The notes under the pieces: generated by a model
What the model was told of the DNA's origin: nothing
The model's database searches: none
What the model saw: the letters and a program-made list of their open reading frames with translations, nothing else
Origin: Sphyrna mokarran
Lineage: Eukaryota
Direction of reading: 5' to 3'
Assembly (NCBI GenBank): GCA_024679065.1
Contig: JAGIQG010000010.1
Span: forward strand, 12,834,001 to 12,898,000
Length of the DNA: 64,000 bases
Shown here: in pieces, positions 1-64,000 of the stretch
How positions within the stretch are numbered: position 1 is the stretch's first letter
Layout of the letters: the number at the start of each line of letters is the position of its first letter
Made by a program: the position numbers and the translations under genes

Positions 1-467
1 ACAACAAGCCCTAACACATCCTCAACAGTCTATCAAATGAACAAGAATATACTCTCAACCCGTGACGTGGTTACAATTTCCAAGAATACTGTACAGGGTT
101 ACCCAAAAGTCGTACTCTGTGTACTTGTAGCAATTCTTCAGTTGTGTAATTTGGAAGCTGTCCTTGTCCATACAGCCCAATTCGCTTTCAGAAAAAGCAT
201 CTTCTGTCAAGGTACCGTGCCGGTGTGTGATGCCTTACAGCCGAGGATTACAACGGCAGCATGCAAACACTTCACAAGTTTAAAGCCTTTTGAAAACTCG
301 AGTCATTTACAGCAATAAGTATGTGCACAATAAATAAAGTTATTTTCTGTGCACAGCGTTGTTCTTTCATTCAAATGATAGTGCTTCAATCCAATTTGCT
401 GACTTCAGTTCAGCAACTGAAGAGGTTAAAAGGCTGGAAAATCCAAAGGAACTTCTCTGCTGCATGT
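1..467 (-). other. MYCBP2: MYCBP2 3'UTR (partial, runs off window)
   Basis: Directly follows the TAA stop at 468-470. I saw no minus-strand AATAAA within 1-467. Confidence 0.85.
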
Positions 468-583
468 TTAGAATGTATGAGCATTTCTGCAAACACCACA
501 ACCCAGAGCAAACTCCTCACCAGTGGTTGGGTGGACAACATGAAGAGGACATTCTGCTCCCTCAAGCTGTTTTCCTTTAGGAC
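468..583 (-). CDS. MYCBP2: MYCBP2 terminal coding exon (G)[37 protein letters not shown]
   Basis: Acceptor tctag at 584-585, phase 1, ends in TAA. Matches the known C-terminus. Not in the ORF track. Confidence 0.97.
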
Positions 584-3500
584 CTAGACAAAAATGGATG
601 AAATGCAGTGGATGTCAAAATTGAAGACTGATGATTAGAACACCAGATTTAATATTTCAAGTGTTTCAGATGGATAATGCCACCTCACTGCGATTTTTTA
701 ACTTTCCTTTTCACTACTATTTACTCTTCCATTTTTTCTTTTATTCATACTTATGGACATTGTTTCTCTGGCATTTTTTTTCTCTTGTTCTTCCTAAGCT
801 GTTGTCATGTCCTTTCAGTGCTTCATCTCTGCATTCTGTGCTGATATTCAGACTTGTTGCTCTACTTACATAAATTGCTTCGTAGAATCCCTACACTGCA
901 GAAACAGAATAATTGGTGTTGCTAAATTCTTACTGAAACAGAAGAGGCCATTCGACTCATCAAATCTGCATCAAATCTTACCCAGGCCCTCGGCCCCACT
1001 GTATCCCAATATCCGCCTGTATTTATTATGGCTAATCCATCTAAGCTACACATTTTTGGACACTAAGGGACAATTTAGCATGGCCAATCCTCTTAACTGG
1101 TTCTTTTGTAATTTTCAGACCTTTGATGTTAGAAAAGTCCTTTCCTTATCTTGTACAATCTACAGATTTCTAAAGCCCAACCTTAGACATCACTTAATTA
1201 ACCTTTTCTCCCACTCTGTCTCAAGCTCCATGTCAGTTCTTGACTCAAGTCTCTCAATTAAAAAAAATCAAAATTATTAATTTTCAGTACTTTCCATAAT
1301 AGTGCTTCAAATGTCATCAACTGATCAAAGAAAGAATAACAATCGGACAAATAACAATGGCACTTTTTTTTGCAAGTATGAGACTTTTAAGTTCAAATAT
1401 TAAGAAATGCTATTATATACAAACAACACATGCTAGAGGAAAACTCCTCCCAAATCCACTTTTAATTTCCCCACTACGTGATTAGTATGGTTTGAAAGAC
1501 ATCTGCCCTTCACTCTCTTTCTCATTTCAACAGTTAAATAGAGCTGACAACCATTATTACGGAGTTTGTCTCTATCCTTACATTTCCAACAAAATTCTAC
1601 TTGTGTGTGCATGCGCACTCACGCAATGTTGTAGGCTAGGATGCATCAACAATAAATACATCCTTTCTTAAAACTTCACAGAGCAAAACAGGGGAGAGAG
1701 AGAGAGCGCTTAAAAGTTACTCAATTTGGCGACTAGTGGGGGGTAACGTTCCACAAGGAGTGCTGCTGCAAACTCTAAACACTGGTAGGAACAATAAGGA
1801 AGTCACATACACCTTGGAAGTTTGGAAAACATGTCTCTAAATGGGGTTCAGGAACAAACCTGGAGCTTAAGGTACACTCATAACCAAAAGAAGTGATGTT
1901 AATCAATAAGCCCACATAAACAAAAGCACTGGGGTTCATTTCTCAAAAGACAGAACTAAAAATTAAAGCCCCATGCTAAACCTGTATAGAACTTTAGTTG
2001 GACATACTTCCAATACTGTGTATAGTTCGAGCTGCCATATTAGGAGAAGCTACTTTACTCAGAATTTTAGAACGTGGAACTTGCTACCACAAAGAGCAGT
2101 GAATAGCATGGCTTCAGTTAAGAAGCTATAAAAGCACACAACGGTGAAAGGAATGGAGATAAATTATATGAAGTGGATCAAGAGAAAACTTGTGTTGAGG
2201 ATAAGCGTGGGCCGATTGTGACAAGTGGCCTGTTTTCTGTGCTGTAAAATATTTTGTAGCACAGCATGGGGCAGTTTTTAAGATCTAACACAGAAGTCCA
2301 AAATCAGACTCATTTTATTTTATAAAACAAAAACCCAAAGGAATGAAATTACCTTGCATCATCTTTGAGCCTATTATGTTGAGGAGCAAGGAGACACTCT
2401 AAACAGAAGACAGCAAATAAATTACCTGCAGGACAATGGGGCAGTTCTTCTTTAGGAATACTCGTCATTCTCTGGAAGTCATCATGGCAAGCATTACAGA
2501 AGTGTGTTGTTCCAAAGCAAAAAAACACAGCCACAGAGCAGCAATACCGACATTTGTACTCCAGGAAATCCGTACCATGTTTGGGGCACATCTGTTGAGG
2601 CACATCAATATGTCACTTCAGGATAACTTTAACAAACTGCATTACTACAAGACTGAAAATTGTAACCTCAATTTATGAATTTGTTTGGTACTAGCCACAG
2701 GATACGTACTGTTGCTTTTGAAAATTAAAAGATCTGGGGTGGGATCCTCTGGTCATGCTCACCCCAAAAATCAGAGAATCCCACCTGAGGTCAATGGATC
2801 TTTGCGTAGCCTGCCCAACCTATGATTCCCATGGCAAGAAGGATGGGAGAATTCCTCCCCTTATGTCTCCCTGATTTTATAAAGGAAGGTGGTTTCTTTC
2901 TAGACGTCTGCCAATGGCACACTTAATCCTACCTCTTAGGCTGAAATGGTGCCTACCCTGAGCTTATCGCAAGCGGGATTGTAGACCAGGTGAATGTGTA
3001 TCATTTCATGGTTTCTCTTGTCCACCAATCACCCATCACACAGACCAATCAAGCAAAATTTTATTCATCCTTAATATGAACTCATCAAGTGATTACCTAC
3101 AATGACATTTTCCAATTAATTTCTAACAAAATAAACAAACAAACTGAATGATTTCACCATCAGAAAGTCCCCAGAATGAGTAAACAAACAATACCTGTGC
3201 TCTAGAGACATCTGAGCAAGCACCACAGATTAATTCCCGTGGGTCATAGTCATCACCCTGTCCTGCTTCAGCGTCACATCGTGCTTCACCACCAAAATAC
3301 GCCTACATGAGACAGACAAATTATGTTTGCAGCTAATTCCTTTAAATTGGAAAAAAGTAAAAGCCTTTCAACTCCAGTCTGCAACTAAGATTAAAAATAC
3401 TGTCATTTAAGTAGGCAAATGATTTTGCGAGTGAAAAGCCTGCAACTGACTTACTCCATTTCTCAAAGGCACAGAATGTGCATGCACCCTCTCTGAGCAA

Positions 3501-6500
3501 AATCCTAAAAGCATTCTCAATGCTTTATCAAGCCTTTAAGCTGATCATGTAACATTTGCTCAAGAATGCCACAAAACCACAGTCTCTGCAGAACATGCAT
3601 GGCAGATGTGGCCAGACTTGTTCAAATTGCACCAAATATTTTGATTATACAGTTAGCTGCATTAATACACTTGCTTAAATATTGACACAGCCAAATGTGA
3701 AGCTAGGGAATCACTCCTCCCCACCAAGTAGTTGAACTGTTGACAAGTTAAGACAGAACTCTCTGCAGACTATATAAGAGTAAAATTAAAAGAATTCCAG
3801 TAAGATCAATTATTAATAAGTGACAAAGAAAACTATTCTGGTGTTTAGTTGTTGTTGATCTCTATGCATCAGATGTTCAACCTCTAAGTATGAGTTTTTA
3901 AAAATGAAAGCAATCAGCAATGATGTTAAAATCTTAAATTACTACCTTCAAAAGTACTTAACATAACCACACACAAACTGACAAGTTCCTTTCTGGGTTT
4001 ATCTTTGTTAAATTAGAATACAAGCTTCCTGGTTTGTTTGCATTTATCAAATATGAGCTTTCTTTCCATCACATCGATGCTTCTCCACTTCTCCCACTAT
4101 GTTAATGTAAGATTGTTAATAACACTCACTGAGGAAGTCCAAGGCAGAACCATTTCTTGAAAAAGGAGACATCAGACACATTGTTCATTCCAAGTAAAAA
4201 TGTAAAAGATAGACCTCAAAATTCATCAGTTAAAACGACTTCTTCAAATGCAAACTTACCTTTTTACACTTGTAGCAAACGTAGTAAGCGTATCTATTCA
4301 TTGCAAATCCAGCAGGATCATTGTAAAACCGAACACCTGGAGTAGTGATGGCATCACTTTTGTGTAAGCCTTCATATTCTAGCCTCATTAAAGCCTTCTT
4401 CCTTACATCTTCATAGAGGTCTTTGATAGGATCAAGTAAATCTTTTAATACTAGATGATTTATTTTGTTCTGGAATTAGACAAAAAAATCTGAAGTTTTT
4501 CTCAAATTTGTCACCTGTTAAAATCCGTGCCACAAAATGCAGAGTGCAACAAAAATCAATCTGAAGGATTCTCACCTTGCATATTGGACAGGCCATAAAT
4601 CCAAATGTTATCCGTGGGCCAAGCCACTGATTTTCAAGAACTCGTCTACAACAATGTAGATGGAAAACATGACTGCATTCCAACTTTAAAAAGAGCAAAA
4701 ACACATGAATTAATCATACATTTGGACTGCCAAGACCGCCGAACTTCAAAATATACAATAGATTTCCTCTAGTAAAATTTCACAAAATTATTGCAATCAT
4801 TTAGAGATTGATGAATGATACCAGTATATTAAATCAAGTTGTGGGCTTGTACACTTTTAACAGTCAACTAAAAGAGTTGGATTATGTTCTAGGATTTGAC
4901 ACAATAGCAGAGACATATCAGTAGCTTTGGAAATCGTTGTTTGGCTTAAAAAAGGTGCTGTAATTAGGAACCAAAAATATGTAGGTTAGGAGGATTGGCC
5001 AGGCTAAATTGCTCCTTAGTGTTGAAAGATGTGTAGGTTAGCTGGATTAGCCAATCCAATGCACAGGATTACGTGATAAGATAGTGTTTGGGCGGGCAGT
5101 GGAAATGTGATCTGGGTAAGATGCTCTTTTGGAGAGTCAATACAGACTTGATGGGCTGAACTGCCTCCTTCTGCATTATATAGATACTATGGTTCCACTT
5201 ACATGGCTGAATAACTTGTACTTATGTAACATTTTAAAGTAATAAAATCTCCCTAAGGCACGTATCACAGACGCCATTATTATCATCTGACACCATATGA
5301 TAATATTTGGATAGGGTGACCTAAAGCTTGGTTAAAGATGTGAGCTTCAAAGGGTGATAAAAGGAAGAAGATGTGGAAGCAGACAGATTTAGTGTGGGAA
5401 TTCAGAACTTGTCGCATAGACTGTGGAAGGCATTCACTGATGAAAATTGGGGATGGGCAAGAAGCCAGGATTGAAGTAATGCAGATACCTTTGAACGTTG
5501 TAAGAAATTCAACATGGAGAGCTTTGAACAAAGTAAAATACTTTTAAAAATCAAGGAGTTGCCAAACTGTCAGTCAGTAGGAGCACAGGATTGGATGAGT
5601 GGGGTTATTGTAGGAATTAGGATACAGTGAAGGTGGGTGAGGGTGGTGGGAGGGAGGGGGGATTGGAAGAATTAGAATATAGGTTGGAGGGCAGGGTAAG
5701 AGTGAGCAAACAGGGAGAACAGTTTTTGATAAGCTTAAATATATAGTAAGAGTTTTCCATTGTACATTTTGAACAAGGCAATGTTAATTTTGCAAAATTA
5801 TCAATGGACAGCTACTATTTATGGAAGAGCAAAACACCTTTCATAAGGGTTTCAAAGAAATTATGTGCGCAAAAGTCTTTAAACAAGTTTATTTTTAAAT
5901 GCTTAGTGATCGTAAATCTGAAATCAATTTCTGTAAATGATATGGCTTACCTGAACTGCAGGAGCTGCTGAAAGTGCCTCAGTAAAACATATCATACACA
6001 TATCATCGGCATCTTGCTTAAGACATGTTATATTTTTGTCACAGCCATGTAAACAAGGTAAACAGTGCTCTTCGCCTTTCACCCCGCCACAGGGATGACC
6101 ACAGGAATGGGTTTTGCCACAAGCAGTTTTAGCATATTCCTGGTTTCACAATGATTAAAAGGAAGACTCATTACCACTAGACAGACATTTCAGAAAAAAT
6201 GACTATATGAAACAAAAAGTACACGATGTAGCCAATTATTCAAAGGGAGCAGTTTGAATCATCGATGGTCAACAACATTCTGTACGAGACTCACCTGGCA
6301 GTCTGTATCAGAGCACACACTTCCCACTGCCGACAACTCTGTTCCATTTCTTGATCCGCAGAAGCGACATGCTTCAGAGCTGCTTGATGCAGGTTTGCCT
6401 GAAAATGAAGAAATCAAACTCAGTTTAAAGGGAATATTTACCAACCACATCACGTTTTTGGCATTACAATTGAGCCTTATTTTATATACTTCATTTACAT

Positions 6501-9500
6501 TAATAGAAATGCACTGTCCCCACTTGTATGCTTCAAGTATATGAGGAAATTACATACTAACTTCAACAATGGCTTTGATCACACAAATACTCCTTCAAGT
6601 ATTGGTTTATCAGATTAAAATCCATAGAATGACCAAATTCACAGAAGCATCATTACTGAGTTCACCAGTCAACCGGCCTTGAGCAGAAAACCTACTATAG
6701 ACCATGGTTGCCTAAACAATGCAGATACTTTTCTGCTATATATTTTCGATTTGGATGTAGGAACAGAGAATGTTTTCTTCCTTGCTCATCAGACATAATG
6801 CAATCTCCATGAAGTGCTCATTTAATCTCATCTCGCACTACATTACTTCGCATTAATAACACACTCCCATTAGAATCGTGCACACCTGGACATTCCCAAT
6901 TCTTCCAAGTTGAGCCAGCGCGAGCCAGGTCTCAGTAAGGTGGGGAACATGCAATCTTGGAAAAGGGCTTGACATTGATGTTGCCCTGCATACGGTTGCA
7001 TTTTTCAGGAACTAATTAACAACATTAAATGAAGACTTCCTGTATTTAAAACTCTGCCAGCTCACAGAGATAGAAATATGCTCTTTAAATCTGAATACAG
7101 GCCTATAATATCGCCCTACTCTCACGTATCTTTAGAAATATATCTTCAGTTCTTACAAGAGCCGGCAGAAAGATTATTATTATTATTATTATTACTACTG
7201 CAACAGATCAGACAAAATGGATATACTGGGAGTTGTATGTGGAGATATAGTGTTGCATTTCGACAAAATGATCCGCAAGCTAATATTCTATCTCAATTGT
7301 CAATCCCCACAAACAGAAACATAGAAAAGCAGCCTGATGAAAACGGACAAAGGCCGAGTGATCCAATTATTTCATGTCTCAAAAGGACAGATACGATAGT
7401 GACTTTTAAGGGACGTCTTGACAAATACACAAATAGGATGAGAATAGAGGGATATGGTCCCCGGAAGAATACAGGCTTTTAGTTCACTCAGGCAGCATGG
7501 TCCATGAAGCTGTGCTGTAATTTTTTTTTGTTCTTTGACAGAAAACAGGTTTTCAATTGTAACAAAACTGAAAACAAGCACCTTTCCCCTTCACAAAACT
7601 GTTGTGAAAAATATGGGGTGCTTCTTTTGCCCCTTTCACTGAATTTGGCTCACTTAGTCAATACATAAGGCATTTTTTAAAATTGTTGATTCAACTTCAG
7701 TTAAGTTTCTGGTTAAAAAGCCCAGAACTACAATGACACTCCTGTCATTGATTATTGCAAACAATTTCCAAAAAACTTTTATCTTGGTAAAGTGGACAGC
7801 TGTTCTATCTTTCCGAGGAAACATCAAAACGCTCAAATTTATTTGCACTGCAGGATGTCTTCAGCAGTTGTGTTCAGTGTAATCACATCCAAGTGCTGCA
7901 AAAATCTGCAAACTGTTTCAGTGAATTACTGTACTGAGTTTCTTGAGGCAGTGTGTGAAGAATTCAAATGAACTGCACCACACATCCTTGATAATTATAA
8001 TATGCATCTGCAGAATCTCTGGTCATCCAATATTTTGTTCCAGGTATTCAAACGATTAGTTTGATAATCTGGAAGTATAGACAATGTTTATAAAGAGATA
8101 ACTGTTGTAGTTTGTGAACTTAATAGACCACAAATGAAATCTGGGCAAACAAGATTTTTGACATTCGTACAGCAGCTGGCATCAGCTTCTCCAAAATTGT
8201 GATTCGTATAACCACTTAATTTTCATATAAAGGATCAGTTATGGACCATCACTGTACCAACTTTGGACCTTCAGAGAAAGTGGGATGGACTGTTGGAGGC
8301 TTTGGATCAAATTGTTTTTCAAGGACAATTAATTTCTCAATCTCAGTATGCCCAAAGGTGGTATAACTGACAACCACAACAACGGCCCTAAAACTAGCAT
8401 TTGCATGGATATTGTGGGCTGCTTTTTGAACTTAGGCAAGGTATCATTAATTTGTAAAGTGAAGAATGGCTCTTCAGAAGGCAAATTAACCCTCCGTTTG
8501 TTAGCGGCTGACTGCACGAGAATAATACCTAGCATCAAATACTCATACTGGTATAACATTCACAATTACACTTTGGACATTGAAACAGCTACTTTTACCA
8601 GCAGCAAGATTTGCAGCTGCAGAATTAAATCAGTTACAGTCAGTGGATAATCAAATGATTTCATCAGGTTGGAGCCAAGATCAGTTGACATACATGTGTA
8701 TATGAACTAAGAGAACTACTTACTTAGGAATGTTAGGCAAGTCAGCCTATACAAAGAAATGCTTTGTACCTAACTAATGCCCTGATCTACCTAGAGAGAT
8801 AAACATACCTAATTTTAGAAGAAAATTATTTCAGATAATAGTCCCACTTTCCAATGAAAACTGGACCAACAGGCCTAATGGCACTGCTAAGCCATTTCAA
8901 TGACCATAATTTTGGATGCTTCCTTGGCAATATCCCAATCACAGTACGATATAGCAGGCTTTGAGGTGAACTTAAATAGAAAGAAAGGTCATGTTGTACC
9001 AGCACTGTTTTATTGGCTACAGACAACTTGCTAAACAATTCCAAAGCTCCTGGCACGACTATCCAGCACAAATAAATGATTTTCACAGTCTAGGTCAGCA
9101 GACAGCTGGCCTCATCATTGAGCCATCTGTTGTAAGGATTCTTTCAGTTACAATGCACTGTAAGACTGGCATATGTAGTGTCAAAAAGACAGACAGCCGT
9201 TGTCTGAAACTTGGTTACCTGCATTGTAATGCTAACAAATGGGGACTGTGATCTAGGGTGGTACGGAGGATAATGCCCTTTGCAAGGTTAATAGAATTTT
9301 TGAAAACGAAAATTGAAACCAAAACAAGAAGAATGGTGCAGCTATAATAATACAGGTTCAACTCGCTTAAATATTAGGTCTTCAATTCTCACCCGTGTGT
9401 TCCCTGAACTCAACCATTGCTTTCATGGTTTTTGAGTCAGCAAGTGCCATAAGCCAGAAGAGCTTGGTTCTTCCACAACCTTCATGGAGGTCCACTTTAA

Positions 9501-12500
9501 TTGCTTCTTCCTCCTCTTTAAACACCTGTAATTTTCAGAACATTGAAAATCAGATTATTTCAAGGACAATGCTTGTGGAATAACTTGTCACATCTGGAAA
9601 AGTTTTCCTTAGAAATTCATTTGACTTTTGTTCATGCTTTACAAGGGAATTTCCCTCTCCCCTCAAGTTAATGTTTTTTCATTTTATTTCAGATGCTGAA
9701 ATTAATTGAAAATAGCAAAAAGAAGAAAGGGGAACTGAGAGTTATGGGGAGCAGAACTGAAGTCATTAAAATAAATTTAGAAATTGTTTTAAAATGCCAT
9801 TTGATTTGCCTCTAACGTGTATCGAAAGATTAAAACTGCAGGAGAATTTTAACTACTCTTTATAACCAAGTGAAAATTTAATTTGAGACTAACTGTATTC
9901 TGAAACTTCTGCTCATGTTTAGCTAACATGTTTCTGTTCATGCATGCAGGAAATCAGTGAAATAGAAAGATTCCACCACTGCTCCTCCACTTGTAGAAAT
10001 CAGGAATTTGTTCAAAACTTTCTGCAAATACTGATAAAATAGCCTTCTAAAATGCCCACAATACCAAGGGCAAAGAAGAATGTGACATTTGCAGAAATGC
10101 TGAGATAAATAAATGCTTTGTTAACTGCTCTCTTTTCAGACACTGAATTTATGGCTGCACAATTGTTTCACTTTCCTAGCTTCCCCTTCACTGTTCTGCA
10201 CTAGTTCTTGTCTGAGATTGGATTTTTTTTTTGTAACTTGTGCAATCTCTCCAACTGCTTGTTCAGATAAGTTTAAAGGCAGAATTCCTATCATTAATTT
10301 TTTTGAAAAGAGTGCAAAAGATTGCTTCAAAACAGATCTAAAACTGGTTAACACTTTACAAAATTACTCAGAATTGAATCATTGCCTGTCTTTGATGTGT
10401 TCTTGTCCTTCTGTGGAGATGGAGGAAACGGTCACAGTCTGTGCAAAGATTCCCACAAATATTGCAGTGGATAATTGCTGGAGTCTCACCATCATCATGG
10501 TTGTCACACATAGGCTAAGAAAAAAATATTAATATGGTCACCAAAGAAAAGTAGTGTAGAAGATAATGTGTTTTTGGTTAAGTGCAATCTTATAATGGTT
10601 CAAATAAATCACAAGATAGCACAGAATAGAGCGTTTCATTGCACAGGCAAGATTTATTGGTTGATCCTTACCAAAATATCTAAACTATTAAATTTACAAT
10701 GGCAAAACTAAGGGTTAGCTATAATCCATTAAGGTTTATTTTTAAACTCGATGGTTGTTTCCCACAAACTAAATTATAAGACATTCTTTAAATAGGAGTC
10801 AATATAAAATGTTGGCTTTTACCTGATTGTTTGATTTCTGCAATACCACCATTTAAGGGAAGGAATCTTCCCAATCTTTCAAAGAAAAACATATAGTCGT
10901 AGGTATTTAACTCATGAACTATTATCTGGTTCCTTCCCTCATGGGAAAAGTAAACGCTTCAGTTCTGTAGAAGAATCATTTGGACTCAATGTTAATTCTG
11001 TTTGTTTCCATCGATGCAGCCAGACTTGCTGAATTTATCCAGCATTTTCTGTTTTTATTTCTGATTTCTAGCATCTGCAATATTTTCCTTTCATTACTTT
11101 TAGGATAAAATTGATCCAAGTTATGAGACATCAACCATATTAACTCCTTCCTCTTGAGTAACCTGTTATTTTGCACCGGCCATTGAACTGGAGAGCTAAT
11201 CTGAATAAACATGCAGAGGAGAATGCTGAGAATGGTACCATAGTTTAAAAAATAATCCTGCTTGAGATCAGCATGGATAGAAATATGGCCAAATTAGTAA
11301 AGTTTCCTTTTGTCAGCGATGAAAGCCATACAAATTTAGCAAGGCAAGATATCCTCTATGAAATCTTTACCCATTTTTTAGTGACAAAGGAAGGACAGAT
11401 GTATTTTGTACAGTATCTTTCTTCAGGCCAACTATACAAATAGAAATATTGGAACATATGAATTAGGAATAGGAGTAGCCATTCATCCCTTCAAGCCTGC
11501 TCCACCATTTAATAAGATCATCGCTTATCTTGTGATCTTAACTGCACTTATTTGTCTGCCCCTCCACAACCCTTGTCTATCAAAAATCTGTCTACATCAG
11601 CCTTGAATAAGTTCAATAACCAAGGCTCTATTGTTTTCCGGGGAAGAAACTTCTACACACAAATGACCTCAGAAAAAAGTTCTCCTCATCTCAGTCTTAA
11701 AAGTCTTATTCTTAAACTGTGTCCCCCCCCACTTCTACACTCTCCTATAAGTGGAAATATCCTCCAGCTATCTACCCTGTCATGTTCCCTCAGGATTTTA
11801 CACATTTCAACAAGATCATCTTTTTTACACTCCAATAGGTACCTTATTTAACCTTTTCTTTAAAAAAGAAAGGTAAGCCCTTTATCTCAGGAATTAATCA
11901 AGTGCACTTTCTCTCTGCTACTTCAAATAAGGAGACCAAAACAGTATACTGAATTCGAGGTGTGGTTTCACCAATGTCCTGTACAACTGCAGTAGAACTT
12001 CTCTATTTACTTTGTTCTTCATGCAATATACATCAACATTTCAACTGCCTTCTAAGAACCTTCTGTACCTACTTATAAACTTTTAATAACGTGTCAGCCA
12101 AGACACCCAGATTCCTGTATACAACTGATCTCTCACCATTTACATAGTGTACTGCTTTTCCATTTTTCCTACTAACGTGGACAAGTTCACATCTACCCAC
12201 ATTCCATCTGTTAAATTTTTTCCACTCATTTAACCTGTCTTTATTCCTTTGCAGACATTCTCTCCTCTTGATAATTTGCTTTTCCACCTTAGTGCCATCA
12301 ACAAATTTAGCTACCACGCATTTGGCCCTTTCATACACATCATCGCTGTAGAATGTAAAGAGTTGAGGTTCTAGTGCCGATTCCTATGGCACTCCACTTG
12401 TTATTGCTGATAGGTTAATGGCAATCAAAATTCATGAAGAGTCAAAAGCACAACTGAGGCAACTTTCTTCCTATTAGTCCCCTTTTCAGCTATTTTAAAT

Positions 12501-15500
12501 TATATCGTCATGGAACTATACACTTTTTTGATAAACAAACAGTTTCTCTATATTATAGATGAGCTGGAAGCCCCTTTCACCCTTGACCATAATTCTTAGG
12601 GAAACATTTCTTTCATCAGCAAGAGTACTGAGCACATTGTTAAAATAATCCAAAGTTTAAGAAACAGCCATTTAAAAAAACAAGTTGCTAATGACATCAA
12701 AAGAGAAAATGATGGAAAATCTCAGCAGGTCTGGCAGCATCTGTAAGGAGACAAAAGAGCTGAGGTTGAGTCCAGATGATCCTTTGTCAACACATTCTCT
12801 TTGAGCAAGGTAGACGATTAAAGTTGAACCCAACTTCCTCTGACATACATTCATTTGATTTGGCCAAATTCAGTAGTCAACTGGCATTAATATCTTCTCT
12901 GCGTTGGCTGCATACATTGAGTAAAATAATCAAGCCTGAGACTCTTGAGTCTCTTTCTTAGTAATTTCAATATCAAATCACATAATAGATATGTTACTTA
13001 TATTTCTGTTTTCCATAATGTTTGTATTAAATTCTATCTATCTGCAATAGATCAGCACAAATGTTGATACTGCCCAACTTGTTGTTTTCCAATTCCAATG
13101 CACTTCTAAGTTTGGTATCAATAAATATACATTTGCATTGAGTTTGCACCCAGCTCAGCTATGCAAACAGCCGTGGTGCTAACATATCAACAATCCTATC
13201 CCTCACCATTTGCTTTTGCTGACCATCCTTTCCCATCCATCTGCCAGAGGAAAGCCGATCAACATGGTCTTGATCCAGCACACACAAAGAAGCCAGGGCT
13301 AGCCATAACTGTGGAACAACAAGTTAAGCAGAGAGTTAGGATCTTATCCAACTACATCCACTTTTGTAAATTCATTTAATTCTGCTTCAAATATGCTTTA
13401 CATATAAAGAAACAAATCCATTACCCTTGTCGTTGTAGTACATTGAATAGGCACTCTGTATTCTTCCTCCATTTTTGTTAGGGCAATAATTGTTTCAGCG
13501 ATGGCATTTTTTGTGACACGAGACCAGGCTTCTGATAGTTGGCCCTAAAAAAGAATTCTACAAGTTAAATCATATCATCCAAACACAAGACAGTTCATAG
13601 AAAATGGATGCAAATATCTTACTGGATATTCAGAATATTGTAATTTTTTTCCATTAGGTGTTCAGAAACTTACACTTTGGCAAAAAGTAATTTGGTCAGA
13701 TTGTGATCATGAGGCCAGTTAAACATCAAATGATGGAAATATGCAGCAGGCCATCTGTTTGCTCATTTCCTACAAACATGGTGCCCATAAGCATCTTGCT
13801 CAATGCTAAATATCAGCGCTCTCAAAGTACAGAATAAATTAAACTTTTAATCCCTTCTGATGTAAAAGACATCAGTCCACACCTACTAATCCCTAGATTG
13901 TCAAAGACGAGGCACACAACTCAAGCTACATGCTGGGACCCCACGGAACCCTGACATGTTGGCCTCCGTGGATACTGTCTGCAAAGTTTCAACTTCAGGT
14001 GTGCAATTCACTGCTCTCCAGGACTCAGTGCCTCAGATAGTGAGTTATAATCAGAGGCTTCGCACAATTCCAATTACCTGAACAGTTATCCAAGAAATGT
14101 TAGGCAAAACAAAAAGTCTAAATCCTGGGTATTCCCACAACACCCCCACCACCACATCACACACTGAACTCTTGACTCCCTCCTGACCACCCAGAATTCC
14201 CAACCACATCTCCTGACCCCACTACCTCACCCGACCACCACCACTCCTGACAAACCCTGCTGACCTATTCACCACACGCCTATCGTTCCCCGCCCCCCAC
14301 AACAATTCACTCATTCATTCGCTAACATCCATACATTCACTAGCATTTGCAGCGTACATTTGAACTGACCATATAGCAGACAGTGCCACTAAAAGGGGAT
14401 GTGTTCTGTCTTTTCCCTGATTCCAAGGCATTGTGGCAGAGCTCTCAGAGGGCACTACATTTTGCATTTCTGGTAAAGCCAGGTTTGGAACATCCAGCAA
14501 GAAATGCAGAGTAGTGTCGATGTGCAGCGAACTTTGAGCAGAGCAACAATCCAACAACGATTGCTGCTCCTCGGAAAGTCTTAAGAAATTACTCCAAACG
14601 ATACTATAGACCAACCAGCATAAAATCCAACAGATAAAAATCACATATCTTCTTTATTTGTAACACTTAGCTTTGTCAACAACAAAACTGTTCTACTATT
14701 GATAATATTATTAGTTTAATGAAGTAGCTATACCGGATGATTAAAACTTACTGCTGCCATGTCCTTTATTAATTTAATTATTATTTCTGAAATCTGTGGG
14801 GGTGTGGAGCCTTTCATCCACCAGTGGCTTTCACCTCGTCGAATAGAGCTGCAGGAAGATTAATAAATCATTAGGAAAATTGTTACCTTATTTGCAAGCC
14901 ATTCTAAAAATGTTTCACAATTAATATACAAAGGGATAGCTCAATCATTCAGATATCAGAAAAATGATGATATTTAAATATGCCAAGCTTTCACTTGAGT
15001 GATAAACAGATCATTCACTGAAGGTGTAATATTCCTTTCAAAAGCACCACTGCATAAATATTGCTACAGAAAAAACAGCAAATTTGAATTATTTTAAGGG
15101 CATTTTACATGATGCTCCTCTTGACTTATCAGGCCAATTTTCAGTCTTTGCCCAATTTTGATTAGATACATAAGATAAACTTCATAAGAACCAAACTATC
15201 CTACATGAAAGCTCAAATTAAAGACAGGCCTGAACTACACTGGCTTGCTAATAACATCTATGTAATTAATAGTAATTGGAATTAAGGGCAGAGAGATCAA
15301 CTGGAAGGCTGAATGCTATGAGCAATGGGAACCACGGCTGTATTTTAGGTTCACCAGACAAGGAATGCAGAGGACAATTCTCGCCTTCGTACTGCAGCTT
15401 GGGTAAAATGGGCCATATCAAAACTGGGACCGTTTGGCTTTTGCAGCTTAATAACAAGATTGCCTTTACCTGGGAGTCATGTAGATGTTTAAATCAATGG

Positions 15501-18500
15501 CCTATATTAATTATGGTGAGAAGCTGGTGATCAAATTAAAATTTTGTGCAAAGTTCAAATTAGAGAACTTATTCCCAAGAATGCTTCAAATATGTACCAG
15601 GCAAAAAGGACTGAAACTTTTGAGGTAAATAGTGCTCCAAATAAGACATGAAGTTGCTCTATTACATGGATCCCATTTAGAATTTTGACAGCACCTCGTG
15701 AACCCAGGACTTCTACCACAAGAAAGAGCAAGGGCAGCAGCCAGATGGAAACATCATCATCTCCAAGTTCCTCTCAGAAATCACACAGCATCCTAACTTG
15801 GATATGATCACCCATCCCTTCATCTTCACTGGGGTCACTGGCATTCCCTCCTAAAAGTGCTGTGGTGTACCAACACAGACTGCAGCAGCTAAAGGTCATG
15901 GCTCACCATCACCTTTTCATGGACAATAACTGCTGGCCTTACTAGCAACGTTCATATCATGGGACTGAATTTGAAAAAGGAAAGCATTTTCTGAGATCAG
16001 AAGGTCACCACTGAGTGTCTGATGAAAATTTCCCGTTATCCGGAGGTAACTCTTGCAACAGAATGTACGATATACATTATGATTAGATCAAACAGCCAAC
16101 AACTGATTGACAAAATCTAATCATTTATATTTTTTAGCAACAGTCACTGATTATGAAGCAGAGTAAAAATTCCATCTGAGCTAATTTTCCAATATGCTGC
16201 AACTTACATAAATAGCATGTTCATAACTTTGAAAAATTATAGTAGGACTATAAAATACAATTTTATTAATTTATTAACAATTTATTGTTAATATTGATGT
16301 CATTTTAGTTCTATTAAGAATGAAGTACAACTTACCCAGAGTTGAAGACTGACGGCAATGTAACGGTGGTTACACCCTTCCCAGCAACTGTGCCAGGAAA
16401 ACTACTCCCTTTGGCTTTCAGCTGCACAGTCAGGGCTTTGGAAATGCATCCCAACAACATGTCCAAAATTCCTAACTTATTCCAGTCTCCTTTCTCCGTG
16501 GAGTGAATGATGTCGCTGATATCTGCCGGTGGTAGAGATTTCACGCCTATTATACTGGCAAGACGCACTGGCGTCACCTCTGGCAAAACACGGCGCAGTA
16601 AAGATGTCACCTGCAAACATGAGAGTTTGAATTCCAGATGGCTGCTAAATCCATTGATTCAATACAGCTTATAATCAAAATGCATGTGAAGAAATTTGGA
16701 TATTGTTGGCACTTAAAATTTACAATAATTGGTTAACAAATACTTTTCTGCTTTAGTGACGTTTAAATTGATAAAATAAAACTGACACCAACCTGTCTCT
16801 GAACCCTTGGTGAAGCAGTATGCAGCAAAGAGAAAAGGTCTTGCAGTAAAGTGAGCTGCTGGGCCAAGTATTGTCTTCCTACATTAGAACCACTCAAAGC
16901 TAGCACCATAGACAGCAGTTCAAAACAGTATGCATCCGAAGAAGCATCCTCATCATTTGGTTGAGAATTTGCATTTTCCTTGCTGGATATGGCATGTTCC
17001 CATTCTTCTCGCACTCGCGTGGCTTCCATGCGTATGGCTTGAACTATGTGTGCACATACCTGTTTAGGGAGATGATCAGAAGATTTCAAAGATTGGATCA
17101 AGTACAAAGCTGGAGAGAAACAAGATAGGCTGGGTGAATTCAGCAGAACATAGCCGATGGAACAAAATGGGGAATTGTGAAGTTATTCACCTTGGTACCA
17201 AAATTGAAAAGCATACTATTTAAATGAAGTAGTACTGGGGAATATTGGTATGCAGACCTAAATAGCCAAATTGTAAATCATCACAACAATTTATACACGA
17301 GATAAGGAAAAGCAATAGGGAACTATAGGGTCCCCAAGCTTCTTGATAGCTTGAACATACTTCATTTGTTTGCAGAGAATGGGTCACTGTGTATTAATCT
17401 GTGTCATATGTAATCATATGCAAGGACTGTTCCCTGCAAAAAGGATAATGTTCAAGCTTGAAAAGCCTATCATTTCCCATTGCTTCCTCTATGGTAAAGT
17501 ATCGAGTCAACCAGACTCAGACTGCCAACCCTTTTCTCCTAGAGTATAAATCGGTGGATTGTTTGAAATTTGGCATTCTTGTGCTTCTCTGATTTGATTT
17601 ATTGTCCCATGTATTAGTATATGGTGAAAAGAATTGTTTCTTGCACACTATACAAAGCATATCATTCATAGAGAAGGAAACGAGAGAGTGTACAGATCTC
17701 CTGATTAGTGTAAGCCAAACAGCTTCAGCCATATATTTCTGTTTTCAGCACATTTTTTTTTTTAACTCAAAGGATTGTGAATTACTGGAATTCCCTACCC
17801 AGAGGGCTGAGGGTGAGAAATTGAGCATGTTCAAGGCAGAGTCTTTCTGAATACGGGGATACGGAGTTAAGACAGAATTAAGATAGTATCGTGACTGACT
17901 TCTGTCGAATGGAAGCAGATATAATGGGTTTTAAGGGGCATCTTGACAAATACATGAATAGGGTGGGAAGAGGGACACAATCCCTAGAATGGTAGGGGAT
18001 TTTAGTTCAGTTGGCAACATAGTCAGTGCAGACTTGGAAGGTCGAAGGGCCTGTTCCTGTGCTGTAATTTTCTCTGTTCTTTGTTAACTACCACGGACTG
18101 AAAATATTTTAATGCTGATTATATGAAATAATCAAACACACAACAGTACAGGCAAGTTTTGTTGTCTCTATCTCCCCCTCCCTCCTACATTTTTCTCATT
18201 GCAGGAGTCAGAGCTCTGCTAGCGGTACACTCTAGTCCTACTATTGTCAATAGGAATTTCCCATTGATGCCACCCCACACCATCAGGAAATGTGTGAAAG
18301 GAGCTGCACCTTTGGCAGGACTACAGAATCCTGGCAGCATGAACTGCTGAATTATTCCAGCCTATATGTATCATCCTGAAAACTGAGTCACTCATTTTTG
18401 TACAAATGAAGTCAAGCTCAAGCAAATAGGGAAGATGAATGATATGCTACCGTCCAACAATTTCGTAAGAGATGAATAATTACTGCAATACAACTTGCAA

Positions 18501-21500
18501 TTTTCTCTGAATATTCAATGACAGCACAATGTCAGGCAGCTATTGAGCAATGGGTCTTCTAGAAGAAACAACAGCTTGAAGTAGGCTTCAAATAAATCAC
18601 AGGACTGAAACAATGCAACACAAAATGTCTCTTGCATGAGAAATAATGATTCATATCAAACCTGCTTCTGGAGGTTGGTTAGCTTGCTTCTGCTAAATAT
18701 GATTCCAACCATGTGTTCCTTCAAATCAGCATCAGATGCCTTCATTAAAACAAAATGAAATATAATCACTTTAAGCAAAAATAGTATGTATTTATTTTAA
18801 ATAACTACCAAGTAGATAGCTTTTTGTTTGTACCTTTTCTTCTCCCTCTGGTGAAGACAAAATAGTCTTGTCTTCTTGTTCAGGTGTAGGTTCTGCATCA
18901 CCACAAATCAGTTTGCCGAATACCTGCAACAATTTTACAAAAAGTAAATCCACATCAAAATGCTTCATTTATTAAATTAGTTTTATCAAACGAAGCAACT
19001 TGGACAACTTAGAAAATATCATTCTAATTATAGAAAGAACTTATTTTTACCAGGACAATGTTAGATATAGGAAGCTATAGTTGAGGCCAGATTAAAAACA
19101 GGAACTTTGGAGCAGAAAAGAAAAAATAAGATATAAAGGTTGAGATTAGAAAAGTAAGACAATTTATTTTACTTGCATACTTGGACAAAAACTAACATTG
19201 AGCCAAAGATGATGATGATGCTGGCTAAATGGCCAAGATAAGTTATAAGCAGCATCTTTAAAATGAGAGAGATGGTGAGTCAAAGAGGATAAAGGAAGCA
19301 ATGCCACAGTTTAAGGTGGAAATGGCTAAAAACATGGCAGTCACTAGTGAGGGAAGTGAGGGGATAAAGTGCCAGAATCGAAAGAGTGCAGAAACCTTTA
19401 GAAAAATTGTGGGGCAGCAGTGATAACTAGAACCTATGTATGTCTATGAGCACAGGGGATGTTAGGTGAACAGAACGTTGTGCCAATTAAATCACTAGAA
19501 GGTTACGTCTGGTCATAGTTACAATACAGTCCAATTATATGCAAACACCGCAGAAATATAGGAACAAACTTAGACTCCTTGAGACTCTTCCATCATTTAA
19601 TGAGATCATTGCTGATCTGTAACCCAACTCCTTACATCTGTTTTCATCCCATATCTCTTAATAGCTTTTGGTTAAAAAAATCTTTCAATTCCAGTTGTAA
19701 AACATTCGACTTTGCATCAATTGTCACTATTGGTCGAGTGTTCCAAACGTCGACAATCTGTGAGAAGTGTTTCCTAACTTCACTTTGGAAATGTCTGGCT
19801 CTAATTTTTTACATTTTGCCACCTAGTCCTAGCCTTCCCAACTAATAGAAATAGTTTCTTGCTATCAACCCTATCTGTCTCCTGAATTATCTTTAAAAGT
19901 TTGATCAAATTACTCCAAATCTTCTAAATTCCAATGAATACAACTCTACTTTGTGTTAAGTATTCTTGTCTTTAACCCTGAGAATCCACATATAGTGCTG
20001 CACTACCTCATAGGAAAATATATCCCTCCGTTGGTGTGGTGCCCAGAACTGCTCACAACACTCCAAGTGCATTCCCACTAGGGCTTTGTATAGCTGAAGC
20101 AGGACTTTCATTTTAGTCCATTAGATACGAGGGTCAGGATTCCATTAAGCAATCTGATTTTCTGCATGAATTCACAACATTTAAATGTCAGGTACCCGGA
20201 TCCTCCAGTCTTTTTGCACTCAGGAATTTTACTTGACTTTTACTGCAAATGAGAAGTTCTTATGGGGCGGCATGGCGGCACAGTGTTTAGCACTGCTGCG
20301 TCACCAGGGAGCCGGGTTCGATTCCCAGCTTGAGTCACTGGTTACGTGGAGTCTGCATGTTGTCTCTGTGTCTGCTCGACTCATTTCCTCTGTTTTCCTC
20401 CCACAGTCCAAAGATGTGCAGGTTAGGTGAATTGGCCATGCTAAATTCTCCCTTAGTGTACCCAAACAGGCATGGAGTGTGGCGACTAGGGGAATTTCAC
20501 AGTAGTTTCATTGTAGTGTTGGTGTAAGCCTACTTGTGACTAATAAACTTCTATAAATCCATACATTTCTCTAAAATTGAAAAATATTGAAATTATGTTT
20601 AGCAGATAATGGTCATATATCACACATTATGAGATGTCAATTTCAACAGTGGGCAACGAAAGACAACTGCAAAGACTAAAAATAAGGTGCAACATACCTG
20701 TGATGTTATAAGTCGGAAAACTCGAAGGGTCTCTGCTTCACAGTTCTTTTGCTGGGCAACACTTGCTGATATCTGTCCACCAATTTTGATGCTTTCACTT
20801 TCTTTCCATCCTAAAACCTTGACTTGACGGACTCTTAGTGTGTTCTCTGGACCCTTAAGTTCTATTTTAATAATATGATTATCTCCTCCAGGAAGTTCAC
20901 TGGTTACCCATCCCATATGCCTGGAATCCAAGTCAGTCTGAGAAGCAGGAGAAAGAAAATAAAGTGAATTCATGTTTTTTTCTTGAAAGAAAATCTGGTA
21001 AATAGATACAAGACCTAAGCCAAACAACTTGGCGTGATCAAAATACAAGGGCAGAAATACGTCTCAGTCAGAAAAACATGAAAATTTAAGACAGGTAAAA
21101 GGAAACGTTAGTCAGCTTACAACGTTCTTTCACAGCTCATGCATGGCTATATCATCGTGAAATCTCTCTTAACAACATATCTTTACTATTTGTAATTAGA
21201 ATCAGATTGGTCTGCAAGCATTTCTGTAGCCTCAATCCACCAGATTTGACCCCAGATCCTTTGACTCTGGGACTACATCATATTTGACCCCGGATCCTTT
21301 GACTCTGGGACTACATCATATAGAGGAGCTAACCAAGGTACTGAAGTATGGCAATGAAGCACCATCAGTTTATGGTGGAAGAGAAATTAGAAGAAAGTTC
21401 ACCATAACATGGATCATGCAACAAAGGGAACGTGAAAGAATAAAACATACTTTAATAAAATTTCTTCCAAATTCTTACCTGTTTAATTCTGCTTAGGTCT

Positions 21501-24500
21501 TCAGTTGCTTTTCCAGACAAGAAGGTCATTGAAGACACCTTGTTCTGTATTGAGGGAAGTAAGTGCATTTTTAGATTAAACATATGAGATCAAACACACA
21601 GTTTATGGATCCTAGCATGGTATTTCTGTCCCACCCCTCCGTCATCCACTTCACTGGATCTTTTGGCAAAGGTTATTTAACGGAAGTGGAAATAAAAGAT
21701 GCAAGGTATTAAGTTTAAAATAATTAGCTAAAAGCTAGAGTTAGAGGAGGGTGGGTGAGAGACATGAGAGTTTCTTCTCCCCCTACCCTCTCTCAGTAAG
21801 TTGTGCTCTGGACTGTATTGCTGGCTGGTGAAAGATTCAATAGTAACACACAAAAGAGAATTTAAAAATGCAAGGCTACAATGAAAGAGGAAGAAAGTGC
21901 AACTAATTGGTAGCTCCTTCAGAGCTGCACAGGCATGATGGTCAAAACTGCTGCTTCTTGCTGAAAGGATCAGAAACATACAGCAAGTTTTATTTCTGCT
22001 GTAAATTTCTCAGTACCACATCTATTGTTTGCTTAGGGCCCGTAATCTCTCATATTTCAAGCCCAAATTGCCACTTTACTTCAGAGGAAATACCTACTGA
22101 AATTCTTTATTTTGGAATGACAGAAAGAATTGAGAAGATAAATCTGTAAAACAAAGATACGAGCATTTGTAATTCTTACCCCCAAGTCTCGAGAGTTGTC
22201 CACATGAACAGAAACATAACGAGCACAAATTCCTTTAATGCAATTTATAGTTATGCTCTTGGTTTTATTCTTGTCTTCATCTCCTGACTCCCAGAAGGTT
22301 TCTGTCGATCCATCTGTCAGACTACCGATCATAGCTGGCCTACTGGATGTCTTAATATCTACAATTCCAGTGAGGTCTTTCAAACATGTTACAGTACAAA
22401 GCTCCTGCTGCAAAAAGGGGGCAAAGAAACAAATGATTTTTCCCTTTATGTGACATAACATGCAACAATGTCAAGAGCAACAATCAGCTTCAAGCTGTGT
22501 AGCTAAAACGTACTGACTTTTCTTGACAAGATCATATGGAGAAAGACGGAAGATGAGAAAAGAATGAAGAATCAGTGTAAGAAACAAACTGACAATATAA
22601 ATAGGTTATATTACTTATCCCGAGTATTGTCTTTCTCATATGTTAAAAATTGTTCAATTTCCACAAAGAATTTAACAACTCATTAACCAAATGGACAAAA
22701 TAACCCCACCAGCACAATATCCCTTTGGGAACATGAAATCTTACAGGGATCATGGCATTTAATTTTCCCCAATGCCTGATGTGTATGAAGCTCACTGTGA
22801 AAGCCAAAAGCAGAGAATTTTACATGAAATTCTTGCTGTATTGAGATATTACAAAAGGGCAAATGTAGAAAGTGACATTTTCACACATGTACAAGAATAA
22901 ACAATAAAGACAGTATTTAAAGGTTTGGACTGTATTTGAGTAAAGGAAGAATGCATCAAATTAGTTAAACTGCTTGTGGAGAAACAGCTGTAGAATTTCC
23001 TCCACTAATTCAATTTATCTAGTACGCAGTTGAACTGCAGAGAAGATTGACCTTGAATTAAACCTAGCATCCATCTGTGCTGTGATGATTGATCTCAGGT
23101 GGGACAGTACAAGACGTACCATGTTTGATCTCAATGCCTAGCAGTTTTAGCAAGAGAAAATACTCTCCCGAGTGTTGTCCAGTTTTAGAATGTGTGTTGG
23201 GTGAGGAAAAGACTGGGCTCAGCAATATCCTGGTACTCTAGGTGATAGCAATACTGCACCAAATAATTTCTGGTACCAGGCAGCAAGGAGGAAAACCCGA
23301 TACTAGGGTCCACTGTGCGGCAAGAAGTTAATTGAACCACAACCCCAGAAGTCTGATTACATCTTGTAATGGCTGTTAGCAAATATTGTCTAAAATGAAC
23401 TTTACCTGATTCAAGGCTTCATAACCAGACTGCACACTGATGTTAAAGCTTTCTTCGCTGTCTCCATCATCAGATTTAGAAAGAATATTATTGATGTGGT
23501 GAAAAACATTGCTCTGATGAAGGAACTGATGATCAGACTGCTTGAATTTCAGACTCCAGCATCTAGTTACAAAGCCAAAGATTAATAAAGATATGTCTGA
23601 GATTTGAAAATTGATGTCACATTGGGAACTTGAGGAGGGGTGGGGGAGGAAGAAAAAAGAAAAGATAATAATTTCTAAGACAGCATGGCGGCAGAGTGCT
23701 TACAGGGACCTGGGTCACTGTCTGTACAGAATATGCACATTCACCCCGTGTCTGCATGGGTTTCCTCCAGGTGCTGTGGTTTTCTCCCACAGTTCAAAAG
23801 GCATGCAGGTTAGGTGCATTGGTCATATGCTAACTTCTCTCTCAGCGCACTCAAACAGGTGCTGGAATATGGTGACTAGGATTTTCACAGTAACTTGACT
23901 GCAGTATTAATATAAGCCTACTTGTAATATTAATAAATACATTTTAAAACTTGAGGATTTGACTCTTGAGATCAAGATTACCTATCCATCACGAAGTAAC
24001 CTTCAAACATTTAACAATCACATCTGATCATGTTAAGTAGGCATATATTTTATAACTGGGAGAGAACATTTCATAAATTGAGAGAGTGTATTAGGCTACA
24101 AAATCATGCAGTCTGAAGCACTGAAATCAGTAAGTGAGAGAAACATATAACACAAAAAAGGCCATTTGGTCTATTATGGCTGTACTGGCTTTTTCCCCAA
24201 GAACAGTCCAGAGAGATGGTGACTTATTAAACCAAGCCAATGAAAAATAGGTGAGCCAAATGGACCATCCAGAATCTGAACAGACGAGTCAAAAGTTCCA
24301 AATACAAATCCAATTTCCAAGCACAAACAGGTTTGAAAATGGATCCACAGCAAACTGCTAACTTGCCTCTCATGTCACCGATGATGACTGATCACCTATG
24401 CTTCTCCAGCATTTTCAGTTTTTGTTTCAGATTTCTAGCATCTGAAACAGATATTTACTTAGGCACATGTAATAAAAGTAAAACAAAAAAACAACTCAAG

Positions 24501-27500
24501 CAACATTTGAATCTGAATACTTCTATTTATAAATGCTCAGATCACATCTTGTTTCAATTATTAGCTTAATAGATTTTTCCCATAAATTCTTTATGGTTAG
24601 AGAATGAGAGCTGGTGCATCTACATAAAGTATTTTTAAAAAATTGCCAAAAATGAAAATTACAATCTTGGGAAACTTTAAGCTAAAAATAAGCCTCAAAA
24701 TGTTCATCTTTTGTTATTTTCAAAGTTAACTCAACAACATTGATTTGTTTTTCAATTAGTTGACTCTGTTGATTTGGATTCTATTTACTTCAAAACACAA
24801 GGTTTGTTTTGAGCAACTTCAATTAGTTGACGACCCACAGCAAGTTAGAATCCTTCAAATGCAGAAGGCAGCTTTTGGCCCGTCAAGCCTGCACTGACAA
24901 CAATCATTATCCCCATAACCCCATGTATTTACTCTGCTAATCCCCGAAAGAGCAATTTAACATGGCCAATCCACATAACCTGCACATCTTTGGAGTATGG
25001 GAGGAAACCGGAGCACCCAGAGGAAACCCACGCAGACGGAGAAACTCCACAGTCACCCAAAATTGAAACTGAACCTGAGCTGTCAGACAGCAGTGCTAAC
25101 CACTGTGCCACCGTGCTGTCTTAAAGTTATTTTTCTTCAAATCCAAACTTTTTTTTAAAAAAAAGGTCCTCACCCCTATTGTTCTTAAAGCTGTGCACAA
25201 TTACATTGGTGTCAGTAATCCTCATCCAAGTGGTTATTTTAGCTGCAATGTTAGGTAAATAATTCAACCATGAGAGTGCAAAGTTAAGCTAAATTTCTGG
25301 CCTTACCCATGCACCTGCACTTTCTGGCAATTTTCATCAGACAATAAATAAGAATAGAATTTTGGCTCATCATCTCGTCCACAGATTGCTCAGAGGAGAC
25401 CAATGGTTGCACTTCCACCATTATGCAAACTTATGCCTTCTAACTCAAAGATGATCAATCAAACCAAAGGCCTCTTACTCTGCCAGATTTTTCATTATAT
25501 CACCCCCAGTCTCATGAAGCACCATCCCTAGAATATTTGCAGGTAAGGCAATTACATAAGCTAATGAGAAGCATTTCTTTAAGACTAAAAAACAAATTAC
25601 TGCAGATGGTGGAATCTAAAACCAAAAGAGAAAACGCTGGAAAATCTCAGCAGATCTGGCAGCATCTGAGCATCTGTAAGGAGAGAAAAGAGCTGACATT
25701 TTGAGCCCAGATGACCCCTTTGTCAAAGCTAAAAGGCTTAGAAAATGGGAGATATTTATATTACATGGGGAGGGAAAACCATAAGAAAAGACTGCTAATA
25801 GCATTCCATTGAGAGAATAAAAAGCAGAGAAGCTGTAAGTTGTGACAGATGGAGATGTTGGGGGAAAGTGTTGACAGGAGGGGGAATGGAACAGAGAATG
25901 CAGAAAAGTAGAAGCTGCAGGAGGAGAAAAGCTAAGGGAAGGGAGACAAAATAAGGCGAAAGAGTAGGGGTGGGGGAAAGAAAAATAAAGACAATAAAAG
26001 ATAGAGAACAGTAAAAAATTAAACAAAATAGGATAAAAACAAAGGGGGCCGAGATGGAGTAGAGCAAATCATCTGAAATTGTTGAATTCAATGTTGAGAC
26101 TGGATTGAGACATTTTCTTCCCCCCTCACCTGGCTTCTACCTCTGTCCCATCATCATCATCATTTCCCCCCCCCCACCCACACACACACACACCCCACAC
26201 ACAACTTACAGCTTCTCCGCTATTTGGCCATTTACACTCTTTATTCTCTCTGTGGACAGCTATTAGCAATCTTTAACCCTGGTGTCTATGGCTATGACTC
26301 ATCTTTCATTCCTTCTCCCTGCAGTATAAATACCTCCCACTTTCTATGCCTTTTAGCTTTGACAAAGGGTCACCTGGGCTCAAAATATCAGCTCTTTTCT
26401 CTCCTCACAGATGCTGCTAGACATGCTGAGATTTTCCAGCCTTTTCTCTTTTGATTTCTTTGAGGCTGTTATGCTTACATGTGCACTAGATAGGCAGCTA
26501 TTTCTTAAGATCTATTAGGTATCACTGGTCATCAAACCATACAAAGATTATTCACAATTTCCTACCGGTGCAACTCAGGAGACCAATATTTTACAGGAAA
26601 GGCACACTTAAAAGACAAAATAACATACATCACAACACAAACAGAAAATGTTGATAGATTAATGAAATTTCATAGAATCTCTACAGAACAGAAGGAAGCC
26701 ATTTGGTCCATCAAGCCTGCACTGATAACAATCTCATCTGGGCCCTATCTCCGCAATGCCCCTTTATTTACCCTTCTAATTCCCCAGTACTAAGGGGCAA
26801 TTTAGCATGGCTAATCCACCCTAACCTTCATATCTTTGGACTCTGGGAGGAAACTGAAGCACCCGGAGGAAACCTCCAAAGAAATGGAGAATACATACAA
26901 ACTCTGCACAAACAGTGACCCCAGCCACGAATCGATCCCTGGTCTTGGTCGCTGTGAAACAGGAGTGCTAACCACTATGCCACCCTAAATGCTGTCAGTT
27001 TAATCACTGCACCACTACTATCCCAACCCTGAAAGACTGAAGTCTGATAATCTGTCACTGCCTTTGTAACTTTGCAGTTTGTAGGATCTGTTCTACTGTT
27101 TATGTAGAAGAGTAACAACCTACCGTAGTGCCATCTGCTGCAGTGAACTACCACTGGGGAGTGACATCATCAGGTCTGAAATAGTTTGCAGCAGGCGGTG
27201 GAAAGTTTCAGGCAAAGGATGAGCTGCTTCTCCAGCAATCACAATGTCAGACAGTGGGTGCTCACAAACTCCTGTGTCTCTTTCCTGTTTTACATCAAAA
27301 AAAGACAGTTTTCATTAATAACTCATACAAATTTAGCAACATTGTTGATCATAAATTTGCATCACCGTATCCTAGGAAGGGAAGGGTTTGAGTGAAGCAT
27401 TCAATGCTTTAGCAATAAGGGATCTGTATACAAGTCTGTACAGGGAAGATCACATTATTGGGATGGGTGGTGCCACAAACCTGATAAAATTAAAAGTGTA

Positions 27501-30500
27501 ACAGTATAGTGGAATTTTGTCAATCGCAGTAAGAAGTTACAATAAGAGTGCACAGAAAGCACAAGTCTTTGCTGCATTCTACTGCAGATGCTTGATTGAC
27601 TGACTAAATCATGCTTAGACTACACATCAGCCATTTTCCGAGTTATCACCATTAAAAAGTGCTCAGACGGTGCATGTGGCTAATTATCCATAATTATAAC
27701 TGGAGTTTGCCTATCATAGTTTTTGGCCTTGACTACAGAATCTAATGATCACAGTAATCTAAACATATAGCAGTAGGAAAAAAAAGTACAGACTTTTTAA
27801 TAGGCTTTTACATGGGTGGAGCTGACGTGGAAAGGCACTTCTGCCTGCATAATATATACTGCTGACCCTCATCTGTTTTCCAGTGTCAGGTAATTTACAT
27901 GTAAATGGTAATTGCCCATTGGAGATGCACTGGACCTCATCCAGGAGTGCAGAGGGGACAAGAACTGAAGAGAGGATTCAGAATTTAACATCCTGCCAGC
28001 TGGGTATATTAATTATGGGTATTAGATAGGAGCCCTCAAGGGAGGTGGGGTGGGCAATTGCCAAGGTAAGTGCACAATTAAAAGCTCATACTGGAGCACT
28101 TAGAGGCACAGAGGGGGAAGCATTATGATGGAAATACCAATTGGACTCAAATAGAATACTGATAGCATTTTGTAAATATAAACGAGGATGCACTAGCTCA
28201 AGTAGAACAAACATATTTGCAAAAAGCACACAACTATAGGCGAGAACCTTTAACAGCAACTGGACAATGAATGACATTTGCATTATTATGGAAAGCTCTT
28301 TGTTTGGGACAGAGAACAGACTGTTAGTGGCGAGCCTGTAGCAGATATCTTGGGAAGTGACTGGGAGGCATCACTTGTGCTCGTGCCCATCTGTGGACAG
28401 ACACTTCTATTAACGGACGCACAAAATGCCAAAAATCCAGCTATTTCTTCTTTGGGGCAAATTCCTGGCACTTTGATCACATCTGCTCCCTCCTGCCTAA
28501 ATTCTGCTTTATTTCAGACACACAAACATCAGAAAGCCTAAAATAACAAGTCTAATTTCTTAGACTTGTTTAAAGAATGCAGATAATCTAAATATCATTT
28601 CCCTTCTGAAGCAAATATTCTAAGGGACAGCAATATTTTACCAACCTGTTCTATATTCTCTTTGTTCACCTTGTTATCATCAACTTCTTCATCTTCAGAT
28701 TCCAAGGGAGCAGGAGTTAGGGATGCCACAAAATGCCACAGAATATCATGGAGAGCAGTTGTCTGAATTACACTGCACAATAGCCAGTTGAAGGCCTGTT
28801 TAAATTGAAAAACAGCCACCAAACATTTAAACTTTACTCCCTGGTCAAAATTTTGGAAGCTCTGCACTAAATTAATTAAACCAGTTGATCATAAACTTAA
28901 GACATGCCTGAATTCTTATCTACTGAATGCTTAAATGGCAAGCAGTATTTTGGCTGCTTCAAAATAGACACATTGATTATTGTACTGACCTCCAGTGCAT
29001 ACACTCTGCAAGCAGATTTCCTTAGAGCATGTCTCATTGCCATTTCCAATCCTTCTAGATCATGGTGCTGTATGACAAATGCTAGGACAGGCCACTGGAA
29101 ATTCCGTTCTCCTTTGGGCAATGAGCTGTGAGCCGAGATCAGGCGAGACAGCTCAGGGGATGGATGCCGAAGAAGAGACGACCCTACTTCTGTTAAAGAA
29201 CATATAATAGCTAAAACATTTGAAAATGAATGAGGCATTATAAGCTGTGTTGTAAATGGTTCGCTTTACTGAATCACTCATATCACTCCTCTATCTATTC
29301 CAATAGGAATAACAGCTTTGAAGGTTCACCACACCCTAGCGATCCATTTTCAAGTAGTAAATGGACAGGCTTTCCAAATATCTGCAACTGTAAGAAAGAC
29401 ATTTGGGACAATCCATCAGAATTGAAAGTTCTAACAGGCAGTTTACATCGAAGTACACAAATTTACATTACAGCAATTGTTAAGTGAGTTTATTTTTCCA
29501 TTGGATGGGCATATAAGATCACGGAAACATTATAACTATGACAACTTTGACAGAAGTGTCCAATTTAGCCCTACATTCCAGTTTTCTCTCCATAACCTTA
29601 CAAATTAACCAAGTGTGTGCTCCATTTTGGTCTCTTTTGTGTTCCAGTTTGTTTGGAATTTCCTGATGAATCTCTTACAACTGCTTTCACCTATTTTCAT
29701 CAATATAGCAGTTTTGAATGATATAAAAATACGGAGTACATAATGCTACTCCATTTCAGTAGGTCATCTTGCTTGATTTAAAACAATTTTAAAGAATTCT
29801 TCCACTCTTCTTGCAGCTTCTCATCACTTGGTTGCTTTTACATCATTCTCTCTTGTTTTTCATACTGACTAGTATCAGCTTTTAGTCAACTTAGTACTCT
29901 GTACCAAAAGCAGAATCCACTAACTCAGCAATGATCACTGAGGTGTGATGCAGAAGGACAATATGGAAATTGCAATTTATGACTATTAATGGCACTTATT
30001 CACAATATTTTTTTCTCCATCCATGGTCATGAAGATTTTCGGTAAAAAGTTTAGCACATTTTAATGAGCATTTTGATTTCCACATTCATGAGATAAAACA
30101 CGAATAAATTTATCTGAGCTCATAACATTAAAAAAATTAACTCTGTCACATAAGGCACCCTAAACAAGCTCTAGAATGTGAATAATACAGTGAATCCCAT
30201 CTCCAATCTACGCCTATATCTATATCTAAGGGTGGCAGAGTGATTAGCACTGCTGCTTCATAGCGCCAGGGATCTGGATTCAATTCCCGGCCTGGATCTG
30301 TGTGGAGTTTGCACGTTTTCCTTATGTGTGGGTTTCCTCCAGTTGCTTCGGTTTCTTCGCACAGCCTGAAAGAAATGCTAGTTAGGTGCATTGGCCATGC
30401 TAAATTCTCCCTCAGTGTGCCTGAACAGGCACCACTCTGAGTGTGGTGACTTGGGGGTTTTCACAGTAAATGCATTGCAGTATGAAAATAAGCTTACTAG

Positions 30501-33500
30501 TGACAAATAATACAAGTATGCTGGATAAGAAGATACAACAACTTATATTTACAGAACTATTAAATGTGAGAAAATATCCCAAAGTATGGAAGCATTATAA
30601 ATATTACATCAAGTCACATAAGGAACTATTAAAATCAGATGACCAAAAGCTTGGTTAAAAGGTTTTATGAAAAGGAGGAGAGAGATGGAGAGGCAGAGTG
30701 GTGTGTGTGTCTATGTCTCTGTGTGTCAGGGAAATTTCAGCGCTTAGGGCCTAGGCAGCTGGTTGCACAGCCACTAAAGATGGAACAATTAGAATCAGTG
30801 ATGCTCAAAAGGTCAGAATTGGATGACAGCATATATTTCAAAGTGTTGCGGAGCTGAAGGAGATTACATCGATTTAGAGATTATAGAGACACAAGCAAAG
30901 TGGCTATGTAATCAAATTGATTTGGTTAACCTGATTTTTACTTTTAAGAGGAATATTTTTCATAAATTTTAGGACAGGTCAAAAAAGGGGATTTGGCCTT
31001 ATTTGTATTAGACCAGCCTGTGCATCAATTGAGATATATCAATTAAAAAGTTCAAATTACGCTAGCCATGTTTATGCCCTCCAAATTCAAAAATGGCCCA
31101 ACTTTTCTTCAAAAACGATTATGAAAGTGGCACGAAGAATTGAAAGATAAACTATTGCATTGAGGCTGAATGAAACTGCAAAAAGGAATTTTACAGAAGG
31201 GTAGTAACTTATGCATTTTTGCAGTTTAAAAAATGGGTTAAGAATTGCAATTAAACTATTGTCAAATAATTGATTGGTGGTCCCATCTTTACAGCTAAAA
31301 AAATGACCACTTTTTACAGTCTGCCTATTAAAATGTTTCTATATAACAGTCCAGAATTTGCTTTAATGGTTCAGCAAGTGACACTTGCTATTCTTTTCAG
31401 TTGCCTATGCCAATTTAATTACTGCTACTTTCAGGAGGGCAAGGTGGAAAAAGGGTGAATAATACAAGCAACTGTGTATCTCCTTAAGCAATCAGATTGA
31501 AGGACTGTGCCATTAACTCAGCAAGGATTGAGAAGGACATATAGATTGATGAATATAATGTCCAATTAGTTTCAGAAAGAGTGTGAGAAAGGCAGAAACA
31601 AGAAATAAAAATCTCTGACAATAATTAAACTTAACAGAATGAGTCTTCACAGTTGTAATAGTTATTTTTCACTACAAGTTGTTGACTGGCTGTATTTAAC
31701 ACATCAAAATGGCATTTAGACTGAAATAGACAAGATTTGACTTGTGGTATGGTTTGCATCTATAATGCAAGTACAATGCTTTCACATGTAATGGAATTAA
31801 AACCCGCTTTCACAAAGATAACAGCAGAGCAACATTTTCTGACAAAAATTTTCAATTTCACTGCATTTTCCTTGCCTGAAATTGCTGTTTAGCATTAATA
31901 ACAGCAAGCACTATTATTATTATTTTGACAGCAAATTATGAATCAATAAATGCTTTTCAGATTGTGGTGATATAACACCTGCTCTTTTGCCTCATATTTC
32001 CTCATTGCTCAAGGTCCCAAACACTCCTTACAGGTGAAGCACAGATTTGCATTTACCTCTTGCAATTTCGTAGACAGTGTGCTCTGCTCACAAGGCACTC
32101 TCCTCTATTCAGGAACCCAAACAGATTCGGTGACTGCTTTGTTGAACACTTCCCTTCAATTCTAGTGACCTGCCATTGCTCTCAATGACATTTCTGTTCT
32201 TTGCTTACTGCATCGTCCAGGTGAAGCCCAATGCAAGTTGAAGGAACTGCATTGCATCTTTTGATTAGGCACTCTACAATTTTCACAACCACAGGGCTGA
32301 ACTATTCCAGTCAATAGCACACCTGTTCTAGAATACCTTTTGTTTCTTTTCTTCCCATTACCCTTCTCTTTGGTCCTGGAATAAAAATTCTGTCATTCAA
32401 TCTCTCCGGTTTTCCATGCTATCACAGGGCTTCCTTTTGTCCTTGCCCACCTACCCCTATTACATTTGATAAAAGCTCACAAGCCTGAATTTCACTCCAC
32501 AAATGTATTTCCAGCATATTCTGTTTTTATTTCAGAATGTGGATGTTTGCTTGTCTCCAAGATGTTAAGACCATACTGAAGTTTGATGTGACTGTGTTTT
32601 TGAGACAAAAAATATTGAAGAAAACAATGTTAAAGTAATCACCATCACAGCCAGAGACTTCTCACCTGCATCACCACTGTTAACTCTTCTCCTGGGAATA
32701 GCCTTCACACGGGCAGGTGAAGTAGAGTGCTGTTTGTCATATTCTGATGCAACAACTGAGTATGATCGTTGGAAGACACTACGCTTTGCTGTATCATTTT
32801 CCATAATAGGGCTTGTTTCAAGGCTGTAAAAACAGATCCAATACACCATCACATATATATGTTAAAGGAGTTATTAGTTTCCAACATCTGTCTTTAATAC
32901 CACCATAATTGTTCAAAATTACCTAGGAGGCATTGATTTCAGGTTGGTTTCAGGCTCATCAAATACATGAGGGCAGGCATCTGGTGTTACAGATATGTAT
33001 GGCGCTGGTACAGAGGTGGAACGAAGGTATCTCATTTCATCTTGGAACAGGTGATCATCGTGGTAGCCAGTAAAGTTCTCCGAGTGCTGTCTATTAGGCA
33101 GAGTTTCATAGATATGAATCACAGTTAGGTTGCAACAGCAAACAATTTTTACAAGGTAATACCTACTCAAAAGTCTATGTAGACTAAACCAGAAGATTGT
33201 AGGAGGATTGCGAAGATAGTTTCCTTAATATTATTTTAAGAATCAATGTGATTTCACAAATGAAAGACAATCAAGTCTCTGATTCAGAATTTTTTTGTTT
33301 TTAAAAAAAAAATCAGTAACAGATAAATCTTACAGTAGAAAATAAGAATTTTGTGTCGTACTGAATCATGCATACTAGAAAGGCCCGAGGTTTGGTCTCT
33401 AGTGTGTGCTGAGATGTTTTTAAGCAGCAAGGAAACTGACCTCATCTCTTTAGGCTGTTGAACAAGGAAATGATATGGGATGCTGTCGATAATTCTACCA

Positions 33501-36500
33501 ATTTCCTGCTGCTGGTATTCCCGCTCCAATATGATAGGCAACCACCCAACTTAATACAAAGGAATCAAATATCCAAATATTTCATTACCCATTTATTATA
33601 GAAATATTTGGATTCCCCAACACTTTATTTTTGGCCAGCTGGGGAAAAAAACTGGTTGGGATATTATTCAAAAAATTATGCTCACAATGCATGGTGCTTC
33701 TAATCATGGAATTGGACAGTAAAGTCAGGGTTTTAAAGGGTATGCATTGAGTTGCCAATCTCCATAAATGGCCCATTTACACAATTCCACTGTTCGTTTT
33801 GTACAAATGGCAGCTTGTGGAACATGGGTGGCACAGTGGTTAGCACTGCTGCCTCACAGCACCTGGGACCTGGGTTCAATTCCGGCCTCAGGTGATTGTC
33901 TATGTGGAGTTTGCACATTTCCCCTGCATCTACATGGGTTTCCTCCAGGTGCTCCAGTTTCCTCCCACAGTCTAGAAATGTGGGGGTTAGGTTGATTGGC
34001 CAAGATAACTTGCCCCTTAATGTCAAGAGGATTAGGAGGGTAAATATGTAGGATTACAGGTATAGGACAGGACCGAGGTGGGGTTGTCATCACTGCAGAC
34101 TCAAAGGGCCCAATGGCCTCCTCCTGCACTGTAGATTCTATGATTCTTGTCCTTGGCTCCTCTATTATTTTAAGAAATCGCTGGATACACACTCCATTAA
34201 ACTCACTACAGAAAGTTAGGGCTGGGACTTAACGTCACAAGTAATTTTCAAACGACAGAATGATTGTTAATATGCAATGTTGATCAACATTTCTGATTCA
34301 GAAAGGGAAGAATTTAAACTGTTCAATATCATACCTGCACATAATAGATTGTTGTTTGAACTTTGAAAAATGTCAAATTTTAAACCTTTTCTTTACCAAT
34401 CTTTTTTCTCTCTCGCCTAACTCAATTTTTATTTCCCTGTATTTATTTGTATTCAAATTGTCTCCAATTCATTAATTCTAAATACGCTTCTTCTCTGCTA
34501 GTTTTGTTTTGGTTCAATCTTTTAAATCCTATTGAACCAGATTCTGCAGTCAGTGGCGAAGCAAGGGCACTCGCCACTGACGTCAAAAAAGCTTCGGAGA
34601 TCTAGTTCTCCCCGTGGCAATAACTTCAACTCTTTAGCTGCGCAACTGATTGTGTTGTTGTTTAATGGAGATTCTTAGTCGCACTGTGGCAATGTCATCA
34701 AGTTATCCAGACAGTCAATCACATTGAAGAATTCATACATCTCCAGCCAACCTTGAACTGAAAAGCACGAATAATAAAATCATTTTCTAAAAGATTTAGA
34801 ATTAAATAAAGATTGGGTATTAAATTAGAAGTTGAAATATCAGGAACAAACTTAAAAAAAATAAAATTAACCATGATTAATAATGCACTGCCAATACATA
34901 TTTTCAGAGCCAGTTCCATTGCTCAGCAGCATTTATTAAAATTAAAAACCCAGTTATACCTCATTGTACAATTAAGTTTCTAACAAGTGATGCGAGAATA
35001 GAAAAGGGACGTTCTCATTAAATCATTTGATGCAACTTGGCTTAGGTGAGTGGGTCAACAGCACAGCCTCTAACAGAACAGTAAATGAAGGATGCAACCT
35101 CAGGATTACATTCTTGTGTTTGTGCTGGATCCTGAAGTACAGTCAAACTCGAAGCTGCAAATTCTGACAAAAACCCTAGTAAATCTGGGTCTGTGGTTAA
35201 GGAGATGGACTGTTGACTCCAGTGCTCACTAAGGTCACAGGTGCTTCACTACCCTTGCATTATCAGCTTATTTTTCCCACACATTATGCTGCACATTCTT
35301 GGAGCTGATGGGTATAGGTAAAAGTCAGTTTAACAAGCCATTCTGCAAGATGTCATGCACAAGTCTATTATTTGAGGGTTACACATTACTAACGCATTAA
35401 ATAATAAATTACACCAGTATACTTCCACCCTCACTGGGTGTAACATTTATGCTGCCCAAATATATACTTCTTGAACTACTACATTGCAACATCCAAATCT
35501 GAAAGATTTTCACACTTTTGGAAGGCTTCTTTGCCTATACGAGTTTGACATGGTTGTTTGTGAAGCCCTACAAAATGAAGGATTGGTGGGGTGGGGGGGC
35601 TGGTAATCAAAGATTTGTGAGGGGGAAAATCAAACTTTACACGATAGAGCTAATGCAACAGACAAAACAGTGATCTTTCTTCCTTTTACACCTTCAACAA
35701 ATTCTATTTCCTCTTCACCAGTTTTCATCATAGAACTTTATCATAGAAACCCTACATTTCAGAAAGGGGCTATTTGGCCCATCGAGTCTGCACCAACCAC
35801 AATCCTACCCAGGCCCTACCCCCAAATCCCTATATATTTTATCCACTAATCCCTCTAACCTACACACCTCAGGACATTCAGGAGCAATTTTAGCATGGCC
35901 AATCAACCTAACTCGCACATCTTTGGACGGGTTCATGTTTAATTTTAATAGCCCAACACTATTTGTTAAAAGACACTAACTTGTTAACTGGATGAAGTGA
36001 CAGAGGGGCTATATTTGTTGGCCATATAGAGCAGCAGGAGGAAGGACAAAGGCATAAAAATATCAAAAGAAAACCAAAACAAAAAGGTGACCACTAACAA
36101 AGTTCACGATTTAAAATAAACTTATCACCTTAAAGCTTCCAAATGCAAGGATAGATCAGAGCTAACCTTCATCAAGATAGTTCTCCAAACTATGAGTTAA
36201 GTTGTTAATTTTTGTTTTGGGTGACGATGGTTGAGGGATGAACACTTTAGTAGTCCCGTGGCATTTTAATACCAAACCCAACAAGTACATGGTACCTCAA
36301 TTTAACATTTCACTCCAGACATAACAGTTTTACTTCAACACTGTCCTGAGGTGTCAGCCTAGATTGTGTTTGCACACCTCATGTCTTGAGCACACATTTT
36401 TGACTCAGGGATACAAGTGTTATCAACTAATCTGAACTGGTACAATTGTTAAAGTTGCGTCGAGTCATTTTGTATCACAAGTGTAACTGTTTAATTTATT

Positions 36501-39500
36501 CTTGCACAATGGAATACTGTCCTACCTAATCAATCTTTACTGTATAGATACCATTGTTGAGCAAATCTGTTACGCTTTACCTTGCAAGAGTCTGTAGATA
36601 AAGGCATGGATATTTACTGGGCATCTCATCAGAGATGCCCTCTTTCAGACTTGGAAGATGTGAATGAAAAGGCCTTGGAGTATGGTAACAAAGAATATTT
36701 GGTTCTGCTGCACTACTCAGTGAGAGCAAAAACATTGCGTTGGCTTTAATCACTTGATGAGCTTCCATAGAGGGCAAGGCTCGTGGTGTCTTCACTTGCA
36801 CTGGCTTTTTTCTGGCTTGTTTCACCTGAAAAAGAAAAGCACTTTCTTTCACTTTAACGGAATGCCTTTTCCCAAAATTAAAACAAACTGGGAACTCGAA
36901 GCATTTTTTATTTAAAACTCAAAAGGATAAAAATATTTAACAAATATTCTATATTATCATATTTTATAAATAAAATCACAAAGGCAGAAACAAGTATTTA
37001 TAGAGGAATGGTTAAAAAATTGACATTTACTTGTAAAAGCAAAAAGGTCCCAAATAGTAAATGTTATATAAAATGAATACTCCAAATACACAGAATTCAT
37101 CCAACAACATAATTAATATCTATTCGTAAACAAGGGCAGAAACACTAGCTTTTCTTCAAACTACAACTGTTTTGGATAGTGCTACCTTTTGGATTATTTT
37201 CTTTGAGGTACCAAAAATTCTCATCAATATATAGTGTGCTTGGAAATAAAATCATCTCTGCACCAAAATTACAACTTTATTCTTCATTTCATGCAGTATT
37301 TCAAATTGGTTACATACTTGTGCAATGCAAAGCACTAGTGGAAAATGAAAAATATACAGTAAATTCAGACACCAAGCATGAATCTTAGTTTTGTAGGATT
37401 GCAGAATGTGTACCAAATTGCTTCACTCTTTTTTCAATGATAAATTGCTGTATGTGAAAAAGTTGGATTTTTAATCAAAACAATGGAAAGCATCCTTTCC
37501 AAATGTATTACAGCTTGTTATGGCCCCTGCTCAGACCAAGACCTCAAGAAACCACCAAAAGTTGTAAATAAAGCCCAATCCATCATGCAAACCAGTCTCC
37601 CATCCATTGACTGTCTACATTTCCCTCTGCCTTGGCAAAGCAGCCAACATAATTAAGGACCCCATGTACCCAAAACAGTACAAAGAACAAAACAGCACAG
37701 GAAACAGGCCCTTCGGACCAACAAGCCCAAGCAGTCTTCCACCACCTTCCATCAAGAAAAAGATACAAAAGTCTGAGATCACATACTAAGCATTTCAACA
37801 ACAGTCTGCCATCAGACTTTTGAACGGACCTACCTTACATTAAGTTGATCTTTCTTTACAGCCTAGCTATGATTGTAACACTATATTTTTCACTCTCTCT
37901 TTTCCTTCTATGTACTCAATGCTTGCTCGTATATTGCGCAAGAAACAATACTTTTCACTGTATCACAATACATGTGACAATAATAAATCAAATCACAATA
38001 TATACCAATCATTCTTAAACTTGAACTGTTCATCGTTAATGGAATCCAGTTTTTAACTTGACCTGCACAGCCCTTCCTAAACCACATGATCATCAGCTGA
38101 ATCTCTCGCTTCTAAGCACTACCAATGAGCTAAGTAGATATCAAACTGTAAATACTTTCATTTTTGGTTAACATTTAAGCTTCAGGGTGATGTTGAAAGC
38201 ACCATATTCTGTTTTTTTATTATTTTGATCAACTAGATGGGAATATTGGAGAAGAGTTTGATGTAGCAGCACAATTCACGTTTACCATTGGGAGCTAGTT
38301 GTAGCTCTGACTAATGGGATGAAAATTTTCCCTTTCTCAATTGTCTGCAAAAGTCCCAGACAAAATTTCACAAGCTCAAATCAATTCTTCATTTACCATA
38401 ACCACACGTTATTTGAACAAGTTCATTCAAAAAAGAGAGAAGAATGGTTAACACACGGGAAAGGTGTTCACTGCTGAGTGCTAATGAGATAAAAGTTTGT
38501 TGTTGAAGGAAAGTCAATATTGGTTTTATTCTGAAATCGAGCTTTCCTCGGGCTGACTTGGATGTCAATGAAATAAATCATTCCACTTAGAATACTGATG
38601 GCTTAAGCAGAGAATTCACCCCCACAATGAAGGCAGGGTCAAAGATTTATATTCATTAGGAAACTGTTTGAGTCAATTGAAGCATCATCCATTGACCACA
38701 ATACTTTCTTAAATTTATAATGGCAAAAGTTTAGTTTATTTATTAGTGTCACAAATAGGCTTACATTAAAATTACAATGAAGTCACTGCGAAATCCCCTA
38801 GTTGCCACAATTCAGTGCCTGATCGGGTAGACAGAAGGAGCATTTAGCACGACCAATGCACCTAACTAGCACGTCTTTTGGATTGTGGGGGGAAACCGGA
38901 GCACTCGGAGGAAACCCAAGCAGATTCAGACAGAATGTGCGGACACCACGCAGAAACTGATTAAAGCCAGGATTGAATCTGGGTCCCTGGCGCTGTGAGG
39001 CAACAATGCTAACCACCATACCATCCCTTGCACAATTTTGTATTTGTTCCTAAAGTGGAATATGCACAAAATTGCGCAGATTCATATATTTGCTCAGGAA
39101 CAGTATACTTAGTGAGATAAGAGCGCCTAAAAATCAGAGGATTACAATGCGCCATAAAGCTCAAACAAAAAACACCCCTCACTGGATAACTTCCACCTGA
39201 ATTGAAGCCCAATCCACGTAGCAATCAAGCTGCGCATCCTGAAGTAACACGGTGAAGTATCAGTCCATAATCTGCTCCTCGGATTCCTTTACTGAGCATA
39301 GGAGTCAATTTTAATGTTCAAAGGAGTACATACCTTCTCACGAGCTGCAGCTTGTTTCTCCCTGAGATATTTTTCTCTGCAACGATCACATACAAGATAC
39401 CAGGTGCTTCCTCCAACTCCTCCATCACCACAGTTCCCTGCCCAACCACCGCAGAAGTGACCAATGCTATTATAGCCCTGTCCTCCAGCATAGCGACCAC

Positions 39501-40984
39501 AACCTTTTGCAAACAGATACAGAAAAAGCTCTTTTAGATTGAACAAGCAGATTAACTTCATATTCTTTCGGTGTCAAATTTAGTGGCTGTTCAACTGCCT
39601 ATATAGAATTGATGAAAATCACAAGACAGATTGTAACAGGTATTAGAGGGAAATGGGTAAAGCTCATGGCAGATGAACTGTAACACTGATGTGTTAAATA
39701 CATTTTAACACAAATGCATTTAAGAGAATAAGGAGAAACAATAAATGGTAGGATTTTAAAGAAATGCTGGAACAGAGTGCAAGTTGGGAAGGTTGCTAAA
39801 AAACATGTGGGTTCTTTGGTTTTATTAAGCAACGTTGAGTGCAAATGCAGGGTTGTTATTCTAAAAAGTCCAAGCAGTACTGAGGGACTGCTGCAATTCT
39901 GAGAGTGCAATCTCATGGAGAAGTTATCTTTCAGATGAGATGTTAAACTAAGATTCCATCCGCTCTGCTGGATGTGGAAGATTCCTTCGGACAAGCCACC
40001 GAATTCTTCCCAGCAGCTTGACCAATATCAGTCAATTCACTTAAACAAATTATCTGGTCATTAATTCATTATATTTTTTGTGGGATCTTGCTCAAGACCG
40101 AGATTTGAAGTGTTGACACATGGACCTTGAGAAAATTGGATACTCAGATTAGGAAGTGTGAAATGTGGTTCTGAAGCAGGATGGAGTGAGTCAGTTGGGG
40201 AGAACACAAGAACAACAAAGTAGTTCTCAGGATAGTCAGGGAAGAAAGATCTGATATAAGAATTCGGAGCAGGAATAGGCCATTTGGCCCCTTAAGCTTG
40301 CTCTGCCATTCAGTAAGATCATAATTGCTTCAATTGTGGCCTCAACTCCACGTTGCACTGCCCCAATAACCTTCGACCTCCTTGTTAGTCAATAATCTAT
40401 CTACCTCCGATACCACTTCCACCACATTCTGGATCAGAGAATTCCAAAGATCCACGAGAAATTTTTCTCATCTGTCTTAAAGGCAAATCCCTTATTTTTA
40501 AACCTGGTTCTAGTCCCTCCCACACGGGAAAACATGCTTTCAGCATTCATCATGACACATCTCGTTAGGAGCTTAGATGTTTCAACAAGATCATCTGTCA
40601 ATCTCCTAAACTCCAGTAGATGCATGTCCAGCTGTCAGATCACTGGGTGAAAAAGAACATGAGCAGCCGCAGGTTACAACCAGGAATCAATGGAGGCAGC
40701 TCCTGGCAAATGGGGTGGATGGATGGAGGCTAGCCTTGAGGTGGTTGAAAATTGAGGCTGGGGGGAAATCAATCTTGCTCTTCTTGGTCAATAAGTCACT
40801 TACCTCAAAAGAATCAGCAGCTTGGTTCAGCTGCCAACATTTCTGCAGTTTGGGCATAGTCCACACACACCTAATTCAGTGCTACAACTTTACTATGTTA
40901 ATTATGCCTTACCTGCTGTTTTAAGAGTATTTCGGGGAGCAATTTCTGCGATTCAAACTTTAAAACTGAGGGGGACGGGAAGGT

Positions 40985-41028
<44 letters not shown>

Positions 41029-44000
41029 GATGTCTCAGGAATTGGGCTGCATTGCCCAATCCTTATATTTTAGGTCTTGTGCCTTACCACCACCTCGAGA
41101 GGGAGTTACCAGAGGACTGACTGCATCTATGGAAATATATGTCAGCAAGAGGCAACATCTTCAGAATGTAAGAATGCTAGAAAAAAAAAGCCAGCTGAAA
41201 ATAAAGGAACAGAATCAAAAGCTTCCATTGAAGTTAAGGTTAGAGCTTAGTTTGAACATTCTCTCATGAAGCAGCTATACTCCGAATGAATTAATCTTCG
41301 GACTTATTGGCAAATGAGCAAAAAGCAAAAGCTGATCAAATGTTATTATACATAAAATGGATAACAATTTGCCATTTTTGTTCATTTAAATTCCTTTTAA
41401 GTTGAACCCCAAAACCAGGGTATATTAATGTGAATACAATTGAAGCTAAATAAAAAGCAAATTACTCAAGCGATGTATACATATGATCTTTCTAACTGGA
41501 ACAAGAAAAAAAATGCATTAGTTACCTGGGTGAACTTGTCTCATGTGATATGTTACAGGATATTGATGGGATTCGCCACATAGTTCACATATTGTGTCCT
41601 TCTCGGGACCTCCCATTGCAAGCTGTGCCATTTCTCCAAAAAGATTTCCTCTCGGTCTGGCCTCTGCTTTATCTTTTTTCTTCTTTTCTTTCTTACTCTT
41701 TTTGTTGTCTTTTTCATTTTCTTTTTTCTTCAGTATAGCACTCGAACCAGGGCTGGGAAAGATCATGTTCTGAGTGGCTGCTTTTATGGTTGCCATCGAG
41801 ATATCTTCCCAAAAAGCAACAAGGTGCTGCAAAGTAAGAGGCAAAGAGGACCTACTTTTTATTGAATGATGGCTCAAAGTTTCATAGGCTGTTGAATCTG
41901 CTTTTCCATCTTCATTTTTCTCTGGCAATGGAGGTTCCTTGAGCATTGAGAGCACCTTATTTTTATTAATACTGCCCATTTTAGATATGTCTGGACCATG
42001 AGGAGCAATATTAAACATATTTAGAGCAGATGATATTTCCAATGAATGCCTATTCTTTAGTTTGGTCTCTCGCTCTTCCATGCCTTGTTGGCTGTGAAGA
42101 CTGCTTCTCATTGGTGCATATTCTTTACTAAGGTCAGGATTAAACTTCAAGAAAGATGAACATGCCATTGCATCATGAACAACCCCTTCATGCCATAGGA
42201 AAGCTGCAAATACTGCACGGGCACATTCAGCGACAGATGGAGACATTGCTTGCTTTGGTGGCTCGACAGTTGAATTACTCTCATCCCTGAAAATGGTTCC
42301 CATTTTTTCCTTCTTGGGTCTTGTGTGTCTGCCAGTACTCTTACGACTCATCTTAGGCGACGATCTAGTTTCTTGCTCTTCTTTGGGTGGAGCCTTTCCA
42401 ATGCTGAAATGGACCTTTGGACAGGAGTCATCAGGGTTTTGCATTTCAGTTATTTTTTCAGAGACTGCGTCTGAATTACTGGTTGTTGTTAGAGTGCTAG
42501 ACGTACAAATCGCAACTATCTCACTATGAAGATTTTCTTGAACTACTTGGGGGGAAGGCGTCCTGTTCTCAGTGTTGGTAGCAGTTTTTGCCTCTTTGGG
42601 TAGTAATTTTGGTTTAGGCGAAGTTGACCGCCCTCTTAAAGGCTCCATTAGAGGAACCTTTTTCTTACGAACTGTATCAGGGTCCAAAGTGTACGAGTCA
42701 GATTTTGATCTCTCGCGTGGTGGTTCCAATCTTATTTTTGCCGTTGTGTTAGCTTTATGAATTAAGTTCCTTTCATGAGGAGAAGATGGTCTTGGAGAAT
42801 TGGGACTTGATGGGCTGCCTTTCCCAGATGAAAACTTCTGCTTTGACAACGTTGACCGTGATCCTGGTGTTGGTGACTCTGCTCTTAGCCCAGCAGCGGT
42901 CTTTTCATCTGTTTTTAGTGACTGCAGCGTGTTATGGTTTGGAGAAAGCGATCTACTATGAGAGTCTGATCGCAATTTGGCAGTGTCAGATTTAAGCATG
43001 AGGGATTCACTTGCAGACAAGTTTTCTGCATTTTTTGTCTTTGTTTGCTCTGCAGCAGCCTTGCTGATTCGACCTTCAATTTTTTGTAATCTATTTTCAG
43101 TTTTGTGCTTACAGGATAAATCAAAGTTTCCAGATGGTCTTCCAGATAGTACAACGTTTCCTTTATCACCTGAAAACAACATTTTGGAGACAGAGTCAAT
43201 CATTTACTACTTCAACTTCAGAACAAAGACAACCTACGTCATTATATTTTCCATTGCTGCATAGATGGATGGAATTGCAGCAATATTTGTCAGATATGAA
43301 ATTTTAAATAAGTAAATTTAATATATAGGTTATTTCTCAACGCTCTTATAACAGTTAAGAATAGAATGCACTTCAGTCCACATTTCACAAATAATTAGCT
43401 TTCTTCTAATTTAAGACTGCAGTAGCAAAGAAACATCAATAAAAGGGGTGCATTGTTAGCATTATAATGAAAATAAACAAAAATGCCAAGTCAGTTAGGG
43501 TAGCACAGTGGTTAGTAGTGTTGCCTCAGTGCCAGGGACCTGGGTTCGATTCCAGCTCTTGTTACTGACTGTTTGCACGTTCTTCCTGTGTCTGTGTGGG
43601 ATTCCTCCCATTTCCTCCCACAGTCCAAAGATGTGCAGATTACGTGGACTGGTCATGCTAAATTGCCCCTTAGTTTCCAAAGACATGTAGATTAAGTGGA
43701 TCAGCCATGATCAAAAAATCTCAATCTGCATAACTTTGCATTAAAAAAACAAATTGCCTTGGTTAGGCTACTATATTATCCTCATTCCTTAAGTCACATA
43801 TGAAAATGGTAAAGTGGGGTCTCCAAATTTTAAGTGCAGGAAGAAAAACACAATATTTCAGTATAAAATATATTTAAGCTTTCAGCAACTGCAACAAACT
43901 ATCATTTGCAAACTTTTGGGGCAATCTAAGAGATCATTGAAAGTTATCATAGAATCCCTAAAGTGCAGAAAGAGGCCAATTGAGCCCATCAAGTCTGCAC

Positions 44001-47000
44001 TGACAACAATCCCACTCAGCCCCTGCACCCGTAACTCTACATTTATCTTGCTAATCCCCCTAACCTACACATCTGGGGATGCTAAGGAACAATTTAGCTT
44101 GGCTAATCAACCTAACCTGCATATCTTTGGACTGTGGGAGGAAACTATAGCACCCAGAGGAAACCCATGCAGACATGGGGAGAATGAACTCCACACAGTC
44201 AGCCAACATAGAATTGAACCTGGGTCCCTGGCGCTGAGAGGCAGCAGTGCTAACCACTGTGACAAACTCAAAAAAATTTCTAAACTGACTGGAACACCCT
44301 CAAAAGTCTCAAGAACTTACTGAAAAAATACTTCAGCTCTGCAGTACAAACTAGTGAAACACTTAGATCCAAAGGTTTTTGGAGGAACCAGTGTACAAAG
44401 CAATAAATCATTCTGCACGGTTATCAAAACATTGTCTATGAAGTCGATAAAAAAATGCAATGTACGTCAATGTGAATTTATAAGCAAGAGCAAAAGCAGC
44501 ACTGTTATCCTCTGCAGGAGTCCAACAGTCACAATGTTTTTTTTCATCACTACATGCATACCCACCCTTTGACTTCAGAGACACAGAGCAGACACCTGAC
44601 CCAGGGCCTGAGGGACTATTACTTTTGTATGAGCGCTCACGTGAAGCAAGGCTGCGTGATGAAGTGTCTACAGAGGAAGACAGTGGCAGATAAGCAGCAA
44701 AGATTCAATGACAGAAATGCTTCAGCAGCAAGAATTAGCAAAGAAGCTATTTACAGATACATTTACAAGTTTAAAAATGTCAGCTTTAAGTTTTGAAATG
44801 AGATAAAACTTGGTAGTTTTGTTTCTGTTTTTACTTCTGACAATTCAGCACATGTTGGCGTTTTGTCAGTCAGTGCTAATGCAATGGAACCAACTATTTG
44901 TTAAAAAATCATTGATAATTGTAAGGAGCATCCCAGTCTGCACAAGTTATGCTCAAATAACAAAATGCTGTAAACTCTGCATCAAAAGAAAAATGCTTTA
45001 AAACTGGTGTACAAAATTTAATTTATTATAGTGTTTTACTGATGGAAAAAAGTTTAGAGAACCATAATAGTAAGGCAACAGGATGGAACATGTTAGGCAG
45101 ATGAGACAGACAGACTTACTCAGAAGCTGCGGTTGAGACTGCGGCAAGGAAAGGGGTTGTCCAAACACAAATGGGCTGTGAACAAGGGAAGAGGAAGGCT
45201 TTGCAGCTTGACCAAAGACGCTAGAAGCTGGAAGGAAAGGCTGTGACTGAATGGTATTCAGTATGGCACTCAGCTGGTCACCTGTAGCAGGCAAAATTAA
45301 GTAAGACTATGTTTGGTTCCTTAACTCCCTCAATTGATATCTTCCAATGATATTACATTGGCATGAAAGTCTGAGGAACATGAAACTAATTTTCATGCTA
45401 CTCCACAATTATCCAGCAAGTTAAAAACACACGTAGTGAATGAATCACAACATATAATCTGGCCTCAATTGTTGGATACCAGCTTTCAAAGCAGTTGTGT
45501 GATAATTCTTCGTGATTAGTCTAAGTGGACTATCATTTCTAAAATCTAGGGATACACTGTATTAATGTAATTCCCATAAATCTGGGAGACTACCTTTCAA
45601 AATAGGTACACAAGTAGCAATACTCTTGCATTATCACTGTTGAAACTTTTATTCTGGATTAAGTTCAAAGTTCAGCATGGATTCCAATCATTTTATTCTT
45701 TTGAGGTGCAATATCAGGAACAAAGCATCAAGTGTCCCTGAGCTAATCTTGTAAACAGAATTCATGTACATCCATTAAAAGTACTATTATAGATGTATTC
45801 TACTGTAGGAAATTTCAGAATTCTGGGGCTGATTTCAAAGACAGACAGATGCTAATCTTTTCCAAGTTTCCACAGTAGCCAGTTTCAGAAATAGAATCTG
45901 CTGTTCGCCAAAACTCAGATGAGTGTCTTTCTAACTAATCTGTTAACTCGGGAGTTGTGATAATTGGGCAGAGACAGCTTCTTTCAAGGTCCTTGTAATT
46001 CTTCTGTCAGGCTTTCCTTCAGGGTTCCTACACCGAATCCTCAATGGCGATTGTACAGGACATGACCACTTGGCTGGTCATGTTTGTGTCAGCTTTCTAC
46101 AAGGATCCAGCTTGTCTCATTCCCTAGCTTTTCCCCATAGCTCCATTCCATTCCATTTTCAAATGCTTCAGATCTGTGAACGATGGATATCAATTTATTT
46201 TAACCCCCAAGTCTGTGGCACTCCCATCCTAATTCTAGTTTGCCATCACTGACATATTGATACTCAGCTTGACACAGCACTTAGTCAAAGAAAATGCTTC
46301 AAGAAATTCTTGGTTCAGAATTATTTCCAGGACACACAGGAATGCCCACATTCTCCACCTGTCAAGGAGACACCTTTCAGAATTTCGAATTCTGTTCCAA
46401 GGAAGGATAATTCCCAGAGATGTTGAAAATATTCACTGACTACCTCTAATAGGAAGAACTGTCTTCCAGGAGTCGAAGATGGCTTTTGAGACAGATTCAA
46501 GATGTGCAGACTTTCTGGCAACTGGGGCATTTGCTATCGTGGGAGTTAGAAAATGGGCAACTACATAATACAAGGTTGCACTGCAGACAAAATGCATTTC
46601 CACAAATTGCTAAGAAAGAATATTCAAATAAGGTGGAAAGCTCAGTCATCAACATGTGGTCCTGCAATGTGTAAGAGGAATACAAACGAAAACAAACACA
46701 AGTAGACTGCTGCCACAGAAAAGCAAATCTGCTCATATCTTGGATGCAAAAATTAGATGAAAACTTTTATTGAAATTGTGCATGAATAGTGTATTGCGAC
46801 ATTTGCTAAGTTGGTGAACAAATTGCAAAAATAGAAGCAACTATCCTGGAGGTATACTCTGTCTGAAAAGCGCACACTTCAGCCAAACTACCTGATGACC
46901 TTAAAGCTAATTTTGTTTATACTTAAAAGGAGAAAGTATAGGATTGGACAGAGTACCTTACAATAATTTGGACCAAAAATAGAACCTATCACCTGGCATT

Positions 47001-50000
47001 CATGAAACTCTTACAGCATCAAAGGAAAGCCAGCTGTTCAAGAAGCTTGGTTCAACCTACAAAATTACTGCAGCAAAGGGGCATTCCAAGTCATGTACAT
47101 AGACGGATTTACTTGAAACAACCCTGTACAAATATATTTAATAGTAACCTTGATGTCCTAGTTCAAGCATTGCCTGCAGTACACATCCATAGACCCTTAA
47201 AAAGTTAGGGAACTTTAAGGTCAAGGAATAGCATCAGCACTTGAGTGGCTAAAAATCCACTTATAAAGCCACTGTGCAAAAAGATTTTTGGTTAAATTCT
47301 GGGTTATAATTGGCTTTATGGCTCCTAAAAACAGCTGGCTTAGAAAATTTGATCCCCACTATGTCCTTCATTTTTGAGAGAGCCTGAGGAATCTGTTAGC
47401 TGAACTTATTCTCTGGTGTGCAAAGTGCTTATTTTGGACAAGGCCTTTGCCAAGCTTCTGTTGTTTCAGGACAATGACTGAAAATTCATTTTAAAAAGCA
47501 TGAAAATTTTCAGAAGGTGAGACTGCATAGTTGGTTCAGAAAATCTATTAGGCTGGTCTTTACCACAAACTTCTTGTATTTATTCGAGATTGGTGTTAAA
47601 CAGATTCTCCTCCTTCACACCTCCAAAGTCATTCTGAGGAGATTTGAAGATGCTCAACACCTGGTAAATGCCTCATAAAACATTTAGGCCAAATAGATAC
47701 AAGTAGTCAAACCAAGTCTGACCAAGAATAGGTTTGGCAAATAATTGATGTCCAAATGCAAGGTGAAGAAAAGCTCTATAGAAATAGAATGCTTTCAGAC
47801 TCCACCAGGGCTTTAGCAGCTCTTGAATTTTAAGCCATACTGCCCAGAAGGAAGTATGAAATACAGGTTCACTGCTTCTCTACAAAGGGAAAAAAGGAGT
47901 ATTCCAAGTATTGTTAAGCGATCAACCCAAGGATTTCCTGCAGAGCTGAGTGGACAGTTTTAAAGTTACTTGGTTCAAAAATATGTCAGTTAAGGCCCTT
48001 GTTTTATCCAGGATCTAGATCATTAATTAGTAAAAGAAACAAACAATCTACTTGGATGGCAGTATGGAGTTTGCACAATCTCCCTATGTTTGCACGAATT
48101 TCTTCAGAGTGCTCCAGTTTTCTTCCACAGTCCAAAAATGTGCAAGTTAGGTGGATCGGCCATGCTAAATTGTCCTGTAGTGCCTTAAGATGTCTAAGTT
48201 AGTCGGGTAAATATGTTGAGTTACAGGGATAAGGCCTAGATCAGATACTCTGAAAGAGTTGATGCAAATGCAATGGGCCAAATGACCACCTTCAGCACTA
48301 TAGAGATTCTATCATTCTATACTTGAAGGAATTTAAAAATAAAATTAAACAGAGCAAAAAGGCAGCATACTGAGGTGCAATAAACTTATTCAGGTGTTTG
48401 ACAGCTATTTTACGCACGATTGAGATGCTCAAACCTTGATGAATGCACAACTAGCTGCATGAATTTCCTTGAACTATTTTCCATAAATAGCAAACAAAAA
48501 TAGAATCTTTATATTACAGTTCAGTCATTCTGGAAGCCAACTAATGAAGAGAACATTTCAGGCTGCAGTGATTAGACTGCTCAAATGTGCCAAGTGAAAA
48601 TGTAGGCTGTTTAAGAATGTTTTGATATACAAAATGAGATACAAAATCTACATTATTCAAATTACTTAAATTTCAACATGAATTTTGAGCACTATGTTGT
48701 ACTCTCAATTTTACAATGTTATTGGACAGATAAAGCTCAACAGATTCCATTGAATTAGCAAAGAAACAAACATTATTTTGGAAGAAGAATGGAAAATATT
48801 ACCTTGTTATAGTTAGGCAGTATTTCTTCCTAGTTTTACTTGAATACAGAAAAACAAATGCATACACCATAACATATCCAACCACAACATTCCCCCACTT
48901 ACCAGGCTCCGTGAAAGATCCCAAATCAAGGTCTGTCGTCATTTCATCTTTAAAAAAGACAATTGGGATAAATTTAGCATAAAACTTCATTAATGCAATG
49001 TTGTCAATTTACTAGTGGTGCAATTGCTTTTTTAAATACAAAATGAAAGCCACTGCAGCGAATGAAAAATGACTGAATATAGCACATCAAGAATTTGACT
49101 CAAAGTTCTTGTAAGTAAACTACCACTGAATTCTCAATGTTTGCCTTGAAAAATGCTGTGGCAAATTAAAGGCTTTGAAGGATTGCTCCGCAATGCTATT
49201 TAAAATGAGTCAAGAAGCTCCATATCTCATACTCTCATTCCAGGTAATTTCCTGTTTCAAAAGAGTGAGCAGGATTTCATTTTCAACTGGTCATGAACTC
49301 AAAATTTTATCTTTGTACTGGAACTGGGCATGAGCATTTAGATTTCCTGATAGGTGTTAAATTGGAGTTATACCAGTGATAATTTGAAACCAACACTCAA
49401 ATATTTCTAGGATAAAATCAAACAACTTACTAACTACATAAAAACAAACATGAATCTGGTGAAAATTTAGACACTGGCATCTAAGTGACAGGAGTCCATT
49501 TTGATGCCAGCCACAACATGTCAAATATAAATGATGTGTAAGTAAAGTATGGTTGATTTACACTGGCTCTACACTATTAAACTGTAGTATTATTTTCTGC
49601 AGTCATTAAGTTATGGCATTAATCATGCCATTCAGTTTGTCAGAAGCCTTTCCCACTTCCCAATGTCTCATCTCAGAAGAATAGAATGAAGATAAATCTA
49701 ATCAGAGTTATCAGTTTTAAGGCCAATAAACCAAAAATTTCCTTTAGAATTATTTCTGACACATACACTGCATTCATCTTAAACCATATTAAAACAGTTG
49801 AGGTCACCCTTTACATTCCAAATTTCTTCAGTCCTTTATGATATTTGAAGAAGCTTTTGGCTTTTTGCTGTTCTGTAACACTGCAAATGTGAAAATGTTC
49901 TTCCAATAAACTATCTGGACTTCGCGTGATGTCTCAAGACTTGCAAATACTTCAAAGGGCAGCATAAAGGATTCACCACTGAATAATAGGAAACAAAATG

Positions 50001-53000
50001 TGGTTGACTCTCAACTGCCCTCCACGGGCAACTAGGGTTGAGCAATAAATACTGGCCAGCCAGCAATACCCATGAATAAAGGAACAATACCAACAACTTG
50101 ACAAGCCAAACAGAGATGTTCTTCAATAAGAAGTGGGAAAGATTTAATGCTTTGGTACTTTCAGATGCCTGATTGTAGTCACAGAAAGTCAGCTGCTTAC
50201 ACAACTGGCCAAAGTCTTTTCAATAATTCCACCATCACAGAAAATCCTAAGAAATGAGTCTATGAAATGACAGCCAGCAGATGGCAGAGTATAAAAATGA
50301 AGAGAAGCCAATTTTGAAAAGAAGTGAAACCAACTCAAAAAGAAAACTGACCTATGTGTCTATGCTTCTTATGCTGAAATCATTTTACTTAAATTTTTTA
50401 GGTTCACACAAAAGTGAATCCTTCCACTTTTTGGAGTTATAAACAACTTGTGTTCATGTAGCACCTTATAAAACATCTCAAGGTTCTTCAGGGGAGCATT
50501 ATAAAACAAAATTCGTCACAGAGCATTATAAGGAGATAGATTTAGGGCAGACAACCAAAAGGTTGTCTGACATTAGTCAGAGATTGGTTTTAAGGAGCAC
50601 CTTCAAGGGTAGAGGGTTAGGGAGGTGGAGAAGTTGGAAGAAGAAATTCCAGAACTTAAAGGTTTATATTAATAAGCATATTTATAGAAGCCACTTCATA
50701 CTTGTGTTACAGAAATGCCTATTATATTTAATAATACCAAAAGCAGCAGGATCAGAGACTAACTTATAATTTTTATTTCTAAACATCCAAATATTTCCTA
50801 TTGTGTAGCCTAAAAAAATCTGGAAATAAACTTAGGCCACTGAGCAACAAAAACAAGGCAGTGCAAAATTCACAGAATGTGGATTTCCTCCAATTAAATA
50901 AACAATGATGTTTGCACACCTTTGGCGTTTGCAAGACTGTAGTCAAATCCTTGAGAGTTGTTGCCACTTGCACTCCTGTTGAAGGCAGGAGCAGTGAAAG
51001 GACTGGGAGGTGGTGTCTGAGGTGCTTGATCCAATAGTAGTTGCTCTGTCAAAGAAAACGATTTTAATGGCTTTTGCAAAAATTGTGAATTAAGTGAGAA
51101 CAACTTAGCTTCTTTAAAAACTCATTTGCATTTGGCGGGGTCAAAATTTATTGAGCATAATTCTGGCCTTTTTCCTGCAGCGTTTCATTTTCAAAAAAGT
51201 CTGGGGTTAGAATCAACTCAGAATACCTTCTGGCTAGAAGAATGGTGGGTAAACAGAAGGGGGAAAGAACAGCCATTATAGAGCAAAGAAACAATCCAGT
51301 TGGTGCTGTGGGGTCCTATACTTTGTAACAGATGGATGAGCTTTGGAACAACCTCAAAAACGCCAGTTCATACTGGAAAAGAGAGTTTTGCATTTGAAGC
51401 CAAAAAACAATTTCATAAATTTGGTTTGCACTCTTGGTAATTCAGTGGGACACACCCAAAGACAGCATGCCCTGACTTGAATAAATTAGGGCAATCTTGA
51501 AACAAAACCTGCAGATTCTTTGATTCATATTGGTAACAAAAAGAAGTGGCAAACAAATTACATCATTTCACCTGGTAAGCAGCAATGCAAGCTGTGGGAT
51601 GTTCTCCATGCAGGAAAACACATCTTCACTTCACAGCCTGAAATTATGGTAACAATTTTGGCCATGGTAAAATTGCCCCTTAGTATCCCAAGATGTGTAG
51701 GTTAGGTGTATTAGCTATGATAAATGTGTGGGGTTACAGGGGAGGGGATAGGGTGGGAAGAGGGCCTGGGTAAGATACTCTGCCAGAGTCAGTGCAGACT
51801 CAATGGGCTAAATAGTGTCCTTCTACATTATAAGGATCCTATGATTCTATGAAGTTACCACCTACAGAGTCAGTTTCCAAAGGTATCCACTATAGAACTA
51901 TGGGCGGTTCTGCTGCCTACTCCATCATGATCAGACATTCTTAAACTGCTTAACTCCTAATCTAGGACGTTGGTGCTTTTAAGCAACTCTACCAAAAGAA
52001 TGGAAGACTCTGCACTCATGACATACCCATTAAGTTATGCAGACCTTAAATATTGAGTTTCAATTCAGTCATTAAATCACTGTTTATAGAACACATTCTC
52101 ACAAAATCTGTCTAAAGGTAAAACACTGAGATGATTAATCCCTTCCCGCCTGGAAGTCCATGAATTTTGGCTTCTGTTCCAGTCTCACCAACAGTAACCA
52201 ATCTCCTTGTCACGAGTGGCTGAATATATATGGTGTGTTCCTGGTGGGATCCCCACTATTAAAGGAAGGCCATCATTGATCGTCTGGGAAACACTGGCAG
52301 TTCTGTTATAATACCGGAGCAGACGGACAGCTAAAAGGACAACACTATTCTAACCCCGCTGCTGTCAGCGGAAACAAAGGTATACATAACTAAGTAACTG
52401 ATAATAGACTGGACAGGTGCAACTGCTACAAGGTCTTCATGAGAAATTTTTAAAAATTCCTGTGTAAAACTACAGAATATGGAAGACTCAAAAATGGAGA
52501 ATTCAATGTCATAAGAACATAAGAAATAGGAGAAGGAGTAGGCCATCCAACCCCTCGAGCCTGCCCTGCCATTCAATAAGATCATGGCTGATCTGCAATG
52601 GTTCAGTACTACTTTCCCGCTTTTTCCCCGTAACCCTTAATTCCCTTGTCAATCAAAAACCTATCCACTCTTGACTTAAACATATTCAGCGAGGAAGCCT
52701 CCAAAAATTCAACAGGCAGAGAATTCCAAAGATTCACCACCCTTTGCGTGAAGAAATTCCTCCTCAACTCTGATCTGAACCACACCCTCCTAATCTTGAG
52801 GCTGTGATCTCTAGTCCTGCTATCTTTAAGTGGGAAGAGTCTCTCAATCTCTACCCTATCCATTCCCTTCATTATCTTATACGTCTCTATAAGATCCCCT
52901 CTCAGCCTTGTAAATGCCAAAGAGTACAAACCTAGCTTATTTAGTCTCTCCTCATAATCCAACGCCCTCAGGCCCGATATCAGCCTAGTGGACCTTCTCT

Positions 53001-56000
53001 GCACCCCCTTCAAGGCCAATATATCCCTCCTCGAATGCGGTGACCAAAACTACATACAGTACTCCAGCTGCGGCCTCACCAGTACCCTATACAGCTGCAA
53101 AAGTACCTCCCTACTTTTGTATGCTATCCCCCTAGCTATAAAGGCTAACATTGCATTCGCCTTCTTGATCACCTGCTGCACCTGCAAACTGTGTTTTTGC
53201 AATTCGTGCACAAGGATCCCTCTGCACTGTCGCATGCTGCAGTTTTTCACCACTTAAATAGTAATCCTTCCTACATTATTCCTACCAAAGTGGATAACCT
53301 CACACTTGCTAACATTATATTCCATCTGCCAAGTCCTCACGCACTCACTCAACCTATCCAGATCCCTCTGCAGGCTTTCTACATCCTCCACGCAATTTGC
53401 TTTTCCACTCATCTGTGTTATCAGCAAATTTCGTCACCCTGCACTCAGCCCCTTCCTCTAGATCATCTATGTAAATGGTAAATAGTTGAGGCCACAGCAC
53501 CGATCCCTGGGGCACTCCACTAGTCACCAGCTGCCAATCAGAATAGCACCCATTAATACCTACTCTTTGCTTCCTATTAGACAACCAATCCTCTATCCCA
53601 GTCTAACACCCTACCCCCAACTCCCTGCACCCTAACCTTCTGCAACAATCTTTTAAGGCACCTTATCAAAAGCCTTTTGGAAATCCAAAAACACCACATT
53701 CACCAGTTCCCCTCTATCTACCACACTAGTCACTTCCTCATAGAACTCCAATAAATTCGTCAAGCATGACTTCCTCTGCTTGATCAAACAGTTCGTATCC
53801 AGGTGCCTTGTTATTTCTGCTTTGATGACAGATTCAAGTTTTTTTTGTCCTTTATGTCCTTGAGCATAAAGTTCAAACTAAAGAATACAACAAGAAAATA
53901 ATTTCAATGGGCTAGTTATTTCAAGTAGCACTGCATGAGATTCATTTTGTGTCATTATGTGCAAGATCACAACGAAGAATCCAATTTTAGCTATCAATTT
54001 ATATTTTTTTTGAAAATACTACTGTGAACTGAAATATTCTGCATGAGACAACTGAATGAATGAGTACCTACCTTCTTCATGTCTTAGGTACTGGTTACCA
54101 CCTCGGTCTCTGGCCAAGGACCAAGCTTCACCATCACCACTTTCACAGAATTCCACCATACTGTTCTTATCAAGTTGGATCCATGTGCCCTCGTGATTTG
54201 CCACCTGTTATACAAATGACATTTACTGTCCCGCTCCATATTTAATAATAGAATTTGGGTGTCTGCAGAATTGAGATTATTTAAATATTTTACATCTCAG
54301 AATTTAAAATGCCTTGGCTGTTCCAGCTCAAAATTACTTGGAAAGACCCTTTATATATCATATATTGTAACCATTTGTAGGTTACAAACAAAAATACTGA
54401 ATACTTAATGAAACAAATTTGAATTGTGATAACTTATTGAATTTCTGAAATTTTAACCATTCACTACTAAAAAACAACTGAATTTAAACACAATGAGCTG
54501 GAATTTGCTGGAGCAGGGAATTTCACGGCATGATGGTTAGTTCAGATGTTTTCCAGTAACTTATAGCTCAAAATATTTTTACCCTGCAAGTTGCTGGAAA
54601 TGTGAGCTGACGTGTTGCACGGACAACAGGGCACTTGGGGCCTTGGGTGGACAACGGAATCAACTGTGTACCTTTGTTTTTATTCATTCAATGCGCCTTG
54701 CTTCATTGGCCGGGTTAGCATTTATTGACCATCCCTAATTGGCCTCAAGTGGTTGGCTTGGTAGGCCATTTCAGAGGATGTTTAAGAGTCAGTCATATTG
54801 CTGTGAATCTGGAGTCACATGTAGACCACACCAGGTATGGACAACAGATTTCTTTCCCCAAGGGACATTTGTGAACCAAATGGGATTTTGGATTTATGGT
54901 TATAATTAGACTTTTAATTCAAATTCCACCAAGTGCCCTGATGGATTTGAAGCCAGGTTTCCAGAGCATTAACCTGGATCCCTGGTTCAGGATAGAAAAA
55001 GAGGAATGTGGTCAATACCAAATTAGGTGAAGGAAAAGAAATAAAAGAAGAGAGAAAGAGAAAACATCGAAGAAAACAAGATGTAAAACTGGAAATTCGA
55101 CACTTAACAGCTCCAACAAATCACAACCCAAAGGGCAGACATTTAATACTTTTACTTGCCAACTTTCTGGGTTAAGAGGTCGATTGGCAGTAACATATCC
55201 CAGTAGGCTAGGTTTGTACAGCAATCTAGAAGCTACTGCACAGGATGTTCAAGAAATTTTAGCTTCTAAGAAACTGCATGTGTGCAGCTACATAGAAGGA
55301 TTACCATACGCAGATCGCACAAAGTTTTGAGAGGGCAATAGTTGACAGTCATTAATTATACAAATGACGCTTTTGCCCCATTTCATTTTTAATAATAGAA
55401 TTTGGATGCCTACAAGTTTGACTGTTTAAATATTTAACATTGCTACCTTTTCTATCATTTCTATTTTTCTTCAGTTCTGATGAAACATCACTGACCTGAA
55501 ACATCAGCTCAGCTTTTCTCCGTAGATGTTGCCTGACCTGCTGAATATTTCTGTTTTACCAGCAATTATTTCATTAAAAGTGTGCCAATATATGGCGAGC
55601 GCTGTGGGCAATTAAGTATGCAAATGCAGCAACTGCAGAAAATCTCTGGACAGCAGGCAATAAAATGCCATTTTCACAAAGCGCAATTCACAGGATATCT
55701 CCTTGTCACAAGCTGCTGGCCGATTTGTACATCGACAAAAGTTGGCACAGTTCATGTGCCGTTATTTCCTCAGCAAATTCCAGCCCAATTGGTTTTTAAG
55801 ACTGTGATCTGTTAGAATTGTTTTTCATGTATGTACCATTCTTAAATAAACTTAAAATACCATAGTTAGAAATAATAAGGATCTGCGATAACAAAAATTT
55901 GATCAAAATAACTACAGGATTTGAAATGTGTGAATTGTAGTTTTCACTGTTGCACTTACTTATTGCTACTACTAAATTTAGAATAAATTTGACACGAGCT

Positions 56001-59000
56001 ACATACACAAAAATGTCAGATTCTGTGAACTAATTTCAATAAAACCTGGCTTATAGCAAAATTTAGATGCCTAGTTTTGGCTTTCAAATTATAAAAGGAA
56101 CAACCAGAACACGAGATGGTTACAGCAATTTATATAATACACAGGAATAGAGATTTTATTAATCTGTCATTTAAAGTCAGTGTGATTAATGTGATTTATA
56201 ATCAGTTAAGAAAAGTAGTTTTTGAAGGGTATAGAGTAGAGTACGAAAAAGTAAACCAAAGCGACAGGTCATGTTGAATCATAGGATTTTGCAGCTCAAA
56301 AGCAGAGTATGCACCTGCAGATCACCAAATTTGGTAAGCATGGTATAAAAGCTTCTATGATTTTTCACAGTACCCAAAGGCATCAATGCCTGTTTTTTTT
56401 TAAGTGAAGAAATTATACCAGTACCAGATGTCCTCCTATAATATTATGCAAAAGCTTGAGAAGACATCAGTTTTGCAGCATTTGCTCTAATGTGTTGATT
56501 GGTACCTGCAATAACACACTTTCATGAATCCATACCTCGCCTAATGCCTTGACTCTGTTCCCAAGAACTAACATTCCAATGGGGATACCTCTAAGGTTAG
56601 GGCAGCTCCTGATGTTGTGCCCTGAAGGCCCAGTCTTCACTACCTTATATACTCCTGGTCCGCCTTGCAGGAACATCTTTTCCTGCTCTTTCAACACTAC
56701 TTCATGGGACCGACGTGAATTTACTTCTCTGAAGTAATCATCAGTGATGGATTTAGGCTCCTGGAAACAAAAGCAAATATATTCATTGCACTAAAGCATT
56801 TGAATTTATCTTTTAAAAGCCGGTTTGTATCAGAACATAAATTCTGGGCCCCATGACTTAAGCAATGCGAATAGTATTGACACCACAAAACATTAGAAGG
56901 TAATCTGTTCTACAGGTTAAAAATTAACTGTCTTTTGTTATTCACATGCAAACATAAAATAAATGTGAATCTCTAGAATCAAAAACAATTACGTGTCACA
57001 GCAAAATGCCTCAGGATTTCATTGTTTCTAAATTGACAAACTGCTCACCTGATATCTAATATAGGATGTGTTGAAATTTTCTCCAACTAAATATCGTTAA
57101 GGTCAAACCCATCATCTTCAGTCTCTGCCACTGATTCCAGCTCCCTCCTTGGCAACTATTTGCAACCTTGGTGTCATATTTAGTCACAAATGAGCTTTAA
57201 ACCACATATGACTGCCATCACCAAGATCATCTACTTATATCTCTGCAATATTGCCTGACTTTACCTCAGCCCATTTGCTGCTGAAACTCTCATTTATGCC
57301 TTTGTTATTTCTAGGCTCAACTATTCCAATTTACATCTGGGGTGCTCTACCCTCATTCCACATCTGTTCATCCCTCCCCACTAGATAAACTAAAGTGGCT
57401 TCCAGTTTGGCAATGCCACCATTTAAAAATTATCATAATTTCAAATCCCTCAATGGTCTTGTTCCTTCCAATTTCTAATCTCCTACAGGTCTACAGCTCT
57501 CTAAACTATCTGCAACCCTCCAATTTTGGCCTCGAGTATCTCCAATTTTAATTGCTCCATTGCTGGTATTATGTTTTCAGTTGCCAAGGGTCTAAGCATG
57601 GAATTCCCTCCCTAAAGCTCTTTGTTTTTCCATTTTTTTGCCCCCTTTTTTATGGCAACCCTGACGATCAATCATGACCAAGTTTGAGATGATCTATCTT
57701 ACTCTCTCCTAAAATGGATTGCTGTTATATGCATATATTGCTTGTCAAATGCTTGTAAAACATATTGATTCTGCTGAGAATTCCTGAACTCCTTCCACTA
57801 GAAAAATGTTCAAAACAGGTAATTCCTAAGATTCAGACTTGCAACTTTCTCAAAAGTAAAGTTAATGCTAATGAGTACACCCATTGTTAGCAACAACAAA
57901 ATATAAAGCTGGCTTTGACAAATATTTCTGCAACATCAGTGAAAATACTACAGTAGCAAAACAAAAGCACTCGTCAAACCAATCATTTGATGGATGATTA
58001 CAGCACAAAATGAGGCCTACTGAATCTGTCAGTACCGTGCACGAACAAGTTCGCTAAATGCATTCCCACTCCTTTTCTTATAGCCCTGCAAATTCTTATT
58101 TGGATACTTGTCAAGTTCCCATGCAAAAAGCAGTCTCCATTATACTCTTAGACAATGGATTCCAATATCTGTGTAAAAACATTTTTTTCCTCCTCGTGTC
58201 ACGATTGGTGCTTTTGTCAATCACCTTTAAATCCATTCCTTCTTGCTCTCAATCCTGAGAATAACGGGAACAATTTCTCCCCAGCTATTCTGCGAAGACC
58301 CATTTGGACACCTTTATCAAATTTCCTCTCAATTGTCTCTCCTCTAAGAAGAGCCCTAGCTATGGAATCTATCCATATAAACCAAGTCCCTCATTGACGC
58401 AATCATTCTAGAGTACAGCACCCAGAATTGGACACATTGCCCAGTTGAGGACAACCTGTGTTTTCTAAAGGTTCATCATAACCTTGTCCTCACATTCCAT
58501 GCCCCTATTCATAAAGCTCTATTTATAAAGATCCCATAAGCTTTTTTTAAATAATTCTTCTCGCAATCTTACCACTTTCAAGAATCCGTGCACATATCCC
58601 CATCCCTCCCCCATAGCCTTGTTCCTGCATTCTTTTAGAATTGTACTCTTTAAATGTACATTGCTTCTCCTCATTCTTCCTACCAAAATGTATCTTTTCA
58701 CAGCTATCTGTTTCCTTCTTTGACTAAAAGTAATCTGCAGCTGTAAAAGCAGCATAATTCTATGACCAACATCCTTCTCTAAACTGCACCATTTCATAAT
58801 AAATGCAATTAATAAGTAGCCAACACCTTGAAAATGACAATCTTGGAGGTGACAATATTACGCATACCCAGAAATTCGGTGAAATTTTCACAACGGGGAT
58901 GTGACAGAAAATGCAGCAAGCCATTCAAAGCTCCATTCACTTTAGCAGGACTGGAAGATGCCCCCCAGCAGTAGAGCCTGAAAATTCCAGCTTATGTGCT

Positions 59001-62000
59001 GAGCTTGCTTGTGCTCAGTATACCAAGGAACAAAAACCTGACTTGAAAGCCACAATCAAAGTCGTATTATACAAAATGGATGTCAAGATTGTCATAAATT
59101 GTGTGGTATAAACTCATTTTTAGCAAGATTGATTTTTAAAAACCCATTTATAACCTTTAAAAAGAAAAATATATTTTATTTGAGAAACCAAACATTAACC
59201 ACTCATTTAAACTTACCTGATACCATACAGTCTTAGAAATCCATGATAGGATATCCATTTACCTGATGCCTTCGCTAGCATTAAAGACAATCTAATTAAT
59301 GAACTTTAAGACAACTTGGATCGGATCCTAACTAAGATGCCAACATAGTTTGTTAAATTTGCTAAGTTATTTAAAGCTTTCATCATATTCATGCTAAGAC
59401 ATTTGGCCCTTTTTAATTGGAATGTTCACATATAGGACTGATCAGAGAACAAATCCCAGCCAGCATATCTAATGGAAATCCATCTGTTTGCAGCTGGCTT
59501 ACTAAGTAAAATAGCATGTCTGAAGAAATTTGGTGGCACATTTTTCACTTGGAAAAAAGCAGGTCACCCTCTTGAAGAATAAGCAACCAACAGCACTGGT
59601 ATCCAAAATTAGCATGTGGCAAATCACTTATTCACCCTCCTATCTGATAAAAGAGTAAGCAATTCACAACTGGTCCAAAAGCAAAGAGATAAAATGAAAC
59701 AGGGCAAACAGAAAAGACAGGCGGAAAATAGTAATATTGGTTAAAAAAGTTATCAGCATTTTCTTTTACCGATATACAAAGCAAAAATATGAATCAAACT
59801 TCTCTGGCCAACTCTGAATCTGCTATATAATGTCAGTTTTGCAATATACTACATGTGTGATCTGTGTCTAAAGCAACTGAAAGCTCTAGATGGGTCTCTA
59901 TCTTACATAGCTTGCTTTTTTTTGATAGACTCAAGGCTCACATTCAAAGAAAGGTTGAATGTTTCGTTCGAAGAAATGAAACCAGAACCAATCACATCTG
60001 TGAAAGCTTGTCTAGCACTCTTGCAGCAATTATCATGGCTTTGCAAGTACCTTGACAGGGATGGATGATATAAGAGAATCATAAACATACCTTAACACTG
60101 GCCCAAACTATCTTATACCTAATATAGCCTTCCATTGCACTGACATTTTCAAAAGACCTGGATCAATCTGTAGTACTTCATAGGCCGAGCCATTAACACG
60201 GCTCCATTCAGGTGCATGCCGTCCAGGTATTCTAACATCCTGTAACCCTATCACCTCTCAAACATATTTAGGCTTTATGTTTTAATCTCGACTGGCCTGT
60301 CAAAAAAAGAGTCCAACAGCTGACCTTTCTTACTTCTGTGGGTGTAGTCTGTGTACCAACAGCTACCTCAGTGTTCTGAAAGACCTAGATCACTCACCTT
60401 CCAGATTTGATCCATCATATATAATTCCAGCCTCAACCTCTCGTTCGTTACTGTACGTGAACTAATCCTGAGGAAAATCCCTCTTTCCTCCCCCATCCCT
60501 GAAACCTAGTCTCACATTCCCAATAGTTGCTGATTTCCCTACCCTTGCCTTTCCCATGTGAATTCAAATGATTTTAGACAGAGTGCCATATGATCCAGCA
60601 TCCAATGCCCAATTTCCTGCTAAGTATCTTCAGCTTTGAAAAGTATAAAATAAAAAATGAATACATCACTAAATAAAGTTAGAACTAACTTGGGATCACT
60701 GGATATTGATGCAGAAAGTTGCACACAAACAAACAATTTGAGACAAGTAGGAAAAGGGAAGAGAAAAGTATTCCAGGGAAAGGAGAACAGAATAGTTAAA
60801 CCGGGTGAATGAACAAATCACAGTTAGAGAAACAATTTTAATTCTGCTTTTCTCCATGAATAGGGTGGGAGATGATTAGCATTCCAAAAATTGTCATTCA
60901 GATTTATTGAACATTGTAGATTTAAGTGGCACAATATTTTCAACTATTCAAGGCTGACAAAAATTTAGACTAGCAGAAACACAGGTGAAATTCAAACACA
61001 GGTATAAGAAAAAAAATATTGAACAGCAAGGTCAAAAATATTAGGAGAAAAAAAGTTAAATACAATTTTTGTTTTAAGTCTGTGTAGGTCGTAACTAAGA
61101 ACAGGACAAAGTTTTTCTATTACTGGATAAAAGTTTGACCAGGCTGTGCGATGTATCAAATTCAGTCATGAAGAGATGGAATACTTTGAAATTTTGGTAA
61201 AACTGACAAGAAAGGATTAAGTTGAAAAGATAAGTTTCAGGCTATAGAAGAGAATTATCAGATAGCAACTTTTATGGTACCCGTTGCAGAAGTAGAAGAA
61301 ATGTGCTGCAAGACCTGCTAACAAATACAATTATTTGGCAAAAACAAATTAAGTACTTTTCAGTCCACTTATTTCAGCACAGCAATGTCACTTCTTCAGG
61401 AAGTATCTCAAACAAACCAGAGAATGCAAGGAAAGAAAACGGCAAAAGATTCAATACAGTCGAATTTGGGGTGTGATCACCCCCAAACGGCCTTTAATAC
61501 AATAGTCACACTTGGTGCATGACATGCACAACTTATGCACAAATCCAGGAATTTACAAAAAAAAATCTGTAAACACAAATTAAACATTTTTTTTAACAAT
61601 GCAAATATAAAAATGATGTTATTTCACTGCTCCTCCTCCAGAAACATTATGCTATATTGGAAAATTCAAGACAAAATCTGTGCCCTCATAAAAAAAAACA
61701 ACTTCTATTTGAATGTCTTTAGGGATGAAAGCAAAATGTGAAAGCAATTTGCACAAAAACAATAGAGGAAAAAAAACTCGTCAGTAATGCGTATATTTGT
61801 TTGAAACAAACTGATGAAATTTAAAGGAATTTTTGCTTATAAAATGCATAAAGCACAATCTGATTGCACAACACTGAATGTACTAAACTAGTACCTCTCT
61901 TTTGACTTTTACTTGACAAAAAAACTCAAATGCAGCGTAAACCTCAATCTGCAATTTTTGCAGTGTATGCAACATAATCCACTTCTAATCTTGCAACACA

Positions 62001-64000
62001 GAAGTGCCAATATTAACAAAGAAAGTGGTATGACATGCACACTAGGTACCTGCAATTGGACTGCTGGTAACAAACCAGAATAAATCTGGTTTGGTTGATA
62101 ACATCATAATCAACAGTACACCATTTAACTTTCACTTCAAAACACCCCTGTGTTGCTCAATTCCATTAACCCGTATGCTGCCATTTGTGAACAATTTGTG
62201 AGTTCAGATATTCTCACTACCAAGTGTGTTTTACTGAAGATTGCTTTACTGCATGCAAGCACAGTTTAATTTATTGGGTGTTAGGGTAAATTAATTCACT
62301 TGATGTGCGAACAAAAATTAGTTGCAAAAATACACTACATGCAAACACAGCATAGAAGTTATTAAAATGCAAGATTAACTATATTAATTTTGCTTGTGAC
62401 AAATTTGAAGCAGAATATGGATATGATTTAAATTTTCTTCTGTAAATAATTCAGTTTATATTACAGTGTGATATTGCCAAATGTTATCAAAATGCATTAC
62501 AAGTATTTTTACTTCACAAGAGAATTTAACCAGTTAAAAATACTTGATTCCATTCCTTTTAGCAAACATTTGCATTCCTGCCTTGACTATTGGTACAAGT
62601 TAATAGCCCAGGCTGCAAATCACTAAACATTCTTAGCAGCATTAATCGCAAAGCTGCTAGTAACACAAGCAAATATGTTGCGCTGATCTTTATTACTTCT
62701 ACTTTAATTTGTGGATTGTATATTTTCTTCATTTTTAATTTTGCAGAACATGGGATACATAGACTGCCATTCTGCAAATAAATATCTGCTGTAGAATCAC
62801 TTACTACTGGTTGGGGGAAGTGGGGCAGAGGGGAAGAGGTGGAGAAGAGAGAAGAGAGTGCTTGTGCTTTAATATTGTATTTCTCCATGATTTTTCCTGT
62901 TCTACTACATCATGAAAGATGTGGCATGGTTAGTATTATAGCCACAGTACAAGGTCATATAATACTAGTCTTGAGAAATAAAAGAAGCAAGGGAGTAAGA
63001 GGGAAAGAAAAGATGCACTGTCTTTTTTAATCATTTTAGATACAGTCCAAATCCATGTACAATCCCATGTTTTGGTTATCATTCATATAGTCAACAGGTG
63101 ATTTCCCAATCTAATAGCAATGCATTTACACTACAATTCTGGGCACAAACCAGTTAAGAGTGTTAAAATGTGCATGGCAAATTAAGATTTTTACTTGAGC
63201 CTTACAAGTCTATTATCCATTAGATTAAGGATAAACCTTACTCTTCCTGCACATCTCCTTTCATGGTCAACGTCATCTTAAACACTAAATCTTCTGACTA
63301 TTCTGACAATATCTTGCACAACTGTTAAAATGAGAATGCTGCACTGAAGCAGTCTGTATCAAATGACTCATTGTACAGTATCTTTTTATGCAATTAGCAG
63401 TGATTTGGCTGGCTCATTGATCAAATATTTCTTTTAAAAATATTCAGCTCCAATGTAGCCACTGGTAAAGAAATCAGGGCATCAAGTGTTCAGAAATGTA
63501 TTCAACACATCATGTCTCTTAATCACTGCTGAACGTCAGAACTTGAGGAAGCAGTTTTTCTTAGTGAACCAAAGAATCATCTTCCTCCTCTAACTAAGCA
63601 ATGTCAGAATTTGTGCTAAGCATTATCTGGTTAAATATTGCATTAGTTTTGTGCAGCATTATTTCTTCTGCATTTTAAATGAAAAAGTTCCTTGATGGAG
63701 AGAACATTCTGCCCTTCCCATCAATGAACTTTGTGGTCTTATTGAAGCATAGCCTCCCAAATGAGTGCTCTCTCTTCTTCAGAAATAAAGAAATTACAAT
63801 ATCATTCAGATTGTAACAGTTTAAAGTTAAGGCTAAAAGATACAAGCAAATAAATTTTAATTAATGCAGATTTTAGTAAATAGTGCGAAACAGTGCTCAC
63901 AGACAGCAAAGGGGTTAAATTGCCATAACAGGCATTTCATCATTGGCACCTTTACTTACATCAACAGGGACCAGAAGGCTCTTGCCCAGGTGTTGGTTAA
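468..64000 (-). CDS. MYCBP2: MYCBP2 E3 ubiquitin ligase, multi-exon, 5'-truncated by window edge (C-terminal part of the protein, including DOC/APC10, B-box-like, RING-H2 and tandem-cysteine domains)
   Basis: Minus-strand exon translations match vertebrate MYCBP2 peptides ([75 protein letters not shown]). All core exons are bounded by AG/GT (one GC donor) with consistent phases through to the stop codon. Confidence 0.98.
881..1097 (-). mobile_element. HE1-like SINE, 3' fragment
   Basis: tagaatccctacactgcaga tail and caatttagcatggccaatcc core shared with other copies in the window. Confidence 0.75.
1850..2250 (+). mobile_element. Decayed CR1-like LINE 3' fragment
   Basis: Degenerate match to the CR1 ORF2 end seen at 52510-53800 (ctgtatagaactttagtt..., gtggcctgttttctgtgctgta tail). 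Confidence 0.55.
2426..2591 (-). CDS. MYCBP2: MYCBP2 exon MCPKHG...LPHCPA(G), tandem-cysteine domain with downstream catalytic Cys
   Basis: cag|ATG acceptor, G|gtaat donor, 166 nt, phase 0 to 1. Confidence 0.97.
3195..3302 (-). CDS. MYCBP2: MYCBP2 exon [36 protein letters not shown] (upstream catalytic Cys)
   Basis: tag|GCG acceptor, CAG|gtatt donor, 108 nt. Confidence 0.97.
4260..4469 (-). CDS. MYCBP2: MYCBP2 exon [16 protein letters not shown]...[11 protein letters not shown]
   Basis: cag|AAC acceptor, AAG|gtaagt donor, 210 nt. Confidence 0.96.
4576..4683 (-). CDS. MYCBP2: MYCBP2 exon [12 protein letters not shown]...ACPICK (RING-H2 second half)
   Basis: aag|TTG acceptor, AAG|gtgaga donor, 108 nt. 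Confidence 0.96.
4971..5192 (+). mobile_element. HE1-like SINE, 3' half
   Basis: gtaggttaggaggattggcc...gctaaattgctccttagtg core and cagacttgatgggctgaactgcctccttctgc tail. Confidence 0.75.
5230..5620 (-). mobile_element. L2-like LINE 3' fragment
   Basis: Similar to 30560-30880 and 50455-50665 (gaccaaaagcttggttaaa...gggaattc) and to the reverse complement of 57100-57640. Confidence 0.5.
5951..6139 (-). CDS. MYCBP2: MYCBP2 exon [19 protein letters not shown]...[19 protein letters not shown] (RING first half)
   Basis: cag|GAA acceptor, CAG|gtaagc donor, 189 nt. Confidence 0.96.
6295..6398 (-). CDS. MYCBP2: MYCBP2 exon (G)[34 protein letters not shown]
   Basis: cag|GC acceptor, CAG|gtgagt donor, 104 nt, phase 1 to 0. 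Confidence 0.96.
7173..7199 (+). repeat. (ATT)n microsatellite
   Basis: attattattattattattattactact. Confidence 0.9.
7372..7545 (+). mobile_element. CR1-like LINE 3' end
   Basis: Encodes [18 protein letters not shown]. Similar to 17930-18085. Confidence 0.7.
9393..9525 (-). CDS. MYCBP2: MYCBP2 exon [44 protein letters not shown](G)
   Basis: cag|GTG acceptor, G|gtgaga donor, 133 nt. Confidence 0.96.
10386..10514 (-). CDS. MYCBP2: MYCBP2 exon [43 protein letters not shown] (B-box-like), GC donor
   Basis: tag|CCT acceptor. Ends CAG|gcaatg (non-canonical GC). 129 nt. Confidence 0.93.
10975..11090 (+). mobile_element. Penelope-like element 3' terminus
   Basis: gatgcagccagacttgctgaatttatccagcattttctgtttttatttctgatttctagcatctgca motif recurs at 12700, 24400, 25620, 26400 and 55500. 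Confidence 0.55.
11441..12400 (-). mobile_element. CR1-like LINE, 5'-truncated and decayed
   Basis: ORF 12069-12338 has an RT-like segment ([13 protein letters not shown]). The 3' tail is similar to the 52510 copy. Confidence 0.85.
12695..12790 (-). mobile_element. Penelope-like terminus fragment
   Basis: Close match to 25625-25725. Confidence 0.6.
13207..13308 (-). CDS. MYCBP2: MYCBP2 exon [34 protein letters not shown]
   Basis: cag|TTA acceptor, ATG|gtgagg donor, 102 nt. Confidence 0.96.
13425..13544 (-). CDS. MYCBP2: MYCBP2 exon [40 protein letters not shown]
   Basis: tag|GGC acceptor, AGG|gtaatg donor, 120 nt. Confidence 0.95.
14752..14848 (-). CDS. MYCBP2: MYCBP2 exon [32 protein letters not shown]
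   Basis: cag|C acceptor, GCA|gtaagt donor, 97 nt, phase 2 to 0. Confidence 0.95.
15700..15975 (+). mobile_element. LINE 3' fragment (L2/CR1 group)
   Basis: aagggcagcag...ctccaagttcctctc...catcctaacttgga...gctcaccatcacctt...tgctggcctt. The tail is shared with the SINE at 54680-54990. Confidence 0.6.
16336..16610 (-). CDS. MYCBP2: MYCBP2 exon [14 protein letters not shown]...TLPSVFNS(G)
   Basis: cag|GTG acceptor, GG|gtaagt donor, 275 nt. Confidence 0.96.
16793..17059 (-). CDS. MYCBP2: MYCBP2 exon [15 protein letters not shown]...[10 protein letters not shown]
   Basis: cag|GTA acceptor, CAG|gttggt donor, 267 nt. Confidence 0.96.
17930..18085 (+). mobile_element. CR1-like LINE 3' end
   Basis: ttttaaggggcatcttgacaaatacatgaatagg...gtcgaagggcctgttcctgtgctgta. 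Confidence 0.7.
18662..18739 (-). CDS. MYCBP2: MYCBP2 exon [26 protein letters not shown]
   Basis: aag|GCA acceptor, CAG|gtttga donor, 78 nt. Confidence 0.92.
18834..18923 (-). CDS. MYCBP2: MYCBP2 exon [30 protein letters not shown]
   Basis: cag|GTA acceptor, AAG|gtacaa donor, 90 nt. Followed by a 94-nt intron. Confidence 0.93.
19550..20230 (-). mobile_element. Decayed CR1-like LINE
   Basis: Similar to the 52510 copy (tgagatcattgctgatctg, gtgcccagaactgctcacaacactccaagtg). Confidence 0.75.
20264..20548 (+). mobile_element. HE1-like tRNA-derived SINE, tail type B
   Basis: A-box (ggcacagtg...) and B-box (gggttcgattcc), V-domain-like core, tail tgtggcgactagggg...gcctacttgtgactaataaa. Confidence 0.9.
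20698..20937 (-). CDS. MYCBP2: MYCBP2 exon [18 protein letters not shown]...[11 protein letters not shown] (DOC domain end)
   Basis: cag|ACT acceptor, CAG|gtatgt donor, 240 nt. Confidence 0.96.
21244..21321 (+). repeat. 38-bp tandem duplication (2 copies)
   Basis: atttgaccccagatcctttgactctgggactacatcat repeated with 1 mismatch. Confidence 0.95.
21479..21544 (-). CDS. MYCBP2: MYCBP2 exon [22 protein letters not shown] (DOC domain)
   Basis: cag|AAC acceptor, CAG|gtaaga donor, 66 nt. Confidence 0.94.
22180..22404 (-). CDS. MYCBP2: MYCBP2 exon [13 protein letters not shown]...HVDNSRDLG (DOC/APC10 domain start); tandem acceptor could extend to 22407
   Basis: cagcag|GAG acceptor, GGG|gtaaga donor, 225 nt. 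[12 protein letters not shown] motif is typical of DOC domains. Confidence 0.95.
23030..23230 (+). mobile_element. LF-SINE-like ancient SINE remnant
   Basis: Degenerate similarity, from memory, to the LF-SINE consensus (ctgtgctg...gatctcag..., gggtgaggaaaagactgggctc). Confidence 0.35.
23406..23562 (-). CDS. MYCBP2: MYCBP2 exon (R)[52 protein letters not shown]
   Basis: tag|A acceptor, CAG|gtaaaa donor, 157 nt, phase 2 to 0. Confidence 0.96.
23679..23938 (+). mobile_element. HE1-like SINE, tail type B
   Basis: ccccgtgtctgcatgggtttcctccaggtgct core and gactaggattttcacagtaac...gcctacttg tail. Confidence 0.85.
24846..25120 (-). mobile_element. HE1-like SINE, tail type A
   Basis: Reverse complement of the head (gtgctaaccactgtgccaccgtgc), the core and the tagaatcc tail. 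Confidence 0.9.
25590..26100 (-). mobile_element. Penelope-like retroelement 3' portion
   Basis: gctggaaaatctcagcagatctggcagcatctg terminus plus an upstream ctgaaattgttgaattcaatgttgag segment. Confidence 0.6.
26110..26455 (+). mobile_element. Penelope-like 3' portion, inverted relative to 25590-26100
   Basis: Reverse-complement match to 25624-25850. Includes a (CA)n tract. Confidence 0.6.
26671..26985 (-). mobile_element. HE1-like SINE, tail type A
   Basis: Head, core and catagaatc tail on the minus strand. Confidence 0.9.
27124..27284 (-). CDS. MYCBP2: MYCBP2 exon [53 protein letters not shown](R)
   Basis: cag|GAA acceptor, CG|gtaggt donor, 161 nt. Confidence 0.96.
28646..28795 (-). CDS. 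MYCBP2: MYCBP2 exon [26 protein letters not shown]...KENIEQ
   Basis: cag|GCC acceptor, CAG|gttggt donor, 150 nt. Confidence 0.95.
28990..29189 (-). CDS. MYCBP2: MYCBP2 exon (E)[16 protein letters not shown]...[10 protein letters not shown]
   Basis: cag|AA acceptor, GAG|gtcagt donor, 200 nt. Confidence 0.96.
30230..30512 (+). mobile_element. HE1-like SINE, tail type B
   Basis: ggtggcagagtgattagcactgctgc head, core, and gtgtggtgacttggggg...taagcttactagtgac tail. Confidence 0.9.
30560..30880 (-). mobile_element. L2-like LINE 3' fragment
   Basis: gaccaaaagcttggtt...gcttagggcctaggcagctg, recurring in the window. Confidence 0.55.
32010..32545 (+). mobile_element. Decayed Penelope-like fragment
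   Basis: caggtgaagcacagatttgc...aagttgaaggaactgcattgcatcttttgattaggcactctaca, ending in the shared ccagcatattctgtttttatttcaga terminus. Confidence 0.45.
32666..32823 (-). CDS. MYCBP2: MYCBP2 exon (S)[32 protein letters not shown]...RRRVNSGDA
   Basis: cag|C acceptor, G|gtgaga donor, 158 nt, phase 2 to 1. Confidence 0.95.
32923..33090 (-). CDS. MYCBP2: MYCBP2 exon (R)[36 protein letters not shown]...LKSMPP
   Basis: tag|A acceptor, AG|gtaatt donor, 168 nt, phase 2 to 2. Confidence 0.94.
33826..34146 (+). mobile_element. HE1-like SINE, near full length, tail type A
   Basis: gggtggcacagtggttagcactgctgcctcacagc, B-box gggttcaattcc, core, and tail ctgcactgtagattctatgattc. Confidence 0.92.
35740..35928 (-). 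mobile_element. HE1-like SINE 3' fragment
   Basis: Reverse complement of the 33960-34146 portion. Confidence 0.85.
36205..36440 (-). mobile_element. DeuSINE (SacSINE1/AmnSINE-like) remnant
   Basis: Degenerate reverse match to the Deu-domain pattern (ttgagggatgaaca..., cctcaatttaacatttca, gtgtcagcctagatt). Confidence 0.5.
36581..36825 (-). CDS. MYCBP2: MYCBP2 exon [30 protein letters not shown]...CLYLQTLA(R)
   Basis: cag|GTG acceptor, AG|gtaaag donor, 245 nt. Confidence 0.96.
37580..37995 (+). mobile_element. Rex1/Babar-like LINE 3' end with nested CR1-tail insertion
   Basis: Encodes [12 protein letters not shown]...(insert)...[17 protein letters not shown]. 3'UTR ends aataataaatcaaatca. 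Confidence 0.7.
38730..39025 (-). mobile_element. HE1-like SINE, tail type B
   Basis: tttattagtgtcacaaataggcttaca tail and core/head on the minus strand. Confidence 0.88.
39334..39503 (-). CDS. MYCBP2: MYCBP2 exon (G)[25 protein letters not shown]...KQAAAREK
   Basis: aag|GT acceptor, AAG|gtatgt donor, 170 nt. Confidence 0.96.
39870..40095 (+). mobile_element. DeuSINE (SacSINE1/AmnSINE-like) remnant
   Basis: gcagtactgaggga...ctttcagatgagatgttaaac...attatctggtcatt...tttgtgggatcttgct follows the Deu-domain consensus as I recall it. Confidence 0.65.
40255..40635 (-). mobile_element. CR1-like LINE 3' fragment
   Basis: ORF 40434-40625 ([17 protein letters not shown]) resembles the CR1 ORF2 C-terminus. 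Tail ggagcaggaataggccattt. Confidence 0.8.
40985..41027 (+). repeat. G43 homopolymer
   Basis: 43 uninterrupted G. Confidence 0.95.
41526..43169 (-). CDS. MYCBP2: MYCBP2 large 1644-nt exon (Ser/Pro/Lys-rich region through ...[12 protein letters not shown])
   Basis: Lies within ORF 41518-43203. ttttcag|GT acceptor, G|gtaact donor. Conserved blocks include [36 protein letters not shown]. Confidence 0.97.
43498..43710 (+). mobile_element. HE1-like SINE, 3'-truncated
   Basis: gggtagcacagtggttag head, gggttcgattcc B-box, core. Confidence 0.88.
43946..44262 (-). mobile_element. HE1-like SINE, tail type A
   Basis: Near full-length reverse copy. Confidence 0.9.
44566..44667 (-). CDS. MYCBP2: MYCBP2 cassette exon, 102 nt, [34 protein letters not shown]
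   Basis: tcttcctctgtag|AC acceptor, AAG G|gtgggt donor, symmetric phase 1, open frame. Resembles (from memory) a mammalian alternative peptide SRNLASRERIYK. Confidence 0.8.
45120..45281 (-). CDS. MYCBP2: MYCBP2 cassette exon, 162 nt, (G)[53 protein letters not shown]
   Basis: cag|GT acceptor, A|gtaagt donor, symmetric phase 1. Matches the known vertebrate isoform peptide [12 protein letters not shown]...[12 protein letters not shown]. Confidence 0.92.
46444..46560 (-). CDS. Candidate 117-nt cassette exon [39 protein letters not shown]
   Basis: ttatgtag|TT acceptor, AGA G|gtagtc donor, symmetric phase 1, no stop. No homology recognised. Confidence 0.3.
48058..48320 (+). mobile_element. HE1-like SINE, 5'-truncated
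   Basis: tggagtttgcacaatctcc core through gattctatcattcta tail. Confidence 0.85.
48903..48947 (-). CDS. MYCBP2: Probable MYCBP2 45-nt cassette mini-exon (D)[14 protein letters not shown]
   Basis: gtcttttttaaag|AT acceptor, consensus CCTG|gtaagt donor, symmetric phase 1, open frame. Confidence 0.7.
49997..50080 (+). mobile_element. SINE 3' fragment (same family as 54680-54990)
   Basis: aatgtggttgactctcaactgccc...gggcaactagggttgagcaataaatactggcc. Confidence 0.6.
50455..50665 (-). mobile_element. L2-like LINE 3' fragment
   Basis: ggttttaaggagcaccttcaa...aaattccagaactta. Similar to the 30560 copy. Confidence 0.5.
50920..51045 (-). CDS. MYCBP2: MYCBP2 exon (E)[41 protein letters not shown]
   Basis: cag|AG acceptor, AAA G|gtgtgc donor, 126 nt, phase 1 to 1. 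Confidence 0.93.
51657..51852 (+). mobile_element. HE1-like SINE 3' half
   Basis: ggccatggtaaaattgccccttagt...gtgcagactcaatgggc...atgattctatga. Confidence 0.85.
52510..53800 (-). mobile_element. CR1 LINE, 5'-truncated, frameshifted reverse-transcriptase ORF2
   Basis: ORFs 53354-53584 ([29 protein letters not shown]), 53050-53253 ([13 protein letters not shown]) and 52609-53019. Short-repeat 3' tail (ataagaacataagaa on +). Confidence 0.95.
54072..54204 (-). CDS. MYCBP2: MYCBP2 exon [44 protein letters not shown]
   Basis: cag|GTG acceptor, G|gtaggt donor, 133 nt. Confidence 0.96.
54495..55786. mobile_element. Non-autonomous TIR DNA transposon (PIF/Harbinger-like) with nested insertions
   Basis: TIRs gagctggaatttgctg / cagcaaattccagccc (15/16 match). 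3-bp direct repeat aat on both flanks (54492-54494, 55787-55789). Confidence 0.6.
54680..54990 (-). mobile_element. tRNA-derived SINE nested in the TIR element
   Basis: agcatttattgaccatccctaattg tail, ctggagtcacatgtagacc body and ggatttgaagcc B-box-like head on the minus strand. Confidence 0.65.
56536..56760 (-). CDS. MYCBP2: MYCBP2 exon [12 protein letters not shown]...[43 protein letters not shown]
   Basis: ttccag|GAG acceptor, GAG|gtatgg donor, 225 nt. Confidence 0.95.
57100..57640 (+). mobile_element. Decayed L2-like LINE
   Basis: gctgaaactctcatttatgcctttgttatttctaggctcaactattccaat encodes [16 protein letters not shown], typical of the L2 ORF2 C-terminus. Confidence 0.7.
58000..58790 (-). 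mobile_element. Decayed CR1-like LINE
   Basis: cccagaattggacacattg..., cattcttcctaccaaaatg segments similar to other CR1 copies. Confidence 0.55.
59217..59291 (-). pseudogene. MYCBP2: 75-nt MYCBP2 cassette exon with in-frame stop: [24 protein letters not shown] (poison or decayed exon)
   Basis: tag|ATT acceptor, CAG|gtaagt donor, symmetric phase 0, TAA at 59259-59261. Same length and similar sequence as a 25-aa mammalian alternative peptide recalled as NIFNASQGVRDLDVFSWTSKAFFPQ. Confidence 0.75.
63960..64000 (-). CDS. MYCBP2: MYCBP2 exon, 3' end only (...[13 protein letters not shown])
   Basis: GAT|gtaagt donor at 63958-63959. Peptide matches vertebrate MYCBP2. Confidence 0.93.

Follow-up and report, generated by a model that had tools for sequence, protein, structure and literature searches.

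Wang et al. are said to have described species-specific exon loss in 2015. The loss of TNNI3 exon 3 in shrews and moles likewise disables one exon of an otherwise intact gene, which relatives keep, and leaves an in-frame skip, according to a review that cites their work (PMC12992808). Compared to TNNI3, the shark exon described here was already optional, its splice sites are kept, and the lesion consists of an internal stop and a new donor. It is also known from the sequence of one assembly. Tolerated loss-of-function variants in alternative exons of haploinsufficient genes (pext; PMC7334198) are similar in that the gene is truncation-intolerant and the exon with the stop is not constitutive. 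Those variants segregate in humans, whereas the shark stop is the state of the reference assembly, and the exon it interrupts is conserved throughout jawed vertebrates. Poison exons that lead to nonsense-mediated decay (NMD), as presented in PMC3847767, have the same geometry, with later junctions lying far downstream of the premature stop. In contrast, the shark stop is not conserved in close relatives and the exon is an ancestral coding exon. The pseudogenic exons covered in the available part of PMC2718932 also carry a premature stop in an active gene, but they are duplicated copies with a parent exon, whereas the shark exon is the single-copy original. The mouse exon MmuEX0030319 belongs to the same gene, is also 75 nt long and is SRRM4-dependent, but is coding in mouse (PMC4387716, in the portion available). 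A skipped MYCBP2 exon is mentioned, and not identified, in the accessible parts of PMC11310779, 10.1101/2024.02.20.581203 and PMC2898759. No report of this stop or of any MYCBP2 poison exon was found in the literature searched, which covered few subscription journals.

The window, a 64,000-nt stretch of Sphyrna mokarran DNA, contains part of MYCBP2 on its minus strand, and the features of the exon under study are collected in Table 1. The explanation that we favor, with a probability of roughly two in three, is a passive, recent and tolerated loss of one optional MYCBP2 exon, whose included transcripts are likely lost to NMD. As most likely read, this is a clean natural knock-out that affects a single alternative exon, deeply conserved, in a dosage-sensitive axon (nerve-wiring) gene, and it suggests that at least one jawed vertebrate can do without the 25-aa insert.

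Table 1. Coordinates of the MYCBP2 cassette exon and its associated features within the window
Feature	Position	Strand	Remarks
Cassette exon of MYCBP2, 75 nt, phase 0/0	59217..59291	minus	Orthologue of the vertebrate 25-aa insert
Premature TAA, codon 11 of cassette exon, in frame	59259..59261	minus	
Upstream exon, 3' part	63960..64000	minus	Whole exon 141 nt, 100 nt of it outside the window
Downstream exon, 225 nt	56536..56760	minus	Strong acceptor (11.47)
Canonical donor CAG/GTAAGT	59211..59219	minus	Consensus; same in 4/4 relatives; score 12.84, above 71/71
New internal donor CAG/GTAAAT, after 59263	59257..59265	minus	Score 10.07, above 57/71 gene donors
Weak acceptor of cassette	59289..59311	minus	Score 3.94, above 8/71; relatives 4.57-5.34
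Hypothetical in-frame 12-nt micro-exon (internal AG at 59275 and new donor)	59263..59274	minus	Acceptor 3.14
9-nt exact direct repeat of the exon's own donor (59213-59221), 46 nt apart	59259..59267	minus	Possible template
First 44 intron bases past the donor	59173..59216	minus	Differ at one place in 1/4 relatives

The initial annotation had described a 75-nt, phase 0/0 exon on the minus strand with an in-frame TAA, and its coordinates and flanks match our analysis. The boundaries read tag/ATT...CAG/gtaagt at 59291-59217, and the TAA is present at codon 11 of the translation. Of the flanking exons, the upstream one ends at 63960 and the downstream one starts at 56760, and both are phase 0. The cassette exon is the single match in the 2.77-Gb genome, with no second hit in the 116 kb searched, which rules out a duplicated pseudo-exon with an intact parent copy. 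An ATG follows the stop directly and in frame (59258-59256, minus). Since Met is also found here in 3 of 31 distinct bony-vertebrate peptides, this ATG is not new, and both read-through of the stop and re-initiation at the ATG were rejected. TAA is the least leaky stop codon, and the ~2,550 codons that lie upstream of the ATG presumably count against re-initiation there.

The gene was modelled with 50 kb beyond the window, resulting in 71 internal exons and 12,120 nt, with the model starting at about residue 615. When the cassette is skipped, the 4,039 modelled codons contain no stop or frameshift. Their product shares 94.5% identity with Mobula hypostoma MYCBP2 and 84-86% with eight bony-vertebrate MYCBP2 proteins. 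RCC1-like, PHR and RING are among the Pfam domains of the Mobula hypostoma protein, which places the gene as the MYCBP2/PHR orthologue. The intact 4,039-codon skip frame rules out decay of the whole gene. Truncation before the RING domain, as initially proposed, is borne out by the model: the TAA would end the protein at about residue 2,558, N-terminal to the RING (4441-4493 in the ray protein). The insert falls between the first SH3_3 match and a second repeat resembling it, and therefore likely lies in a linker.

Full-length bony-vertebrate MYCBP2 proteins were used as tblastn queries against the 116 kb, and four of the six matched the exon, with E values of 0.002-0.042. At this junction, bony-vertebrate MYCBP2 has a 25-aa insert that aligns to the cassette exon without gaps. 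The mammalian 25-aa peptide that the initial annotation cited is present in P0044. We examined 219 long MYCBP2 proteins: 120 had the insert, 35 skipped it, 28 had another junction and 36 missed the anchor. Proteins shorter than 3,000 aa were excluded from this count, including P0008, which has an odd insert start and is likely mis-predicted. The insert is 25 aa long in 120/120 of the insert-bearing bony-vertebrate proteins, which represent mammals, birds, reptiles, amphibians, lungfish, coelacanth, gar, sturgeon and teleosts; these proteins are gene predictions, many from the same species, and were mostly found using an insert-bearing query. The 31 distinct peptides have Asp (28), Glu (2) or Gly (1) at position 11, and no stop is present in any of the 31, which are open by selection. 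The 35 long proteins with the skip form include annotations in ray, coelacanth, teleosts, birds and mammals. In eight isoform sets, the 25-aa differences are due solely to this insert. The exon thus agrees with the vertebrate MYCBP2 25-aa cassette in junction, length, phase, gapless homology and the occurrence of both included and skipped isoforms. Judged by this homology, the cassette is the orthologue of the vertebrate coding insert and appears to have gained a stop in this lineage.

In wild-type mouse cortex and hippocampus, the 75-nt Mycbp2 exon MmuEX0030319 has a PSI of 46-55, which drops by an average of 10.8 points when SRRM4 is missing (PMC4387716 Table S2). This exon is likely the orthologue of the shark cassette, because the insert is the only 25-aa isoform difference in the eight sets; gene, length and isoform sets all point to this identity. 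For cartilaginous fishes, no insert-bearing protein was named as such among the 23 hits listed of one protein search. The best 120 of 441 protein matches held no cartilaginous-fish protein, the best 120 of 561 held one ray protein, and an insert like that of the window was not found in eight proteins read from a further 12 hits; none of these results is evidence of absence. Both ray isoforms seen (X1 and X16) are without the cassette exon. They weigh little, since only two were seen and X1 is also without two other cassettes that are open in the window.

Sequencing runs from close relatives were then compared with the window. Among the 24 runs listed, none is recorded as RNA, three may be RNA (one of them from the same organism), and the best relatives share 0.14-0.19 of sequence words, at ~94-95% identity. 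Four of them (X3, X5, X11 and X15), each with one contig across the exon at a depth of 5.2-8.5, were compared over 59100-59420. The initial annotation had named GAA as a possible sense codon. The orthologous exon aligns in all four relatives, but codon 11 is GAC in X3, X5 and X11, so two bases differ from TAA, and GAC to TAA takes two transversions within one codon, two bases apart. In X15, a 6-nt in-frame deletion removes codons 11-12. Descent of this deletion from a TAA ancestor was rejected, as a 3-nt repeat present in the GAC state seems to account for it better. X5 and X11 have a common 3-nt deletion at 59243. The stop was found in none of the four relatives and the frame is open in all of them, so that the stop is recent and, unlike that of classical poison exons, not conserved. 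None of the differences in the four relatives touches the AG or the donor of the cassette.

The two in-frame deletions within the exon among four relatives, compared to none among 120 bony-vertebrate inserts, provide a weak hint of relaxed constraint on the peptide. Indels kept the frame in 2/2 cases in the exon and 1/5 in the flanks, a contrast without statistical significance (p=0.14). Similarity across relatives is 90-95% for both the upstream flank and the 321-nt stretch, close to background. Upstream of the acceptor (59292-59348, minus), five bases and one 1-nt indel set the window apart from all four relatives, and two of these differences sit at -9 and -10 of the acceptor. Unnamed bony-vertebrate ORFs (mammal-like, bird-like and fish-like) have the same three residues just before the exon. 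This suggests a conserved acceptor context from which the window departs.

Splice sites were scored with matrices built from this gene's 71 donors and 71 acceptors, a crude measure for which one inferred junction was dropped. The internal donor noted in the initial annotation, with its 29-nt frameshifting exon, is present. Its score is reached by 0.26% of decoy GTs, and the donor is absent from all four relatives, none of which has a GT there. If this donor is used, the frameshift produced by the 29-nt exon would lead to a stop in the next exon, 185 nt short of its end. In the 75-nt form, 42 nt of the exon remain after the TAA, the next-but-one junction lies 267 nt past it, and the model contains 30 junctions downstream of the stop. 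A stop is expected to elicit NMD when a later junction follows at a distance of more than 50-55 nt. Inclusion of the 75-nt or the 29-nt form is therefore predicted to trigger NMD.

In the passive loss that we favor, an ancient optional exon would have acquired a stop that is absent in its relatives. Exon skipping would keep supplying full-length ligase, and the exon-including transcripts would be destroyed by NMD as a side effect. The stop may have been tolerated because inclusion was low or because constraint on the peptide had already relaxed in these fishes. The weak acceptor, seen in both the window and the relatives, and the open skip frame favor this explanation. The locus also has the pattern of a lineage-specific exon loss: the exon is open in outgroups and disabled here, and the rest of the modelled gene is intact. 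A known class of tolerated variants consists of stops that fall in alternatively spliced exons, even in dosage-sensitive genes (PMC7334198). Against passive loss, the donor and the 44 bases that follow it show no decay, an observation of low power at ~5% divergence. Human MYCBP2 is truncation-intolerant, with a pLI of 1, and a heterozygous frameshift in the gene was reported in an affected family (PMC12588063, available text). Given this intolerance, inclusion near 50% in the brain, the level of the likely mouse orthologue, would make the stop costly and not neutral. Homology-based annotation would mis-call this exon.

The stop and the donor could have arisen together. Only 11 of the 1,635 possible single nonsense changes in the gene create a donor scoring at least 6.7, and only one reaches 10. 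Since a stop with a strong donor is so rare among these changes, the combination needs a reason. One candidate is the 9-nt repeat of the exon's own donor (Table 1), since stop and donor may both go back to a single templated mutation. A third difference, at 59267, lies in this tract and matches the template, and the window letter there is common only to X5. With random double substitutions in the gene's exons, a template was found within 50-200 nt in 1.2-2.5% of 6,000 trials; within this exon, 8-25 of 657 double substitutions found such a template. The repeat was noticed post hoc and is thus only suggestive. GAC to TAA may have arisen in one templated event, with the exon's own donor, 46 nt further downstream, as the source of the copy. 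Two-step routes are also possible, either via Glu, which 2 of the 31 peptides have, or via Tyr, an intermediate in which the donor would already score 8.0. Neither the templated nor the two-step origin needs selection for a poison function, and with a chance of 1-2.5% for the templated match, the stop and the donor need not have been selected. The short-range template switch of PMC7954356 requires a template in reverse orientation within 100 nt, whereas the best one here is a direct repeat. Misalignment on the same strand would be distinct from that switch in its mechanism.

Another explanation, which we consider unlikely, is that the exon is a working poison exon: the old neural inclusion program would route part of the MYCBP2 mRNA to NMD, lowering the ligase, and the new donor would make the truncation robust. 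Both changed bases move toward the donor consensus, which is rare for nonsense changes. The exon's own donor is consensus and the downstream intron is nearly unchanged in relatives. The likely mouse orthologue is regulated by SRRM4 (PMC4387716, in the part available), and both the 75-nt and 29-nt forms put a stop well upstream of later junctions. A possible purpose lies in the role of Phr1 and NMNAT2 in axon degeneration, in which Phr1 works through NMNAT2 (PMC4806438, accessible portion). However, described poison exons are recognized by conservation in the available text of PMC3847767, and this stop is in none of the four relatives. A templated origin accounts for the donor without selection, and the acceptor scores slightly below that of the relatives. 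We know of no splicing feedback loop for the MYCBP2 ligase. The initial annotation had proposed a coding cassette that either became an NMD-triggering exon or is decaying. An orthologous cassette with a lineage-specific stop is indeed what we find, and decay fits best; the poison-exon branch fails on conservation, as the stop is absent from 4/4 relatives and 31/31 bony-vertebrate peptides. It also seems improbable that one templated mutation, by copying the exon's donor into its middle, made a species-specific poison exon out of a coding exon that is neurally regulated and dates back to early jawed vertebrates. If true, neuronal MYCBP2 ligase would go down, targets such as NMNAT2 would go up, and axons would be protected. 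Continued inclusion of the exon in neurons would make this a rare datable case of a coding exon turning into a poison exon.

A consensus error of the assembly, with the exon open in the animal, is slightly less probable. The TAA is seen in one assembly only. The share of 1.00 in the best DNA run is uninformative, since loss of the words over codon 11 would still give 0.997, and this run may itself be the source of the assembly. An error would, however, need two substitutions two bases apart, in a region where the 12,120 nt of modelled coding sequence nearby contain no stop or frameshift, two other cassettes are open, and no tandem repeat occurs in 50000-64000. The stop is real at the level of the one assembly examined, and the allele may be fixed in the species or confined to this individual.

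The weakest alternative, a very unlikely one, is that the new donor is used with the internal AG at 59275, shortening the exon to an in-frame micro-exon whose four residues are read in a different frame. This pair keeps the reading frame open, its acceptor score is near that of the true acceptor and SRRM4 targets include many micro-exons (PMC4387716 Table S2). Against it, 66 of 71 real acceptors are stronger than the internal AG, which also faces competition from an AG 17 nt upstream; the resulting peptide is without homology to the ancestral frame, and no protein carrying it is among the protein matches listed. Since this pair is in frame, the initial statement that either splice choice truncates applies to the 75-nt and 29-nt forms and not to the 12-nt choice.

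Several other features of the gene model were observed. Two more cassettes, at ~45306-45118 and 44650-44564 (minus), are open here and present in bony-vertebrate isoforms; they are missing from the longest ray isoform seen. A GC donor at 10386 (minus), along with two other places beyond the window, reflects either true GC-AG introns or model errors. A short exon from 48947 to ~48870 (minus), whose donor end is not fixed, matches ray residues ~2708-2730. It received no hit from bird and mammal-like queries and is possibly particular to sharks and rays. Inside the downstream exon, an alternative donor (AAG/GTAGTG at 56644, minus) would drop 108 nt (36 aa) in frame. Isoforms without these 36 aa are found in ray, coelacanth, sturgeon, frog and barb, suggesting that this donor event is conserved.
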